Source: Eledone cirrhosa (taxonomy: Eukaryota). Taken from it: a DNA stretch of 64,000 nucleotides. Of the stretch, positions 1-64,000 are shown in pieces (position 1 is the stretch's first letter; the number at the start of each line of letters is the position of its first letter). A program made the translations under genes and the position numbers. Where the stretch lies: contig OZ024745.1 in the NCBI GenBank assembly GCA_964016885.1, forward strand, positions 558,001 through 622,000, given 5' to 3'. A model generated the notes under the pieces. That model made no database searches. It was not told where the DNA came from and saw only the letters and a program-made list of their open reading frames with translations.

Positions 1-2287
1 TGACTGTCAGTAAAGGACCTGGTACTATTGTGGTCTGACTGTCAGTAAAGGACCTGGTACTGCTGTGCTCTGACTGTCAATAAAGGACCTGGTACTGTTG
101 TGGTCTGACTGCCAGTAAAGGACCTGGTACTGTTGTGGTCTGACTGTCAGTAAAGGACCTGGTACTATTGTGGTCTGACTGTCAATAAAGGACCTGGTAC
201 TGTTGTGGTCTGACTGTCAATAAAGGACCTGGTACTGTTGTGGTCTGACTGTCAATAAAGGACCTGGTACTGTTGTGGTCTGACTGTCAGTAAAGGACCT
301 GGTACTATTGTGGTCTGACTGTCAATAAAGGACGTAGTACTGTTGTGGTCTGACTGTCATTAAAGGACCTGGTACTGCTGTGGTCTGACTGTCAATAAAG
401 GACCTGGTACTATTGTGGTCTGACTGTCAATAAAGGACCTGGTACTGTTGTGGTCTAACTGTCAGTAAAGGACCTGGTACTGCTGTGGTCTGACTGTCAA
501 TAAAGGACCTGGTACTATTGTGGTCTGACTGTCAATAAAGGACCTGGTACTGCTGTGGTCTGACTGTCAGTAAAGGACCTGGTACTATTGTGGTCTGACT
601 GTCAATAAAGGACCTGGTACTGTTGTGGTCTGACTGTCAGTAAAGGACCTGGTACTGCTGTGGTCTGACTGTCAATAAAGGACCTGGTACTATTGTGGTC
701 TGACTGTCAATAAAGGACCTGGTACTGCTGTGGTCTGACTGTCAGTAAAGGACCTGGTACTGCTGTGGTCTGACTGTCAGTAAAGGACCTGGTACTATTG
801 TGGTCTGACTGTCAATAAAGGACCTGGTACTGTTGTGGTCTGACTGTCAGTAAAGGACCTGGTACTGCTGTGGTCTGACTGTCAGTAAAGGACCTGGTAC
901 TATTGTGGTCTGACTGTCAATAAAGGACCTGGTACTGCTGTGGTCTGACTGTCAATAAAGGACCTGGTACTGTTGTGGTCTGACTGTCAGTAAAGGACCT
1001 GGTACTATTGTGGTCTGACTGTCAATAAAGGACCTGGTACTGCTGTGGTCTGACTGTCAATAAAAGACCTGGTTCTATTGTGGTCTGACTGTCAGTAAAG
1101 GACCTGGTGCTGTTGTGTCTGACTGTCAGTAAAGGACCTGGTACTGTTGTGTCTGACTGCCAGTAAAGGACCTGGTACTGTTGTGTCTGACTGTCAGTAA
1201 AGGACCTGGTACTGTTGTGTCTGACTGCCAGTAAAGGACCTGGTACTGTTGTGTCTGACTGTCAGTAAAGGACCTGGTATTGTTGTGTCTGACTGCCAGT
1301 AAAGGACCTGGTACTGTTGTGGTCTGACTGTCAATAAAGGACCTGGTACTGTTGTGTCTGACTGTCAGTAAAGGACCTGGTACTGTTTATGGTCTGTCAG
1401 TAAAGGACCTGGTACTATTGTGGTCTGACTGCCTGTAAAGGACCTGGTACTGCTGTGGTCTGACTGCCAGTAAAGGACCTGGTACTGTTGTCTGACTGCC
1501 AGTAAAGGCCCTGGTACTGTTGTCTGACTGCCAGTAAAGGACCTGGTACTGTTGTGGTTGTCAGTAAAGGACCTGGTACTGTTGTGGTCTGACTGTCAGT
1601 AAAGGACCTGGTACTGTTGTGGTCTGACTGTCAGTAAAGGACCTGGTACTGTTGTGGTCTGACTGTCAGTAAAGGACCTGGTACTGTTGTGGTCTGACTG
1701 TCAGTAAAGGACCTGGTACTGTTGTCTGACTGCCAGTAAAGGCCCTGGTACTGTTGTCTGACTGCCAGGAAAGGACCTGGTACTGTTGTGGTCTGACTGT
1801 CAGTAAAGGACCTGGTACTGTTGTGGTCTGACTGCCAGTAAAGGACCTGGTACTGTTGTGGTCTGACTGCCAGTAAAGGACCTGGTACTGTTGTGGTCTG
1901 ACTGCCAGTAAAGGACCTGGTACTGTTGTGGTCTGACTGTCAGTAAAGGACCTGGTACTGTTGTGGTCTGACTGTCAGTAAAGGACCTGGTACTGTTGTG
2001 GTCTGACTGCCAGTAAAGGACCTGGTACTGTTGTGTCTGACTGCCAGTAAAGGACATGGTACTGTTGTGGTCTGACTGCCAGTAAAGGACCTGGTACTGT
2101 TGTGGTCTGACTGCCAGTAAAGGACCTGGTACTGTTGTGGTCTGACTGCCAGTAAAGGACCTGGTACTGTTGTGGTCTGACTGCCAGTAAAGGACCTGGT
2201 ACTGTTGTGGTCTGACTGCCAGTAAAGGACCTGGTACTGTTGTGGTCTGACTGCTAGTAAAGGACATGGTACTGTTGTGGTCTGTCA
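1..2287. repeat. 35-bp minisatellite (TGACTGTCAGTAAAGGACCTGGTACTGTTGTGGTC)n, runs off the window start
   Basis: Tandem units read directly; SNP and 2-4 bp deletion variants; ORF 1800..2288 is its translation. Confidence 0.97.
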
Positions 2288-2644
2288 ACCAACATCTGAT
2301 GTACCCATAGTAGTAACCGGTGTTATGTGTCTGATCTCTTTGCTATGACCGATTAGACAGACCTAATAAAAGGAGACAAACACTTCTCCTTTATAGCCAA
2401 ACTACAATGTTTTCTGCTTCCTTAAACTATCAAGCTGTATACCAACTACACCCAGCCGTACTTCATTCATCTTGCTCTTCACCCATCCAATTTCTGTTCC
2501 TAGAACTCCCTACATTATTTTCTATGGACATGAACCAGCAGAGGTTTAAGCTGAACATAAATTCACTTTTTTCCTCACCAGAGATGACAAAAATATAATT
2601 ATAGACAAAGCTGTTGCAACTGTTGCTAATGATGATAGTATTGC

Positions 2645-2815
2645 CCCCCCCCCCCCACACACACACAACTCATACATACATACACTCATACACACACACT
2701 GTCATACACACACACACACACACACACACACTCTCTTATACACTTATACACACACTCTCACTCTCTCTTATACACACACACACACACACCCACTCTCTTA
2801 TATACACACACACAT
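2645..2815. repeat. (CA)n/(CT)n compound microsatellite
   Basis: Direct reading. Confidence 0.9.
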
Positions 2816-3019
2816 CATCATTGGTGCATACATTACATCTGTACAGGCATGTTATAAACAGTGGTAGGATTAAGGGTGTGAAGATAGTGACAACATGTTT
2901 ATAGAGTGACTAATTATTAAGTCTAAAACGTTAATAAAAACACTCCTTCTAATGTTTCATCCAAAATTAAAACAAAATAAAATTAATAAGAGATGGATAA
3001 AAAATAATGGCCATAAAAT

Positions 3020-3160
3020 GATTTCTAATTGAGGCACAAGACCAGCAATTGTTCTGTTAGTGGTTGGGAGTGATTATATCAACCCCTGTTTTGGTACAGG
3101 GGTTGATATAATCAACAAAGTTGACTTTGGTGTGAATTGAACTCAGAACATAAAGAGGTT
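3020..3160 (-). mobile_element. Degenerate SINE fragment
   Basis: Shares GGCACAAG(A/G)CCAGCAATT, GATTAnATCnACCCC and TTGAACTCAGAAC blocks with copies at 5840-6110 and 41415-41675. Confidence 0.55.
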
Positions 3161-3649
3161 AGGGGCTGTGATTCAGTACTGACTTGGTCTGTGATGACAT
3201 ATTCAACCCTTACTAACAGGGGAAATGGATGCTGAATAAAATAAAGATGAACAGATGTGTAAGCAAGTCAAATAGAATGTCTCAATTCTTGGATTGTATA
3301 CTTAATGTCATAAGTTTTAACACCATTGTCTGACCCTTTGGTGCTGTTAACAAGCATTCAGACTAGGTTTTTTAATCTGAGAATATCAAGATTTTGTTCC
3401 CATTCTCCAACATCTTACAAAAAGGTCTTAGGGACCACCATTTCTCCTAAGTTGATAAAATGAAATTCTTTACCATAATTAATTTCAGTGCCTCAATGTT
3501 CTTATTTCAATTCTCACTAGGGTCAACATTGCTTTTTATCTGTCTAATACAGAATTGATTTATATATTTCTAGCATATTAAGTTTGACTAAATAAGTAAG
3601 AATAATATTTTGATGTCAATACATTGAGTTATAATACATACCTTGTAAA

Positions 3650-3733
3650 CATCTATGTATGTATGTGTGTATGTATGCGTGCATGTGTGTGTGTATTATA
3701 ACTCAATGTATTGACATCAAAATATTCTTCTTC

Positions 3734-3764
<31 letters not shown>

Positions 3765-3834
3765 CATACATACGTATACATACGTATGTATGTATGTAAG
3801 TGTGTATGTATGTATGTATGTATGTATGCGTGCA

Positions 3835-3871
<37 letters not shown>

Positions 3872-3885
3872 ATGTACGTGTGTTG
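3650..3885. repeat. (TACA)n/(TATG)n/(TG)n microsatellites with an orientation switch at ~3775
   Basis: Direct reading. Confidence 0.85.
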
Positions 3886-4680
3886 GGTCGTCGGCGACTA
3901 AACCCCACCAAGTTTACTTGGTGAAGAGGGTGATTTTGGACCCCCTGCAGGACAAAAAACAAAACCTGACAAAGGGCGGAAGAACTCATAAGAGTCAACA
4001 ACCATCCGAAAGTGTATAAATATGTATATACACATGTACCGCGCGGTTAAACTACTGGGAGTGAAGGACCCCTATCCCTTGTCAGGGCGTTCTTCTAGGA
4101 GAAGGCAACTCAGGAAACTGGGATAACTCCGATATAAAACCTGCGGCTCAATAGTTACCGGTGATGTTGATCTTTTCTTCTTTTCGGGTTATAGCTACTG
4201 TCTCTCAGAGAGTGGGATTGGCTCAGTGCACAGTCTTTCCTCACTTTAAAAAATATCTTCACGCACAGGCATTGCACGATAGAATTAATTAATAATTATT
4301 AATAATGGCATATCGTGCAATGGCCATACTCGATAACGAGGGGGCAGCCATCATGTGTGTATGTATGTATGTATGTGTGTGTGTATATATGTATGTATGT
4401 ATATATGTATGTATGTAACCTGTCAAAGGGCAAAGGAGCTCTTAAGAGTCAATGGCCATCCAAAATCACCAGGAGAGATGACCCCTTAGCCTTTGTCAAG
4501 GCAGAATTCTAGGAGAAGGAAAACTCTGATATAACACCTGCAACCCTGATGGTATCCAATGATGTTGACCTGTTCTTCTTTTTGGTAAATATCATCTTGG
4601 TTAAGAGAGTGGGACTGGCTTTGTGCAGTGCCTTTGCTCACTATAAAAGCTTCACGGCACAGGCATTGCTTTATATCTGG
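3885..4680 (+). mobile_element. Two diverged copies of an interspersed repeat (possibly RTE-LINE 5' UTR derived)
   Basis: 4070-4275 resembles 4480-4670 (TTCTAGGAGAAGG.AACTC..ATAT, GATGTTGA, GAGAGTGGGA.TGGCT, GCACAGGCATTGC); family assignment is from memory only. Confidence 0.4.
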
Positions 4681-5047
4681 AGATCTCTCTGCACTTGTCG
4701 TCACATGGTACCATGGGCCCAGCACTATGTGTCAGTAATTGTCACAAGTGTAGTGTTTGTACCAGAGTTGTCAAGTTGCTGGCTGGACTAAAAAGTCACA
4801 CTCGTTCAGCGCATCGGTAGGGGTTCTCCTACATGGATATAAAGTAGTGGCCGTACTCGAAAACGAGTTGGCAGCCACCATGTATGTATGTATGTGTATA
4901 TGTATGTATGTGTGTATGTATGTGTGTGTTTGGTCCCATAACTCCTGATGGAGTTGTAGGGGTACCATAGTGACATATGGCGAATATTTTTAAACCTAGT
5001 AGAGCCCATCTCCTCTCCAAGTCTGAACACAGCAGATTTCTTCCACA

Positions 5048-5745
5048 GAGAGATAGAAAGTGAGAGGAGGTGAGAAAGAAAGATAGAAAGTGAGAGGAGG
5101 TGAGAAAGAGAGATAGAAAGTGAGAGGAGGTGAGAAAGAGAGACAGAAAGTGAGAGGAGGTGAGAAAGAGAGATAGAAAGTGAGAGGAGGTGAGAAAGAG
5201 AGATAGAAAGTGAGAGGAGGTGAGAAAGAGAGATAGAAAGTGAGAAGAGGTGAGAAAGAGAGATAGAAAGTGAGAGGAGGTGAGAAAGAGAGATAGAAAG
5301 TGAGAGGAGGTGAGAAAGAAAGACAGAAAGTGAGAGGAGGTGAGAAAGAGAGATAGAAAGTGAGAGGAGGTGAGAAAGAAAGATAGAAAGTGAGAGGAGG
5401 TGAGAAAGAGAGATAGAAAGTGAGAGGAGGTGAGAAAGAAAGATAGAAAGTGAGAGGAGGTGAGAAAGAGAGATAGAAAGTGAGAGGAGGTGAGAAAGAG
5501 AGATAGAAAATGAGAGGAGGTGAGAAAGAGAGATAGAAAGTGAGAGGGGGTGAGAAAGAGAGATAGAAAGTGAGAGGAGGTGAGAAAGAGAGACAGAAAG
5601 TGAGAGGAGGTGAGAAAGAGAGACAGAAAGTGAGAGGAGGTGAGAAAGAGAGATAGAAAGTGAGAGTTGAGAAAGAGAGATAGAAAGTGAGAGGAGGTGA
5701 GAAAGAGAGATAGAAAGTGAGAGGAGGTGAGAAAGAGAGACAGAA
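5048..5745. repeat. 30-bp polypurine minisatellite (GAGATAGAAAGTGAGAGGAGGTGAGAAAGA)n, ~23 copies
   Basis: Direct reading; explains ORFs 4806..5801 and 4829..5758. Confidence 0.97.
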
Positions 5746-5837
5746 GAATCAACCCCAATACTAGACTGATACTTTTTCTTTTTATCGACCTTGGATTTCA
5801 ACTGAAAAAACTATAACAAAATATGATAATAATAATA

Positions 5838-6110
5838 ATAGTTTCTACTTTAGACACAAGGCCAACAATTTTGGGGGAGGGAAAGTTAATTAAATCGACC
5901 CCAGTGTATTACTGGTTGTTTATTTTATCGACCCCATAAAGATGAAAGACAAAGCTAACCTCAGCAAAGTTTGAACCTAGAACACACAAAGGGTTATAAT
6001 TCTATGCTGTGAAATGTCCGACACTCTACCACTTCTGTCAATAGTAATTGTTTCTACTTTAGGCACAAGGCCAGCAATTATCCAGTGCATTACTGGTACT
6101 TTATTTTCTG
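5838..6110 (-). mobile_element. SINE fragments with (AAT)n tail
   Basis: TTTCTACTTTAG.CACAAGGCCA, ATCGACCCC, TTTGAACCTAGAAC; reverse complement resembles the copy at 41490-41675. Confidence 0.6.
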
Positions 6111-6229
6111 TCAATAGTAATGTAGAGTTATACTGCCAAGTGTTTTACACTAGCTTTACCATTTACCATATAAGAGGTAGAGCTGTGGAGCTACTGTCTA
6201 GTTAGATTATCAGTTTCTTGAGATGATGA

Positions 6230-9200
6230 TGGTGGTGTCTGCAATGGTGGCGGTGATGGTGGCAGTGGTGGTGGCAGTGGTGGTGGCAGTGGTGTCTGCA
6301 GTGGTGGTGGCAGTGGTGTCTGCAGTGGTGGTGGCAGTGGTGTCTGCAGTGGTGGTGGCAGTGGTGGTGGCAGTGGTGTCTGCAGTGGTGGTGGCAGTGG
6401 TGTCTGCAGTGGTGGTGGCAGTGGTGTCTGCAGTGGTGGTGGCAGTGGTGTCTGCAGTGGTGGTGGCAGTGGTGGTGGCAGTGGTGGTGGCAGTGGTGTC
6501 TGCAGTGGTGTCTGCAGTGGTGGTGGCAGTGGTGTCTGCAGTGGTGTCTGCAGTGGTGGTGGCAGTGGTGGTGGCAGTGGTGTCTGCAGTGGTGGTGGCA
6601 GTGGTGGTGGCAGTGGTGTCTGCAGTGGTGGTGGCAGTGGTGTCTGCAGTGGTGGTGGCAGTGGTGGTGGCAGTGGTGGTGGCAGTGGTGGTGGCAGTGG
6701 TGTCTGCAGTGGTGGTGGCAGTGGTGTCTGCAGTGGTGGTGGCAGTGGTGGTGGCAGTGGTGGTGGCAGTGGTGTCTGCAGTGGTGGTGGCAGTGGTGTC
6801 TGCAGTGGTGGTGGCAGTGGTGGTGGCAGTGGTGGTGGCAGTGGTGGTGGCAGTGGTGTCTGCAGTGGTGGTGGCAGTGGTGTCTGCAGTGGTGGTGGCA
6901 GTGGTGGTGGCAGTGGTGTCTGCAGTGGTGGTGGCAGTGGTGGTGGCAGTGGTGGTGGCAGTGGTGTCTGCAGTGGTGGTGGCAGTGGTGTCTGCAGTGG
7001 TGGTGGCAGTGGTGTCTGCAGTGGTGGTGGCAGTGGTGGTGGCAGTGGTGTCTGCAGTGGTGGTGGCAGTGGTGGTGGCAGTGGTGTCTGCAGTGGTGGT
7101 GGCAGTGGTGTCTGCAGTGGTGGTGGCAGTGGTGGTGTCTGCAGTGGTGGTGGCAGTGGTGGTGGCAGTGGTGTTGGCAGTGGTGTCTGCAGTGGTGGTG
7201 GCAGTGGTGTCTGCAGTGGTGGTGGCAGTGGTGGTGGCAGTGGTGTCTGCAGTGGGGGTGGCAGTGGTGGTGGCAGTGGTGTCTGCATTGGTGGTGGCAG
7301 TGGTGGTGGCAGTGGTGTCTGCAGTGGTGGTGGCAGTGGTGTCTGCAGTGGTGGTGGCAGTGGTGTCTGCAGTGGTGGTGGCAGTGGTGTCTGCAGTGGT
7401 GGTGGCAGTGGTGGTGGCAGTGGTGGTGGCAGTGGTGTCTGCAGTGGTGGTGGCAGTGGTGGTGGCAGTGGTGTCTGCAGTGGTGGTGGCAGTGGTGGTG
7501 GCAGTGGTGGTGGCAGTGGTGTCTGCAGTGGTGGTGGCAGTGGTGGTGGCAGTGGTGTCTGCAGTGGTGGTGGCAGTGGTGGTGACAGTGGTGGTGGCAG
7601 TGGTGTCGGCAGTGGTGGTGGCAGTGGTGGTGGCAGTGGTGTCTGCAGTGGTGGTGGCAGTGGTGGTGGCAGTGGTGGTGGCAGTGGTGGTGGCAGTGGT
7701 GGTGGCAGTGGTGTCTGCAGTGGTGGTGGCAGTGGTGGTGGCAGTGGTGTCTGCAGTGGTGGTGGCAGTGGTGGTGGCAGTGGTGGTGGCAGTGGTGTCT
7801 GCAGTGGTGGTGGCAGTGGTGGTGGCAGTGGTGTCTGCAGTGGTGGTGGCAGTGGTGGTGGCAGTGGTGTCTGCAGTGGTGGTGGCAGTGGTGGTGGCAG
7901 TGGTGTCTGCAGTGGTGGTGGCAGTGGTGGTGGCAGTGGTGTCTGCAGTGGTGGTGGCAGTGGTGGTGGCAGTGGTGTCTGCAGTGGTGGTGGCAGTGGT
8001 GGTGGCAGTGGTGGTGGCAGTGGTGGTGGCAGTGGTGGTGGCAGTGGTGGTGGCAGTGGTGTCTGCAGTGGTGGTGGCAGTGGTGGTGGCAGTGGTGTCT
8101 GCAGTGGTGGTGGCAGTGGTGGTGGCAGTGGTGTCTGCAGTGGTGGTGGCAGTGGTGGTGGCAGTGGTGTCTGCAGTGGTGGTGGCAGTGGTGGTGGCAG
8201 TGGTGGTGGCAGTGGTGGTGGCAGTGGTGGTGGCAGTGGTGGTGGCAGTGGTGGTGGCAGTGGTGTCTGCAGTGGTGGTGGCAGTGGTGGTGGCAGTGGT
8301 GTCTGCAGTGGTGGTGGCAGTGGTGGTGGCAGTGGTGGTGGCAGTGGTGTCTGCAGTGGTGGTGGCAGTGGTGGTGGCAGTGGTGTCTGCAGTGGTGGTG
8401 GCAGTGGTGGTGGCAGTGGTGTCTGCAGTGGTGGTGGCAGTGGTGTCTGCAGTGGTGGTGGCAGTGGTGTCTGCAGTGGTGGTGGCAGTGGTGGTGGCAG
8501 TGGTGGTGGCAGTGGTGTCTGCAGTGGTGGTGGCAGTGGTGGTGGCAGTGGTGTCTGCAGTGGTGGTGGCAGTGGTGGTGGCAGTGGTGGTGGCAGTAGT
8601 GTCTGCAGTGGTGGTGGCAGTGGTGGTGGCAGTGGTGGTGGCAGTGGTGGTGGCAGTGGTGTCTGCAGTGGTGGTGGCAGTGGTGGTGGCAGTGGTGGTG
8701 GCAGTGGTGGTGGCAGTGGTGTCTGCAGTGGTGGTGGCAGTGGTGGTGGCAGTGGTGTCTGCAGTGGTGGTGGCAGTGGTGGTGGCAGTGGTGGTGGCAG
8801 TGGTGGTGGCAGTGGTGTCTGCAGTGGTGGTGGCAGTGGTGGTGGCAGTGGTGGTGGCAGTGGTGGTGGCAGTGGTGGTGGCAGTGGTGTCTGCAGTGGT
8901 GTCTGCAGTGGTGGTGGCAGTGGTGGTGGCAGTGGTGGTGGCAGTGGTGGTGGCAGTGGTGGTGGCAGTGGTGGTGGCAGTGGTGTCTGCAGTGGTGGTG
9001 GCAGTGGTGGTGGCAGTGGTGTCTGCAGTGGTGGTGGCAGTGGTGGTGACAGTGGTGGTGGCAGTGGTGTCGGCAGTGGTGGTGGCAGTGGTGGTGGCAG
9101 TGGTGTCTGCAGTGGTGGTGGCAGTGGTGGTGGCAGTGGTGGTGGCAGTGGTGGTGGCAGTGGTGGTGGCAGTGGTGTCTGCAGTGGTGGTGGCAGTGGT

Positions 9201-10457
9201 GGTGGCAGTGGTGTCTGCAGTGGTGGTGGCAGTGGTGGTGGCAGTGGTGGTGGCAGTGGTGTCTGCAGTGGTGGTGGCAGTGGTGGTGGCAGTGGTGTCT
9301 GCAGTGGTGGTGGCAGTGGTGGTGGCAGTGGTCGTGGCAGTGGTGGTGGCAGTGGTGTCTGCAGTGGTGGTGGCAGTGGTGGTGGCAGTGGTGGTGGCAG
9401 TGGTGGTGGCAGTGGTGTCTGCAGTGGTGGTGGCAGTGGTGGTGGCAGTGGTGGTGGCAGTGGTGTCTGCAGTGGTGGTGGCAGTGGTGGTGGCAGTGGT
9501 GTCTGCAGTGGTGGTGGCAGTGGTGGTGGCAGTGGTGGTGGCAGTGGTGTCTGCAGTGGTGGTGGCAGTGGTGGTGGCAGTGGTGTCTGCAGTGGTGGTG
9601 GCAGTGGTGGTGGCAGTGGTGTCTGCAGTGGTGGTGGCAGTGGTGGTGGCAGTGGTGTCTGCAGTGGTGGTGGCAGTGGTGGTGGCAGTGGTGGTGGCAG
9701 TGGTGGTGGCAGTGGTGGTGGCAGTGGTGGTGGCAGTGGTGTCTGCAGTGGTGGTGGCAGTGGTGGTGGCAGTGGTGTCTGCAGTGGTGGTGGCAGTGGT
9801 GGTGGCAGTGGTGGTGGCAGTGGTGTCTGCAGTGGTGGTGGCAGTGGTGGTGGCAGTGGTGTCTGCAGTGGTGGTGGCAGTGGTGGTGGCAGTGGTGTCT
9901 GCAGTGGTGGTGGCAGTGGTGTCTGCAGTGGTGGTGGCAGTGGTGTCTGCAGTGGTGGTGGCAGTGGTGGTGGCAGTGGTGGTGGCAGTGGTGTCTGCAG
10001 TGGTGGTGGCAGTGGTGGTGGCAGTGGTGTCTGCAGTGGTGGTGGCAGTGGTGGTGGCAGTGGTGGTGGCAGTAGTGTCTGCAGTGGTGGTGGCAGTGGT
10101 GGTGGCAGTGGTGGTGGCAGTGGTGGTGGCAGTGGTGTCTGCAGTGGTGGTGGCAGTGGTGGTGGCAGTGGTGGTGGCAGTGGTGTCTGCAGTGGTGGTG
10201 GCAGTGGTGGTGGCAGTGGTGTCTGCAGTGGTGGTGGCAGTGGTGGTGGCAGTGGTGGTGGCAGTGGTGGTGGCAGTGGTGTCTGCAGTGGTGGTGGCAG
10301 TGGTGGTGGCAGTGGTGGTGGCAGTGGTGGTGGCAGTGGTGGTGGCAGTGGTGTCTGCAGTGGTGTCTGCAGTGGTGGTGGCAGTGGTGGTGGCAGTGGT
10401 GGTGGCAGTGGTGGTGGCAGTGGTGGTGGCAGTGGTGGTGGCAGTGGTGTCTGCAGT
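6230..10457. repeat. 12-bp two-variant minisatellite (GCAGTGGTGGTG / GCAGTGGTGTCT), ~350 units
   Basis: Direct reading; unit length divisible by 3 and stop-free, giving the 1417 and 1429 aa ORFs. Confidence 0.98.
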
Positions 10458-11559
10458 GAAGCCCTATTTTGTTTAGACAAACTTTTTTTTTCTTGTATTA
10501 TTTAAATAATGTCATCTTCAAATGCTGACATCTACACAAATATCAGATATAAAATATCAAATTCTGCTGAGTTCTGTAGATTCTCCATTGTTGTTGATGA
10601 GCTGCAGGTCAGCCTTCATCAAGCAGATCTACAAAGACATTCAAGCCATAACCATTCTAAGACTACATTATCCAATGTATCCTTCCTATTTTCAGACAGT
10701 AGAATATGGTTTGAGGGAATTCCATTGTTACTTCTATCAAGTCAAACAATTGTGTAGCTGCTTCTGTGTTGGTTTGATGTATTCCATGTTGTTATATTTA
10801 GAAGTATATATTAGTCTAGATGGAATTCAGCAGAGTTGGGTTCTGACATTTAAGCTGGGATTTGCCAACAAAGGAGTGAAGTTTAGAGTTAGAACTTTAA
10901 GCTTTTCAGAGCTATTGTGTTGTGTTTTTTAATGTTAAATAACATTTGAGTGAGCAGCTGAAATTGTTTTAGACATTTGTGATTATTTCATGGGAACGGT
11001 GGTGATATTTGTTTTTTATTTATTTTAAATATATTTTCCTACAGTCACGACCACCACAATGAACAACATAACCATCATCAGGTCCAATGTTTTACTTTTT
11101 GCCAGCCAATGTTGAATAAAACATAGATGGCAAATCAACAGTCATTAGAACATCAGATAGAATGCTTTACAGTAAAGGTTCTCAACAGGGGCATTTTGGA
11201 ACTCCAGGGGGTGTTTTGGAGCAAGGGGACATCAGGGGGGGGGGGGGCACTGTAAGGGTCTTTTATAAGCTATATTTGTATGTCTCTGAGACAGCATTTG
11301 AATGAGCATGCAAACAGCATAACTATGGTCTGACCGCAGCTGTAAGCAGGTGTGCAGGCGTGTCTAGAGATCCTAAAATGGAAAAACCCACAGTCAACTG
11401 GGTCAAGGACACTTTGAGTGAGCCGGTTAGAATCTTGTCTTTCCTTTACCGATAACAATCTATTTCATGTCTGAAATTATTGACTCAACTGTAACGAGTT
11501 AACACTACGTAGATCTATTTTATTCCCTATTGTATAAATAATATTACAAATACAAACAC

Positions 11560-12778
11560 AGAAGCGGGTAGCACACACATCTAGGACCACATACAACACA
11601 TAAGCAGGTAATACACACATCTAGGACCACATACAACAAATAAGCAGATAATACACACATCTAGGACCACATACAACACATAAGGAGGTAACACACACAT
11701 CTAGGACCACATACAACACAATCAGGTAATACATACATCTAGGACCACATACAACGCACAAGCAGGTAATACACACATCTAGGACTACATACAACACATA
11801 AGCAGGTAATACAAACATCTAGGACCACATACATCACATAAACAGGTAATACACACATCTAGGACCACATACAACACACAAGCAGGTAGTACACACATCT
11901 AGGACCACATACAACACATAAGCAGGTAATACAAACATCTAGGACCACATACATCACATAAACAGGTAATACACACATCTAGGACCACATACAACACAAT
12001 CAGGTAATACATACATCTAGGACCACATACAATGCACAAGCAGGTAATACACACATCTAGGACTACATACAACACATAAGCAGGTAATACAAACATCTAG
12101 GACCACATACAACACATAAACAGGTAATACACACATCTAGGACCACATACAACACAATCAGGTAATACACACATCTAGGACCACATACAACACATAAGCA
12201 GGTAATACACACATCTAGGACCACATACAACACAATCAGGTAATACATACATCTAGGACCACATACAACACAATCAGGTAATACACACATCTAGGACCAC
12301 ATACAACACAATCAGGTAATACACACATCTAGGACCACATACAACACAATCAGGTAATACATACATCTGGGACCACATACAACACACAAGCAGGTAATAC
12401 ACACATCTAGGACCACATACAACACAATCAGGTAATACATACATCTAGGACCACATACAACACATAAGCAGGTAATACACACATCTAGGACCACATACAA
12501 CACAATCAGGTAATACACACATCTAGGACCACATACAACACAATCAGGTAATACACACATCTAGGACCACATACAACACAATCAGGTAATACACACATCT
12601 AGGACCACATACAACACAATCAGGTAATACATACATCTGGGACCACATACAACACACAAGCAGGTAATACATACAGCTGGGACCACATGCAATACATAAG
12701 CAGGTAATACATACATCTAGGACTACATACAACACACAGGCAGGTAATATATACATCTAGGACTACATACAACACACA
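11560..12778. repeat. 37-39 bp minisatellite (ACACATCTAGGACCACATACAACACATAAGCAGGTAAT-like) inside the hAT element
   Basis: Direct reading, about 31 units. Confidence 0.95.
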
Positions 12779-13846
12779 TTGTATCATGTGCTACGGACGA
12801 TGCAAGAGCAATGGTCAGCCAACAAGGGTTTCGTCATTCTTCTGAAGAGAGAAAATCTATCTGTATTTGCTGTTCATTGTGTCATTCATCGACAACACTT
12901 GGCTGCGAAGAAACTGAGTGAGCCGCTGAGCAAGTCCTTGCAGGTGGCCATTGATGTCATCAATTTTATCAAACACCATTCCCTCAATGAACGAATTTTT
13001 CAGCAACTGTGCCAAGATAATGATGAAGAATTCGTCAAGTTGCTCCTTCATACTGAAGTGAGGTGGCTTTCAAAGGGCAAGTGCCTTACTCACTTCTTTG
13101 AACTCTTTGACTCTATCATTGAGTTTCTTCGAGGACGCAACACAGAACTGTACAAGAAAACCCTCGATGTGAGGCAAGACTGCGCCTACCTCGTTAACAT
13201 CTTCGACAAATGCAATAGCATCATTATGGCTTTGCAGGGGAAGAAGATCACCTTGCTTAAAGCAAGGAATGCTGTGAAAACATTCCTGGCCAAATTGAAT
13301 GTCATCGAAAGGAATCTTTGTTGACGGGAATTCCATAATTTTTCTAGTGTCGCCAATGTTCAAAACATTGTAAGCGATGACCAACTCCAAATTTATACCG
13401 CTCACCTCCGTGCACTACAAGACAACATGAGAGAACGGTTTGTTGAGCTTTTGCCGATGGACATCCCAATGTGGATAGCAGATCCCTTCATAGCTACTGT
13501 CAACGATTTGGACGTTAAATTTCAGGAAGAATTCATTGAACTTCAATCAGATGACATGATCAAAATTAGATTTCCCAAAATAGGTGAACCCCTTTTTTGG
13601 ATGCAAGAGGAAATTCAGCGTCGATTTCCACTCCTACATGCAGAGGCTAAGAGATTTGCTCTGCCTTTTCCAAGTTCATACTTAGTTGAGAGGAGGTTTG
13701 GTGCTGTTTCCAGACTGCACAGTAAGTCTCGCAACCGCTACAATATAATTACCCGTGGAGATCGCTGGCTACATCTTACGAAAATTCAGCCTCACGTCAA
13801 AGAGTTAGCTAGACTCCATGAAGCCAAGGGTTCCACATTGAAATGA
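12779..13846 (+). pseudogene. hAT transposase C-terminal part (ZBED8/ZBED5/Buster-like), 5'-deleted, one in-frame TGA at 13322-13324
   Basis: Motifs HCVIHRQHLA (CxxH), LLLHTEVRWLSKG, PFPSSYLVERRF; ORFs 12779..13324 and 13427..13846 are in the same frame. Confidence 0.92.
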
Positions 13847-14267
13847 GGTCAAAGTTAAAGTAAGTTGATTTATCCGAAAACTTGGATATGCTATTGTTAC
13901 AAAGCAAACTAACAATTTTTTTATTTGTAGTTGCAGTCTGACTGGACTGGAAACCATCTACTACAATTCACTTACTCATTTGTTGTATATATTTTAACAT
14001 TTACTAATAAGTATACCCTCTTATATAGTCATGAAAACCCTCTTCCGTGGTCTCTAAGCTCACAAAGCGGAGGGGACATCAAGTTAGATATCAACATTTA
14101 TTCTGTCCGTTTCAAAAAAGGAAAAATTGGAAAGCTTTGAAATGATATAATTGCCACTTTCTTCCAGATAAGAGCACACTTGGGATAGACAGAGTTGCTC
14201 TTGTATAAATGTTCAAAATAGCTGGTATCGCCTGGTGGGAATATAACAAATTCAACTGGTCCTTCAG

Positions 14268-14535
14268 CAGCACCGTTTTACGTCCGTTCTTCCACCCTAG
14301 CATGGGTTAGACGGGTTGTCCTGTTGTGGGCAGTGTCCGGTCGGCTGACCTTGTCTTGCTCATATGGGAACTGATTCTGGCATGATTTCTACAGCTGGAT
14401 GCCCTTCCTAACACCAACCTCATTTACAGTGCGTGCTGGGTGCTTTTTTTTCCGTGGCACCTACACGTCCACTTTACAGTGTGGGCTGGGTGCTTTTTTG
14501 CTGTGACACCTCCACGACCACTTTACAGTGAAATG
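14268..14535 (-). mobile_element. RTE-LINE 3' UTR fragment
   Basis: ACGTCC...CTAGCATGGGTTAGACGG and CTGGATGCCCTTCCTAACACCAACC are shared with the LINE tail at 14703-14950. Confidence 0.7.
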
Positions 14536-14554
14536 ATAGGGACCCCAGTCCTAT

Positions 14555-14702
14555 CATCTCATTTCTACAGCTGAGTAAACTGGAACAATGTGAAATAAAG
14601 TGTCTTGCTCAAGGAAACAACACCTCATCCGGTCCGAGAATTGAACTCACAACCTTTCGATTGCAAGCCCAATGCTCTAACCACTAAGCCATGTGCCTTC
14701 CT
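14555..14702 (-). mobile_element. tRNA-derived SINE (5' part)
   Basis: Minus strand reads TGGCTTAGTGGTTAG (A box) and GTGAGTTCAATTC (B box-like), then CTTGAGCAAGACACTTTATTTCACATTG as in copies at 26353 and 26760. Confidence 0.75.
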
Positions 14703-15620
14703 TCATCATCATCATCTTCGTTTAACGTCCACTTTCCACGCTAGCATGGGTTAGACGGGAGTTGTCCCACTTGAGGCAAGGTTGGTCGGGTGACCATCTC
14801 TCGCTCATATAGGACTATCTGGCAGGTTTTCTACGGCTGGATGCCCTTCCTAACACCAACCACATTTACAGTGTGGAACTGGGAACCTTTTACCGTGTTA
14901 CCTACACGGCCACATTACAGCGTGGACTGTGTGTTTTTTTTCTCGTGACACCTACATGATCTCGATCTTGATCTCATTTATCTCATTTATTTGGACTGGA
15001 TGTTGTGGAACAAACTTTATAGAGAGAGGGTGGTGTTGGTGGGAGTGGGAGGATAGGGTAGGGGTAGTGGATTGGGGTGTATATTTGGTTAAGAGGTGCC
15101 TACTGACTGTAGGTCTTCTGTATTACTGCGTAGCGCCAAAGATCTCGGTCCAGTGACATTGTCTTAGAAAGGTGCAAGTGTGTAAGGTCAGAATTTATCA
15201 GATCGTCCCAGGTTTTTCTGGGTCTACCTACTCTGTAACTACCATCAATTTTGATCGCCCTGCACTTTTTTATACAGCTGTCGTCTTTCATCTTTTTATA
15301 CCAACCTAGTCTTCTCTCGAGTAAACAGCATCTGATCCCTCTTATTCCTAATTTCTCACTTAGTTCATTTATGCTTTGCCGTTCACGTATATTACTATTA
15401 CACATCCAACGGAGCATGCATGCTTCGTTCCTTTCCAGTCTACGCAGGTCCTCTGCACGCAATGCCCATGTCTCACTGCCATATAGCATTGCTGTTCATA
15501 TACAGGCATCATACAATCTGCCTTTCATTTTTAGAGAGAAACCTTTTGTGGCCAACAGCGGTATAAGCTCTCTGAACTTTTTCCATCCCATTCTGACTCT
15601 GGCTACTGTACTTTCATAAA
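14703..15620 (-). mobile_element. 5'-truncated RTE-clade LINE: RT C-terminal remnant, 3' UTR and (GAT)n tail
   Basis: Peptide MLYGSETW...RRLERNEACMLRWMC...GRPRKTW...DRDLWR (15100..15489) is typical of RTE ORF ends; tail at 14703-14716. Confidence 0.85.
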
Positions 15621-16144
15621 AGAACATTTATGTTCCTTTTTTGGAAATTTATATATTTCCTTTCAAGGAATGTATTTATACTCTCAGCTGCCTGCAATGG
15701 TATCTTTGGAATATTGTTAATCAATTTTTTAGTAATCGACTGATATCAAAATCAGTAGTATATTGAAAAATGGAAAAATATTGTGATTTCAAGGGACAAA
15801 AGGGGGCGTTTGGCCTAAATGGGTTGAGAACCTGTGCTTTACAGTATTCGTTCTAGTCCTTTGTGCTCTGAGTCCCAATCCTGCTGAGGTCAACTTTGCT
15901 TTTCATAATTTCGAAGTCGATAAGTACTGGAGTACCTGTCCAGTACTGGAGTCCTTTCTTCCACTGTCTCTTTCTTACTTATTCTCTATCACTCTTTCTC
16001 CTTCACTGAAGAAATTAATTCAGAATAGGAAAGATGGGCACATCCAGGTTTAAAATGCTTGAGAAATGCTGTATGTCACTTCAGTTCTCCTATGATTCCA
16101 CCAGGAGTTATGAGTTTATACATACATTGGGTAAAATATACATT

Positions 16145-16312
16145 GTGTAAAATATCTGCCATACATAGTACAAAATATCTGCCATACATACATAGTACAA
16201 AATATCTGCCATACATAGTACAAAATATCTGCCATACATACATAGTACAAAATATCTGCTATACATACATAGTACAAAATATCTGCTATACATACATAGT
16301 ACAAAATATCTA
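16145..16312. repeat. 22/26-bp minisatellite (AAAATATCTGCCATACATA[CATA]GTAC)
   Basis: Direct reading. Confidence 0.9.
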
Positions 16313-17189
16313 AACTTTTCATTCTTCTCTAAGGTACAAGATCTCTCATTTACATTACTCTATATTTACTATATTTTCACGGTAAAGGCTTTATCTCACA
16401 TAATTATCTCCCATAATATCAAATCTATGAGATTTTGATATTATTTATTTTGAGAACAATACCTTAACATCAGTATGGGTGGCCGATACAGTCGGTTTGA
16501 ACAGAAAGAGGTGAAAGAATTCTGGCCAGATATGGCCGGTTTAAATGCTAAAGGGTTAAAAAAAACTCTGGACTCGCTTAATATAATTACTTCTATACTA
16601 CAACACTTGTCTGCTACAACACAATAAGGAGTGAAAATCTGATCAAAAGGTTAAAATATGAAAGGAAAAGATAAGTTCGAACACCATTGCCTCTGTTGTA
16701 CTGTCACATTTAATCCTCAACTATACTTGAAATATATTCAAAATATGCTGCAGAGAAATAATTTGAATTTTCCAAATATGGTCACTAAATCAGTGAGAAG
16801 ATGTAAATTGTTGAATCCTCAGCTGGTTGTCCCATACAGTATGTGGGTGCACATGCATGCACGTCAGTGTGCATTCATGTAGGTATGTGTGCATGCATGT
16901 GTTCATGCAAGTGTATGGATGTTTGTGCATATAAATGCGTGTGTATGTATGCATTCATGCATGTGTACATGAATTGATGCATATGTGTATGCTTGTGTGT
17001 GTGTGTAAAAATATATTGTTTGCTTGTTTGTAATATTCAGCTTTTCATTTTACATCTGTCCCAATTCAGAATAAACTTCACCAAATGGAATATAATGTGC
17101 AGGTAAGTGGTGAAATCTTGCACAGACATAAAACCCTTAATGTTAACAGTGGCGATGATGATGATGAATCAGCTTGACACAATGTGTAA

Positions 17190-17445
17190 CAAGACTGAAC
17201 CATTGAATTGCAGGTACAATCCATCCATTGGGCTTCCACACAGATTCCACCTACCCAATTTCACTCACAAGGCTTGAGTGAACCTGAGGCTATAGTAAAG
17301 ATACTTGCTCAAGATACCAAGCAGTGTGATCAAATCCAGGACATCATGGTTACACAGCAAGCTTCTTAACCAGACAGCTGTTCCTGTGTCCAAAACCTCA
17401 TGGTAACAAAACAAACTTCTTAACCACACAGCTATTCCTGTCACT
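17190..17445 (-). mobile_element. Degenerate SINE with a duplicated head segment
   Basis: CTCACAAGGCTT..AACCTGAGGCTATAGTAAAGATACTTGCTCAAG; CATGGT..CTTCTTAACCA repeated twice. Confidence 0.5.
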
Positions 17446-18876
17446 AAAATAAGATGATATTACAGACGTAATGAGAATAATTGTGGTGTTCATGAAAATG
17501 AGATGAAGGATGAGAATATTCATGTAGTAATAAGTCTAATTGTGATGACGAAATGGCAGTAATGCTGTTAGTGTGGTGGTATTGATGATGATGATGGTTC
17601 TTATGATAACATTTTGATAATAATAATAAGAAGAATGATATTGGGCTGGTGATGTTAATGGATTACTATAAGAAACAAAACTTGATACAAAATACTCTTT
17701 AGAAATTGATGTTTCAATCAGAAATTTTGTATGACCAAAAACAGCTGCTCTTGATTAAAAACAACTCCATTAGCAAAGTCTTTTCTTATAAACATTACCT
17801 GTACAATATATGAGTGTGTATAGGTATACACACACACACACACACATTATTGCGTTTGTGGGAAGTAGTTGTTTTTGAAAACAGAAGTGAAGCATTCTTG
17901 CTCATTTAATTTCGTGAAATGAACTGTATATATTGTAAAAGGTTATTATCACATCCAAGAATAGTAAACAAAATTTGAAGATAGCAGTCACTGAGAATAC
18001 AAGAGAACAATTACTGGTTATAAATAGGTTAAAAGCATTATTAGATACTGCAAACATTTGCCTAAGAAAGAAAAAAAATAAGATAGTGGATTTCTATTGT
18101 TATTTTAAGAATTGGATAGCAATCTTCTGAAGTTGAATTATTCAGAAAGTTTCTATTAACATATGCATTTCCAGTATTATTGTATAAATACTCAACATCC
18201 AGGAGAATTTAACAAGATCTTTGACCTGAAGCAATCTCACATATTCTTTTTTTTTATTTATTTATTGTTAAAGGTTAATGAGCATTCTTGCCTGCATGAA
18301 ATACTAGGTTCAGAACAGATGATTTGATCCACAAGGTTCAAAAACAGATTATAAACTGATCCATAAGGTTAAGAGTTTATTATCTGATCTACAAGATTCA
18401 GAGCAGATGATAAACTGATCAAATTATATTCACACATGCCTCTGTAGCATTACAAATGCTACAAAAAGTCCCATAAACTGTTGAATAATAGGGACACAAC
18501 CAGAGACTTCATGTGAGGTCAGTTTCATAGAGTTCAACCTTCTTTAAGCTGTTGTTTTTAGCCCAAAATCAACTTTGATCCAGTAAATTCTTGACCACAT
18601 TATCCAATGTTTCTACTGTCTAAGATAGTAGGGTATGATTTTAGGGATATTTGGCTAACAGATTAAACAACTGATTAGAGGCGCCCACTTGGTTTAACCA
18701 TCTCCAGGTTATACTCATAGAAGAGTAACTCAGCCCCAAAAAGTTGGTGCCAGAAACAGCATCTGGTTGTAAAACACTGTCTCAGACAGAACCCCCCTTA
18801 GGGAATTTTAAGACTGTCACGGTCCTTCGCAAAACTAACCCCTTGTTGTGAGGCTGATAGCTGTACACCCCGCCTA

Positions 18877-21800
18877 GAGAGACAAAAGTCAGCCCTATAC
18901 CCTACTGAGAGACAAGTCAGCCCTATACCCAACTGAGAGACAAGTCTGCCCTATATCCTACTGAGAGAGAGAAGTCTGCCCTATATCCTACTGAGAGAGA
19001 GAAGACAGTCCTATACCCTACTGAGAGAGAGAAGACAGTCCTATACCCTACTGAGAGACAAGTCAGCCCTATATCCTACTGAGAGAGAGAAGTCAGCCCT
19101 ATATCCTACTGAGAGAGAGAAGACAGTCCTATACCCTACTGAGAGACAAGTCAGCCCTATACCCAACTGAGAGACAAGTCTGCCCTATATCCTACTGAGA
19201 GAGAGAAGTCTGCCCTATATCCTACTGAGAGAGAGAAGACAGTCCTATACCCTACTGAGAGAGAGAAGACAGTCCTATACCCTACTGAGAGACAAGTCAG
19301 CCCTATATCCTACTGAGAGAGAGAAGTCTGCCCTATATCCTACTGAGAGAGAGAAGACAGTCCTATACCCTACTGAGAGAGAGAAGACAGTCCTATACCC
19401 TACTGAGAGACAAGTCAGCCCTATATCCTACTGAGAGAGAGAAGTCTGCCCTATATCCTACTGAGAGAGAGAAGACAGTCCTATACCCTACTGAGAGAGA
19501 GAAGACAGTCCTATACCCTACTGAGAGACAAGTCAGCCCTATATCCTACTGAGAGACAAGTCAGCCCTATACCCTACTGAGAGAGAGAGAAGTCAGCCCT
19601 ATATCCTACTGAGAGAGAGAAATCAGCCCTATACCCTACTGAGAGAGAGAAATCAGCCCTATACCCTACTGAGAGAGAGACAAGTCAGCCCTATATCCTA
19701 CTGAGAGAGAGAAGTCAGCCCTATACCCTACTGAGAGAGAGAAGTCAGCCCTATATCCTACTGAGAGAGAGAAGTCAGCCCTATACCCTACTGAGAGAGA
19801 CAAGTCAGCCCTATACCCTACTGAGAGAGAGAGAAGTCAGCCCTATATCCTACTGAGAGAGAGAAATCAGCCCTATACCCTACTGAGAGAGAGAAATCAG
19901 CCCTATACCCTACTGAGAGAGAGACAAGTCAGCCCTATATCCTACTGAGAGAGAGAAGTCAGCCCTATACCCTACTGAGAGAGAGAAGTCAGCCCTATAC
20001 CCTACTGAGAGAGAGAAATCAGCCCTATACCCTACTGAGAGAGAGAGAAATCAGCCCTATACCCTACTGAGAGAGACAAGTTAGTCTCCCCTCTCCACAC
20101 CACCAATGTTGAAAGGCAATGGCCGATACAGCTTGGCACCAGTGACATCACAACTAATTTCTTCAGCTGAGTAAACTGGAGCAACGTGAACTAAAGTGTC
20201 TTGTTCAAGGACACAATGCTTCACCTGGTCTGAGAATTAAACTCACAACCTCACGACTGTAAGCCCAACCTCTAACCACTCATCCAAATCATCCAAATCT
20301 GATGAGTGGTTAGGGTATAGGACTGTCTTCTCTCTCTCAGTAGGATATAGGGCAGACTTCTCTCTCTCTCAGTAGGGTATAGGGCAGACTTCTCTCTCTC
20401 TCAGTAGGGTATAGGGCTGACTTCTCTCTCTCTCAGTAGGGTATAGGGCTGACTTCTCTCTCTCTCAGTAGGGTATAGGGCTGACTTGTCTCTCTCTCAG
20501 TAGGATATAGGGCTGACTTCTCTCTCTCAGTAGGGTATAGGGCTGATTTCTCTCTCTCAGTAGGGTATAGGGCTGACTTCTCTCTCTCTCAGTAGGGTAT
20601 AGGGCTGACTTCTCTCTCTCAGTAGGGTATAGGGCTGATTTCTCTCTCTCAGTAGGGTATAGGGCTGACTTGTCTCTCTCTCAGTAGGGTATAGGGCTGA
20701 CTTGTCTCTCTCTCAGTAGGGTATAGGGCTGACTTGTCTCTCTCTCAGTAGGATATAGGGCTGACTTCTCTCTCTCAGTAGGGTATAGGGCTGACTTGTC
20801 TCTCTCAGTAGGGTATAGGGCTGACTTCTCTCTCTCTCAGTAGGGTATAGGGCTGACTTCTCTCTCTCAGTAGGGTATAGGGCTGACTTCTCTCTCTCAG
20901 TAGGGTATAGGGCTGACTTCTCTCTCTCTCAGTAGGGTATAGGGCTGACTTGTCTCTCTCTCAGTAGGATATAGGGCTGACTTCTCTCTCTCAGTAGGGT
21001 ATAGGGCTGACTTGTCTCTCTCAGTAGGGTATAGGGCTGACTTCTCTCTCTCTCAGTAGGGTATAGGGCTGACTTCTCTCTCTCAGTAGGGTATAGGGCT
21101 GACTTCTCTCTCTCAGTAGGGTATAGGGCTGACTTCTCTCTCTCTCAGTAGGGTATAGGGCTGACTTGTCTCTCTCTCAGTAGGATATAGGGCTGACTTC
21201 TCTCTCTCAGTAGGGTATAGGGCTGACTTGTCTCTCTCAGTAGGGTATAGGGCTGACTTCTCTCTCTCAGTAGGGTATAGGGCTGACTTCTCTCTCTCTC
21301 AGTAGGGTATAGGGCTGATTTCTCTCTCTCAGTAGGATATAGGGCTGACTTGTCTCTCTCTCAGTAGGGTATAGGGCTGACTTCTCTCTCTCAGTAGGGT
21401 ATAGGGCTGACTTCTCTCTCTCAGTAGGGTATAGGGCTGACTTCTCTCTCTCTCAGTAGGGTATAGGGCTGACTTGTCTCTCTCAGCAGGGTATAGGGCT
21501 GACTTCTCTCTCTCTCAGTAGGGTATAGGGCTGACTTCTCTCTCTCTCAGTAGGGTATAGGGCTGACTTCTCTCTCTCTCAGTAGGGTATAGGGCTGATT
21601 TCTCTCTCTCAGTAGGGTATAGGGCTGACTTGTCTCTCTCTCAGTAGGGTATAGGGCTGATTTCTCTCTCTCAGTAGGATATAGGGCTGACTTCTCTCTC
21701 TCTCAGTAGGGTATAGGGCTGACTTGTCTCTCTCTCAGTAGGATATAGGGCTGACTTCTCTCTCTCTCAGTAGGGTATAGGGCTGACTTGTCTCTCTCAG

Positions 21801-24800
21801 CAGGGTATAGGGCTGATTTCTCTCTCTCAGTAGGATATAGGGCTGACTTGTCTCTCTCTCAGTAGGGTATAGGGCTGATTTCTCTCTCTCAGTAGGATAT
21901 AGGGCTGACTTCTCTCTCTCTCAGTAGGGTATAGGGCTGACTTGTCTCTCTCAGTAGGGTATAGGGCTGACTTCTCTCTCTCTCAGTAGGATATAGGGCT
22001 GACTTCTCTCTCTCTCAGTAGGGTATAGGGCTGACTTCTCTCTCTCTCAGTAGGGTATAGGGCTGACTTGTCTCTCTCAGTAGGGTATAGGGCTGACTTC
22101 TCTCTCTCTCAGTAGGGTATAGGGCTGACTTCTCTCTCTCTCAGTAGGGTATAGGGCTGACTTCTCTCTCTCTCAGTAGGGTATAGGGCTGACTTGTCTC
22201 TCTCAGCAGGGTATAGGGCTGATTTCTCTCTCTCAGTAGGATATAGGGCTGACTTCTCTCTCTCAGTAGGGTATAGGGCTGACTTCTCTCTCTCAGTAGG
22301 GTATAGGGCTGACTTCTCTCTCTCAGTAGGGTATAGGGCTGATTTCTCTCTCTCAGTAGGATATAGGGCTGACTTCTCTCTCTCTCAGTAGGGTATAGGG
22401 CTGACTTCTCTCTCTCTCAGTAGGGTATAGGGCTGACTTCTCTCTCTCTCAGTAGGGTATAGGGCTGACTTCTCTCTCTCTCAGTAGGGTATAGGGCTGA
22501 CTTGTCTCTCTCTCAGTAGGGTATAGGGCTGACTTCTCTCTCTCTCAGTAGGGTATAGGGCTGACTTCTCTCTCTCTCAGTAGGATATAGGGCTGACTTC
22601 TCTCTCTCTCTCAGTAGGGTATAGGGCTGACTTCTCTCTCTCTCAGTAGGATATAGGGCTGACTTCTCTCTCTCAGTAGGGTATAGGCCTGACTTGTCTC
22701 TCTCAGCAGGGTATAGGGCTGACTTCTCTCTCTCAGTAGGATATAGGGCTGATTTCTCTCTCTCAGTAGGGTATAGGACTGACTTGTCTCTCAGTAGGGT
22801 ATAGGACCGACTTGTCTCTCAGTAGGGTATAGGACCGACTTGTCTCTCAGTAGGGTATAGGGCTGACTTGTCTCTCTCAGTAGGATATAGGGCTGACTTC
22901 TCTCTCAGTAGGGTATAGGGCTGACTTCTCTCTCTCAGTAGGGTATAGGCCTGACTTGTCTCTCAGTAGGGTATAGGGCTGACTTGTCTCTCTCAGTAGG
23001 GTATAGGGCTGATTTGTCTCTCTCAGTAGGGTATAGGGCTGATTTGTCTCTCTCAGTAGGGTATAGGGCTGACTTGTCTCTCTCAGTAGGGTATAGGGCT
23101 GACTTGTCTCTCTCAGTAGGGTATAGGGCTGACTTCTCTCTCTCAGTAGGGTATAGGGCTGACTTCTCTCTCTCAGTAGGGTATAGGGCTGACTTCTCTA
23201 CTGAGAGAGAGAGAAGTCAGCCCTATACCCTACTGAGAGAGAGAAGTCAGCCCTATATCCTACTGAGAGAGAGAAGTCAGCCCTATATCCTACTGAGAGA
23301 GACAAGTCAGCCCTATACCCTACTGAGAGACAAGTCGGTCCTATACCCAACTGAGAGAGAGAAATCAGCCCTATATCATACTGAGAGAGAGAAGTCAGCC
23401 CTATACCCTACTGAGAGACAAGTCAGCCCTATACCCTACTGAGAGAGAGACAAGTCAGCCCTATACCCTACTGAGAGAGACAAGTCAGCCCTATATCCTA
23501 CTGAGAGAGAGAAGTCAGCCCTATACCCTACTGAGAGAGAGAGAAGTCAGCCCTATACCCTACTGAGAGAGAGAAGTCAGCCCTATATCCTACTGAGAGA
23601 GAGAAATCAGCCCTATACCCTACTGAGAGAGACAAGTCAGCCCTATACCCTACTGAGAGAGAGAAATCAGCCCTATACCCTACTGAGAGAGACAAGTTAG
23701 TCTCCCCTCTCCACACCACCAATGTTGAAAGGCAATGGCCGATACAGCTTGGCACCAGTGACATCACAACTAATTTCTTCAGCTGAGTAAACTGGAGCAA
23801 CGTGAACTAAAGTGTCTTGTTCAAGGACACAATGCTTCACCTGGTCTGAGAATTAAACTCACAACCTCACGACTGTAAGCCCAACCTCTAACCACTCATC
23901 CAAATCTGTGTGTAGATAAAAATGACAAATTATTTACCTTAGTATATATATAGTTCTTCATAGAATTATTGTTTTCAGTTTGTTTACTTGGCTACAAAAT
24001 GTTTGTACTCTGTATTGTTGAGAAGGGTCATGTCCTAATATTGTCAAATTGAATTCTATTTCCTCTAATTTGGGAGAGACCTGTCAGTGTCAGAATTCCA
24101 ATTTGAGCCAAGCTCCATCTTCTCACATCCACCATCATCTGGACAAACTGTTGACTAACTTCCACTAGCATTTCATTTTCTTCTTCTTCTTCTTCTCTTC
24201 TCCTCTGCCCTTTCCTCTACTAGGTAACTATAAACCTCCACTAATCTCAGTGTCTCTCTGTCAACAGTAAAAGGTCACCAATGGTTGATAGATGGGATGT
24301 ACAGGAAAATACAAAATTGAGTTCACAAGTATGTCACTTATAAAGTTGGCCTACAAACCTATTTGATGACTTCTCTCTCTCAGTAGGATATAGGGCTGAC
24401 TTCTCTCTCTCAGTAGGGTATAGGGCTGATTTCTCTCTCTCAGTAGGGTATAGGGCTGACTTCTCTCTCTCAGTAGGGTATAGGGCTGACTTCTCTCTCT
24501 TAGTAGGATATAGGGCTGACTTCTCTCTCTCAGTAGGGTATAGGGCTGACTTCTCTCTCTTAGTAGGATATAGGGCTGACTTCTCTCTCTCAGTAGGGTA
24601 TAGGGCTGACTTCTCTCTCTCAGTAGGGTATAGGGCTGATTTCTCTCTCTCAGTAGGGTATAGGGCTGACTTGTCTCTCTCAGTAGGGTATAGGGCTGAT
24701 TTCTCTCTCTCAGTAGGATATAGGGCTGACTTCTCTCTCTCAGTAGGGTATAGGGCTGACTTGTCTCTCTCAGTAGGGTATAGGGCTGATTTCTCTCTCT

Positions 24801-25889
24801 CAGTAGGATATAGGGCTGACTTCTCTCTCTCAGTAGGGTATAGGGTTGACTTGTCTCTCTCAGTAGGGTATAGGGCTGATTTCTCTCTCTCAGTAGGATA
24901 TAGGGCTGACTTCTCTCTCTCAGTAGGGTATAGGGCTGACTTCTCTCTCTCAGTAGGGTATAGGGCTGACTTGTCTCTCAGTAGGGTATAGGGCTGACTT
25001 GTCTCTCAGTAGGGTATAGGGCTGACTTGTCTCTCTCAGTAGGGTATAGGGCTGACTTGTCTCTCTCAGTAGGGTATAGGGCTGACTTCTCTCTCTCAGT
25101 AGGGTATAGGGCTGACTTCTCTACTGAGAGAGACAAGTCAGCCCTATATCCTACTGAGAGAGACAAGTCAGCCCTATACCCTACTGAGAGAGACAAGTCA
25201 GCCCTATACCCTACTGAGAGACAAGTCAGCCCTATATCCTACTGAGAGAGAGAAGTCAGCCCTATACCCTACTGAGAGAGAGAAATCAGCCCTATACCCT
25301 ACTGAGAGAGAGAAGTCAGCCCTATACCCTACTGAGAGAGAGAAGTCAGCCCTATACCCTACTGAGAGAGAGAAATCAGCCCTATACCCTACTGAGAGAG
25401 AGAAGTCAGCCCTATATCCTACTGAGAGAGAGAAATCAGCCCTATACCCTACTGAGAGAGAGAAGTCAGCCCTATATCCTACTGAGAGAGACAAGTCAGC
25501 CCTATATCCTACTGAGAGAGAGAAATCAGCCCTATACCCTACTGAGAGAGAGAAGTCAGCCCTATACCCTACTGAGAGAGAGAAATCAGCCCTATACCCT
25601 ACTGAGAGAGAGAAGTCAGCCCTATATCCTACTGAGAGAGAGAAGTCAGCCCTATACCCTACTGAGAGAGACAAGTCAGCCCTATATCCTACTGAGAGAG
25701 AGAAGTCAGCCCTATACCCTACTGAGAGAGAGAAATCAGCCCTATACCCTACTGAGAGAGAGACAAGTCAGCCCTATACCCTACTGAGAGAGAGAAATCA
25801 GCCCTATACCCTACTGAGAGAGAGAAGTCAGCCCTATACCCTACTGAGAGAGAGAAGTCAGCCCTATATCCTACTGAGAGAGAGAAGTC
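18877..25889. repeat. 28-32 bp satellite (CTACTGAGAGAGAGAAGTCAGCCCTATACC)n in five blocks of alternating orientation
   Basis: Forward 18877-20085, reverse 20311-23197, forward 23198-23700, reverse 24367-25120, forward 25121-25889. Confidence 0.96.
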
Positions 25890-26558
25890 ATCAAATAGGT
25901 TTGTAGGCCAACTTTATAAGTGACATACTTGTGAACTCAATTTTGTATTTTCCTGTACATCCCATCTATCAACCATTGGTGACCTTTTACTGTTGACAGA
26001 GAGACACTGAGATTAGTGGAGGTTTATAGTTACCTAGTAGAGGAAAGGGCAGAGGAGAAGAGAAGAAGAAGAAGAAGAAAATGAAATGCTAGTGGAAGTT
26101 AGTCAACAGTTTGTCCAGATGATGGTGGATGTGAGAAGATGGAGCTTGGCTCAAATTGGAATTCTGACACTGACAGGTCTCTCCCAAATTAGAGGAAATA
26201 GAATTCAATTTGACAATATTAGGACATGACCCTTCTCAACAATACAGAGTACAAACATTTTGTAGCCAAGTAAACAAACTGAAAACAATAATTCTATGAA
26301 GAACTATATATATACTAAGGTAAATAATTTGTCATTTTTATCTACACACAGATTTGGATGAGTGGTTAGAGGTTGGGCTTACAGTCGTGAGGTTGTGAGT
26401 TTAATTCTCAGACCAGGTGAAGCATTGTGTCCTTGAACAAGACACTTTAGTTCACGTTGCTCCAGTTTACTCAGCTGAAGAAATTAGTTGTGATGTCACT
26501 GGTGCCAAGCTGTATCGGCCATTGCCTTTCAACATTGGTGGTGTGGAGAGGGGAGACT
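23700..26558. repeat. Large inverted repeat (palindrome) centred near 25120
   Basis: 23700-24368 (SINE piece plus unique DNA) is the reverse complement of 25887-26558, with inverted satellite blocks between. Confidence 0.93.
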
Positions 26559-26670
26559 GGTATACATGGGTGACTGCTGGTCTTCCACAAACAACCTTGC
26601 CCAGACTTGTGCCACTAGGTCCAAATCCCATGGTCATTTGTGACCAAAGGGGGTCGTTATCCTTTACCAT
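26353..26670 (+). mobile_element. tRNA-derived SINE; partial inverted copies at 20086-20300 and 23701-23905
   Basis: AGTGGTTAGAG...GTTGTGAGTTTAATTC head, CTTGAACAAGACACTTTAG core; continues past the point where the two partial copies stop. Confidence 0.8.
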
Positions 26671-26759
26671 TCATATATATGATTGTTTTATGTAAAAAAC
26701 ACTGAATTAAGGGTTCCTATATCCATCATCATCACTGTATATATTGTATATAGATAATA

Positions 26760-27050
26760 GGCATTGTGGTTAGGGTGCTGGTTTCATGATTGTAAGGTCA
26801 TGAGATCAATTCCCTAACTGGACAATGTGTTCTGTCCTTAAGCAAGGCACTTTATTTCACATTGCTCCAGTTTACACAGCTGGAAAAAATGAGTTGTACC
26901 TGTAATTGAAGAGGCCAGCTTTGTCACATATTGTATCACACTGAATCACAGAACAACATTAAGGAGTGCACATATCTGTGGAATGCTCAGCCACCTTCAG
27001 AAGCAGTCAAATCTGTTTTATTGGATCAACTGGAACACTAGTCATTAGAA
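26760..27050 (+). mobile_element. Degenerate tRNA-derived SINE
   Basis: GTGGTTAGGGTG head, AAGCAAGGCACTTTATTTCACATTGCTCCAG core; tail resembles 49700-49840 and the reverse complement of 49950-50075. Confidence 0.6.
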
Positions 27051-27624
27051 ACATATATGATATGTTTATGTCAAACAAATATATCATAAGCTGCACCTAT
27101 CACTGTTTTAAGATGTGATCTGATCACAAGCTTAAAATACCCATAGCGACACTTATGCATGTTTAATGCACTGGGTAATTGCTGGCCTTGTGCCTAAAGT
27201 AGAAACAATTATAAACATATCATATGAGACTTCATTTCATATACACCTCTATTATGAATCAGAGTATTAGTGATACACCTCTATTGTGAATCAGATTGTG
27301 TTAGTGAAACTGCTGACAGTATATAGAGTCAGTATAAGAACTTTTATTTATGATGACTATTTAATTCAAAGCCCCCCACCCCTCAACTTTATTGGCTTAT
27401 CAAAACTGTTTTGATAAGCCAATAACACCAGTAAAACATCAAATTAAACAGTTACCACCATCATCATCATTTTATATCCACTCTGATGATGAGGAGGTCA
27501 TTATCTTTATAGAGGTCTATCTAATAAAAAGCTGTTTAAATGTTTAGAATTGAGATCTACTTAACTGTAAAGTGGTTGGTGATAGGAACAGCATCTAGCT
27601 GTAGAAAACTTACCAAACTGTCAA

Positions 27625-27878
27625 GAAGACTCTACAGTTGTGTGAAGGTCATGGTCAGAAAAACTGTTCAGTTGTGTGGAGGTCGTGGTCAGAAAGACTG
27701 TTCAGGTGTGTGGAGGTCATGGTCAGAAAGACTAGTTGTGTGAAGGTCATGGTTGCAAGGACTCTTCAGTTGTGTGAAGGTCATGGTCAGAAATACACTT
27801 CAGTTGTGCCAAGGTCATGGCTGGAAGGACTCTTCAGTTGGGTCAAGGTCATGGTTAGAAGGATTCTTCAGTTGTGTC
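27625..27878. repeat. Degenerate ~39-bp tandem repeat (CTTCAGTTGTGTGAAGGTCATGGTCAGAAAGA-like), ~7 units
   Basis: Direct reading. Confidence 0.8.
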
Positions 27879-29092
27879 TTACTATAGCTATACTATATGT
27901 CAAACAGGGTATATGCTATGATCCTGTCTACAGAGGAATCTTACTATAGTTATACAATATATGTCAAACAGGGTGTAGAATACAGCTGAAATGATCAACT
28001 AATTTGCATGGCACACATTCATTTGGTAACAATAATTAATTAATTAATATCTATGCTAAAACAGAGTATATATTAGCAGGTTTTAAGGTAAATTTAATGT
28101 AGATATAAATACAGTTTCTTTTAATTACAAACCCCTGTGAAAATAATTATATTGAAGAAGAGTTTGACCATTTGAAAAATTTGAAGAATAATGTACAACT
28201 GAACAATTATTATCATTTCAAATTCAGGTAACATACGGGGGTTGTCTGAAAGATCAGGAGTGATGCTAGAGCTGTGAAATATTGCATGCAATAATTTCAA
28301 ATCTTAATAACTGCATTGTTTCTTTCCAAGGATTGTGTTGAAAATTAAACATCATTTGGTGATTCCATGAAAGTATCTTAATCAGCCTTTTCAGTTGACC
28401 CTCGTACTCTGTCAGGAGCAATTCTGCATGACAGAAAGTCCAGTGTTGTCCCACACAAAACTGAAGCATGAGGTTATTGTTGTGCTGGACCAGTTGCTCC
28501 AAACATGTTTATTTGTGACTTAAGTGCCATTAAGTCTGCTTAAATTAAAACTGTTTAACAACAACAACAACTAACCTCTAGAAAATTAGGAGCTTTGAGA
28601 CAATGTCAGAGTGTTTAGTTGCAGAGTACACAGCAGACACTTTGGTTAGTAGTGTTTATACCATTAATCAATGCATGAATAGTGATATTATTAAGAGAAG
28701 AGATAAACAGTAAGATTCCAGTATTATTGTGAATGTATTTACTGTTTTACCAATTTAATATCACTGGCAATAGCTAAAACAAACAATAAAACAAAAATAT
28801 TCAAATTTTGTATGAAGAAGACATTTGTACCAAATAGCAAGAACTTATAGAAGTTACATGATGGTATCAGATATAGGCCAAAGAGACTAATAAAGATGAG
28901 AACTAAGTACTATATTGTTCTATGAAATACACTGTGGAAGCACAATAGAGAGCAATGAAGAAAAAAAAAAAAAACTAAACAAATACAAATTTAGCATTAA
29001 TAAAGGGGGCATTTATATGTGTGTGTATCATCACCATTTAATGTCCATTTTGCCATACTAGCATGGGTTAGACGAGTTGTCCCAAGAGTAAG

Positions 29093-29123
<31 letters not shown>

Positions 29124-29150
29124 GGGAGTTGTATTATATATATATAATGA

Positions 29151-29184
<34 letters not shown>

Positions 29185-29998
29185 AGGAGTTGTATTATAT
29201 ATATATATAATGAAATTAGGATAATTGACAAGAAGACAACGAATGAAAAAAATGTTTAAAGGGGAGCCATAAAAAAAATTTTTTTTAAATAAAAAGACAA
29301 ACGAAAGACACAGTATTCCAAGGTCTTCAGCCATTAAGATGGACTTTGGCAATTTCGACCCCTACTAATTGTACTGCTGGTTCAACCAAGGTCAAAGTGT
29401 TATCATTGGAGCAAAAGACAAGTCCAAATAATAACTTTCAGCAATTAAGCCATAACAGGTACACGTGGAATTTTATGTGATGACTGGCAGAAGGTATTGT
29501 ACTATAACAACAATAGTCTCATGAGACTGAAAAAAGAGAGGTGACAAAAGAGAAAGAAAGAAACAAAAGGCAAGAAGACAAGCAGATTGGAAGAGTTGGT
29601 GGAGCATCATATGGAATGTTTTGTACAATTTGTTCTGATTCTCTGAACACTGAATTCAAATTGTTAACATGGTCTTTTATATTTCCAAGGTCAATAATTA
29701 AAGTATTAGTTGAAGGCAGTGAATTGGTGGAAACGTTATTGGCTGATGTCTTGTGGTATATAATATTCCTGCTTGTTGTGAGGGTAACAGCTGTCACTGG
29801 TACCATCTTTTCCTCTTGGACTACTGGCATAGATGAAAACAGACTCACATACACAGGAAACTGATATTCTTCAACACACAAAAAGGAAAAAAAAACTTGT
29901 CCAGGATCTTTCCAAGTGCAAATATTTAGAACCTCTCTCATAGATGATAAAAGCTTTCAATATCCACACGCACATACATATATATACACACACACGCA

Positions 29999-30054
<56 letters not shown>

Positions 30055-30174
30055 ACGAGTGTTTGACTCTAATGCACTCAAGTGTTTTTATCTTATATAT
30101 ATATATATAAATACACACACACATATATATATATATATAATATAAGATCAAAAGATGGTTAAAGGAGTTCAATA

Positions 30175-30245
30175 TATTTTATTATGCGCATTTCAAAAAC
30201 AAACATCATTAAACAATAATATTTGTGTTTTCATCAGATAAAATA
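30175..30245 (-). ncRNA. Type I hammerhead ribozyme (copy 1)
   Basis: Reverse complement of 36524-36594. Confidence 0.88.
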
Positions 30246-31472
30246 GGAGAACATGATATGAAGGCTAAAAAAACACTTGTTGATAGTGCAGTTTTAAATC
30301 AACATATGAAAAGTGGTTTTAGATTGATGTGTGATATTGGGAAAAATATTTTATTTAGAGAGGGGGGGAGAGAAAAGGATGAAAAGGGAAGGAGATGAGA
30401 GGGAGAGATGGGTGATAGAGAGAAAGAGATAGTTTTTATAACAGAGAGGAGATATATATTATATAGAGGGGTTGAAAACCGTTGGAAGATACTGTATAAA
30501 TTAAAAATTTTGAAAATTAACGAAGGGAGGATATGTGCGAGGAAAAAATATATTATATTTAGGGAGGGGTGGGGGTGGAAAGGATGAAAAAAAGGGGAGG
30601 AGATGAGAGTGAAGGTGGAAAGGGAGAGATGGGTGATAGAGAGAAAGAGATAGTTTTTATAACTGAGAAAAAGATATAATGTTTTAATATAGAGAGGTTG
30701 GGAACCGTTGGAAGATAATGTATAAATTAAAGGAATTTGAAAATTAACGAAGGGAAATTATGTATGGAGATAGAGAGAAAAAATAACGAAGGGAGATTAT
30801 GTATGGAGATAGAGAGAAAAAAATAATAATTGTGGGTGAATATTCAAAAGGAGAAATGTAGGAATCTTAAAATTAGCAAAGAGAAAATGTTTATGTATAG
30901 GATTTGAGAAAAATTTATATTGAATTCATATGTATTAATAATGAGTTTGTTGATGGGGAGAAAAAAAAAAAAAAAAAATAATAATAATAATAAATTAAGG
31001 ATGAAATTGAGATTAAAAAGATTTATGATAGAGAGAAAAAATAATAATGATTGCGGATGAATACTCAAAATGTCAAAAACAAATGTTATTGTTTTACGAA
31101 GAGATATAATGAGGGTGATGAGTAAACGGGTATTATAGAGTGTATAATGCCCTTTAAAGTAAGGTAGATGGGTATATTTTAAAGAATATATGAGTATATA
31201 TTAAAAAAATATATATAATAATAAATTAAGGATGAAATTGAGATTAAAAAGATTTATGATAGAGGGAAAAAAATAATAATGATTGCGGATGAATATTCAA
31301 AATGTCAAAAACAAATGTTATTGTTTTACGAGAAGATAGGATGAGGTAAATGAATAAACGAGTACTATAGAGTGTATAATGCCCTTTAAAGTAAGGTAGA
31401 TGGGTATATTTTAAAGAGGTGTATGTATATGTGCCTTTGAGAAAAGATTCTAAATTGATAAAGAATTGAATA

Positions 31473-33875
31473 TTAACTGTATACTTTGTGAAAAGTTCTA
31501 TGGAATTTATGAAGGCAGATGGAAAACAAATCCGAGCGTCTATTTATTATGGATTCTAGGTTAGAGATAATGGTAAATTTTTCATTTAGGCAGAGATTAC
31601 AGATTTTAGATAGAGAACTGTTCAAGTACGAGGATGCAGAAGAAATCTTTTTCCAAAAGATGTTATATTTAATGTTTTTGTCTTTTAAGGACCATATGAG
31701 TTCTGAGAGAGCAGTGTTAGTTCTTTTAAGTTTGTATTTGAAAGATGAATGATGATTATAGAGACGAGCTTTAAAAGAGGTGGAAGTGGAGCCAAAATAG
31801 GTGAAGGAGTTGGTGCTAGTTATAATTTTACATTCATAAATTAAGTTTTTATCGAGGCAATGGTTGTTGAGAGGACATTTATTTTTAATGCGGCAGTTGC
31901 AATTAGAGAGATTATTAATGAGTGATCTAGTGTTATCTATAGAAGGAATTGGATTGGAGAAGTTGTTTGCGATAGGAATAATAGGAATAATAGTTTCTTG
32001 ATTTAGAGTTGGATTATGAACATTTAGCGAAGTTGTGTTTGACGTTGTATTTGGGTTTACAGAAGTTAGCCTAGGGTTTACAATGACGTCAGGAGTACTA
32101 TTATTGTTATTATGAGATTCAATATTGGAAGGAAGAGATTTAGTATTTAATATTTTGTTGTTGTGTTTAGAAATGATGTTGGAAATATTGGAGGATGTAG
32201 AATACGAAAATTTAATGGTGTGTTTGTTAAATATTTTACTATAGATATGTGAGGGAGGGAAGCATTTATTTAAGGCACTAAAAAATAATTTAGGAATATT
32301 GTTATTAATAGAGATGGAGAAAGGAGCATTATACCAGATTATGTTTTTGTATCTAGGTCTTTTATTAAAATTATTGGAATGGTTATGATTAAATATTCTA
32401 CTGTAAGTTTTCCTAGAATTTGTTTCTTTATTATATTTGATTTTATCTGGATAGCCAGCTTTAGAAAGTGCGTTATTATAGTAATTGGCGTTAGCATCAA
32501 AGATGTTTTTATTAGAAGATATGTTAGATATTCTATTTCCAATATTATTAACTATAGCATTCTTGATATTGGTAGGATGGTTAGATTTAAAGTTAACATA
32601 ATTAAGATTCTCATTGTTTTTATGGTAAGGGTAATATAGGCCAGTGTCAAGATTAAGAGATACATCCAAGAAATTAGCTAGTTTGGTACTATTATCAAAT
32701 TCAATTTTTAGGTTATGTTGGTTAAAGAGATTACGTATATTGTTCTTAATAATATTAAGTTTAACTATATTGCAATTTAGGATAGTAAAGAGTCCATCGT
32801 CACGATAAATTCCACCGCGAAGTTGAGGAATTTTCCGACTCAAAGAGTTCAAAATGAAGATACCAATTAAATCAGTCAATTGGGATGAATCGGATGCTCC
32901 CATTGTGATGTCGAAGTTGTTAGAGGTATCGGCTCTGGTCCAATATTCGTTGTTGAACTCTAGGATGGTTTTACGTGCGGTGAGGATGATGTGAAGTTCA
33001 TCTGTGGTGATGTCAGAATATTTAAGTGCGAAAGATAGAGCATTATTGAGAAGTGAAGGCGAAATGGAGGAATAGTAGCTGGCAATATCGAATTGAATAA
33101 ATTTTAGTTTGTTTTTATTATCCAATTTGTTGAACCAGCCAATCACTTCAGAAGTACCAAACCATAAATTTAGGTTTAAAGAAGAGCAATTAGAACTAAC
33201 CTGTGGGATAATCCTATCCAAGATGGCTTTACTAACAACCCCCAGATCAGATTTAGAGGGGGCGATTAATCTAACAGGTAGTTCAGTGCGAAAATTGTTT
33301 TTGTGATCCTTGAGATTTATCCTCGGAGTTCTTGGGAGGAATGGTTCGGTCTTTTTTTCAATGCCAAGTTTTGACATAATCTCATAGGCTTCAAGGTTTA
33401 TGCATTCTAAATTTTCATGGTTGGTTTTACGATACTTTTTCCTAAGTTCCTTTAGGATAAGGTTGTTATAATTATCCTTGGAAATACCATATAGGTTATT
33501 GGTTTTGTCAGAGTGGACTAAAACATTTTTTGAGGAATTTAGGTTAGAGATTGTGTTCTTGAGATTTACAAGGTGCTCTTGTCCTTTGTAAGGGTATCTC
33601 TTGAATTTAAGATTTTTTATAATTTTAGTTAATTCTTCCTCGAATTGTGCTAGATTTTTGTTGGAAGGAGGATTTCGTCTGGAATTAAAAAGATGATCGA
33701 GGAAGTTGTGTTCTTTGGTATGAAAGTTCCCTTTTAGGCGCTGGTCATAGAAATAGGCTGTCCATCTAAGTCTTCTTACGAAGGAGTCAGTTTTTTCAAT
33801 AAGAAGTTTGGTGAATTCAGATTTACCAGGTATAGGAATGACTTTAGTAGAATTGGTTATGTTGTAATAATCCAT
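31473..33875 (-). CDS. Penelope-like RT-GIY-YIG polyprotein, intact (~800 aa from ATG 33875; ORF track extends to a TTG at 33935)
   Basis: FIQFDIASYYSSI, MGASDSS, IYRDDGL, FLDVSL; CNCR..CPL..C; LIYEC..YFGST..FKAR..HH; CNLCLNEK; differs from the + copy by one residue (V vs D). Confidence 0.92.
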   Translation of the reverse strand: MDYYNITNSTKVIPIPGKSEFTKLLIEKTDSFVRRLRWTAYFYDQRLKGNFHTKEHNFLDHLFNSRRNPPSNKNLAQFEEELTKIIKNLKFKRYPYKGQEHLVNLKNTISNLNSSKNVLVHSDKTNNLYGISKDNYNNLILKELRKKYRKTNHENLECINLEAYEIMSKLGIEKKTEPFLPRTPRINLKDHKNNFRTELPVRLIAPSKSDLGVVSKAILDRIIPQVSSNCSSLNLNLWFGTSEVIGWFNKLDNKNKLKFIQFDIASYYSSISPSLLNNALSFALKYSDITTDELHIILTARKTILEFNNEYWTRADTSNNFDITMGASDSSQLTDLIGIFILNSLSRKIPQLRGGIYRDDGLFTILNCNIVKLNIIKNNIRNLFNQHNLKIEFDNSTKLANFLDVSLNLDTGLYYPYHKNNENLNYVNFKSNHPTNIKNAIVNNIGNRISNISSNKNIFDANANYYNNALSKAGYPDKIKYNKETNSRKTYSRIFNHNHSNNFNKRPRYKNIIWYNAPFSISINNNIPKLFFSALNKCFPPSHIYSKIFNKHTIKFSYSTSSNISNIISKHNNKILNTKSLPSNIESHNNNNSTPDVIVNPRLTSVNPNTTSNTTSLNVHNPTLNQETIIPIIPIANNFSNPIPSIDNTRSLINNLSNCNCRIKNKCPLNNHCLDKNLIYECKIITSTNSFTYFGSTSTSFKARLYNHHSSFKYKLKRTNTALSELIWSLKDKNIKYNIFWKKISSASSYLNSSLSKICNLCLNEKFTIISNLESIINRRSDLFSICLHKFHRTFHKVYS

Positions 33876-33952
33876 GTTGTAGAAGAAGAGGTGAAGGACC
33901 ATCAAAAGGTATCCAATATGAGAGTAAGCGCTCAACCGTTAAGGAGCAAGTA

Positions 33953-35304
33953 AACTTCGCGGTGGAATTTATCGTGACGATGGACTCTTTACTATCCTAA
34001 ATTGCAATATAGTTAAACTTAATATTATTAAGAACAATATACGTAATCTCTTTAACCAACATAACCTAAAAATTGAATTTGATAATAGTACCAAACTAGC
34101 TAATTTCTTGGATGTATCTCTTAATCTTGACACTGGCCTATATTACCCTTACCATAAAAACAATGAGAATCTTAATTATGTTAACTTTAAATCTAACCAT
34201 CCTACCAATATCAAGAATGCTATAGTTAATAATATTGGAAATAGAATATCTAACATATCTTCTAATAAAAACATCTTTGATGCTAACGCCAATTACTATA
34301 ATAACGCACTTTCTAAAGCTGGCTATCCAGATAAAATCAAATATAATAAAGAAACAAATTCTAGGAAAACTTACAGTAGAATATTTAATCATAACCATTC
34401 CAATAATTTTAATAAAAGACCTAGATACAAAAACATAATCTGGTATAATGCTCCTTTCTCCATCTCTATTAATAACAATATTCCTAAATTATTTTTTAGT
34501 GCCTTAAATAAATGCTTCCCTCCCTCACATATCTATAGTAAAATATTTAACAAACACACCATTAAATTTTCGTATTCTACATCCTCCAATATTTCCAACA
34601 TCATTTCTAAACACAACAACAAAATATTAAATACTAAATCTCTTCCTTCCAATATTGAATCTCATAATAACAATAATAGTACTCCTGACGTCATTGTAAA
34701 CCCTAGGCTAACTTCTGTAAACCCAAATACAACGTCAAACACAACTTCGCTAAATGTTCATAATCCAACTCTAAATCAAGAAACTATTATTCCTATTATT
34801 CCTATCGCAAACAACTTCTCCAATCCAATTCCTTCTATAGATAACACTAGATCACTCATTAATAATCTCTCTAATTGCAACTGCCGCATTAAAAATAAAT
34901 GTCCTCTCAACAACCATTGCCTCGATAAAAACTTAATTTATGAATGTAAAATTATAACTAGCACCAACTCCTTCACCTATTTTGGCTCCACTTCCACCTC
35001 TTTTAAAGCTCGTCTCTATAATCATCATTCATCTTTCAAATACAAACTTAAAAGAACTAACACTGCTCTCTCAGAACTCATATGGTCCTTAAAAGACAAA
35101 AACATTAAATATAACATCTTTTGGAAAAAGATTTCTTCTGCATCCTCGTACTTGAACAGTTCTCTATCTAAAATCTGTAATCTCTGCCTAAATGAAAAAT
35201 TTACCATTATCTCTAACCTAGAATCCATAATAAATAGACGCTCGGATTTGTTTTCCATCTGCCTTCATAAATTCCATAGAACTTTTCACAAAGTATACAG
35301 TTAA
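33953..35304 (+). pseudogene. 5'-truncated copy of the same ORF, starting just before the YRDD motif
   Basis: Matches 37850-39201; begins at the inversion junction. Confidence 0.9.
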
Positions 35305-36523
35305 TATTCAATTCTTTATCAATTTAGAATCTTTTCTCAAAGGCACATATACATACACCTCTTTAAAATATACCCATCTACCTTACTTTAAAGGGCATTA
35401 TACACTCTATAGTACTCGTTTATTCATTTACCTCATCCTATCTTCTCGTAAAACAATAACATTTGTTTTTGACATTTTGAATATTCATCCGCAATCATTA
35501 TTATTTTTTTCCCTCTATCATAAATCTTTTTAATCTCAATTTCATCCTTAATTTATTATTATATATATTTTTTTAATATATACTCATATATTCTTTAAAA
35601 TATACCCATCTACCTTACTTTAAAGGGCATTATACACTCTATAATACCCGTTTACTCATCACCCTCATTATATCTCTTCGTAAAACAATAACATTTGTTT
35701 TTGACATTTTGAGTATTCATCCGCAATCATTATTATTTTTTCTCTCTATCATAAATCTTTTTAATCTCAATTTCATCCTTAATTTATTATTATTATTATT
35801 TTTTTTTTCTCCCCATCAACAAACTCATTATTAATACATATGAATTCAATATAAATTTTTCTCAAATCCTATACATAAACATTTTCTCTTTGCTAATTTT
35901 AAGATTCCTACATTTCTCCTTTTGAATATTCACCCACAATTATTATTTTTTTCTCTCTATCTCCATACATAATCTCCCTTCGTTATTTTTTCTCTCTATC
36001 TCCATACATAATTTCCCTTCGTTAATTTTCAAATTCCTTTAATTTATACATTATCTTCCAACGGTTCCCAACCTCTCTATATTAAAACATTATATCTTTT
36101 TCTCAGTTATAAAAACTATCTCTTTCTCTCTATCACCCATCTCTCCCTTTCCACCTTCACTCTCATCTCCTCCCCTTTTTTTCATCCTTTCCACCCCCAC
36201 CCCTCCCTAAATATAATATATTTTTTCCTCGCACATATCCTCCCTTCGTTAATTTTCAAAATTTTTAATTTATACAGTATCTTCCAACGGTTTTCAACCC
36301 CTCTATATAATATATATCTCCTCTCTGTTATAAAAACTATCTCTTTCTCTCTATCACCCATCTCTCCCTCTCATCTCCTTCCCTTTTCATCCTTTTCTCT
36401 CCCCCCCTCTCTAAATAAAATATTTTTCCCAATATCACACATCAATCTAAAACCACTTTTCATATGTTGATTTAAAACTGCACTATCAACAAGTGTTTTT
36501 TTAGCCTTCATATCATGTTCTCC

Positions 36524-36594
36524 TATTTTATCTGATGAAAACACAAATATTATTGTTTAATGATGTTTGTTTTTGAAATGCGCATAATAAAATA
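36524..36594 (+). ncRNA. Type I hammerhead ribozyme (copy 2)
   Basis: Stem I TATTTTAT/ATAAAATA; CTGATGA 36532-36538; long stem II AAACACAAATATTATT-GTTT-AATGATGTTTGTTTTT; GAAA 36575-36578; palindromic stem III TGCGCA; AUA cleavage triplet ending at 36586. Confidence 0.9.
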
Positions 36595-36798
36595 TATTGA
36601 ACTCCTTTAACCATCTTTTGATCTTATATTATGCATACTCCAGTCCCACAAACTGTAGAGTGCTTCTTATCCGATATCTGCATTGCTTTATTGTACTACA
36701 ATAAAACTCACCTCCTACATTTACTTGCTCCTTAACGGTTGAGCGCTTACTCTCATATTGGATACCTTTTGATGGTCCTTCACCTCTTCTTCTACAAC

Positions 36799-39201
36799 AT
36801 GGATTATTACAACATAACCAATTCTACTAAAGACATTCCTATACCTGGTAAATCTGAATTCACCAAACTTCTTATTGAAAAAACTGACTCCTTCGTAAGA
36901 AGACTTAGATGGACAGCCTATTTCTATGACCAGCGCCTAAAAGGGAACTTTCATACCAAAGAACACAACTTCCTCGATCATCTTTTTAATTCCAGACGAA
37001 ATCCTCCTTCCAACAAAAATCTAGCACAATTCGAGGAAGAATTAACTAAAATTATAAAAAATCTTAAATTCAAGAGATACCCTTACAAAGGACAAGAGCA
37101 CCTTGTAAATCTCAAGAACACAATCTCTAACCTAAATTCCTCAAAAAATGTTTTAGTCCACTCTGACAAAACCAATAACCTATATGGTATTTCCAAGGAT
37201 AATTATAACAACCTTATCCTAAAGGAACTTAGGAAAAAGTATCGTAAAACCAACCATGAAAATTTAGAATGCATAAACCTTGAAGCCTATGAGATTATGT
37301 CAAAACTTGGCATTGAAAAAAAGACCGAACCATTCCTCCCAAGAACTCCGAGGATAAATCTCAAGGATCACAAAAACAATTTTCGCACTGAACTACCTGT
37401 TAGATTAATCGCCCCCTCTAAATCTGATCTGGGGGTTGTTAGTAAAGCCATCTTGGATAGGATTATCCCACAGGTTAGTTCTAATTGCTCTTCTTTAAAC
37501 CTAAATTTATGGTTTGGTACTTCTGAAGTGATTGGCTGGTTCAACAAATTGGATAATAAAAACAAACTAAAATTTATTCAATTCGATATTGCCAGCTACT
37601 ATTCCTCCATTTCGCCTTCACTTCTCAATAATGCTCTATCTTTCGCACTTAAATATTCTGACATCACCACAGATGAACTTCACATCATCCTCACCGCACG
37701 TAAAACCATCCTAGAGTTCAACAACGAATATTGGACCAGAGCCGATACCTCTAACAACTTCGACATCACAATGGGAGCATCCGATTCATCCCAATTGACT
37801 GATTTAATTGGTATCTTCATTTTGAACTCTTTGAGTCGGAAAATTCCTCAACTTCGCGGTGGAATTTATCGTGACGATGGACTCTTTACTATCCTAAATT
37901 GCAATATAGTTAAACTTAATATTATTAAGAACAATATACGTAATCTCTTTAACCAACATAACCTAAAAATTGAATTTGATAATAGTACCAAACTAGCTAA
38001 TTTCTTGGATGTATCTCTTAATCTTGACACTGGCCTATATTACCCTTACCATAAAAACAATGAGAATCTTAATTATGTTAACTTTAAATCTAACCATCCT
38101 ACCAATATCAAGAATGCTATAGTTAATAATATTGGAAATAGAATATCTAACATATCTTCTAATAAAAACATCTTTGATGCTAACGCCAATTACTATAATA
38201 ACGCACTTTCTAAAGCTGGCTATCCAGATAAAATCAAATATAATAAAGAAACAAATTCTAGGAAAACTTACAGTAGAATATTTAATCATAACCATTCCAA
38301 TAATTTTAATAAAAGACCTAGATACAAAAACATAATCTGGTATAATGCTCCTTTCTCCATCTCTATTAATAACAATATTCCTAAATTATTTTTTAGTGCC
38401 TTAAATAAATGCTTCCCTCCCTCACATATCTATAGTAAAATATTTAACAAACACACCATTAAATTTTCGTATTCTACATCCTCCAATATTTCCAACATCA
38501 TTTCTAAACACAACAACAAAATATTAAATACTAAATCTCTTCCTTCCAATATTGAATCTCATAATAACAATAATAGTACTCCTGACGTCATTGTAAACCC
38601 TAGGCTAACTTCTGTAAACCCAAATACAACGTCAAACACAACTTCGCTAAATGTTCATAATCCAACTCTAAATCAAGAAACTATTATTCCTATTATTCCT
38701 ATCGCAAACAACTTCTCCAATCCAATTCCTTCTATAGATAACACTAGATCACTCATTAATAATCTCTCTAATTGCAACTGCCGCATTAAAAATAAATGTC
38801 CTCTCAACAACCATTGCCTCGATAAAAACTTAATTTATGAATGTAAAATTATAACTAGCACCAACTCCTTCACCTATTTTGGCTCCACTTCCACCTCTTT
38901 TAAAGCTCGTCTCTATAATCATCATTCATCTTTCAAATACAAACTTAAAAGAACTAACACTGCTCTCTCAGAACTCATATGGTCCTTAAAAGACAAAAAC
39001 ATTAAATATAACATCTTTTGGAAAAAGATTTCTTCTGCATCCTCGTACTTGAACAGTTCTCTATCTAAAATCTGTAATCTCTGCCTAAATGAAAAATTTA
39101 CCATTATCTCTAACCTAGAATCCATAATAAATAGACGCTCGGATTTGTTTTCCATCTGCCTTCATAAATTCCATAGAACTTTTCACAAAGTATACAGTTA
39201 A
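36799..39201 (+). CDS. Penelope-like RT-GIY-YIG polyprotein, intact (800 aa from ATG 36799)
   Basis: Same motifs as the minus copy; N-terminal STKDIPIP..LIEK..F.RRLRW.AYF resembles Naiad-type PLE N-termini as I recall them. Confidence 0.93.
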   Translation: MDYYNITNSTKDIPIPGKSEFTKLLIEKTDSFVRRLRWTAYFYDQRLKGNFHTKEHNFLDHLFNSRRNPPSNKNLAQFEEELTKIIKNLKFKRYPYKGQEHLVNLKNTISNLNSSKNVLVHSDKTNNLYGISKDNYNNLILKELRKKYRKTNHENLECINLEAYEIMSKLGIEKKTEPFLPRTPRINLKDHKNNFRTELPVRLIAPSKSDLGVVSKAILDRIIPQVSSNCSSLNLNLWFGTSEVIGWFNKLDNKNKLKFIQFDIASYYSSISPSLLNNALSFALKYSDITTDELHIILTARKTILEFNNEYWTRADTSNNFDITMGASDSSQLTDLIGIFILNSLSRKIPQLRGGIYRDDGLFTILNCNIVKLNIIKNNIRNLFNQHNLKIEFDNSTKLANFLDVSLNLDTGLYYPYHKNNENLNYVNFKSNHPTNIKNAIVNNIGNRISNISSNKNIFDANANYYNNALSKAGYPDKIKYNKETNSRKTYSRIFNHNHSNNFNKRPRYKNIIWYNAPFSISINNNIPKLFFSALNKCFPPSHIYSKIFNKHTIKFSYSTSSNISNIISKHNNKILNTKSLPSNIESHNNNNSTPDVIVNPRLTSVNPNTTSNTTSLNVHNPTLNQETIIPIIPIANNFSNPIPSIDNTRSLINNLSNCNCRIKNKCPLNNHCLDKNLIYECKIITSTNSFTYFGSTSTSFKARLYNHHSSFKYKLKRTNTALSELIWSLKDKNIKYNIFWKKISSASSYLNSSLSKICNLCLNEKFTIISNLESIINRRSDLFSICLHKFHRTFHKVYS

Positions 39202-39256
39202 TATTCAATTCTTTATCAATTTAGAATCTTTTCTCAAAGGCACATATACATACACC

Positions 39257-40320
39257 TCTTTAAAATATACCCATCTACCTTACTTTAAAGGGCATTATAC
39301 ACTCTATAGTACTCGTTTATTCATTTACCTCATCCTATCTTCTCGTAAAACAATAACATTTGTTTTTGACATTTTGAATATTCATCCGCAATCATTATTA
39401 TTTTTTTCCCTCTATCATAAATCTTTTTAATCTCAATTTCATCCTTAATTTATTATTATATATATTTTTTTAATATATACTCATATATTCTTTAAAATAT
39501 ACCCATCTACCTTACTTTAAAGGGCATTATACACTCTATAATACCCGTTTACTCATCACCCTCATTATATCTCTTCGTAAAACAATAACATTTGTTTTTG
39601 ACATTTTGAGTATTCATCCGCAATCATTATTATTTTTTCTCTCTATCATAAATCTTTTTAATCTCAATTTCATCCTTAATTTATTATTATTATTATTTTT
39701 TTTTTTTTCTCCCCATCAACAAACTCATTATTAATACATATGAATTCAATATAAATTTTTCTCAAATCCTATACATAAACATTTTCTCTTTGCTAATTTT
39801 AAGATTCCTACATTTCTCCTTTTGAATATTCACCCACAATTATTATTTTTTTCTCTCTATCTCCATACATAATCTCCCTTCGTTATTTTTTCTCTCTATC
39901 TCCATACATAATTTCCCTTCGTTAATTTTCAAATTCCTTTAATTTATACATTATCTTCCAACGGTTCCCAACCTCTCTATATTAAAACATTATATCTTTT
40001 TCTCAGTTATAAAAACTATCTCTTTCTCTCTATCACCCATCTCTCCCTTTCCACCTTCACTCTCATCTCCTCCCCTTTTTTTCATCCTTTCCACCCCCAC
40101 CCCTCCCTAAATATAATATATTTTTTCCTCGCACATATCCTCCCTTCGTTAATTTTCAAAATTTTTAATTTATACAGTATCTTCCAACGGTTTTCAACCC
40201 CTCTATATAATATATATCTCCTCTCTGTTATAAAAACTATCTCTTTCTCTCTATCACCCATCTCTCCCTCTCATCTCCTTCCCTTTTCATCCTTTTCTCT
40301 CCCCCCCTCTCTAAATAAAA
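39257..40320 (+). repeat. Internal duplications in the PLE 3' non-coding region: a ~200-bp pair (39257, 39489), a ~37-bp pair (~39845-39920) and a ~200-bp pair (~39914, 40141)
   Basis: Direct comparison; the same pattern is present in all three element copies. Confidence 0.85.
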
Positions 40321-40423
40321 TATTTTTCCCAATATCACACATCAATCTAAAACCACTTTTCATATGTTGATTTAAAACTGCACTATCAACAAGTGTTTTT
40401 TTAGCCTTCATATCATGTTCTCC

Positions 40424-40494
40424 TATTTTATCTGATGAAAACACAAATATTATTGTTTAATGATGTTTGTTTTTGAAATGCGCATAATAAAATA
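40424..40494 (+). ncRNA. Type I hammerhead ribozyme (copy 3)
   Basis: Identical to 36524-36594, offset 3900 bp. Confidence 0.9.
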
Positions 40495-40618
40495 TATTGA
40501 ACTCCTTTAACCATCTTTTGATCTTATATTATGCATACTCCAGTCCCACAAACTGTAGAGTGCTTCTTATCCGATATCTGCATTGCTTTATTGTACTACA
40601 ATAAAACTCACCTCCTAC

Positions 40619-40649
<31 letters not shown>

Positions 40650-41173
40650 CACATATCATCATCGTCCGCTTGTCCCTGCTTGCAAGGGTGGGACTAATAT
40701 ATATGCATAGACATTTATACACATACATACTCATACACATCCAAACACATACACAGACGCCTTAGGAATTGGCATATATTCAGAAACTACTATAAATATA
40801 ATATAGTGTACATTATACACGTGCAAGGGAAAACCACCGCTGAGTGTATATATGCTTACACAATTCCCAGCTGTTGTATTGTATAGACTGTAATAGTTGA
40901 AATAATATTTCCAATGTATATTTGGTAATATTGTTTGAACTAGGTTCCTCAATCTGATCTAGATGGAAGTTAAATATGAGTTGGGACAGACTAATAAATA
41001 TATTTACAATATCAGACAAGCCATATATTTAATATACCTATCTCTGCTGCAAGGATACAGAATAATCAATCTTGTGTGTGTGTATATATATATGTGTGTG
41101 AGAGAGTCCCAAGTTCAATCGGGGGTAACCACAGCAAGAAAGGTACTCAATAGATTAGTAGAGTGTAAACATC

Positions 41174-41304
41174 AAGTTTAATATAGAAATGGCTTCTGCA
41201 GGACTAGAACCGTTTCATTCTAAACAAATCATCACGATTTTCCTTGTGGTTTCTTTTGAATGAAACAGTTATAGTCCTGTAGAAGCCATTTCTATATTAA
41301 ACTT
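41174..41304. repeat. Fold-back with ~47-bp inverted arms
   Basis: AAGTTTAATATAGAAATGGCTTCTGCAGGACTAGAACCGTTTCATTC vs GAATGAAACAGTTATAGTCCTGTAGAAGCCATTTCTATATTAAACTT. Confidence 0.85.
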
Positions 41305-41343
41305 TATATATATATATATATATAAAATTATAGTAGGAGAATA

Positions 41344-41388
<45 letters not shown>

Positions 41389-41414
41389 ATGTTAAGAAAG
41401 CCAAGGATAGGATA

Positions 41415-41678
41415 ATACGGGGTCGATAAAATAAAGTACCAGTAATGCACTGGATTAATTGCTGGCCTTGTGTCTAAAGTAGAAACAATTGTTATTTCAG
41501 TATCGGTAGAGCGTCAGACGCCATGCTTTGCAGTATAAGGTTATGGCTATTTACGTTCTGAGTTCAAATCCCGCCGAGGTAAATTTTACTTTTCATCCTT
41601 ACCGGGTCGATAAAATAAAGTAAAAGTAATGCACTAGGGTAATTACTGGCCTTGTGCCAAAAGTAGAAACAATTATTA
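41415..41678 (+). mobile_element. tRNA-derived SINE(s): a 3' fragment followed by a near-complete copy
   Basis: TCGGTAGAGCGTCAGAC head, GAGTTCAAATCCC B box, GGGTCGATAAAATAAAGT and CTGGCCTTGTG.C.AAAGTAGAAAC tail present twice. Confidence 0.75.
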
Positions 41679-41928
41679 TCTATTTATACATCTCTATGAA
41701 CGTTTTCACTCCTGAAGAAGAGAGGACGGTAAAGTGCATCGAGCTTATCTCATCTTACCAATGAAAATAGTAAAGTACTACACTATATATATATATATAT
41801 ATATTATATATATTATATATATATATGGTGTGTATGTATGTGGTATATTCGTCCTGAATTAAAATATGTTAAACCCCATAATTTTGCATCTATCCACACA
41901 GAAATAAACGAAACAGACCATACATGTG

Positions 41929-41963
<35 letters not shown>

Positions 41964-43159
41964 ATTTAAGGTATCGCAACATATATATGTATGATGCTTG
42001 TCTCTCAGTAGAAAAGCTCAAACGCTATATAGCTCTTTCTCTGTATTTATATATATATTATATATATATATTATATATATATTATATATATATATATTAT
42101 ATATATATTATATATATATATATATATATGTTATGGAATACTGTTAGCTTCTCGCTACAACAATTTCTATACTTTTCATTTATATATATATATATACATA
42201 CATACATATATCTTTTAATTTGAATAATTATATATATATATATATAATCATTATACGTGTGTTATACTGGAACATGAAAATCAGTGACCTGTAGTGTAGA
42301 GTTGACCTGACATATAGACTGACCAGTAGCTAACATTGGTGTATATCTATACACCTTCTCCTCGACTTTCACAATTAATTCATTTTTTCAGGTAGCGAAA
42401 TTGTTGTCTTTATGTCCATGCTTTTTTCCCCTAAATCTATTATCATTGTATATGTTTAATATATTATATTTATAAGGTTCTTAGCAATAATTAATTGATT
42501 ATAAGTATGTATTTCTATTTAATCTTATATATTTATTATATGATAATAAAAATGTTGTTGTTTTTCTCTAAAGTGAAAAACGAAGTAGCACCAAACCAAA
42601 TGATTTTAAATACTTGTTTTGTCTATTTTAGGGGAGGGAAGAGAAAAATAAACATTTACAAAATCCAAAGTATTTGTATTACAAGAGAAACGTATAGAAA
42701 GCCACACATAACTATAAGATATTTGTAATAAGACAGGTTTACCTAGGTGTATCTGATATTTTAATAATCATCGGTTTTTTCCTGAAGGGCATTAACAATG
42801 TTAGTAGAAAATGGTCCTAGGCTTAGACACAATGTGAATAACACAAACTCACACACACTTATGTATATTATATATACACATATATATGTGTGTGTGTGTA
42901 TAATTATAGATATTTTACACACATATAAAACATTAATATAGGTATTGATAAGAATAGATGGCGGTAAAATAATTAAACCGGGATATTGTTTGGAAAGTAG
43001 ATTATTGGATTAGAGGTTAGTGGCTGTGAAAAGGTGTTTGTTACTACTTCTTCCCACCTGAGTTTGGTAGGAATGTCTATAGTAGAGGGCAACAACGATT
43101 GGGGAAGAAATATAAATTACAATAGACATATATGAAGGATTCTTCACATTCAACACTTC

Positions 43160-43211
43160 TCTCATATATATATATATGTGTGTGTGTGTTTATACATAAT
43201 TTTAAAAAATG

Positions 43212-43247
<36 letters not shown>

Positions 43248-43292
43248 CATACACGTATGTGTGTGTGTATACATAATTTAAAAAAATGTATG

Positions 43293-43325
<33 letters not shown>

Positions 43326-43815
43326 GTGTGTGTGTGCGTGTATATACATAAAAATGTATGTATATATACACACACACGTGTGTGCGTGTATAAACATAAT
43401 AAAAATGTATGTATATATATATACACACATGTGTGTGCGTGTAATACATAATAAAAATGTATGTATATATATATACACACATATATGTGTGTGCGTGTAA
43501 TACATAATAAAAATGTATGTATATATATATACACACATATGTGTGTGCGTGTAATACATAATAAAAATGTATGTATATAGATATACACAAACTTAGATGG
43601 AAATGCTTCAATGAATAATCAATGAAAATAATTTTTTTTAATGATATTAATATAAATATATACACACGAATATAAGTATGCGGTTGCCGTTATATATATA
43701 TAATGTACACATTATATATATATATATATATATATAATTTTTTATATATATATATATATATTATAATTTTTTTATAATATATATATATATATATATATGT
43801 GTGTGTATATATAAT
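43160..43815. repeat. Compound (TA)/(CA)/(TG) microsatellite with a ~57-bp higher-order unit
   Basis: ACATAATAAAAATGTATG(TA)n(CA)n(TG)n repeated about 6 times. Confidence 0.85.
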
Positions 43816-44252
43816 CTGAGTCTTTCGAATATTAATAATAATATTCTATTCGTTTTCAATTATGCAAACAGTCTCTTTGTTAAAGCCATGTCAGTAGAAT
43901 GAGCCCCTCATTCTTGATATACATATATATATGTGTGTAAATTAATGTTTGTTCTCGCAAATATATCCCCATAAATGGAATAATTGTCATATATATAAAC
44001 ACATACATATAAATATATGTATCTGTTTATATATATATGTATGTGTGTGTATTAGACACAAATTAAAAGTAATAAAAATGGAAAGAATAGTTTATCTATT
44101 TTTATTTTCTTTGGTCAAAAATGCTGATAATACGGGGGACGAAAAGGCAAGGGTGAATCTAAGAGATACAAGTTGTGAATGAGGAAGATGGGAAGAAGAA
44201 ACAGCGAAGACACTGAAGTAGAGGAAGAATTAAAAGGAAGAGAAGATCTTAC

Positions 44253-44393
44253 CTGGGTACGTTGTCGTGAAGTACGGTTGTTCCAGAGGCCAGTCAATCC
44301 ACCCCCTCCAGCCCAACCACCCTCAGTCGGGGTACATGGCTCACTCCGTTGAGAATGGACTTGAAGTGAAGATCTACGACGATGGGAGGGCAT
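44253..44393 (-). CDS. Putative first coding exon of an unidentified host gene (MPSHRRRSSLQVHSQRSEPCTPTEGGWAGGGGLTGLWNNRTSRQRTQ)
   Basis: Non-repetitive, GC/CpG-rich island in AT-rich DNA; ATG in context CCGAACATGC; ends at a strong donor CAG|GTAAG in phase 0; no homology recognised. Confidence 0.5.
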
Positions 44394-44399
44394 GTTCGG

Positions 44400-44640
44400 C
44401 GGTGGAGGTAGCGGAGGCGTATCCAGGGCGGCTGCTACCGGTTTAATGATGGTAAAAACTGGTCTTTTAATAAACGATGACGACGGCGATAATAACGTCG
44501 ATGACAGTAAACAACTACTACCTTACTTAGAACTAATCACAAGTTGGTGTCAAGTAGAAGATCCGGTCCCGGTAGTAAATTGATGGACGGACCTTTCGAA
44601 TTGGTTCTCTCTAACATAGATACAGGGGGCGGGGTATGTA
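44400..44640 (-). promoter_or_regulatory. Putative CpG-rich 5' UTR/promoter with a GC box
   Basis: Many CpGs; GGGGGCGGGG at 44625-44634. Confidence 0.35.
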
Positions 44641-44661
44641 TGTGTGTGTATATATGTGTGA

Positions 44662-44698
<37 letters not shown>

Positions 44699-44859
44699 GT
44701 GAATATATATATATATATGTGTGAGTATATATATATATATGTGTATGTATTATAGCGTTTATTTTGGCGTTTATCTTCCTGTTTTTTTAGAGGTGAACAA
44801 AATCTGATAAATTGGAATTTCTCCTTGAGCGGAGAAAGAAGCCACCCAAATATATAATA

Positions 44860-45235
44860 TTACTACATATCCCCAGATACCACAGTTGTGAAGAAACCAC
44901 TCCTAATGTTACTACATATCCCCAGATACCACAGTTGTGAAGAAGCCACCCCTAATGTTACTACATGCCCCCAGATACGGCAGTTGTGAAGAAGCCACCC
45001 CTAATGTTACTACATGCCCCCAGATACGGCAGTTGTGAAGAAGCCACCCCTAATGTTACTACATGTCCCCAGATACGGCAGTTGTGAAGAAGCCACCCCT
45101 AATGTTACTACATGTCCCCAGATACGGCAGTTGTGAAGAAGCCACCCCTAATGTTACTACATGTCCCCAGATACCACAGGTGTGAAGAAGCCACCCCTAA
45201 TGTTACTACATGTCCCCAGATACCACAGTTGTAGC
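44860..45235. repeat. 49-bp minisatellite (TACTACATGTCCCCAGATACGGCAGTTGTGAAGAAGCCACCCCTAATGT), ~7.5 units
   Basis: Direct reading. Confidence 0.95.
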
Positions 45236-46477
45236 TTCTTCTTTTTCTTTTACTCCATTAAATTTACTCCACTTTCTCTCTATCGGGTTTTTTAAACCTC
45301 TTTTTCAATCATCTCTTTTTTGTAAGCTTCTCCCTCTTTCTCATTTGTGTGTGTTTTATTTCATTTAATATATTTTATTTTTCATTTCAAAATTACAACT
45401 TTCTAAATATACCTTTTACTCCTACTGCTTTCCTATGATGTTTATCTATATAACATTCGTTAATGTATGTTATATGTGTGTGTAATTGTATTCTGCTTCT
45501 AGACTTCTACACATGTAATTATGTGTCAGTGTGTCTGTATGTAAATATATAATACTTAATAGGCTGAACAATGTTTGTGTCAATTATTCCAGTGTGTGAG
45601 TTGGTTTTAAATTGCAAATTTGTCTTAATTCGTTGTACAGGGTTGTACAACCAGTGTGTAAATAAATAATGCATTACTTCAGTTTTACAAAATATATTCC
45701 ATGTTTTATTTGGCGATCTTGGATGTTTTACAATCCCAACGAAATAATATATGTTTGTTAGTTTTGTTTATTCACAAACATATATATATGTATGAAAGAA
45801 ATGTATTTACAGTATATATATATTATATATTCCAAAATATCTCCTTGGGAGACAAGTATAAATTAAGAGTGTGAGCTTGCTTTTAGTTAGTTTACAGATC
45901 TTTATCTGGAGAGAAAGAATCCCTTCCACTGAAATAATGTGGGAAATCATTTATCACTAATCCTTTCATTGTGAGTGGCGAGCACAACAGCATCAGAGAA
46001 CATCTGCCAAATTTTAATTTTTTTTCTTTAATACCATTATTAGTATTTTCACTAGCTGCTACCATCATGTACTTGCGATGACCGAAAACAATCTTACCAG
46101 GAATTCTTAGTCGTGTTTGCAGTCGCAAAGCTTCACATCTCTTCTATTAGAATCCCATACGCGTTTTTGGATACCTCCAAAAAGAGGAATATATTAGCCT
46201 TTTTTATGTGAATCTTCTGTCTAGTATTTAGTTAAACTCCCTAGTTGTGGGATATGGAAGGGGATGTGTCGTGCTCAGTGTTATTCCAATGGTCTGAAAG
46301 TGCTTCAGTTAATCTACTAATTTTAATCAGTGGTTGCAAGGTTACATATATGCTTTCCTTTAGTCAACATTTGTTTTATTTATATACTAATCGAGCATTT
46401 TAGTGAGTAACATTTGGTTATGTTGTTGAGACACTAACAGGCGAAGTATGAATCTTCTATTGTTTTCGTATGTCGAT

Positions 46478-49422
46478 GTATACTGACCACTACAAGATAC
46501 CAGTGGGTATAAGTTAACCAGGATTAATCCCACAGGTTTTCACATATACTGACCACTACAATATACCAGTCGGTATAAGTTAACCAGGATTAATTCCCAC
46601 AGGTTTTCACATATACTGACCACTACAACATACCAGTGGGTATAAGTTAACCAGGATTAATTCCCACAGGTTTTCACATATACTGACCACTACAGGATAC
46701 CAGTCGGTATAAGTTAACCAGGATTAATTCCCACAGGTTTTCACATATACTGACCACTACAATATACCAGTCGGTATAAGTTAACCAGGATTAATTCCCA
46801 CAGGTTTTCACATATACTGACCACTACAGGATACCAGTCGGTATAAGTTAACCAGGATTAATTCCCACAGGTTTTCACATATACTGACCACTACAAGATA
46901 CCAGTCGGTATAAGTTAACCAGGATTAATTCCCACAGGTTTTCACATATACTGACCACTACAGGATACCAGTCGGTATAAGTTAACCAGGATTAATTCCC
47001 ACAGGTTTTCACATATACTGACCACTACAAGATACCAGTGGGTATAAGTTAACCAGGTTTAATTCCCACAGGTTTTCACATATACTGACCACTACAAGAT
47101 ACCAGTCGGTATAAGTTAACCAGGTTTAATTCCCACAGGTTTTCATATATACTGACCACTACAAGATACCAGTCGGTATAAGTTAACCAGGATTAATCCC
47201 ACAGGTTTTCACATATACTGACCACTACAAGATACCAGTTGGTATAAGTTAACCAGGATTAATCCCACAGGTTTTCACATATATTGACCACTACAAGATA
47301 CCAGTCGGTATAAGTTAACCAGGATTAATTCCCACAGGTTTTCACATATACTGACCACTACAAGATACCAGTTGGTATTAGTTAACCAGGTTTAATTCCC
47401 ACAGGTTTTCACATATACTGACCACTACAAGATACCAGTCGGTATAAGTTAACCAGGTTTAATTCCCACAGGTTTTCAGATATACTGACCACTACAAGAT
47501 ACCAGTCGGTATAAGTTAACCAGGATTAATTCCCACAGGTTTTCACATATACTGACCACTACAAGATACCAGTCGGTATAAGTTAACCAGGATTAATTCC
47601 CACAGGTTTTCACATATACTGACCACTACAAGATACCAGTGGGTATAAGTTAACCAGGATTAATTCCCACAGGTTTCACATATACTGACCACTACAAGAT
47701 ACCAGTCGGTATAAGTTAACCAGGTTTAATTCCCACAGGTTTTCACATATACTGACCACTACAAGATACCAGTGGGAATAAGTTAACCAGGATTAATCCC
47801 ACAGGTTTTCACATATACTGACCACTACAATATACCAGTCGGTATAAGTTAACCAGGATTAATTCCCACAGGTTTTCACATATACTGACCACTACAACAT
47901 ACCAGTGGGTATAAGTTAACCAGGATTAATTCCCACAGGTTTTCACATATACTGACCACTACAAGATACCAGTGGGTATAAGTTAACCAGGATTAATTCC
48001 CACAGGTTTTCACATATACTGACCACTACAAGATACCAGTCGGTATAAGTTAACCAGGATTAATTCCCACAGGTTTTCACATATACTGACCACTACAGGA
48101 TACCAGTCGGTATAAGTTAACCAGGATTAATTCCCACAGGTTTTCACATACACTGACCACTACAAGATACCAGTCGGTATAAGTTAACCAGGTTTAATTC
48201 CCACAGGTTTACAGGTTTTCATATATACTGACCACTACAAGATACCAGTCGGTATAAGTTAACCAGGATTAATCCCACAGGTTTTCACATATACTGACCA
48301 CTACAAGATACCAGTTGGTATAAGTTAACCAGGATTAATCCCACAGGTTTTCACATATACTGACCACTACAAGATACGAGTTGGTATAAGTTAACCAGGA
48401 TTAATTCCCACAGGTTTTCACATATACTGACCACTACAAGATACGAGTTGGTATAAGTTAACCAGGATTAATTCCCACAGGTTTTCACATATACTGACCA
48501 CTACAAGATACCAGTTGGTATAAGTTAACCAGGATTAATCCCACAGGTTTTCACATATACTGACCACTACAAGATACCAGTGGGTATAAGTTAACCAGGT
48601 TTAATTCCCACAGGTTTTCACATATACTGACCACTACAATATACCAGTTGGTATAAGTTAACCAGGATTAATTCCCACAGGTTTTCACATATACTGACCA
48701 CTACAATATACCAGTCGGTATAAGTTAACCAGGATTAATCCCACAGGTTTTCACATATACTGACCACTACAATATACCAGTTGGTATAAGTTAACCAGGA
48801 TTAATCCCACAAGTTTTCACATATACTGACCACTACAAGATACCAGTGGGTATAAGTTAACCAGGATTAATCCCACAGGTTTTCACATATACTGACCACT
48901 ACAAGATACCAGTGGGTATAAGTTAACCAGGATTAATCCCACAGGTTTTCACATATACTGACCACTACAAGATACCAGTGGGTATAAGTTAACCAGGATT
49001 AATCCCACAGGTTTTCACATATACTGACCACTACAAGATACCAGTGGGTATAAGTTAACCAGGATTAATTCCCACAGGTTTTCACATATACTGACCACTA
49101 CAATATACCAGTTGGTATAAGTTAACCAGGATTAATCCCACAGGTTTTCACATATACTGACCACTACAATATACCAGTTGGTATAAGTTAACCAGGATTA
49201 ATCCCACAGGTTTTCACATATACTGACCACTACAATATACCAGTTGGTATAAGTTAACCAGGATTAATCCCACAGGTTTTCACATATACTGACCACTACA
49301 AGATACCAGTCGGTATAAGTTAACCAGGATTAATCCCACAGGTTTTCACATATACTGACCACTACAAGATACCAGTCGGTATAAGTTAACCAGGATTAAT
49401 CCCACAGGTTTTCACATATACT
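46478..49422. repeat. 66/67-bp satellite (ATATACTGACCACTACAAGATACCAGTCGGTATAAGTTAACCAGGATTAATTCCCACAGGTTTTCAC), ~44 units
   Basis: Direct reading. Confidence 0.97.
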
Positions 49423-49669
49423 TTCATCTTTTATCAAGTCTAAAATTAATGAAACCTTTTTTTTTTAAATTATTATTCTGCAGTTTCACTATTTCTATTC
49501 CCTATTGGATGTGTTGGTTATTCAGTTTGGGAGTGAAACGAAAACATTTAAGGAGATGGTTGCTTATATTTGAAGTCTAAATGTGTTTGTGTATGTGTAT
49601 AGTTCTAACATGACCAAATAAGGAAGCATTACACCCATAAGATACCGAGTTGGATCACCGAGTGTGGCA

Positions 49670-50078
49670 TCATGAACATGTGTCCTGTAACTGAAATTGG
49701 CTCGACCGAAAAGTATTTGGAAGCCTGTTGGGTGGACTCTCTCTGTAATTCAAATGATCAGCCATGTTACACTGAATCTCCCTGAGAATTTCGTCTGTGT
49801 GATTCTCAACCACTTGCACGTTTATTAGTTCACTTTCACTTTTGTTAATCAGCATTTGATATGAAAGAGCTATTCGTGGATCATGTAATTATATATTATA
49901 TATAATATGTATATATGTGTAGGTGTATATATGTATGTATATATCATGAGGCACTCGAGTGTTCCAGTTGATCCAATCAGCAGAACGGCCTTCTCGTAGA
50001 ATTAACGAGCAAGTGGCTGAGCATTCCACAGACGCGCATACCGTTTACACAGTTCTCAGGGAGAGTCAGTGTGACAAA
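49670..50078. mobile_element. Two SINE tail fragments in opposite orientations
   Basis: CACTGAATCTCCCTGAGAA..CCACTTGCACGTT (49770-49825) vs AACGAGCAAGTGGCTGAGCATTCCACAG..TTCTCAGGGAGAGTCAGTGTGAC (50003-50075). Confidence 0.55.
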
Positions 50079-50099
50079 CTTAGCTACTAAAAACAAATC

Positions 50100-53000
50100 A
50101 ACCATATGTATCAAGTTTAGAATAGGTACACTGTATCCCTGTATGTTGTAATACCATGTATATCTAGTTTAGAATAGGTACACTGTATCCCTGTATGTTG
50201 TAATACCATGTATATCTAGTTTAGAATAGGTACACTGTATCCCTGTATGTTGTAATACCATGTATATCTAGTTTAGAATAGGTACACTGTATCCCTGTAT
50301 GTCATAATACCATGTATATCTAGTTTAGAATAGGTACACTGTATCCCTGTATGTTGTAATACCATATATATCTAGTTTAGAATAGGTACACTGTATCCCT
50401 GTATGTTGTAATACCATGTATATCTAGTTTAGAATAGGTACACTGTATCCCTGTATGTTGTAATACCATATATATCTAGTTTAGAATAGGTACACTGTAT
50501 CCCTGTATGTTGTAATACCATGTATATCTAGTTTAGAATAGGTACACTGTATCCCTGTATGTCATAATACCATATATATCTAGTTTAGAATAGGCAAACT
50601 GTATCCCTGTATGTCATAATACCATGTATATCTAGTTTAGAATAGGTACACTGTATCCCTGTATGTCATAATACCATGTATATCAAGTTTAGAATAGGTA
50701 CACTGTATCCCTGTATGTCATAATACCATGTATATCAAGTTTAGAATAGGCACACTGTATCCCTGTATGTTGTAATACCATGTATATCAAGTTTAGAATA
50801 GGTACACTGTATCCCTGTATGTCATAATACCATGTATATCTAGTTTAGAATAGGTACACTGTATCCCTGTATGTTGCAATACCATGTATATCTAGTTTAG
50901 AATAGGTACACTGTATCTCTGTATGTTGTAATACCATGTATATCTAGTTTAGAATAGGCACACTGTATCCCTGTATGTTGTAATACCATGTATATCTAGT
51001 TTAGAATAGGTACACTGTATCCCTGTATGTTGTAATACCATGTATATCTAGTTTAGAATAGGTACACTGTATCTCTGTATGTTGTAATACCATGTATATC
51101 AAGTTTAGAATAGGTACACTGTATCCCTGTATGTCATAATACCATGTATATCTAGTTTAGAATAGGTACACTGTATCCCTGTATGTTGTAATACCATGTA
51201 TATCTAGGTTAGAATAGGTACACTGTATCCCTGTATGTCATAATACCATGTATATCTAGTTTAGAATAGGTACACTGTATCTCTGTATGTTGTAATACCA
51301 TGTATATCTAGTTTAGAATAGGTACACTGTATCCCTGTATGTTGTGATACCATGTATATCTAGTTTAGAATAGGTACACTGTATCCCTGTATGTTGTAAT
51401 ACCATGTATATCTAGTTTAGAATAGGTACACTGTATCCCTGTATGTCATAATACCATGTATATCTAGTTTAGAATAGGTACACAGTATCCCTATATGTCA
51501 TAATACCATATATATCTAGTTTAGAATAGGTACACTGTATCCCTGTATGTTGTAAGACCATGCATATCTAGTTTAGAATAGGTACACTGTATCCCTGTAT
51601 GTTGTAAGACCATGTATATCTAGTTTAGAATAGGTACACTGTATCCCTGTATGTTCTAATACCATATACATCTAGTTTAGAATAGGTACACTGTATACCT
51701 GTATGTTGTAATACCATGTATATCAAGTTTAGAATAGGTACACTGTATCCCTGTATGTCATAATACCATGAATATCTAGTTTAGAATAGGTACACTGTAT
51801 CTCTGTATGTTGTAATACCATGTATATATAGTTTAGAATAGGTACACTGTATCCCTGTATGTTGTGATACCATGTATATCTAGTTTAGAATAGGTACACT
51901 GTATCCCTGTATGTTGTAATACCATGTATATCTAGTTTGGAATAAGTACACTGTATCTCTGTATGTTGTAAGACAATATATATCTAGTTTAGAATAGGTA
52001 CACTGTATCCCTGTATGTTGTGATACCATGTATATCTAGTTTAGAATAGGTACACTGTATCCCTGTATGTTGTAATACCATGTATATCTAGTTTAAAATA
52101 GGTACAATGTATCCCTGTATGTTGTAATACCATGTATATCTAGTTTAAAATAGGTACACTGTATCCCTGTATGTTGTAATACCATGTATATCTAGTTTAG
52201 AATAGGTACACAGTATCCCTGTATGTTGTAAGACCATGTATATCTAGTTTAGAATAGGTACACTGTATCCCTGTATGTCATAATACCATGTATATCTAGT
52301 TTAGAATAGGTACACTGTATCCCTGTATGTTGTAATACCATATATATCTAGTTTACAAAAGGTACACTGTATCCCTGTATATTGTAATACCATGTATATC
52401 TAGTTTACAATAGGTACACTGTATCCCTGTATGTCATAATACCATGTATATCTAGTTTAGAATAGGTACACTGTATCCCTGTATGTCATAATACCATGTA
52501 TATCAAGTTTACAATAGGTATACTGTATCCCTGTATGTTGTAATACCATATATATCTAGTTTAGAATAGGTACACTGTATCCCTGTATGTTGTAATACAA
52601 TATATATCTAGTTTACAATAGGTACACTGTATCCCTGTATGTCATAATACCATGTATATCTAGTTTAGAATATGTACACTGTATTCCTGTATGTCATAAT
52701 ACCATGTATATCAAGTTTACAATAGGTATACTGTATCCCTGTATGTTGTAATACCATATATATCTAGTTTAGAATAGGTACACTGAATCCCTGTATGTTG
52801 TAATACCATGTATATCTAGTTTAAAATAGGTACATTGTATCCCTGTATGTTGTAATACCATGTATATCTAGTTTAGAATAGGCACACTGTATCCCTGTAT
52901 GTCATAATACCATGTATATCTAGTTTAGAATAGGTACACTGTATCCCTGTATGTTGTTAGACCATATATATCTAGTTTAGAATAGGTACACTGTATCCCT

Positions 53001-56000
53001 GTATGTCATAAGACCATGTATATCTAGTTTAAAATAGGTACACTGTATCCCTGTATGTTGTAATACCATGTATATCTAGTTTAGAATAGGTATACTGTAT
53101 CCCTGTATGTTGTAATACCATAAATATCTAGTTTAGAATAGGTACACTGTATCCCTATATGTCATAATACCATGTATATCTAGTTTAGAATATGTACACT
53201 GTATTCCTGTATGTCATAATACCATGTATATCAAGTTTACAATAGGTACACTGTATCCCTGTATGTTGTAATACCATATATATCTAGTTTAGAATAGGTA
53301 CACTGTATCCCTGTATGTTGTAATACCATGTATATCTAGTTTAAAATAGGTACATTGTATCCCTGTATGTTGTAATACCATGTATATCTAGTTTAGAATA
53401 GGTACACTGTATCCCTGTATGTCATAATACCATGTATATCTAGTTTAGAATAGGTACACTGTATCCCTGTATGTTGTTAGACCATATATATCTAGTTTAG
53501 AATAGGTACACTGTATCCCTGTATGTCATAAGACCATGTATATCTAGTTTAAAATAGGTATACTGTATCCCTGTATGTTGTAATACCATGTATATCTAGT
53601 TTAGAATAGGTATACTGTATCCCTGTATGTTGTAATACCATAAATATCTAGTTTAGAATAGGTACACTGTATCCCTATATGTCATAATACCATATATATC
53701 TAGTTTAGAATAGGTATATTGTATCCCTGTATGTTGTAATACCATATATATCTAGTTTACAATAGGTACACTGTATCCTTGTATGTTGTAATACCATGTA
53801 TATCTAGTTTAGAATAGGTACACTGTATCCCTGTATGTTGTAATACCATATATATCTAGTTTACAATAGGTACACTGTATCCCTGTATGTTGTAATACCA
53901 GGTATATCTAGTTTAGAATAGGTACACTGTATCCCTGTATGTTGTAATACCATATATATCTAGTTTAGAATAGGTACACTGTATCCCTGTATGTTGTAAG
54001 ACCATATATATCTAGTTTAGAATAGGTACACTGTATCCCTGTATGTTGTAATACCATATTTATCTAGTTTAGAATAGGTACGCTGTATCCCTGTATGTTG
54101 AAATACCATGTATATCTAGTTTAAAATAGGTACAATGTATCCCTGTATGTTGTAATACCATGTATATCTAGTTTAAAATAGGTACACTGTATCCCTGTAT
54201 GTTGTAATACCATCTATATCTAGTTTAGAATAGGTACACTGTATCCCTGTATGTTGTAAGACCATGTATATCTTGTTTAGAATAGGTACACTGTATCCCT
54301 GTATGTCATAATACCATGTATATCTAGTTTAGAATAGGTACACTGTATCCCTGTATGTCATAATACCATGTATATCTAGTTTAGAAGAGGTACATTGTAT
54401 CCCTGTATGTTGTAATACCATATATATCTAGTTTACAATAGGTACACTGTATCCCTGTATGTTGTAATACCATGTATATCTAGTTTAGAATAGGTACACT
54501 GTATTCCTGTATGACATAATACCATGTATATCAAGTCTAAAATAGGTACACTGTATCCCTGTATGTTGTAATACCATATATATCTAGTTTAGAATAGGTA
54601 CACTGTATCCCTGTATGTTGTAATACCATGTATATCTAGTTCAAAATAGGTACGCTGTATCCCTGTATGTTGTAATACCATGTATATCTAGTCTAGAATA
54701 GGTACACTGTATCTCTGTATGTTGTAAGACCATGTATATCTAGTTTACAATAGGTACACTGTATGCCTGTATATTGTAATACCATGAATATCTAGTTTAG
54801 AATAGGTACACTGTATCCCTGTATGTTGTAATACGATGTATATCTAGATTAGAATAGGTACACTGTATCCCTGTATGTCATAATACCATGTATATCTAGT
54901 TTAGAATAGGTACACTGTATCCCTGTATGTTGTAATACCATGTATATCTAGTTTAGAATAGGTACACTGTATCCCTGTATGTCATAATACCATGTATATC
55001 TAGTATAGAATAGGTATATTGTATCCCTGTATGTTGTAATACCATATATATCTAATTTACAATAGGTACACTGTATCCCTGTATGTTGTAATACCATGTA
55101 TATCTAGTTTAGAATAGGTACACTGTATCCCTGTATGTTGTAATACCATATATATCTAGTTTAGAATAGGTACACTGTATCCCTGTATGTTGTAATACCA
55201 TATATATCTAGTTTAGAATAGGTACACTGTATCCCTGTATGTCATAAGACCATGTATATCTAGTTTGGAATAAGTACACTGTATCTCTGTATGTTGTAAG
55301 ACAATATATATCTAGTTTAGAATAGGTACACTGTATCCCTGTATGTTGTGATACCATGTATATCTAGTTTAGAATAGGTACACTGTATCCCTGTATGTTG
55401 TAATACCATGTATATCTAGTTTAAAATAGGTACAATGTATCCCTGTATGTTGTAATACCATGTATATCTAGTTTAAAATAGGTACACTGTATCCCTGTAT
55501 GTTGTAATACCATGTATATCTAGTTTAGAATAGGTACACAGTATCCCTGTATGTTGTAAGACCATGTATATCTAGTTTAGAATAGGTACACTGTATCCCT
55601 GTATGTCATAATACCATGTATATCTAGTTTAGAATAGGTACACTGTATCCCTGTATGTTGTAATACCATATATATCTAGTTTACAAAAGGTACACTGTAT
55701 CCCTGTATATTGTAATACCATGTATATCTAGTTTACAATAGGTACACTGTATCCCTGTATGTCATAATACCATGTATATCTAGTTTAGAATAGGTACACT
55801 GTATCCCTGTATGTCATAATACCATGTATATCAAGTTTACAATAGGTATACTGTATCCCTGTATGTTGTAATACCATATATATCTAGTTTAGAATAGGTA
55901 CACTGTATCCCTGTATGTTGTAATACAATATATATCTAGTTTACAATAGGTACACTGTATCCCTGTATGTCATAATACCATGTATATCTAGTTTAGAATA

Positions 56001-59000
56001 TGTACACTGTATTCCTGTATGTCATAATACCATGTATATCAAGTTTACAATAGGTATACTGTATCCCTGTATGTTGTAATACCATATATATCTAGTTTAG
56101 AATAGGTACACTGAATCCCTGTATGTTGTAATACCATGTATATCTAGTTTAAAATAGGTACATTGTATCCCTGTATGTTGTAATACCATGTATATCTAGT
56201 TTAGAATAGGTACACTGTATCCCTGTATGTCATAATACCATGTATATCTAGTTTAGAATAGGTACACTGTATCCCTGTATGTTGTTAGACCATATATATC
56301 TAGTTTAGAATAGGTACACTGTATCCCTGTATGTCATAAGACCATGTATATCTAGTTTAAAATAGGTACACTGTATCCCTCTATGTTGTAATACCATGTA
56401 TATCTAGTTTAGAATAGGTATACTGTATCCCTGTATGTTGTAATACCATAAATATCTAGTTTAGAATAGGTACACTGTATCCCTATATGTCATAATACCA
56501 TGTATATCTAGTTTAGAATATGTACACTGTATTCCTGTATGTCATAATACCATGTATATCAAGTTTACAATAGGTACACTGTATCCCTGTATGTTGTAAT
56601 ACCATATATATCTAGTTTAGAATAGGTACACTGTATCCCTGTATGTTGTAATACCATGTATATCTAGTTTAAAATAGGTACATTGTATCCCTGTATGTTG
56701 TAATACCATGTATATCTAGTTTAGAATAGGTACACTGTATCCCTGTATGTCATAATACCATGTATATCTAGTTTAGAATAGGTACACTGTATCCCTGTAT
56801 GTTGTTAGACCATATATATCTAGTTTAGAATAGGTACACTGTATCCCTGTATGTCATAAGACCATGTATATCTAGTTTAAAATAGGTATACTGTATCCCT
56901 GTATGTTGTAATACCATGTATATCTAGTTTAGAATAGGTATACTGTATCCCTGTATGTTGTAATACCATAAATATCTAGTTTAGAATAGGTACACTGTAT
57001 CCCTATATGTCATAATACCATATATATCTAGTTTAGAATAGGTATATTGTATCCCTGTATGTTGTAATACCATATATATCTAGTTTACAATAGGTACACT
57101 GTATCCTTGTATGTTGTAATACCATGTATATCTAGTTTAGAATAGGTACACTGTATCCCTGTATGTTGTAATACCATATATATCTAGTTTACAATAGGTA
57201 CACTGTATCCCTGTATGTTGTAATACCAGGTATATCTAGTTTAGAATAGGTACACTGTATCCCTGTATGTTGTAATACCATATATATCTAGTTTAGAATA
57301 GGTACACTGTATCCCTGTATGTTGTAAGACCATATATATCTAGTTTAGAATAGGTACACTGTATCCCTGTATGTTGTAATACCATATTTATCTAGTTTAG
57401 AATAGGTACGCTGTATCCCTGTATGTTGAAATACCATGTATATCTAGTTTAAAATAGGTACAATGTATCCCTGTATGTTGTAATACCATGTATATCTAGT
57501 TTAAAATAGGTACACTGTATCCCTGTATGTTGTAATACCATCTATATCTAGTTTAGAATAGGTACACTGTATCCCTGTATGTTGTAAGACCATGTATATC
57601 TTGTTTAGAATAGGTACACTGTATCCCTGTATGTCATAATACCATGTATATCTAGTTTAGAATAGGTACACTGTATCCCTGTATGTCATAATACCATGTA
57701 TATCTAGTTTAGAAGAGGTACATTGTATCCCTGTATGTTGTAATACCATATATATCTAGTTTACAATAGGTACACTGTATCCCTGTATGTTGTAATACCA
57801 TGTATATCTAGTTTAGAATAGGTACACTGTATTCCTGTATGTCATAATACCATGTATATCAAGTCTAAAATAGGTACACTGTATCCCTGTATGTTGTAAT
57901 ACCATATATATCTAGTTTAGAATAGGTACACTGTATCCCTGTATGTTGTAATACCATGTATATCTAGTTCAAAATAGGTACACTGTATCCCTGTATGTTG
58001 TAATACCATGTATATCTAGTCTAGAATAGGTACACTGTATCTCTGTATGTTGTAAGACCATGTATATCTAGTTTACAATAGGTACACTGTATCCCTGTAT
58101 GTTGTAATACCATATATATCTAGTTTACAATAGGTACACTGTATGCCTGTATATTGTAATACCATGAATATCTAGTTTAGAATAGGTACACTGTATCCCT
58201 GTATGTTGTAATACGATGTATATCTAGATTAGAATAGGTACACTGTATCCCTGTATGTCATAATACCATGTATATCTAGTTTAGAATAGGTACACTGTAT
58301 CCCTGTATGTTGTAATACCATGTATATCTAGTTTAGAATAGGTACACTGTATCCCTGTATGTCATAATACCATGTATATCTAGTATAGAATAGGTATATT
58401 GTATCCCTGTATGTTGTAATACCATATATATCTAATTTACAATAGGTACACTGTATACCTGTATGTTGTAATACCATGTATATCTAGTTTAGAATAGGTA
58501 CACTGTATCCCTGTATGTTGTAATACCATATATATCTAGTTTAGAATAGTTACACTGTATCCCTGTATGTTGTAAGACCATATATATCTAGTTTAGAATA
58601 GGTACACTGTATCCCTGTATGTTGTAATACCATATATATCTAGTTTAGAATAGGTACACTGTATCCCTGTATGTCATAAGACCATGTATATCTAGTTTAG
58701 AATAGGTACACTGTATCCCTGTATGTTGTAATACCATGTATATCTAGTTTAGAATAGGTACACTGTATCTCTGTATGTTGTAATACCATGTATATCAAGT
58801 TTAGAATAGGTACACTGTATCCCTGTATGTCATAATACCATGTATATCTAGTATAGAATAGGTATATTGTATCCCTGTATGTTGTAATACCATATATATC
58901 TAATTTACAATAGGTACACTGTATCCCTGTATGTTGTAATACCATGTATATCTAGTTTAGAATAGGTACACTGTATCTCTGTATGTTGTAATACCATGTA

Positions 59001-62000
59001 TATCAAGTTTAGAATAGGTACACTGTATCCCTGTATATCATAATACCATGTATATCTAGTTTAGAATAGGTACACTGTATCCCTGTATGTTGTAATACCA
59101 TGTATATCTAGGTTAGAATAGGTACACTGTATCCCTGTATGTCATAATACCATGTATATCTAGTTTAGAATAGGTACGCTGTATCCCTGTATGTTGTAAT
59201 ACCATGTATATCTAGTTTAGAATGGGTACACTGTATCCCTGTATGTTGTGATACCATGTATATCTAGTTTAGAATAGGTACACTGTATCCCTGTATGTTG
59301 TAATACCATGTATATCTAGTTTAGAATAGGTACACTGTATCCCTGTATGTCATAATACCATGTATATCTAGTTTAGAATAGGTACACTGTATCCCTGTAT
59401 GTCATAATACCATATATATCTAGTTTAGAATAGGTACACTGTATCCCTGTATGTTGTAAGACCATGCATATCTAGTTTAGAATAGGTACACTGTATCCCT
59501 GTATGTTGTAAGACCATGTATATCTAGTTTAGAATAGGTACACTGTATCCCTCTATGTTCTAATACCATATATATCTAGTGTAGAATAGGTACACTGTAT
59601 CCCTGCATGTTGTAATACCATATATATCTAGTTTAGAATAGGTACACTGTATCCCTGTATGTTGAAATACCATGTATATCTAGTTTAGAATAGGTACACG
59701 GTATCTCTGTATGTTGTAATACCATGTATATCTAGTTTAGAATAGGTACACTGTATCCCTGTATGTTGTAATACCATGTATATCTAGTTTAGAAGAGGTA
59801 CACTGTATCCCTGTATGTCACAATACCATGTATATCTAGTTTAGAATAGGTACACTGTATCCCTGTATGTTAGAATAGGTACACTGTATTCCTGTATGTC
59901 ATAATACCATGTATATCAAGTTTAAAATAGGTACACTGTATCCCTGTATGTTGTAATACCATATATATCTAGTTTAGAATAGGTACACTGTATCCCTGTA
60001 TGTTGTAATACCATATATATCTAGTTTAGAATAGGTACACTGTATCCCTGTATGTTGTAATACCATGTATATCTAGTTTAAAATAGGTACACTGTATCCC
60101 TGTATGTTGTAATACCATGTATATCTAGTTTAGAATAGGTACACTGTATCCCTGTATGTTGTAAGACCATATATATCTATTTTAGAATAGGTACACTGTA
60201 TCCCTGTATGTCATAATACCATGTATATCTAGTTTAGAATAGGTACACTGTATCCCTGTATGTCATAATACCATGTATATCTAGTTTAGAATAGGTACAT
60301 TGTATCCCTGTATGTTGTAATACCATATATATCTATTTTACAATAGGTACACTGTATCCCTGTATGTTGTAATACCATATATATCTAGTTTAGAATAGGC
60401 ACACTGTATGCCTGTATGTTGTAATACCATGTATATGTAGTTTAGAATAGGTACACTGTATCCCTGTATGTCATAATACCATGTATATCTATTTTAGAAG
60501 AGGTACACTGTATCCCTGTATGTCATAATACCATGTATATCTAGTTTAGAATAGGTACACTGTATCCCTGTATGACATAATACGATGTATATCTAGTTTA
60601 GAATAGGTACACTGTATCCCTGTATGTTGTAAGAGCATATATATCTAGTTTAGAATAGGTACACTGTATCCCTATATGTCATAATACCATATATATCTAG
60701 TTTAGAATAGGTATATTGTATCCCTGTATGTTGTAATACCATATATATCTAGTTTACAATAGGTACACTGTATCCTTGTATGTTGTAATACCATGTATAT
60801 CTAGTTTAGAATAGGTACACTGTATCCCTGTATGTTGTAATACCATATATATCTAGTTTACAATAGGTACACTGTATCCCTGTATGTTGTAATACCAGGT
60901 ATATCTAGTTTAGAATAGGTACACTGTATCCCTGTATGTTGTAATACCATATATATCTAGTTTAGAATAGGTACACTGTATCCCTGTATGTTGTAAGACC
61001 ATATATATCTAGTTTAGAATAGGTACACTGTATCCCTGTATGTTGTAATACCATATTTATCTAGTTTAGAATAGGTACGCTGTATCCCTGTATGTTGAAA
61101 TACCATGTATATCTAGTTTAAAATAGGTACAATGTATCCCTGTATGTTGTAATACCATGTATATCTAGTTTAAAATAGGTACACTGTATCCCTGTATGTT
61201 GTAATACCATCTATATCTAGTTTAGAATAGGTACACTGTATCCCTGTATGTTGTAAGACCATGTATATCTTGTTTAGAATAGGTACACTGTATCCCTGTA
61301 TGTCATAATACCATGTATATCTAGTTTAGAATAGGTACACTGTATCCCTGTATGTCATAATACCATGTATATCTAGTTTAGAAGAGGTACATTGTATCCC
61401 TGTATGTTGTAATACCATATATATCTAGTTTACAATAGGTACACTGTATCCCTGTATGTTGTAATACCATGTATATCTAGTTTAGAATAGGTACACTGTA
61501 TTCCTGTATGTCATAATACCATGTATATCAAGTCTAAAATAGGTACACTGTATCCCTGTATGTTGTAATACCATATATATCTAGTTTAGAATAGGTACAC
61601 TGTATCCCTGTATGTTGTAATACCATGTATATCTAGTTCAAAATAGGTACACTGTATCCCTGTATGTTGTAATACCATGTATATCTAGTCTAGAATAGGT
61701 ACACTGTATCTCTGTATGTTGTAAGACCATGTATATCTAGTTTACAATAGGTACACTGTATCCCTGTATGTTGTAATACCATATATATCTAGTTTACAAT
61801 AGGTACACTGTATGCCTGTATATTGTAATACCATGAATATCTAGTTTAGAATAGGTACACTGTATCCCTGTATGTTGTAATACGATGTATATCTAGATTA
61901 GAATAGGTACACTGTATCCCTGTATGTCATAATACCATGTATATCTAGTTTAGAATAGGTACACTGTATCCCTGTATGTTGTAATACCATGTATATCTAG

Positions 62001-64000
62001 TTTAGAATAGGTACACTGTATCCCTGTATGTCATAATACCATGTATATCTAGTATAGAATAGGTATATTGTATCCCTGTATGTTGTAATACCATATATAT
62101 CTAATTTACAATAGGTACACTGTATACCTGTATGTTGTAATACCATGTATATCTAGTTTAGAATAGGTACACTGTATCCCTGTATGTTGTAATACCATAT
62201 ATATCTAGTTTAGAATAGTTACACTGTATCCCTGTATGTTGTAAGACCATATATATCTAGTTTAGAATAGGTACACTGTATCCCTGTATGTTGTAATACC
62301 ATATATATCTAGTTTAGAATAGGTACACTGTATCCCTGTATGTCATAAGACCATGTATATCTAGTTTAGAATAGGTACACTGTATCCCTGTATGTTGTAA
62401 TACCATGTATATCTAGTTTAGAATAGGTACACTGTATCTCTGTATGTTGTAATACCATGTATATCAAGTTTAGAATAGGTACACTGTATCCCTGTATGTC
62501 ATAATACCATGTATATCTAGTATAGAATAGGTATATTGTATCCCTGTATGTTGTAATACCATATATATCTAATTTACAATAGGTACACTGTATCCCTGTA
62601 TGTTGTAATACCATGTATATCTAGTTTAGAATAGGTACACTGTATCTCTGTATGTTGTAATACCATGTATATCAAGTTTAGAATAGGTACACTGTATCCC
62701 TGTATATCATAATACCATGTATATCTAGTTTAGAATAGGTACACTGTATCCCTGTATGTTGTAATACCATGTATATCTAGGTTAGAATAGGTACACTGTA
62801 TCCCTGTATGTCATAATACCATGTATATCTAGTTTAGAATAGGTACGCTGTATCCCTGTATGTTGTAATACCATGTATATCTAGTTTAGAATGGGTACAC
62901 TGTATCCCTGTATGTTGTGATACCATGTATATCTAGTTTAGAATAGGTACACTGTATCCCTGTATGTTGTAATACCATGTATATCTAGTTTAGAATAGGT
63001 ACACTGTATCCCTGTATGTCATAATACCATGTATATCTAGTTTAGAATAGGTACACTGTATCCCTGTATGTCATAATACCATATATATCTAGTTTAGAAT
63101 AGGTACACTGTATCCCTGTATGTTGTAAGACCATGCATATCTAGTTTAGAATAGGTACACTGTATCCCTGTATGTTGTAAGACCATGTATATCTAGTTTA
63201 GAATAGGTACACTGTATCCCTCTATGTTCTAATACCATATATATCTAGTGTAGAATAGGTACACTGTATCCCTGCATGTTGTAATACCATATATATCTAG
63301 TTTAGAATAGGTACACTGTATCCCTGTATGTTGAAATACCATGTATATCTAGTTTAGAATAGGTACACGGTATCTCTGTATGTTGTAATACCATGTATAT
63401 CTAGTTTAGAATAGGTACACTGTATCCCTGTATGTTGTAATACCATGTATATCTAGTTTAGAAGAGGTACACTGTATCCCTGTATGTCACAATACCATGT
63501 ATATCTAGTTTAGAATAGGTACACTGTATCCCTGTATGTTAGAATAGGTACACTGTATTCCTGTATGTCATAATACCATGTATATCAAGTTTAAAATAGG
63601 TACACTGTATCCCTGTATGTTGTAATACCATATATATCTAGTTTAGAATAGGTACACTGTATCCCTGTATGTTGTAATACCATATATATCTAGTTTAGAA
63701 TAGGTACACTGTATCCCTGTATGTTGTAATACCATGTATATCTAGTTTAAAATAGGTACACTGTATCCCTGTATGTTGTAATACCATGTATATCTAGTTT
63801 AGAATAGGTACACTGTATCCCTGTATGTTGTAAGACCATATATATCTATTTTAGAATAGGTACACTGTATCCCTGTATGCATAATACCATGTATATCTAG
63901 TTTAGAATAGGTACACTGTATCCCTGTATGTCATAATACCATGTATATCTAGTTTAGAATAGGTACATTGTATCCCTGTATGTTGTAATACCATATATAT
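50100..64000. repeat. 52-bp satellite (ACCATGTATATCTAGTTTAGAATAGGTACACTGTATCCCTGTATGTTGTAAT)n, >260 units, runs off the window end
   Basis: Direct reading; period 52 (50153 to 50205). Confidence 0.98.

Follow-up and report, generated by a model that had tools for sequence, protein, structure and literature searches.

A very young 10.5-kb insertion of a Hydra-group Penelope-like element in Eledone cirrhosa

Layout of the insertion

The window, meaning the whole 64,000-nt stretch of Eledone cirrhosa contig OZ024745.1 that was analysed (positions 558,001 to 622,000), contains a very young 10.5-kb insertion of a Hydra-group Penelope-like element (PLE). The insertion spans 30137-40619 (10,483 bp, 2.69 units) inside a (TA)n tract and comprises an inverted copy, a partial copy and a full 3,900-bp unit, called here arm A, arm B and copy C. 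In the unit numbering, position 1 is window 36720 and position 3900 is window 40619. The features are as follows.

30123..30136, no strand: left (TA)n target remnant (from sequence)
30137..33954, minus: arm A, inverted copy, unit 1-3813 (unit alignment)
30175..30245, minus: type I hammerhead ribozyme motif of arm A
31473..33902, minus: intact, ATG-initiated 809-aa RT-GIY-YIG ORF of arm A, with the private change D21V
33953..33954, no strand: head-to-head A/B junction with 2-nt microhomology (AA)
33953..36719, plus: arm B, 5'-truncated, unit 1131-3900; the 2.77-kb pseudo-LTR of copy C
35360..35805, plus: 232-bp near-duplication in the 3' UTR, also at 39257-39702 and 30972-31417
36462..36462, plus: putative start of capped transcripts, at unit 3643, ahead of copy C (arm stop statistics)
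36524..36594, plus: type I hammerhead motif, with a stem I of 8 bp, CUGAUGA, stem II, GAAA and a palindromic stem III; cleavage is predicted after 36586
36633..36719, plus: 87-nt 'tail' between two putative RT start sites, unit 3813 and 3900 (genomic end counts)
36720..40619, plus: copy C, a complete 3,900-bp unit whose end is the 3900 site
36772..39201, plus: intact, ATG-initiated 809-aa ORF of copy C (RT ~aa 65-495, N-rich insert ~aa 586-667, GIY-YIG ~aa 668-798)
38527..38772, plus: Asn-rich insert between RT and endonuclease, predicted disordered (84 aa; homologue median 14)
40424..40494, plus: type I hammerhead motif of copy C
40620..40645, no strand: right (TA)n target remnant (from sequence)

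An earlier note on this DNA had described an inverted copy with a partial tandem, and two uninterrupted ORFs pointing away from each other whose products differ by one residue (V/D); both descriptions are confirmed. The single protein difference is at residue 21, which is V in arm A, D in copy C, and N or D in 35/35 aligned homologues. Relative to copy C, arm A carries one substitution (unit 114) and a T-run that is 5 nt longer, and the sole difference of arm B is a T-run 3 nt shorter. The three copies have a common haplotype, which is matched exactly at only one other genomic place, a 5'-truncated copy; no parent locus for it was found in the genome. This near-private haplotype bears out the note's view of a very young, probably active element with a 2.8-kb pseudo-LTR, delivered in one event.

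Arm A ends outwardly at the family's putative second RT start site (3813) and inwardly exactly at the 3900|1 boundary, and it is the genome's only exact position-1 start preceded by a non-A base. The proposal that the event delivered two potentially active copies holds as far as the two intact ORFs are concerned. However, arm A begins at unit 1 and therefore lacks the putative start site and the upstream hammerhead, has no pseudo-LTR upstream, and carries the private D21V; judged from sequence, only one copy, and not arm A, looks self-expressing. Both insertion ends lie in (TA)n, and the left and right flanks are unlike in sequence, so the locus does not represent a mirrored fold-back. Over 32900-35300, contigs and RAD reads from four public runs gave no record bridging the inversion junction, a result that carries no weight either way because the individual is possibly a different one.

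The encoded protein and its clade

The structure model of the ORF protein (pLDDT 83.9) retrieves telomerases as all of the top five Foldseek matches (E 9e-8 to 1e-6). Its RT portion superimposes on Candida telomerase with Z 16.1 (rmsd 4.9, 303 aligned), which ties with a DGR RT (Z 16.2, rmsd 4.0, 275 aligned); the modelled RT thus appears telomerase-like, as in EN+ Penelope-like elements. A Pfam search of the 809-aa protein returned neither an RT nor a GIY-YIG match, and PF01541 was matched in 3 of 36 alignment members (E up to 0.05). Residues 685-790 superimpose on the catalytic domain of I-TevI (Z 9.5, rmsd 2.4, 89 aligned), and Y689, Y702, G704, R713, H717, E774 and N787 do not vary among 35 homologues. 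A GIY-YIG endonuclease is thus encoded in the same ORF as the RT, the arrangement of EN+ elements. The best of 70 protein matches, from the top 8,000 candidates scored, are 31-40% identical.

The earlier note had assigned the element to a Naiad-like family, and this assignment has to be abandoned. Naiads combine an N-terminal endonuclease with DKA and CCHH motifs and lack a canonical hammerhead (PMC8557442), whereas the element has a C-terminal endonuclease, DKT, no CCHH and a hammerhead motif. What it shares with that clade is a length of 3.4-4.4 kb, the (TA)n target, partial tandems with an inverted 5' copy, and high copy number (PMC8557442).

In its sequence, the element fits the Hydra clade, and most clade motifs match. 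It resembles members of that clade (PMC8557442) in its single ORF, with RT (~aa 65-495) followed by a C-terminal GIY-YIG domain (aa 685-790), its canonical hammerhead motif, its (TA)n target (6,762 ends adjoin TATATA) and the octopus record of the clade. DKG is replaced by DKT (D132-K133-T134). The CxCX5C linker (C668, C670, C676) and the CxxC and CxH pairs flanking the catalytic E and N (C768, C771; C796, H798) are invariant in 35 homologues, and a single Cys (C691) lies between GIY and YIG, at a site that is Ala in 31/35. At the RWK motif it has RWT (R46-W47-T48), which agrees in two of three residues; K occupies the last position in 27/35 homologues. The element departs from the clade in its 809-aa product with an N-rich insert, and in its unit of 3.9 kb against under ~3 kb. 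The extra length stems from the N-rich insert together with a 3' UTR that is long and partly duplicated, and a length below 3 kb is typical of Hydra elements rather than defining (PMC8557442).

The only cephalopod family listed in the clade is Hydra-1_Obim, of 2,507 bp, with 'no pLTR' and 4 copies ending at one site (PMC8557442). It is a separate family: its hammerhead sequence is another one, ~19/45 N-terminal residues are identical (compared by eye), and the E. cirrhosa family, by contrast, numbers in the thousands and has 34 or more intact ORFs. Going by its length and the sequence of its hammerhead, the latter is absent from the 27 listed Hydra families.

Across 82 arms, the hammerhead core is changed in 3/1,066 cells against 144/8,036 nearby, and no two-sided covariation is seen. 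Rfam returned no hammerhead, only (TA)n-driven microRNA matches.

Ends, pairing and stop sites across the family

The genome holds at least 6,762 exact 3900-type 3' ends and 3,342 exact 3813-type ends; the family belongs to the Hydra clade, has a high copy number and was active recently. The 35 long-copy regions examined contain 28 insertions with two arms and both ends resolved. One end lies at 3898-3900 and the other at 3810-3819 in 27 of these, and the remaining one has mirrored flanks. The palindromic locus C1:362.77 Mb, with its mirrored flanks, resembles a fold-back. Both ends are of the 3813 type in one sampled pair (L220), and both are 3900 ends in an older neighbour. Partial tandems with a pseudo-LTR, an inverted 5' copy and a tail at one end are the EN+ Penelope-like pattern.

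The back-to-back layout is normal for the family, a classic Penelope pattern that is not unique to the window. The earlier note had implied an exceptional architecture; the near-whole inverted unit with an intact ORF stands, but two other young loci likewise carry two intact inverted ORFs each, and partial tandem plus inverted layouts are frequent in Drosophila virilis Penelope (PMC2377424). Taken alone, the locus is a large example of an already known layout. Penelopes of D. virilis (PMC2377424) and A. vaga (PMC3846280) share with it the partial tandem, flanking inverted repeats of variable size, a start site within the pseudo-LTR and a tail at one end, and those of A. vaga also have N-rich ORF inserts (PMC3846280). 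They differ in clade and in a tail of 30-40 nt against 87 nt here.

Arms of one insertion have private variants in common at the window locus and at C10, C1765, C2:340.9, C12:22.0 and C2:202.4. In 22 short pairs, the mean difference is 0.68 within against 3.63 between loci, and 5/22 have a private variant common to both arms. Gene conversion between close repeats could be an alternative source of this homogeneity.

Arm stops were listed by hand, leaving out two mini-arrays and, on account of its mirrored flanks, C1:362.77 Mb. Sampled first-pass arms stop at 3641-3648 in 39/77 cases, against 0/31 passes beyond the unit boundary (p 6e-8). Genome-wide, 3,271 arms begin at unit 3643 after a non-C base, and the preceding base is G in 51 of the first 100 matches listed (hand count). 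Short arms thus end at an apparent capped 5' end, with a surplus G. The 74 sampled pairs with the partner called comprise 21 long-long, 23 cap-cap and 0 mixed pairs (p 5e-13), the other 30 having an arm that stops downstream of 3648. At the unit boundary, 8/44 arrivals stop within 3893-6 against ~0.9% expected (p 4e-9; 9e-8 with the window locus omitted); the stops number 7/26 for 3813-type and 1/17 for 3900-type arms, an asymmetry that is not significant (p 0.12).

The window locus has the same 3900|1 boundary stop as the other long arms that stall there. The idea of a hot spot precisely at unit 1 was discarded, since the strict pattern matches the window locus only and the enrichment spans 3893-6.

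Two mini-arrays, of 204- and 185-bp units, have one and the same junction repeated in each of their arms, and 49 exact matches included no parent for them. The 185-bp unit contains no hammerhead, which makes circularisation by hammerhead impossible for that unit. Elsewhere, variant 3253T is present in both passes of one arm at C13:33.3 and absent from the other arm, and the tandem units at C3:26.5 differ by 7 shared variants, which a later unequal crossover would explain. The 5' ends do not pile up where the hammerhead is predicted to cut: 40 matches were counted there and 28 at a control position, with patterns that differ in length.

Priming and template

How PLEs make tandem and inverted insertions and regenerate the pseudo-LTR is described as unsolved (PMC8557442; PMC2377424). 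The best reading of the locus, to which we give a probability of roughly 0.55, is one very recent (TA)n insertion by twin priming on one rolling, likely circular, RNA. Reverse transcription would start from both cut DNA ends on a single RNA, at two fixed sites (3813, 3900) separated by 87 nt, and the resulting cDNAs would then likely be joined head to head. Rolling 1.7 times, the 3900-primed strand would give B and C; the 3813-primed strand would go once round and stall at the partner primer (position 1), giving arm A. The long-arm template was probably endless, at its simplest a unit-length RNA that two hammerheads release and that is then circularised, or else read end to end; both the cleavage and the circularisation are predictions. 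Capped linear RNA starting at 3643 would yield only the common dead-end pairs of 170 + 258 bp, and short non-autonomous sources may also be the origin of short cap-stop pairs. The layout, the fixed ends, the haplotypes common to both arms and the stop-site statistics are observed, and from them we infer the priming, the cap and the single template molecule.

The 27/28 end pairing, the shared variants, the absence of mixed pairs, the 0/31 and 8/44 counts and the mini-arrays suggest this reading. On a capped linear RNA of one unit, synthesis would have to stop at 3641-3648, so 0/31 speaks against such a template. Against the reading stand the missing pile-up at the predicted cut, C13:33.3, C3:26.5, the 185-bp unit without a hammerhead, L220 and the older neighbour with two 3900 ends. 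The full scheme would amount to genomic proof of the missing Penelope cycle: one circular RNA is primed at two fixed sites by both ends of the cut (TA)n, the tandem pseudo-LTR results from rolling, the inversion point is set where a strand collides with the partner primer, and capped linear RNA gives only short dead-end pairs. We put this scheme a little short of an even chance.

Three other templates or origins were weighed. The same twin priming on a linear, terminally redundant RNA, with short cDNAs repeatedly leaving the capped 5' end for the pseudo-LTR copy downstream, in the manner of LTR strong-stop transfer, would account for seamless tandems, shared haplotypes and boundary stalls without ribozyme cleavage; it is consistent with the absence of a pile-up at 3768, and a deletion between two 10-nt repeats at C8:35.9 suggests that the RT can make microhomology jumps. 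We nevertheless consider it unlikely, because transfer would have to be near-perfect (second-pass stops at 3643: 0/31), the substitution expected at 3642 from a copied cap G occurs in 0 aligned long arms, and the 185/204-bp arrays are hard to produce in this way. Distinctly unlikely is copying of the long arms from linear read-through transcripts of multi-unit arrays, as one RNA or two from the same source locus. Two full tandem units exist at five young loci, the unit differences at C3:26.5 and C13:33.3 fit templates of unlike units, and a multi-copy mRNA has been proposed (PMC11167929). Yet with a 3643 start in every unit, many such RNAs should force stops there (0/31), arms of 2.46-2.56 units need sources of at least 3 units, of which the 35 regions contain none, the assembly contains no parent of the mini-arrays, and arrays would become shorter every cycle. 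An inverted arm formed after insertion or by cDNA snap-back (self-priming, proposed in PMC3846280), or an assembly artefact, is very improbable even though palindromic junctions are common in short pairs and the fold-back-like C1:362.77 Mb occurs in the same assembly, since arm A ends at the other fixed site (3813) and does not mirror the end of copy C, the flanks are unlike, the junction is asymmetric (1 vs 1131), unit 1-1130 is present in A and absent from the adjacent B, and the same end rule holds at 27/28 long loci.

Twin priming is known from LINE-1, where both target strands prime on one RNA and leave an inverted 5' segment with a microhomology joint. The second L1 primer anneals at variable internal sites and the arms rarely overlap, whereas here both sites are fixed and the arms overlap or exceed one unit. 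Another analogue is Poseidon PAc from Anolis, for which both strands are cut and extended from two internal RNA sites in vitro; two-strand priming by another PLE suggests, by analogy, that the same could occur here (PMC11167929). PAc also resembles the E. cirrhosa family in its AT-rich target, two internal RT start sites defining a tail, and little primer-template homology. Its sites lie inside the ORF and show no strand difference in vitro, whereas the E. cirrhosa sites precede the ORF, and almost every insertion takes one of each. In PAc, hammerhead cleavage is dispensable in vitro, no RNA-seq reads end at the cut, and tandem and inverted products were not reconstituted (PMC11167929).

A circular template, in which hammerhead-released monomers are ligated into circles and copied into more-than-unit cDNA, has been suggested for PLEs and retrozymes; as far as the relevant parts of these sources go, it is proposed for autonomous PLEs without in vivo evidence (PMC4209133; bioRxiv 10.64898/2026.07.22.740005). 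To this hypothesis the E. cirrhosa family contributes stop-site statistics and paired priming. The value of the finding thus lies in the family rather than the locus: with 34 or more intact ORFs, a pair of fixed start sites, a probable cap site and a precise stall point, it constitutes a large natural data set that yields sharp predictions for an RNA-circle test and an in vitro assay.

Architecture and affiliation of the insertion

The insertion spans 10,483 bp, or 2.69 units of a 3,900-bp element (position 1 at window 36720, position 3900 at 40619), bearing out the inverted copy and partial tandem of ~2.7 units described in the earlier note.

Features of the insertion (window and unit coordinates)
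30137-33954, minus strand: arm A, inverted copy, unit 1-3813
33953-36719, plus strand: arm B, partial copy, unit 1131-3900
36720-40619, plus strand: copy C, full copy, unit 1-3900
Unit 3705-3775: predicted type I hammerhead whose stem III is palindromic, a motif recognized from sequence

The two divergent 809-aa ORFs differ, as reported, by one residue (residue 21). T-run lengths aside, the three copies differ by a single substitution, private to arm A and absent from every other arm aligned; at this site, 28 of 28 reads of another public run carry the alternative base. The target is (TA)n, and the left and right flanks are unlike each other. In contrast, a perfect element palindrome at C1:362767900-362777800 (L063; C numbers denote contigs of the same assembly) has mirrored flanks and is a probable assembly fold-back. 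Of the ‘two potentially active copies’ previously proposed, copy C is likely a complete unit, because an inferred start site (36462) and a hammerhead motif lie upstream within arm B, whereas arm A is likely not self-expressing, since it lacks both and carries an off-pattern Val in its ORF. The long inverted arms could yield double-stranded RNA. At window 36525 and 36559 (unit 3706 and 3740), the locus carries two variants that are all but private to it, each changing a hammerhead-stem G-U wobble to a Watson-Crick pair; no two-sided covariation was seen in the stems across the element arms compared.

The best Foldseek matches of the predicted ORF structure are telomerase RTs, and its RT part compares equally with a telomerase and a DGR RT (Z ~16 each). 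Residues 685-790 resemble the GIY-YIG domain of I-TevI (Z 9.5, rmsd 2.4, 89 aligned), placing the endonuclease after the RT. The ‘Naiad-like’ label does not hold: in the available text of Craig et al. 2021 (PMC8557442), Naiads carry an N-terminal endonuclease and lack a canonical hammerhead, the reverse of this element. Of the Hydra features in that text, the C-terminal endonuclease, DKT, CxCX5C, no CCHH, CxxC and CxH, hammerhead motif and (TA)n target are all found here; the Hydra RWK motif is RWT. An 84-aa N-rich insert extends the linker, and such an insert is likewise reported for A. vaga Penelopes (PMC3846280, in part).

The family across the genome

Two fixed outer arm ends, which we read as RT start sites, recur exactly in the 3.0-Gb assembly (3900-type, n=6,762; 3813-type, n=3,342). 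The best 40 genome matches to a 1-kb RT stretch are all 99.9-100% identical, unit 1-27 is carried exactly at 49 places, and 34 of 40 ORF-covering arms encode the 809-aa ORF. Paired intact inverted ORFs occur at two further young loci (C10:47.66 Mb, C13:33.29 Mb), two full inverted units at an older one (C1:111.38 Mb) and two tandem units at five; two loci exceed the window locus in length. D. virilis Penelope shares this layout, a partial tandem inside variable-size inverted repeats being its most frequent form according to the text seen of PMC2377424. A 5'-truncated copy at C1:30.79 Mb is the same as the window locus over unit 1257-3813, run lengths aside; it is either a daughter or a sister of that locus and gives the best indication that the window lineage still moves. 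Because public runs of three organism labels (X1, X4, X5, X19) carry the family, at 85-100% identity over window 32900-35300, it is shared by related hosts.

Several other features were recorded. In the otherwise full copy at C8:35.85 Mb (L084), two 10-nt repeats bound a deletion of unit 3605-3766 whose junction coincides with the predicted hammerhead cut, and the inverted arm at C18:11.72 Mb (L090) contains ~180 bp of foreign sequence near unit 2907-2923. The window, 558 kb from the contig start, is satellite-rich: a 30-bp satellite occupies 18877-26558 in blocks whose orientation alternates, 2.9 kb of it (23699-26558) being self-inverted, and large tandem arrays lie at 6245-10458, 46479-49422, 50101-64000 and 1-2284 (basic periods 12, 67, 52 and 35 bp). 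Judged by eye, broken frames resemble a hAT-type transposase (12761-13846, plus strand) and an RTE-type LINE end (15100-15495, minus strand). Five copies of a molluscan hemocyanin gene, with ~seven unit matches each, lie at C1:173.74-173.91 Mb and C26:21.93-22.02 Mb, two of them inverted, on C26. One functional unit obtains better scores against squid and octopus hemocyanin chains than against a gastropod chain, which points to a cephalopod host, and a gene with seven units would suit an octopod.

Paired ends, stop sites and the template

Thirty-five long-copy regions comprised 28 two-armed insertions with both ends resolved, five single-armed ones and two running into gaps. One 3900-type and one 3813-type end were paired in 27 of the 28, the remaining one being the locus with mirrored flanks; exceptions elsewhere are one 3813/3813 pair and one older 3900/3900 neighbor. 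The pairing agrees with in vitro work on a Poseidon protein (PMC11167929, text seen in part), which cleaves both strands and extends them, starting at two internal sites. Of the first 90 3813-type arms on contig C1, stops fall before 3648 in 13 and at 3641-3648 in 39 (cap arms), and 38 run past (long arms). Among the 74 of these 90 ends whose partner could be called, long arms were paired with long arms in 21 cases and cap arms with cap arms in 23, and no pair was mixed. Since mixed pairs are absent and private variants are common to both arms of one insertion, the two arms appear to share a template.

Genome-wide, 3,271 arms start at 3643, the inferred capped transcription start, with a base other than C before it. 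Counted by hand over the first 100, this preceding base is G in 51, T in 39 and A in 10, a G excess with p 2e-8 against 25% expected. An extra G is a copied-cap signature known from L1 work, and we read the G here as a copied cap marking a class of capped linear templates; part of these Gs may come from the partner arm. The template of long arms behaves as if endless, because 0 of 31 passes stop at 3641-3648 after crossing the 3900|1 unit boundary. Strand transfer on terminally redundant RNA, or read-through of existing arrays, are rival sources of such arms. Stops fall within 14 nt of the boundary in 8 of 44 arrivals (~0.9% expected), with arm A ending at the boundary itself. In each of two unique mini-arrays, a single junction is repeated across both inverted arms, with outer ends at the usual two sites: C2:216011660-216012480 (L071; period 204 bp, unit 3771-75) and C13:36269500-36270860 (L089; period 185 bp, unit 3802-88). 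No parent locus was found for either among the 49 exact unit 1-27 matches. A distance of 3 nt separates the predicted hammerhead cut from the start of the 204-bp mini-unit.

Proposed twin priming and its significance

Because paired ends, a shared template, the cap class, the seemingly endless long-arm template, boundary stops and mini-arrays occur together, we favor twin priming, in which both cut ends would prime on the same rolling RNA. The simplest such template would be a circle made by the hammerhead, as proposed earlier (PMC4209133, in the text available). Against the circle, 5' ends do not pile up at the predicted hammerhead cut (40 vs 28 at control), one mini-unit lacks the ribozyme, and at C13:33.3 and C3:26.5 variants occur in some passes but not others; the likeness of arms could also stem from gene conversion homogenizing them.

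The layout, the Hydra clade and a cephalopod member are already known. The family looks uncatalogued, judged apart from Repbase and Dfam; recently active Penelope-like families are described in Octopus vulgaris, clade names not being given in the text seen (PMC13282606). Judged by listings in literature covering few subscription journals, no earlier paper proposes that priming is paired and starts from two fixed sites of a single template, and a 2026 retrozyme preprint (bioRxiv 10.64898/2026.07.22.740005), as far as its accessible text goes, concerns non-autonomous arrays. The window locus is ordinary in itself and a useful test case for the mechanism of transposition.

Follow-up and report, generated by a model that had tools for sequence, protein, structure and literature searches.

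An inverted copy that ends where the forward array stops in a Hydra-type Penelope-like element of Eledone cirrhosa, and a minor recurrent stop at the same base in its family

In L1 twin priming, the second nicked strand primes internally on the RNA and the two cDNAs are joined head to head via microhomology; where the inner priming happens depends on chance annealing, and the resulting segments represent separate, non-overlapping portions of a single unit-length RNA. Cervera and de la Pena are said to have reported in 2020 that hammerhead retrozymes and circular RNAs are mobilised by Penelope-like elements. How Penelope-like elements themselves integrate has been the subject of two proposals in the papers considered here, namely self-priming on an antisense template (2013, PMC3846280) and an 'EN-mediated resolution' (2021, PMC8557442), and in 2024 of an in vitro outline whose later steps are unvalidated (PMC11167929). 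In that in vitro work both strands of the target are cut and extended by the protein of Poseidon PAc, from Anolis carolinensis, which begins reverse transcription at two neighbouring internal sites on a multi-copy RNA; the tail is the segment from one of these sites to the other (Frangieh et al. 2024, PMC11167929); the end of the second cDNA and the relation of the arms go unreported there. For the Hydra clade, the description in the available sections of PMC8557442 gives a DKG to DKT change, a CxCX5C linker, replacement of CCHH by CxxC and CxH near conserved E and N residues, and insertion into (TA)n. Several traits of the locus studied here are already known: the partial tandem (pLTR), the inverted copy, the one-sided tail and the microsatellite target from the same sections and those available of PMC3846280, and two-site priming from in vitro work (PMC11167929).

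The window analysed here, a 64-kb stretch of Eledone cirrhosa DNA (OZ024745.1), contains a young Hydra-type Penelope-like retrotransposon that inserted once into a (TA)n tract; three copies of the element stand there, flanked by (TA)n on both sides (Table 1). Element positions follow the full forward copy, window 36720-40619, which serves as reference unit 1-3900. The inverted arm aligns to this unit over 3818 nt with 1 mismatch (at unit 114) and one 5-nt gap; the arms are not separated by any target DNA, and identity among the copies is 99.8-100%. Outwards, the inverted copy ends at unit 3813 (...TTGATCTTATATTAT/(AT)n), 87 nt before 3900, and the forward partial copy is truncated immediately upstream of the YRDD motif of the putative RT. 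On the other side, the forward array terminates as ...CTCACCTCCTACA at window 40619, base 40620 being a T common to the (TA)n flank, while within the tandem the identical sequence at 36719 continues as TTTACTTGCTCC from 36720. The last letters of the inverted copy are TTTACTTGC, precisely what comes after CCTACA in the tandem junction. As the inverted copy is unit 1-3813, position 33954 therefore pairs with 36720, and as the forward partial copy starts at 33953, the arms overlap by 2 nt (AA, 33953-33954); because of this overlap and of the T shared with the flank, the coincidence is exact within 0-2 nt. A first-pass annotation of the window had stated that the inverted copy begins at the element position where the forward array stops and that a 2-nt AA microhomology joins it to the truncated copy. 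Both statements are correct: 33954 is base 1, which comes directly after 3900 in the tandem, and the AA is seen at the junction. The 1/1131 junction itself recurs at C1:264,199,147 (C1:264194000-264208000; L047, L048) with unrelated flanks, in a copy of another subfamily that has TTA for TTT at unit 1-3 and a 3' UTR only 87% alike.

Table 1. Features of the insertion, in window coordinates (unit 1-3900 is the full forward copy).
Feature	Position	Strand	Unit position or basis
(AT)n target microsatellite	30122..30136	.	adjoins outer end of inverted arm; sequence
Inverted arm ('S2 arm')	30137..33954	-	unit 1-3813; outer end 3813, inner end base 1
Predicted hammerhead copy in inverted arm	30167..30252	-	CTGATGA at 30237-30231; coordinates mapped from unit
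Intact 809-aa ORF of inverted arm (putative RT and C-terminal GIY-YIG-type endonuclease)	31473..33902	-	ORF translation
Head-to-head junction, AA shared by both arms	33953..33954	.	unit 1-2 of inverted arm; unit 1129-1130 context of forward copy
Forward 5'-truncated copy	33953..36719	+	unit 1131-3900; 0 mismatches, one 3-nt gap
Predicted hammerhead copy in truncated forward copy	36517..36602	+	3,900-nt offset; stretch identical to full unit
Tandem junction 3900/1 (...CCTACA/TTTACTTGC)	36719..36720	+	sequence; recurs genome-wide
Full-length forward unit, 3,900 bp	36720..40619	+	reference unit; outer end is the 3900 site
Intact 809-aa ORF of full unit	36772..39201	+	ORF translation; homologues by database search
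Predicted type-I hammerhead ribozyme	40417..40502	+	predicted fold; CUGAUGA 40432-40438, GAAA 40475-40478
87-nt 'tail', unit 3814-3900	40533..40619	+	between two outer-end sites; hairpin 40533-40563 at its start
(TA)n target microsatellite	40620..40645	.	adjoins forward array; sequence

A database search with the 809-aa ORF returned 70 relatives at 32-40% identity. The ORF itself matched no Pfam family above threshold (GIY-YIG included) and nothing in a PDB profile search; the Pfam GIY-YIG family is matched by 3/20 aligned homologues (best E 1.7e-4), and the language-model (Atlas) neighbours of the ORF carry RVT_1 (77% of one cluster), HTH_animal, DUF8422 and GIY-YIG. By eye, the translation contains YRDD and DKT motifs and a C-terminal ...LIYECK...YFGST...R...NH... 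stretch, read as a GIY-YIG endonuclease fused in one ORF to a putative RT, together with the Hydra-clade motifs HSDKTNN, CNCRIKNKC, CNLC...NEK and CLH, and RWT where the clade has RWK. Placed by these motifs, as compared with the clade description in PMC8557442, the element is a Hydra-type EN+ Penelope-like element. The structural hallmarks of EN+ elements, as given in the parts of PMC8557442 and PMC3846280 available to us, are also present: a partial tandem (pLTR), an adjacent inverted copy and a one-sided tail. (TA)n is found on both flanks of the window insertion, at 29/30 sampled outer ends (the remaining one runs into Ns), at 4 further ends and beside other insertions such as L053.

The likeness to the Hydra clade, as far as it is described in the available text of PMC8557442, covers DKT, CxCX5C, CxxC and CxH, the (TA)n target, the pLTR, the inverted adjacent copy and the one-sided tail; the clade also has a hammerhead motif in the 3' region, where one is predicted here. 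Measured against the same text, the unit is longer here (3.9 kb, the clade being generally < 3 kb), as is the tail (87 nt vs 30-40 nt), and the inverted copy, 5'-truncated in the clade, is complete to base 1; a long 3' UTR with ~231-bp internal repeats, RWT rather than RWK and a hammerhead without an Rfam call further set this element apart. With PAc it shares an AT-rich target, two (here presumed) start sites and a tail between them, but it belongs to a different clade, the start sites of PAc are closer together, and PAc shows no strand bias in their use, whereas here each arm has one site in 29/30 insertions (PMC11167929).

The 3' UTR (window 38250-40330, unit ~2538-3608) holds two pairs of internal direct repeats, one of ~215-231 bp at 93% identity and one of ~195-218 bp at 80%, and is the most divergent part between subfamilies (87% vs 98% elsewhere). 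An AATAAA at unit 3881-3886 (in the window region 40600-40619), 14 nt before the ...CA unit end, resembles a polyadenylation signal; among the 3900 ends and tandem junctions seen, none is followed by an A-run.

A type-I hammerhead ribozyme is predicted near the end of the unit. All core nucleotides are present (CUGAUGA, GAAA, A15.1-U16.1 and H17), and the predicted fold has three helices (z -2.3); helix III is short, with a GCGC loop, helix II is A/U-rich and exceptionally long, and positions 10.1-11.1 form an A-U pair. Rfam gave no ribozyme or other family at threshold in the window, and no hammerhead model even at E up to 10. The predicted cut would fall after 40486 (unit 3767), 133 nt upstream of 3900, and we rejected the idea that the hammerhead cut forms the unit boundary. 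At three loci (L083, L084 and L085, at C15:32941218, C15:39516246 and C28:46114711) the first base of an arm is unit 3768, directly behind the predicted cut, which is what self-cleaved RNA used as template would give; these three clean cases do not demonstrate an enrichment of 5' ends at 3768 over the high break background of the 3' region.

The family counts hundreds of copies in its own 3.0-Gb genome, and the tandem junction 3900/1 was present in 40/40 scored full-length matches at 99-100% identity and in 48/49 exact 27-mers. Breaks at base 1 were enumerated from the 21-mer at unit 4-24, which has 265 genomic occurrences (14 + 251), with three search patterns that jointly cover 63/64 possible non-junction contexts before it. 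Fifteen of the 265 copies are without the preceding ...ACA, and BLAST of these loci resolved them into 9 true breaks exactly before base 1 and 6 point variants of the tandem junction. The nine comprise the window insertion, six full-size elements (L032, L034, L035, L036, L039, L040) and two mini derivatives (L038, L046). By the first pattern alone, 5 true breaks were found at base 1 as against 0, 0, 2 and 0 at units 350, 480, 630 and 920 (raw counts, not per copy of the control 24-mer). The unselected picture is different: across 30 sampled tandem-junction loci, upstream ends (18 resolved) and inner ends of inverted arms (12) are scattered, the latter at 12 different positions, and none lies at base 1. 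Base 1 is therefore a minor but real stop, at which ~3% of the arms that reach it halt; some 250/265 unit starts run on upstream into 3900, and as most arms read through base 1, any block there is weak or the partner is usually elsewhere.

The outer ends of the arrays follow a rule of their own. Among 30 arrays that read through base 1, the outer end is 3813 (...TTGATCTTATATTAT/(TA)n) in 19 and 3900 in 11, and where both outer ends of back-to-back insertions are readable, one of each kind is found in 29/30. The 87 nt between the two sites correspond to the one-sided 'tail' of the literature; a clear hairpin directly follows 3813 and a weak one follows 3900. The sole exception to the pairing (L022/L023, C1:362772163 / 362773536) is a perfect palindrome broken at 3213/3213, with 3813 outside on both sides, and looks like a fold-back copy. 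In the enumerated set, the arms that stop at base 1 are of one type only: all 8 resolved cases have a 3813 outer end (L036, being interrupted, was left out), and 7/8 have a 3900-ended partner arm, of 36, ~95, ~120, 272, ~1,150, 2,770 or 6,670 nt, while L052 is without partner. With a 3813 share of 63% in read-through arms, 8/8 would arise by chance with a probability of 0.63^8 = ~0.025, a figure that comes from only 8 cases. In contrast to base 1, both arm types stop at ~unit 3640-3657 (L084, L087, L208-L211, L098, L106, L116), where inner ends give near-palindromic junctions; this is likely a true RNA 5' end in the pLTR. A second cluster of inner ends was noted at 3579, 3581 and 3589 (L003, L009, L005), and the two clusters, at 3640-3657 and 3579-3589, are possibly transcript starts inside the pLTR.

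The stop one base past a start site, together with its limit to one arm type, is a modest new mechanistic clue: neither was found in the available parts of PMC8557442, PMC3846280 and PMC11167929, nor by a literature search on Penelope-like elements and twin priming, none of whose listed papers concerns the insertion of such elements. It bears on the integration of endonuclease-bearing Penelope-like elements. The opinion of the first-pass annotation that twin priming does not obviously predict the layout was too strong, two-strand, two-site priming having been shown in vitro (PMC11167929); such priming predicts the pattern, provided that the template ends or is blocked at base 1. The L1 form of twin priming differs, both start sites being fixed here and the arms together (3,813 + 6,670 nt) exceeding one unit.

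The reading to which we lean, tentatively and from the genomic copies, is that reverse transcription of the two arms was primed by both cut DNA strands at two fixed positions, 3900 and 3813, within a single multi-unit or circular RNA. The 3900-primed strand would move upstream across one complete unit and reach 1131 in the preceding one, and the other strand would be primed on the same RNA (or on the same circle), at 3813 of the unit that follows downstream. This second strand would copy back to base 1 and stop where it met the duplex that the first cDNA had made, since position 3900, next on the template, would already be paired with the start of that cDNA, and the two free cDNA ends would then be joined through the AA microhomology. 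On the shared-template reading the inverted arm would match exactly the stretch of RNA from one start site to the other, so that its inner end abuts the end of the forward array. Of the two options offered by the first-pass annotation, one breakpoint on a circular or concatemeric template is thus the favoured one, with 8/8 resolved arms 3813-primed and 7 of them facing a 3900-primed partner; of the other, a transcript boundary, the boundary is real and recurrent, and its reading as a transcript end stays an alternative. A mirror case exists in L086, (TA)n/rc(3713-3813)/3814-3900/(TA)n, in which the 3900-primed arm stops one base after the 3813 start of its partner. The hot spot at 3814 that the mirror situation predicts was not found, with 1 true case among 2 pattern matches, and the break background nearby is high (candidate breaks in 13/30 sampled at 3830 and in 6/30 at 3848). 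Also counted against the shared template are the recurrence of the 1/1131 junction in another subfamily and the breaks at unit 1131 (+/- 4) in L059, L066 and L070. A counter-case lies in a mini-array at C18:29.48 Mb, whose 3900-ended arm, at least 24 units long, halts at base 1 while facing a partner that ends at 3813; a linear shared RNA does not predict this, and a circle or an RNA 5' end does.

As the main rival, it is possible, though on the whole unlikely, that base 1 instead marks a transcript boundary: a minority of template RNAs would begin there, by a start site or by processing at the pLTR/body border, cDNAs reaching it would run off, and the two arms may derive from separate RNAs. 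Such a boundary accounts for all 10 base-1 stops, including the 3900-primed mini-array arm and the partnerless L052. The layout of L053, (TA)n/rc(3865-3900)/1-3813/(TA)n, has the look of classic twin priming on a single RNA of unit length, and L085 is laid out in the same way, except that its long arm reaches to the predicted hammerhead cut, 3768, where an RNA 5' end is predicted on independent grounds; run-off hot spots moreover exist elsewhere, in the two inner-end clusters at ~3640-3657 and 3579-3589. Against it, the ~250/265 unit starts that continue into 3900 mean that most templates do not begin at base 1, and 3900-primed arms make up 0 of the 8 resolved base-1 stops of the enumerated set, though 11/30 of the read-through arms. 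Nor does a transcript boundary say why an RNA should begin precisely one base past a start site, except if a jump from that 5' end created the tandem junction, and none of the nine base-1 junctions carries an extra cap-derived base. The mini-array counter-case, the absent enrichment at 3814 and the layouts of L053 and L085 keep this rival alive.

A variant of the shared template that we regard as distinctly unlikely is a unit-length circular RNA made by the element's own hammerhead, on whose single 3900 and single 3813 sites the two strands would start. A circle, if real, would account for the pairing of unlike outer ends within an insertion, for the exactness of tandem junctions and for a stop one base after a start site; the stop might then fall after the start site of the partner or, after whole turns, after the arm's own.

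What the rule would mean differs between these accounts. In its two parts (one start site per arm; the 3813-primed arm stopping one base after 3900), it would be the footprint of one RNA bridging both break ends. Should the stop mark an RNA 5' end, a transcript would begin at the pLTR/body border.

The remaining explanations fare worse. That the inverted arm was merely truncated at base 1, by chance or at a generic pause site, is very improbable. Inner ends are usually scattered, as the 12 positions of the 12 unselected arms show, and the control at 630 also had two breaks, but nine independent-looking stops at one base stand against a control mean of 0.5 by the pattern that gave 5 at base 1. 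For a single insertion the coincidence has a chance of ~3 in 3,900, and with 9/265 unit starts broken exactly there across the genome, the first-pass judgement that a random coincidence is unlikely is upheld. Still less can be said for self-priming, in which a single cDNA folds back and copies itself, as proposed for the inverted pLTRs of rotifer Penelope elements. The L022/L023 palindrome (3213/3213, with 3813 as outer end on both sides) fits it, and the available portion of Arkhipova 2013 (PMC3846280) favours it for palindromic junctions, but the window arms are unequal, with 3813 vs 3900 outside and 1 vs 1131 inside, and unlike outer ends occur in 29/30 pairs; as the two window arms differ at both ends, neither is a fold-back copy of the other. 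Two separate insertions in the same microsatellite, or an assembly artefact, are just as remote: (TA)n is the target of the family, which makes a repeat insertion plausible, and the short Logan contigs (four runs), none of which bridges 33954, are neutral either way, but the lack of target sequence between the arms, their 2-nt overlap, the 99.8-100% likeness of the copies and the same layout at other loci of a chromosome-scale assembly speak against both.

The mini derivatives are non-autonomous and keep unit 1-69/103/123 plus 3710/3782-3900, predicted hammerhead included; their outer ends are again 3813 and 3900. Within (TA)n they build up long arrays, both tandem and inverted, and they were found at C18:29483106-29490470 (L041-L045), C19:31140478-31140988 (L038) and C26:15231102 (L046); a 297-bp mini unit consists of 1-103 plus 3711-3900, and one array has at least 24 such units. 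A DNA search with the mini-element junction returned mostly one long array and added four back-to-back pairs, with no new base-1 stops among its matches. In keeping the hammerhead and both unit ends, and in lying in (TA)n arrays, the minis, which are known here from DNA alone, resemble retrozymes; the window element differs from these in being autonomous and 3.9 kb long. L053 and L065 (C3:214659727; C12:23851875) share a 36-nt piece of the tail in inverted orientation, rc(3865-3900), whose inner end is identical in the two insertions. Head-to-head arrays with periods of 204 and 185 bp, each with the 3900/1 junction, lie at C2:216011836-216012393 and C13:36269660-36270784.

Follow-up and report, generated by a model that had tools for sequence, protein, structure and literature searches.

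A Type I Hammerhead Motif, Predicted to Self-Cleave Mainly as a Dimer, in a Young Penelope-Like Element of Eledone cirrhosa

The Locus and the Carrying Element

The window, that is, the whole stretch of 64,000 nucleotides of Eledone cirrhosa DNA analyzed here (positions 558,001 to 622,000 of contig OZ024745.1), harbors a composite insertion, in which one inverted copy of a repeated element lies beside 1.7 tandem units of the same element. The unit comprises 3900 nt (36721–40620), including a 3' UTR of 1.2 kb, and (TA)n abuts both ends of the composite insertion; behind position 36720, loose ends in (TA)n were encountered in 22 and 20 contigs. The coordinates of all features are compiled in Table 1. 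The 232-nt repeat in the 3' UTR supplies part of the extra 1 kb by which the unit exceeds other Hydra-type elements. The surroundings of the element are largely satellites (1–2284, 5047–5745, 6245–10458, 11550–12776, 18877–25890, 46479–49422, and 50101–63981), among them a 35-nt repeat, G-rich 12/36-nt repeats (GC 0.61–0.64, GC skew 0.6–0.67), a 30-nt repeat present in both orientations, and a 67-nt repeat; the last 14 kb of the window are filled by a satellite of a 52-nt repeat.

Table 1. Features of the composite insertion and its hammerhead motifs (positions within the window).
Feature	Position	Strand	Remarks
Plus-strand array	33953..40620	+	5'-truncated unit from unit position 1130, then full unit 36721–40620; ends in (TA)n
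Inverted copy	30132..33954	-	head to head with the plus array; unit 1 to ~3812; without the 88-nt tail; ends in (TA)n
ORF, 809 aa, intact	36772..39201	+	reverse transcriptase and C-terminal GIY-YIG-like endonuclease, by homologue alignment and motifs
ORF copy, 809 aa	31473..33902	-	in the inverted copy; one residue differs, V for D at residue 21
88-nt "tail"	36633..36720	+	between the alternative 3' ends at unit 3812 and 3900; again at 40533–40620; not in the inverted copy
232-nt tandem repeat, 1.9 copies, 93% alike	39257..39702 (+), 35360..35805 (+), 30972..31417 (-)		in the 3' UTR
Hammerhead copy 1	36524..36594	+	predicted cut after 36586
Copy 1, stem I 5' strand	36524..36531	+	
Copy 1, CUGAUGA	36532..36538	+	
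Copy 1, stem II hairpin	36539..36574	+	
Copy 1, GAA	36575..36577	+	
Copy 1, stem III palindrome	36578..36585	+	AUGCGCAU
Copy 1, A17	36586	+	
Copy 1, stem I 3' strand	36587..36594	+	
Hammerhead copy 2	40424..40494	+	identical to copy 1; predicted cut after 40486, 134 nt before the element 3' end
Hammerhead copy 3	30175..30245	-	identical to copy 1; predicted cut between 30183 and 30182

The identity of the element is based on homologue alignment, atlas look-alikes, and motif reading. A database search with the ORF returned 70 homologues at 31–40% identity, and with 18 homologues (34–40% identity) the ORF aligns end to end, the motifs SDKT, CNCRIKNKC, CNLCLNE, and CLH falling into the same columns; in addition, RWT (at the RWK position), FDIASYY, and YRDDG can be read from its sequence. 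A Pfam search of the 809-aa ORF gave no domain match. According to Craig et al. (2021, PMC8557442), the marks described for the Hydra clade are a reverse transcriptase joined to a C-terminal GIY-YIG endonuclease, DKT instead of DKG, a CxCX5C linker, CxxC and CxH around a conserved E and N, and insertion at (TA)n. In the window element, DKT, the CxCX5C linker, CxxC and CxH around E and N, and the (TA)n insertion are all found, while its unit of 3900 nt lies above the size of under 3 kb given for the clade. By its sequence, the element is thus assigned to the Penelope-like retroelements (PLEs) of the Hydra clade.

A low-complexity insert rich in N, about 75 aa long (ORF residues ~590–680), separates the reverse transcriptase part from the endonuclease linker and is lacking in 16 of the 18 homologues with which the ORF was aligned. 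One cephalopod homologue carries the name GATA zinc-finger protein at NCBI, probably because of low-complexity sequence of this kind.

The Hammerhead Motif

The motif of 71 nt occurs in three letter-identical copies in the window, two on the plus and one on the minus strand of the window, and in each case on the sense strand of the element. Copy 1, read directly from the sequence, consists of UAUUUUAU, followed by CUGAUGA, a 36-nt hairpin, GAA, the palindrome AUGCGCAU, a single A, and finally AUAAAAUA. Between motif and ATG lie 177 nt, and at the other end of the element the predicted cut site (after unit position 3766) is found 134 nt before the 3' end. The positions expected of a type I core, C3 to A9 (CUGAUGA), G12-A13-A14, A15.1-U16.1, and A17 (not G), are present in 3/3 copies, which, being parts of one repeated element and 100% identical within the window, do not count as independent observations. 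The cleavage triplet is A-U-A, from which a cut after A36586 is predicted.

Stem I is formed by 8 pairs, all of them A-U, and its helix is open. Stem II extends over 16 positions with 15 pairs, two of which are G-U, one C-U mismatch, and a GUUU loop; A9 runs directly into an A-U pair (10.1-11.1) of this stem. Stem III is a perfect 8-nt palindrome, whose ends are A15.1 and U16.1. Loops of the kind that provides tertiary contacts in fast hammerheads are not visible in the motif. The original prediction, made from the same DNA, had described a complete core with the A-U-A triplet, an 8-bp stem I, a 16-position stem II with one mismatch and two G-U pairs, and copies at 36524 (+), 40424 (+), and 30175–30245 (-), all of which is borne out letter for letter by the sequence, the core also by the pattern and descriptor searches described below. 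It had placed this type I hammerhead in the pseudo-LTR of a PLE as well, in agreement with the position now found within the terminal repeat of the PLE. Its reading of stem III as "only UGCGCA" was correct with regard to a palindromic mini stem but too short in extent, as the closing A15.1 and U16.1 lengthen it to the 8-nt palindrome.

An exact pattern search for the 55-nt core stretch located 36532–36586 (+), 40432–40486 (+), and 30183–30237 (-), where 100 shuffles gave an expectation of 0. A helix-checking descriptor, applied to both strands of the window, returned the same three sites and none other. Chance matches to this descriptor are rare: 6000 shuffles of the 3.9-kb unit that preserve dinucleotides gave one, and the count fell to 0/6000 when stems I and II had to comprise at least 5 bp each.

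Profile searches were less responsive. An Infernal search for known hammerheads, which had been proposed as a check on the original prediction, gave no Rfam hammerhead match at gathering score, and none at E ≤ 10 on 321 nt. In a control on the loci of 20 relatives, Rfam recovered 0/29 sense hammerheads, its sole matches there being two canonical antisense ones in locus L055; since it misses the relatives' hammerheads equally (29/29), its failure here says little. A covariance model of our own, R1, was built on 27 motifs from relatives with a 9-nt stem III (alignment A3), because differences in length made the part downstream of stem III unusable in the alignment of all 51 (A2). With R1, the window copies score 12.1 bits (E 0.75), stems II and III being skipped by the model, and are outscored by a spurious site in the window, 11060–11086, with 13.4 bits. 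The held-out relatives that were recovered score 14.0–42.2 bits, every one of them above the window copies.

Hammerheads in Related Elements

For comparison, 78 loci encoding proteins at 30–39% identity were collected in one scan of metagenome contigs. A sense-strand hammerhead was detected with our own descriptor in 59 of these 78 loci, situated just upstream of the ORF, just downstream, or on both sides; altogether, 79 sense matches stand against 3 antisense matches, and a shuffled set is expected to give 0.05. In thirteen loci, two sense copies, 2362–2847 nt apart, flank the ORF as in the window element. The matches represent 51 distinct motif sequences, in which the core is fixed and the stems vary. 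In the 27 motifs whose stem III measures 9 nt, 11 of 11 pairs in helices I and II have changed on both sides, a count which is partly circular, as the descriptor itself selects sequences that pair.

In two relatives (L064 and L071), stem I corresponds nearly letter for letter to that of the window motif. Other properties of the latter are scarce among the 51 distinct relatives' motifs: an A-U pair at 10.1-11.1 is present in three, and an 8-nt perfect palindrome as stem III in two. At its two ends (first/last letter), the stem II segment has T/T in 22, G/C in 19, G/T in 5, A/T in 3, and C/A in 2 of them. The stem II hairpin comprises 36 nt in the window motif versus 10–25 nt in the relatives, and the 15.2-16.2 pair is U-A versus C-G in 51/51. 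Judged from these sequence features, the window motif is at the edge of the range covered by its relatives' hammerheads.

Two further observations were made on the metagenome loci. In one of them, L055, two canonical type I hammerheads (2636–2682 and 2917–2963, minus strand; Rfam Hammerhead_1, 35.9 bits) are spaced by 281 nt and run antisense to the ORF of a Hydra-type PLE on a metagenome contig; the arrangement resembles a retrozyme-like tandem next to the element. Furthermore, six metagenome contigs of 2.5–3.0 kb (L091, L100, L055, L085, L105, and L056) show the same hammerhead near both of their ends, and terminal redundancy of this type is what assemblers yield for tandem or circular molecules.

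Folding of One Copy and of Two

The predicted behavior of the motif depends strongly on whether one or two copies take part. In the monomer, stem III is reduced to 2 bp and a GCGC loop, which destabilizes the structure by +2.9 kcal/mol; the canonical fold is calculated at −6.0 kcal/mol with stem III and at −8.9 kcal/mol without it, and the MFE is −10.2 kcal/mol. The folding z-score of −1.0 for the 71-nt motif gives no thermodynamic support by itself, and in a context of 171 nt, stem I is absent from the MFE structure (z = 0.07). For two copies, the MFE amounts to −32.5 kcal/mol, compared with 2 × −10.2 kcal/mol for the monomers, and the predicted fold is that of a double hammerhead with an intermolecular stem III of 8 bp and swapped stem I strands. 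This is consistent with the earlier suggestion that the palindromic stem III favors a fold of two copies, and it agrees with the account given for PLE hammerheads in PMC4209133, according to which a tiny palindromic helix III should prevent the activity of a single copy and permit that of a pair.

In the MFE structure of the 171-nt context, the place of stem I is taken by a helix between GCAUAAUA (36582–36589), which runs across the cut site, and UAUUAUGC (36627–36634), which lies at the alternative 3' end (unit 3812); with z = 0.07, this pairing could be due to chance.

Copies in the Genome and Their Ends

The 241 nt around the motif were searched in the 3.0-Gb genome of the same species, yielding 227 candidates, 44 of them scored matches with 95–100% identity. 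The 13 invariant core positions are all intact in 38 of 39 other genomic copies, the remaining one having a changed G8; the loss of core conservation, which the original prediction had named as an outcome that would speak against it, is hence not what the family displays. The variants that do occur in the family fall into loop II or keep the pairing, such as an A>G exchange in stem I that gives G-U, or U-A to U-G in stem II. Counted over the 39 other copies, 7 of 71 columns vary in the motif and 20 of 170 in the flank, numbers that have no power to reveal constraint within the family, as the copies are too alike to separate constraint from youth.

How young the family is can be seen from the first 300 nt of the unit (36721–37020 in the window; loci L109–L138), for which 40/40 scored matches, among 516 candidates, are 100% identical. 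By contig depth, which is a rough measure, the 5' part of the ORF is far scarcer than the pLTR end. The identity over 300 nt, together with the depth, points to a very recent burst that left many 5'-truncated copies.

At their 3' ends, the DNA copies terminate at unit 3900 or, in inverted partners, at about 3812, i.e., 134 or 46 nt past the predicted cut, and the 88 nt in between behave like the "tail" of PLEs. At the 5' side, 57 loci of the same genome supplied 50 distinct ends, and 0/50 lie within 10 nt of the predicted cut. Two of the 50 (L124 and L130), as well as the inverted copy of the window, begin at unit 1, directly after the 3' end position 3900. A third end at unit 1–3 was rejected as an artefact, as the tandem partner at that locus (L020) had fallen under the identity filter. 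Partial tandem arrays are common, 11 of 30 loci having at least 1.5 kb of upstream unit. The ends of the genomic copies show that reverse transcription used a template extending beyond the cut site. They argue against a linear RNA reaching from hammerhead to hammerhead as the template that is copied directly, both because the 3' ends lie beyond the cut and because none of the 5' ends falls within 10 nt of it.

Some details of the copy ends deserve mention in their own right. In four loci (L109, L114, L125, and L010), the 5' ends of inverted partners are found at unit 3778–3789, that is, 11–22 nt past the predicted cut; these ends were placed by HSP limits, and a stricter script retained two of the four. 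Many insertions are mirror pairs (L014, L015, L029, L030, L009, L025, and L137/L138), in which an inverted and a forward copy are truncated nearly alike, for example, at unit 3604/3611, 3641/3641, 3440/3445, and 3212/3212. As a rule, the inverted arm of such a pair extends to unit 3812, and its forward arm to 3900.

Proposed Function and Alternative Readings

We consider it highly probable that the 71-nt motif represents a sense-strand type I hammerhead of a young multi-copy PLE of the Hydra clade, predicted to self-cleave mainly as a double hammerhead held together by AUGCGCAU. Two copies, residing on one tandem transcript or on two transcripts, would pair via stem III and swap their stem I strands. 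Dimer-dependent cleavage after A36586 and A40486 is the predicted mechanism with the best support, and on the minus strand the cut would fall between 30183 and 30182. Such cleavage may serve to trim the element RNA out of read-through transcripts, and it would create a 5'-OH terminus at a distance of 185 nt upstream of the start codon. The arithmetic of the original prediction holds in this respect: the interval 36587–40486 measures exactly 3900 nt and includes the whole ORF, 36772–39201.

The behavior of another PLE, the anole element studied in vitro by Frangieh et al. (2024, PMC11167929), offers a comparison for the fate of such transcripts. As reported there, mutants of the hammerhead were without effect on insertion, no RNA-seq reads ended at the cut site, and unprocessed RNA was the dominant substrate in vitro; reverse transcription is initiated internally at two sites, which explains the tail.

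Against this background, the foremost alternative is that the motif was inherited from a hammerhead-bearing ancestor and no longer cleaves to any useful extent, persisting either as a structure read by the protein of the element, e.g., for RNA binding or for placing the starts of reverse transcription just downstream, or as a neutral passenger. The weak, all-A-U stem I, which drops out of the MFE structure in the 171-nt context, would be in line with such a relic, as would the atypical stem II and 15.2-16.2 pair and a model score that is the lowest of the family. Both DNA 3' ends, 46 and 134 nt downstream of the cut, fit the internal initiation described for the anole PLE, where insertion was left unchanged by hammerhead mutants, and minimal PLE hammerheads are described as being of low activity in vitro (PMC4209133). 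On the other hand, the 13 invariant core positions are intact in all but one of the 39 other copies, and the same core recurs in the 51 distinct motifs of the relatives despite their changed stems; a core that stays fixed while the stems change is hard to explain unless selection acts on this catalytic core. The perfect palindrome, moreover, gives a stable predicted fold as a double hammerhead. On balance, the reading as an inherited structure appears unlikely.

A second alternative retains cleavage and adds ligation to it. Two hammerheads would excise the 3900-nt RNA 36587–40486, and its ligation would furnish a protein-coding circle of 3.9 kb as the template of reverse transcription, which, starting at unit 3900 or 3812 and proceeding round the circle, would generate copies of more than one unit as well as copies of exactly one. 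The position of the 3' ends downstream of the cut is what lends this possibility its appeal, since a cleaved template must then have been rejoined or have been multimeric. The partial tandem arrays in 11 of 30 loci can be accommodated as well, and one full turn would yield copies starting at unit 1, such as those at L124 and L130 and the inverted copy of the window; the hypothesis as such is already in print (PMC4209133). The same DNA structures would, however, arise from read-through transcripts of tandem DNA copies, and a transcription start at unit 1 equally accounts for the three 5' ends found there. Known circles of retrozymes are reportedly small non-coding RNAs and not 3.9-kb coding ones, which likewise weighs against a circular template in the present case. 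Unprocessed RNA was the dominant substrate of the one PLE examined in vitro (PMC11167929). A circle is therefore regarded as quite improbable. If it did exist, it would unite the ends past the cut site, the arrays above one unit, and the copies that begin exactly at unit 1, and the dozens of letter-identical copies would make the element a natural system for catching it.

Finally, it can hardly be maintained that AT-rich repeat DNA matches the hammerhead consensus here by chance, for in spite of the missing Rfam match, the non-significant folding z-scores, and the model E of 0.75, a single one of 6000 shuffled units gives any match, the motif occupies the sense strand and the same place as in 59/78 relatives, and its stem I is common to L064 and L071.

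The predicted self-cleaving hammerhead stays the preferred reading. For studying the role of PLE hammerheads, the family is uncommonly well suited, combining an intact ORF, identical copies, and two sharp 3' ends. The only in-vitro transposition study found the PLE ribozyme dispensable (PMC11167929); here, the perfect palindrome offers a clear prediction of how monomer and dimer should differ.

Comparison with Known Systems

Hammerheads in the terminal repeats of PLEs, their dependence on dimers, and the idea of a circular template were published in 2014 by Cervera and de la Peña (PMC4209133), and hammerheads in the Hydra clade in 2021 (PMC8557442). The motifs described in the former work resemble the one in the window in many ways: they reside in the pLTR, are of type I, possess a helix II larger than usual and a tiny, palindromic helix III, and are arranged both in tandem, at a distance of about one unit, and as closely spaced inverted pairs. 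According to the same source, single motifs were inactive in vitro and dimers were cleaved weakly. Their helix II comprises 6–8 bp, that of the window motif being twice as long, and, unlike the hammerheads described there, the window motif enters an A-U pair straight after A9.

Similar relations hold for the hammerheads listed for the Hydra clade (PMC8557442). Like the window motif, these occupy the sense strand close to the 3' end and have a CUGAUGA...GAA core; their stem III comes near to a palindrome, and most of them have A as H17. The listed examples have a stem II of 3–7 bp, in contrast to 15 pairs in a 36-nt hairpin here, and a stem III of 3–4 bp with a loop of 1–3 nt, starting as AC...GU, where the window motif has AUGCGCAU. 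The families described there are under 3 kb in size with an ORF of about 700 aa, whereas the present unit of 3.9 kb encodes 809 aa including the N-rich insert of ~75 aa. This comparison draws on the published descriptions, and other listed Hydra elements may match the one in the window more closely.

The predicted dimer is reminiscent of the double hammerheads of the newt satellite and of avocado sunblotch viroid (Forster et al. 1988, as cited in PMC4209133), in which stem III is likewise extended between two copies, both of which contribute to each active site. Those systems are small non-coding RNAs for which cleavage was shown, while the fold considered here is a predicted one, with copies that are separated by 3.9 kb or belong to different transcripts. 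Animal retrozymes, as presented in a bioRxiv preprint (10.64898/2026.07.22.740005), contain tandem repeats with type I hammerheads that are linked to the terminal repeats of PLEs, and a circular RNA has been proposed for them. Retrozymes are short, non-autonomous, and non-coding; the unit in the window, in contrast, is autonomous and encodes an intact ORF of 809 aa, which places it outside a class defined by non-coding units.

The motif as such is a well-preserved but ordinary example of the known PLE hammerheads. What is new is a family, namely a young, intact 3.9-kb element of the Hydra type, the hammerhead of which is distinguished from those of its relatives by an extreme stem II and a U-A pair at 15.2-16.2.
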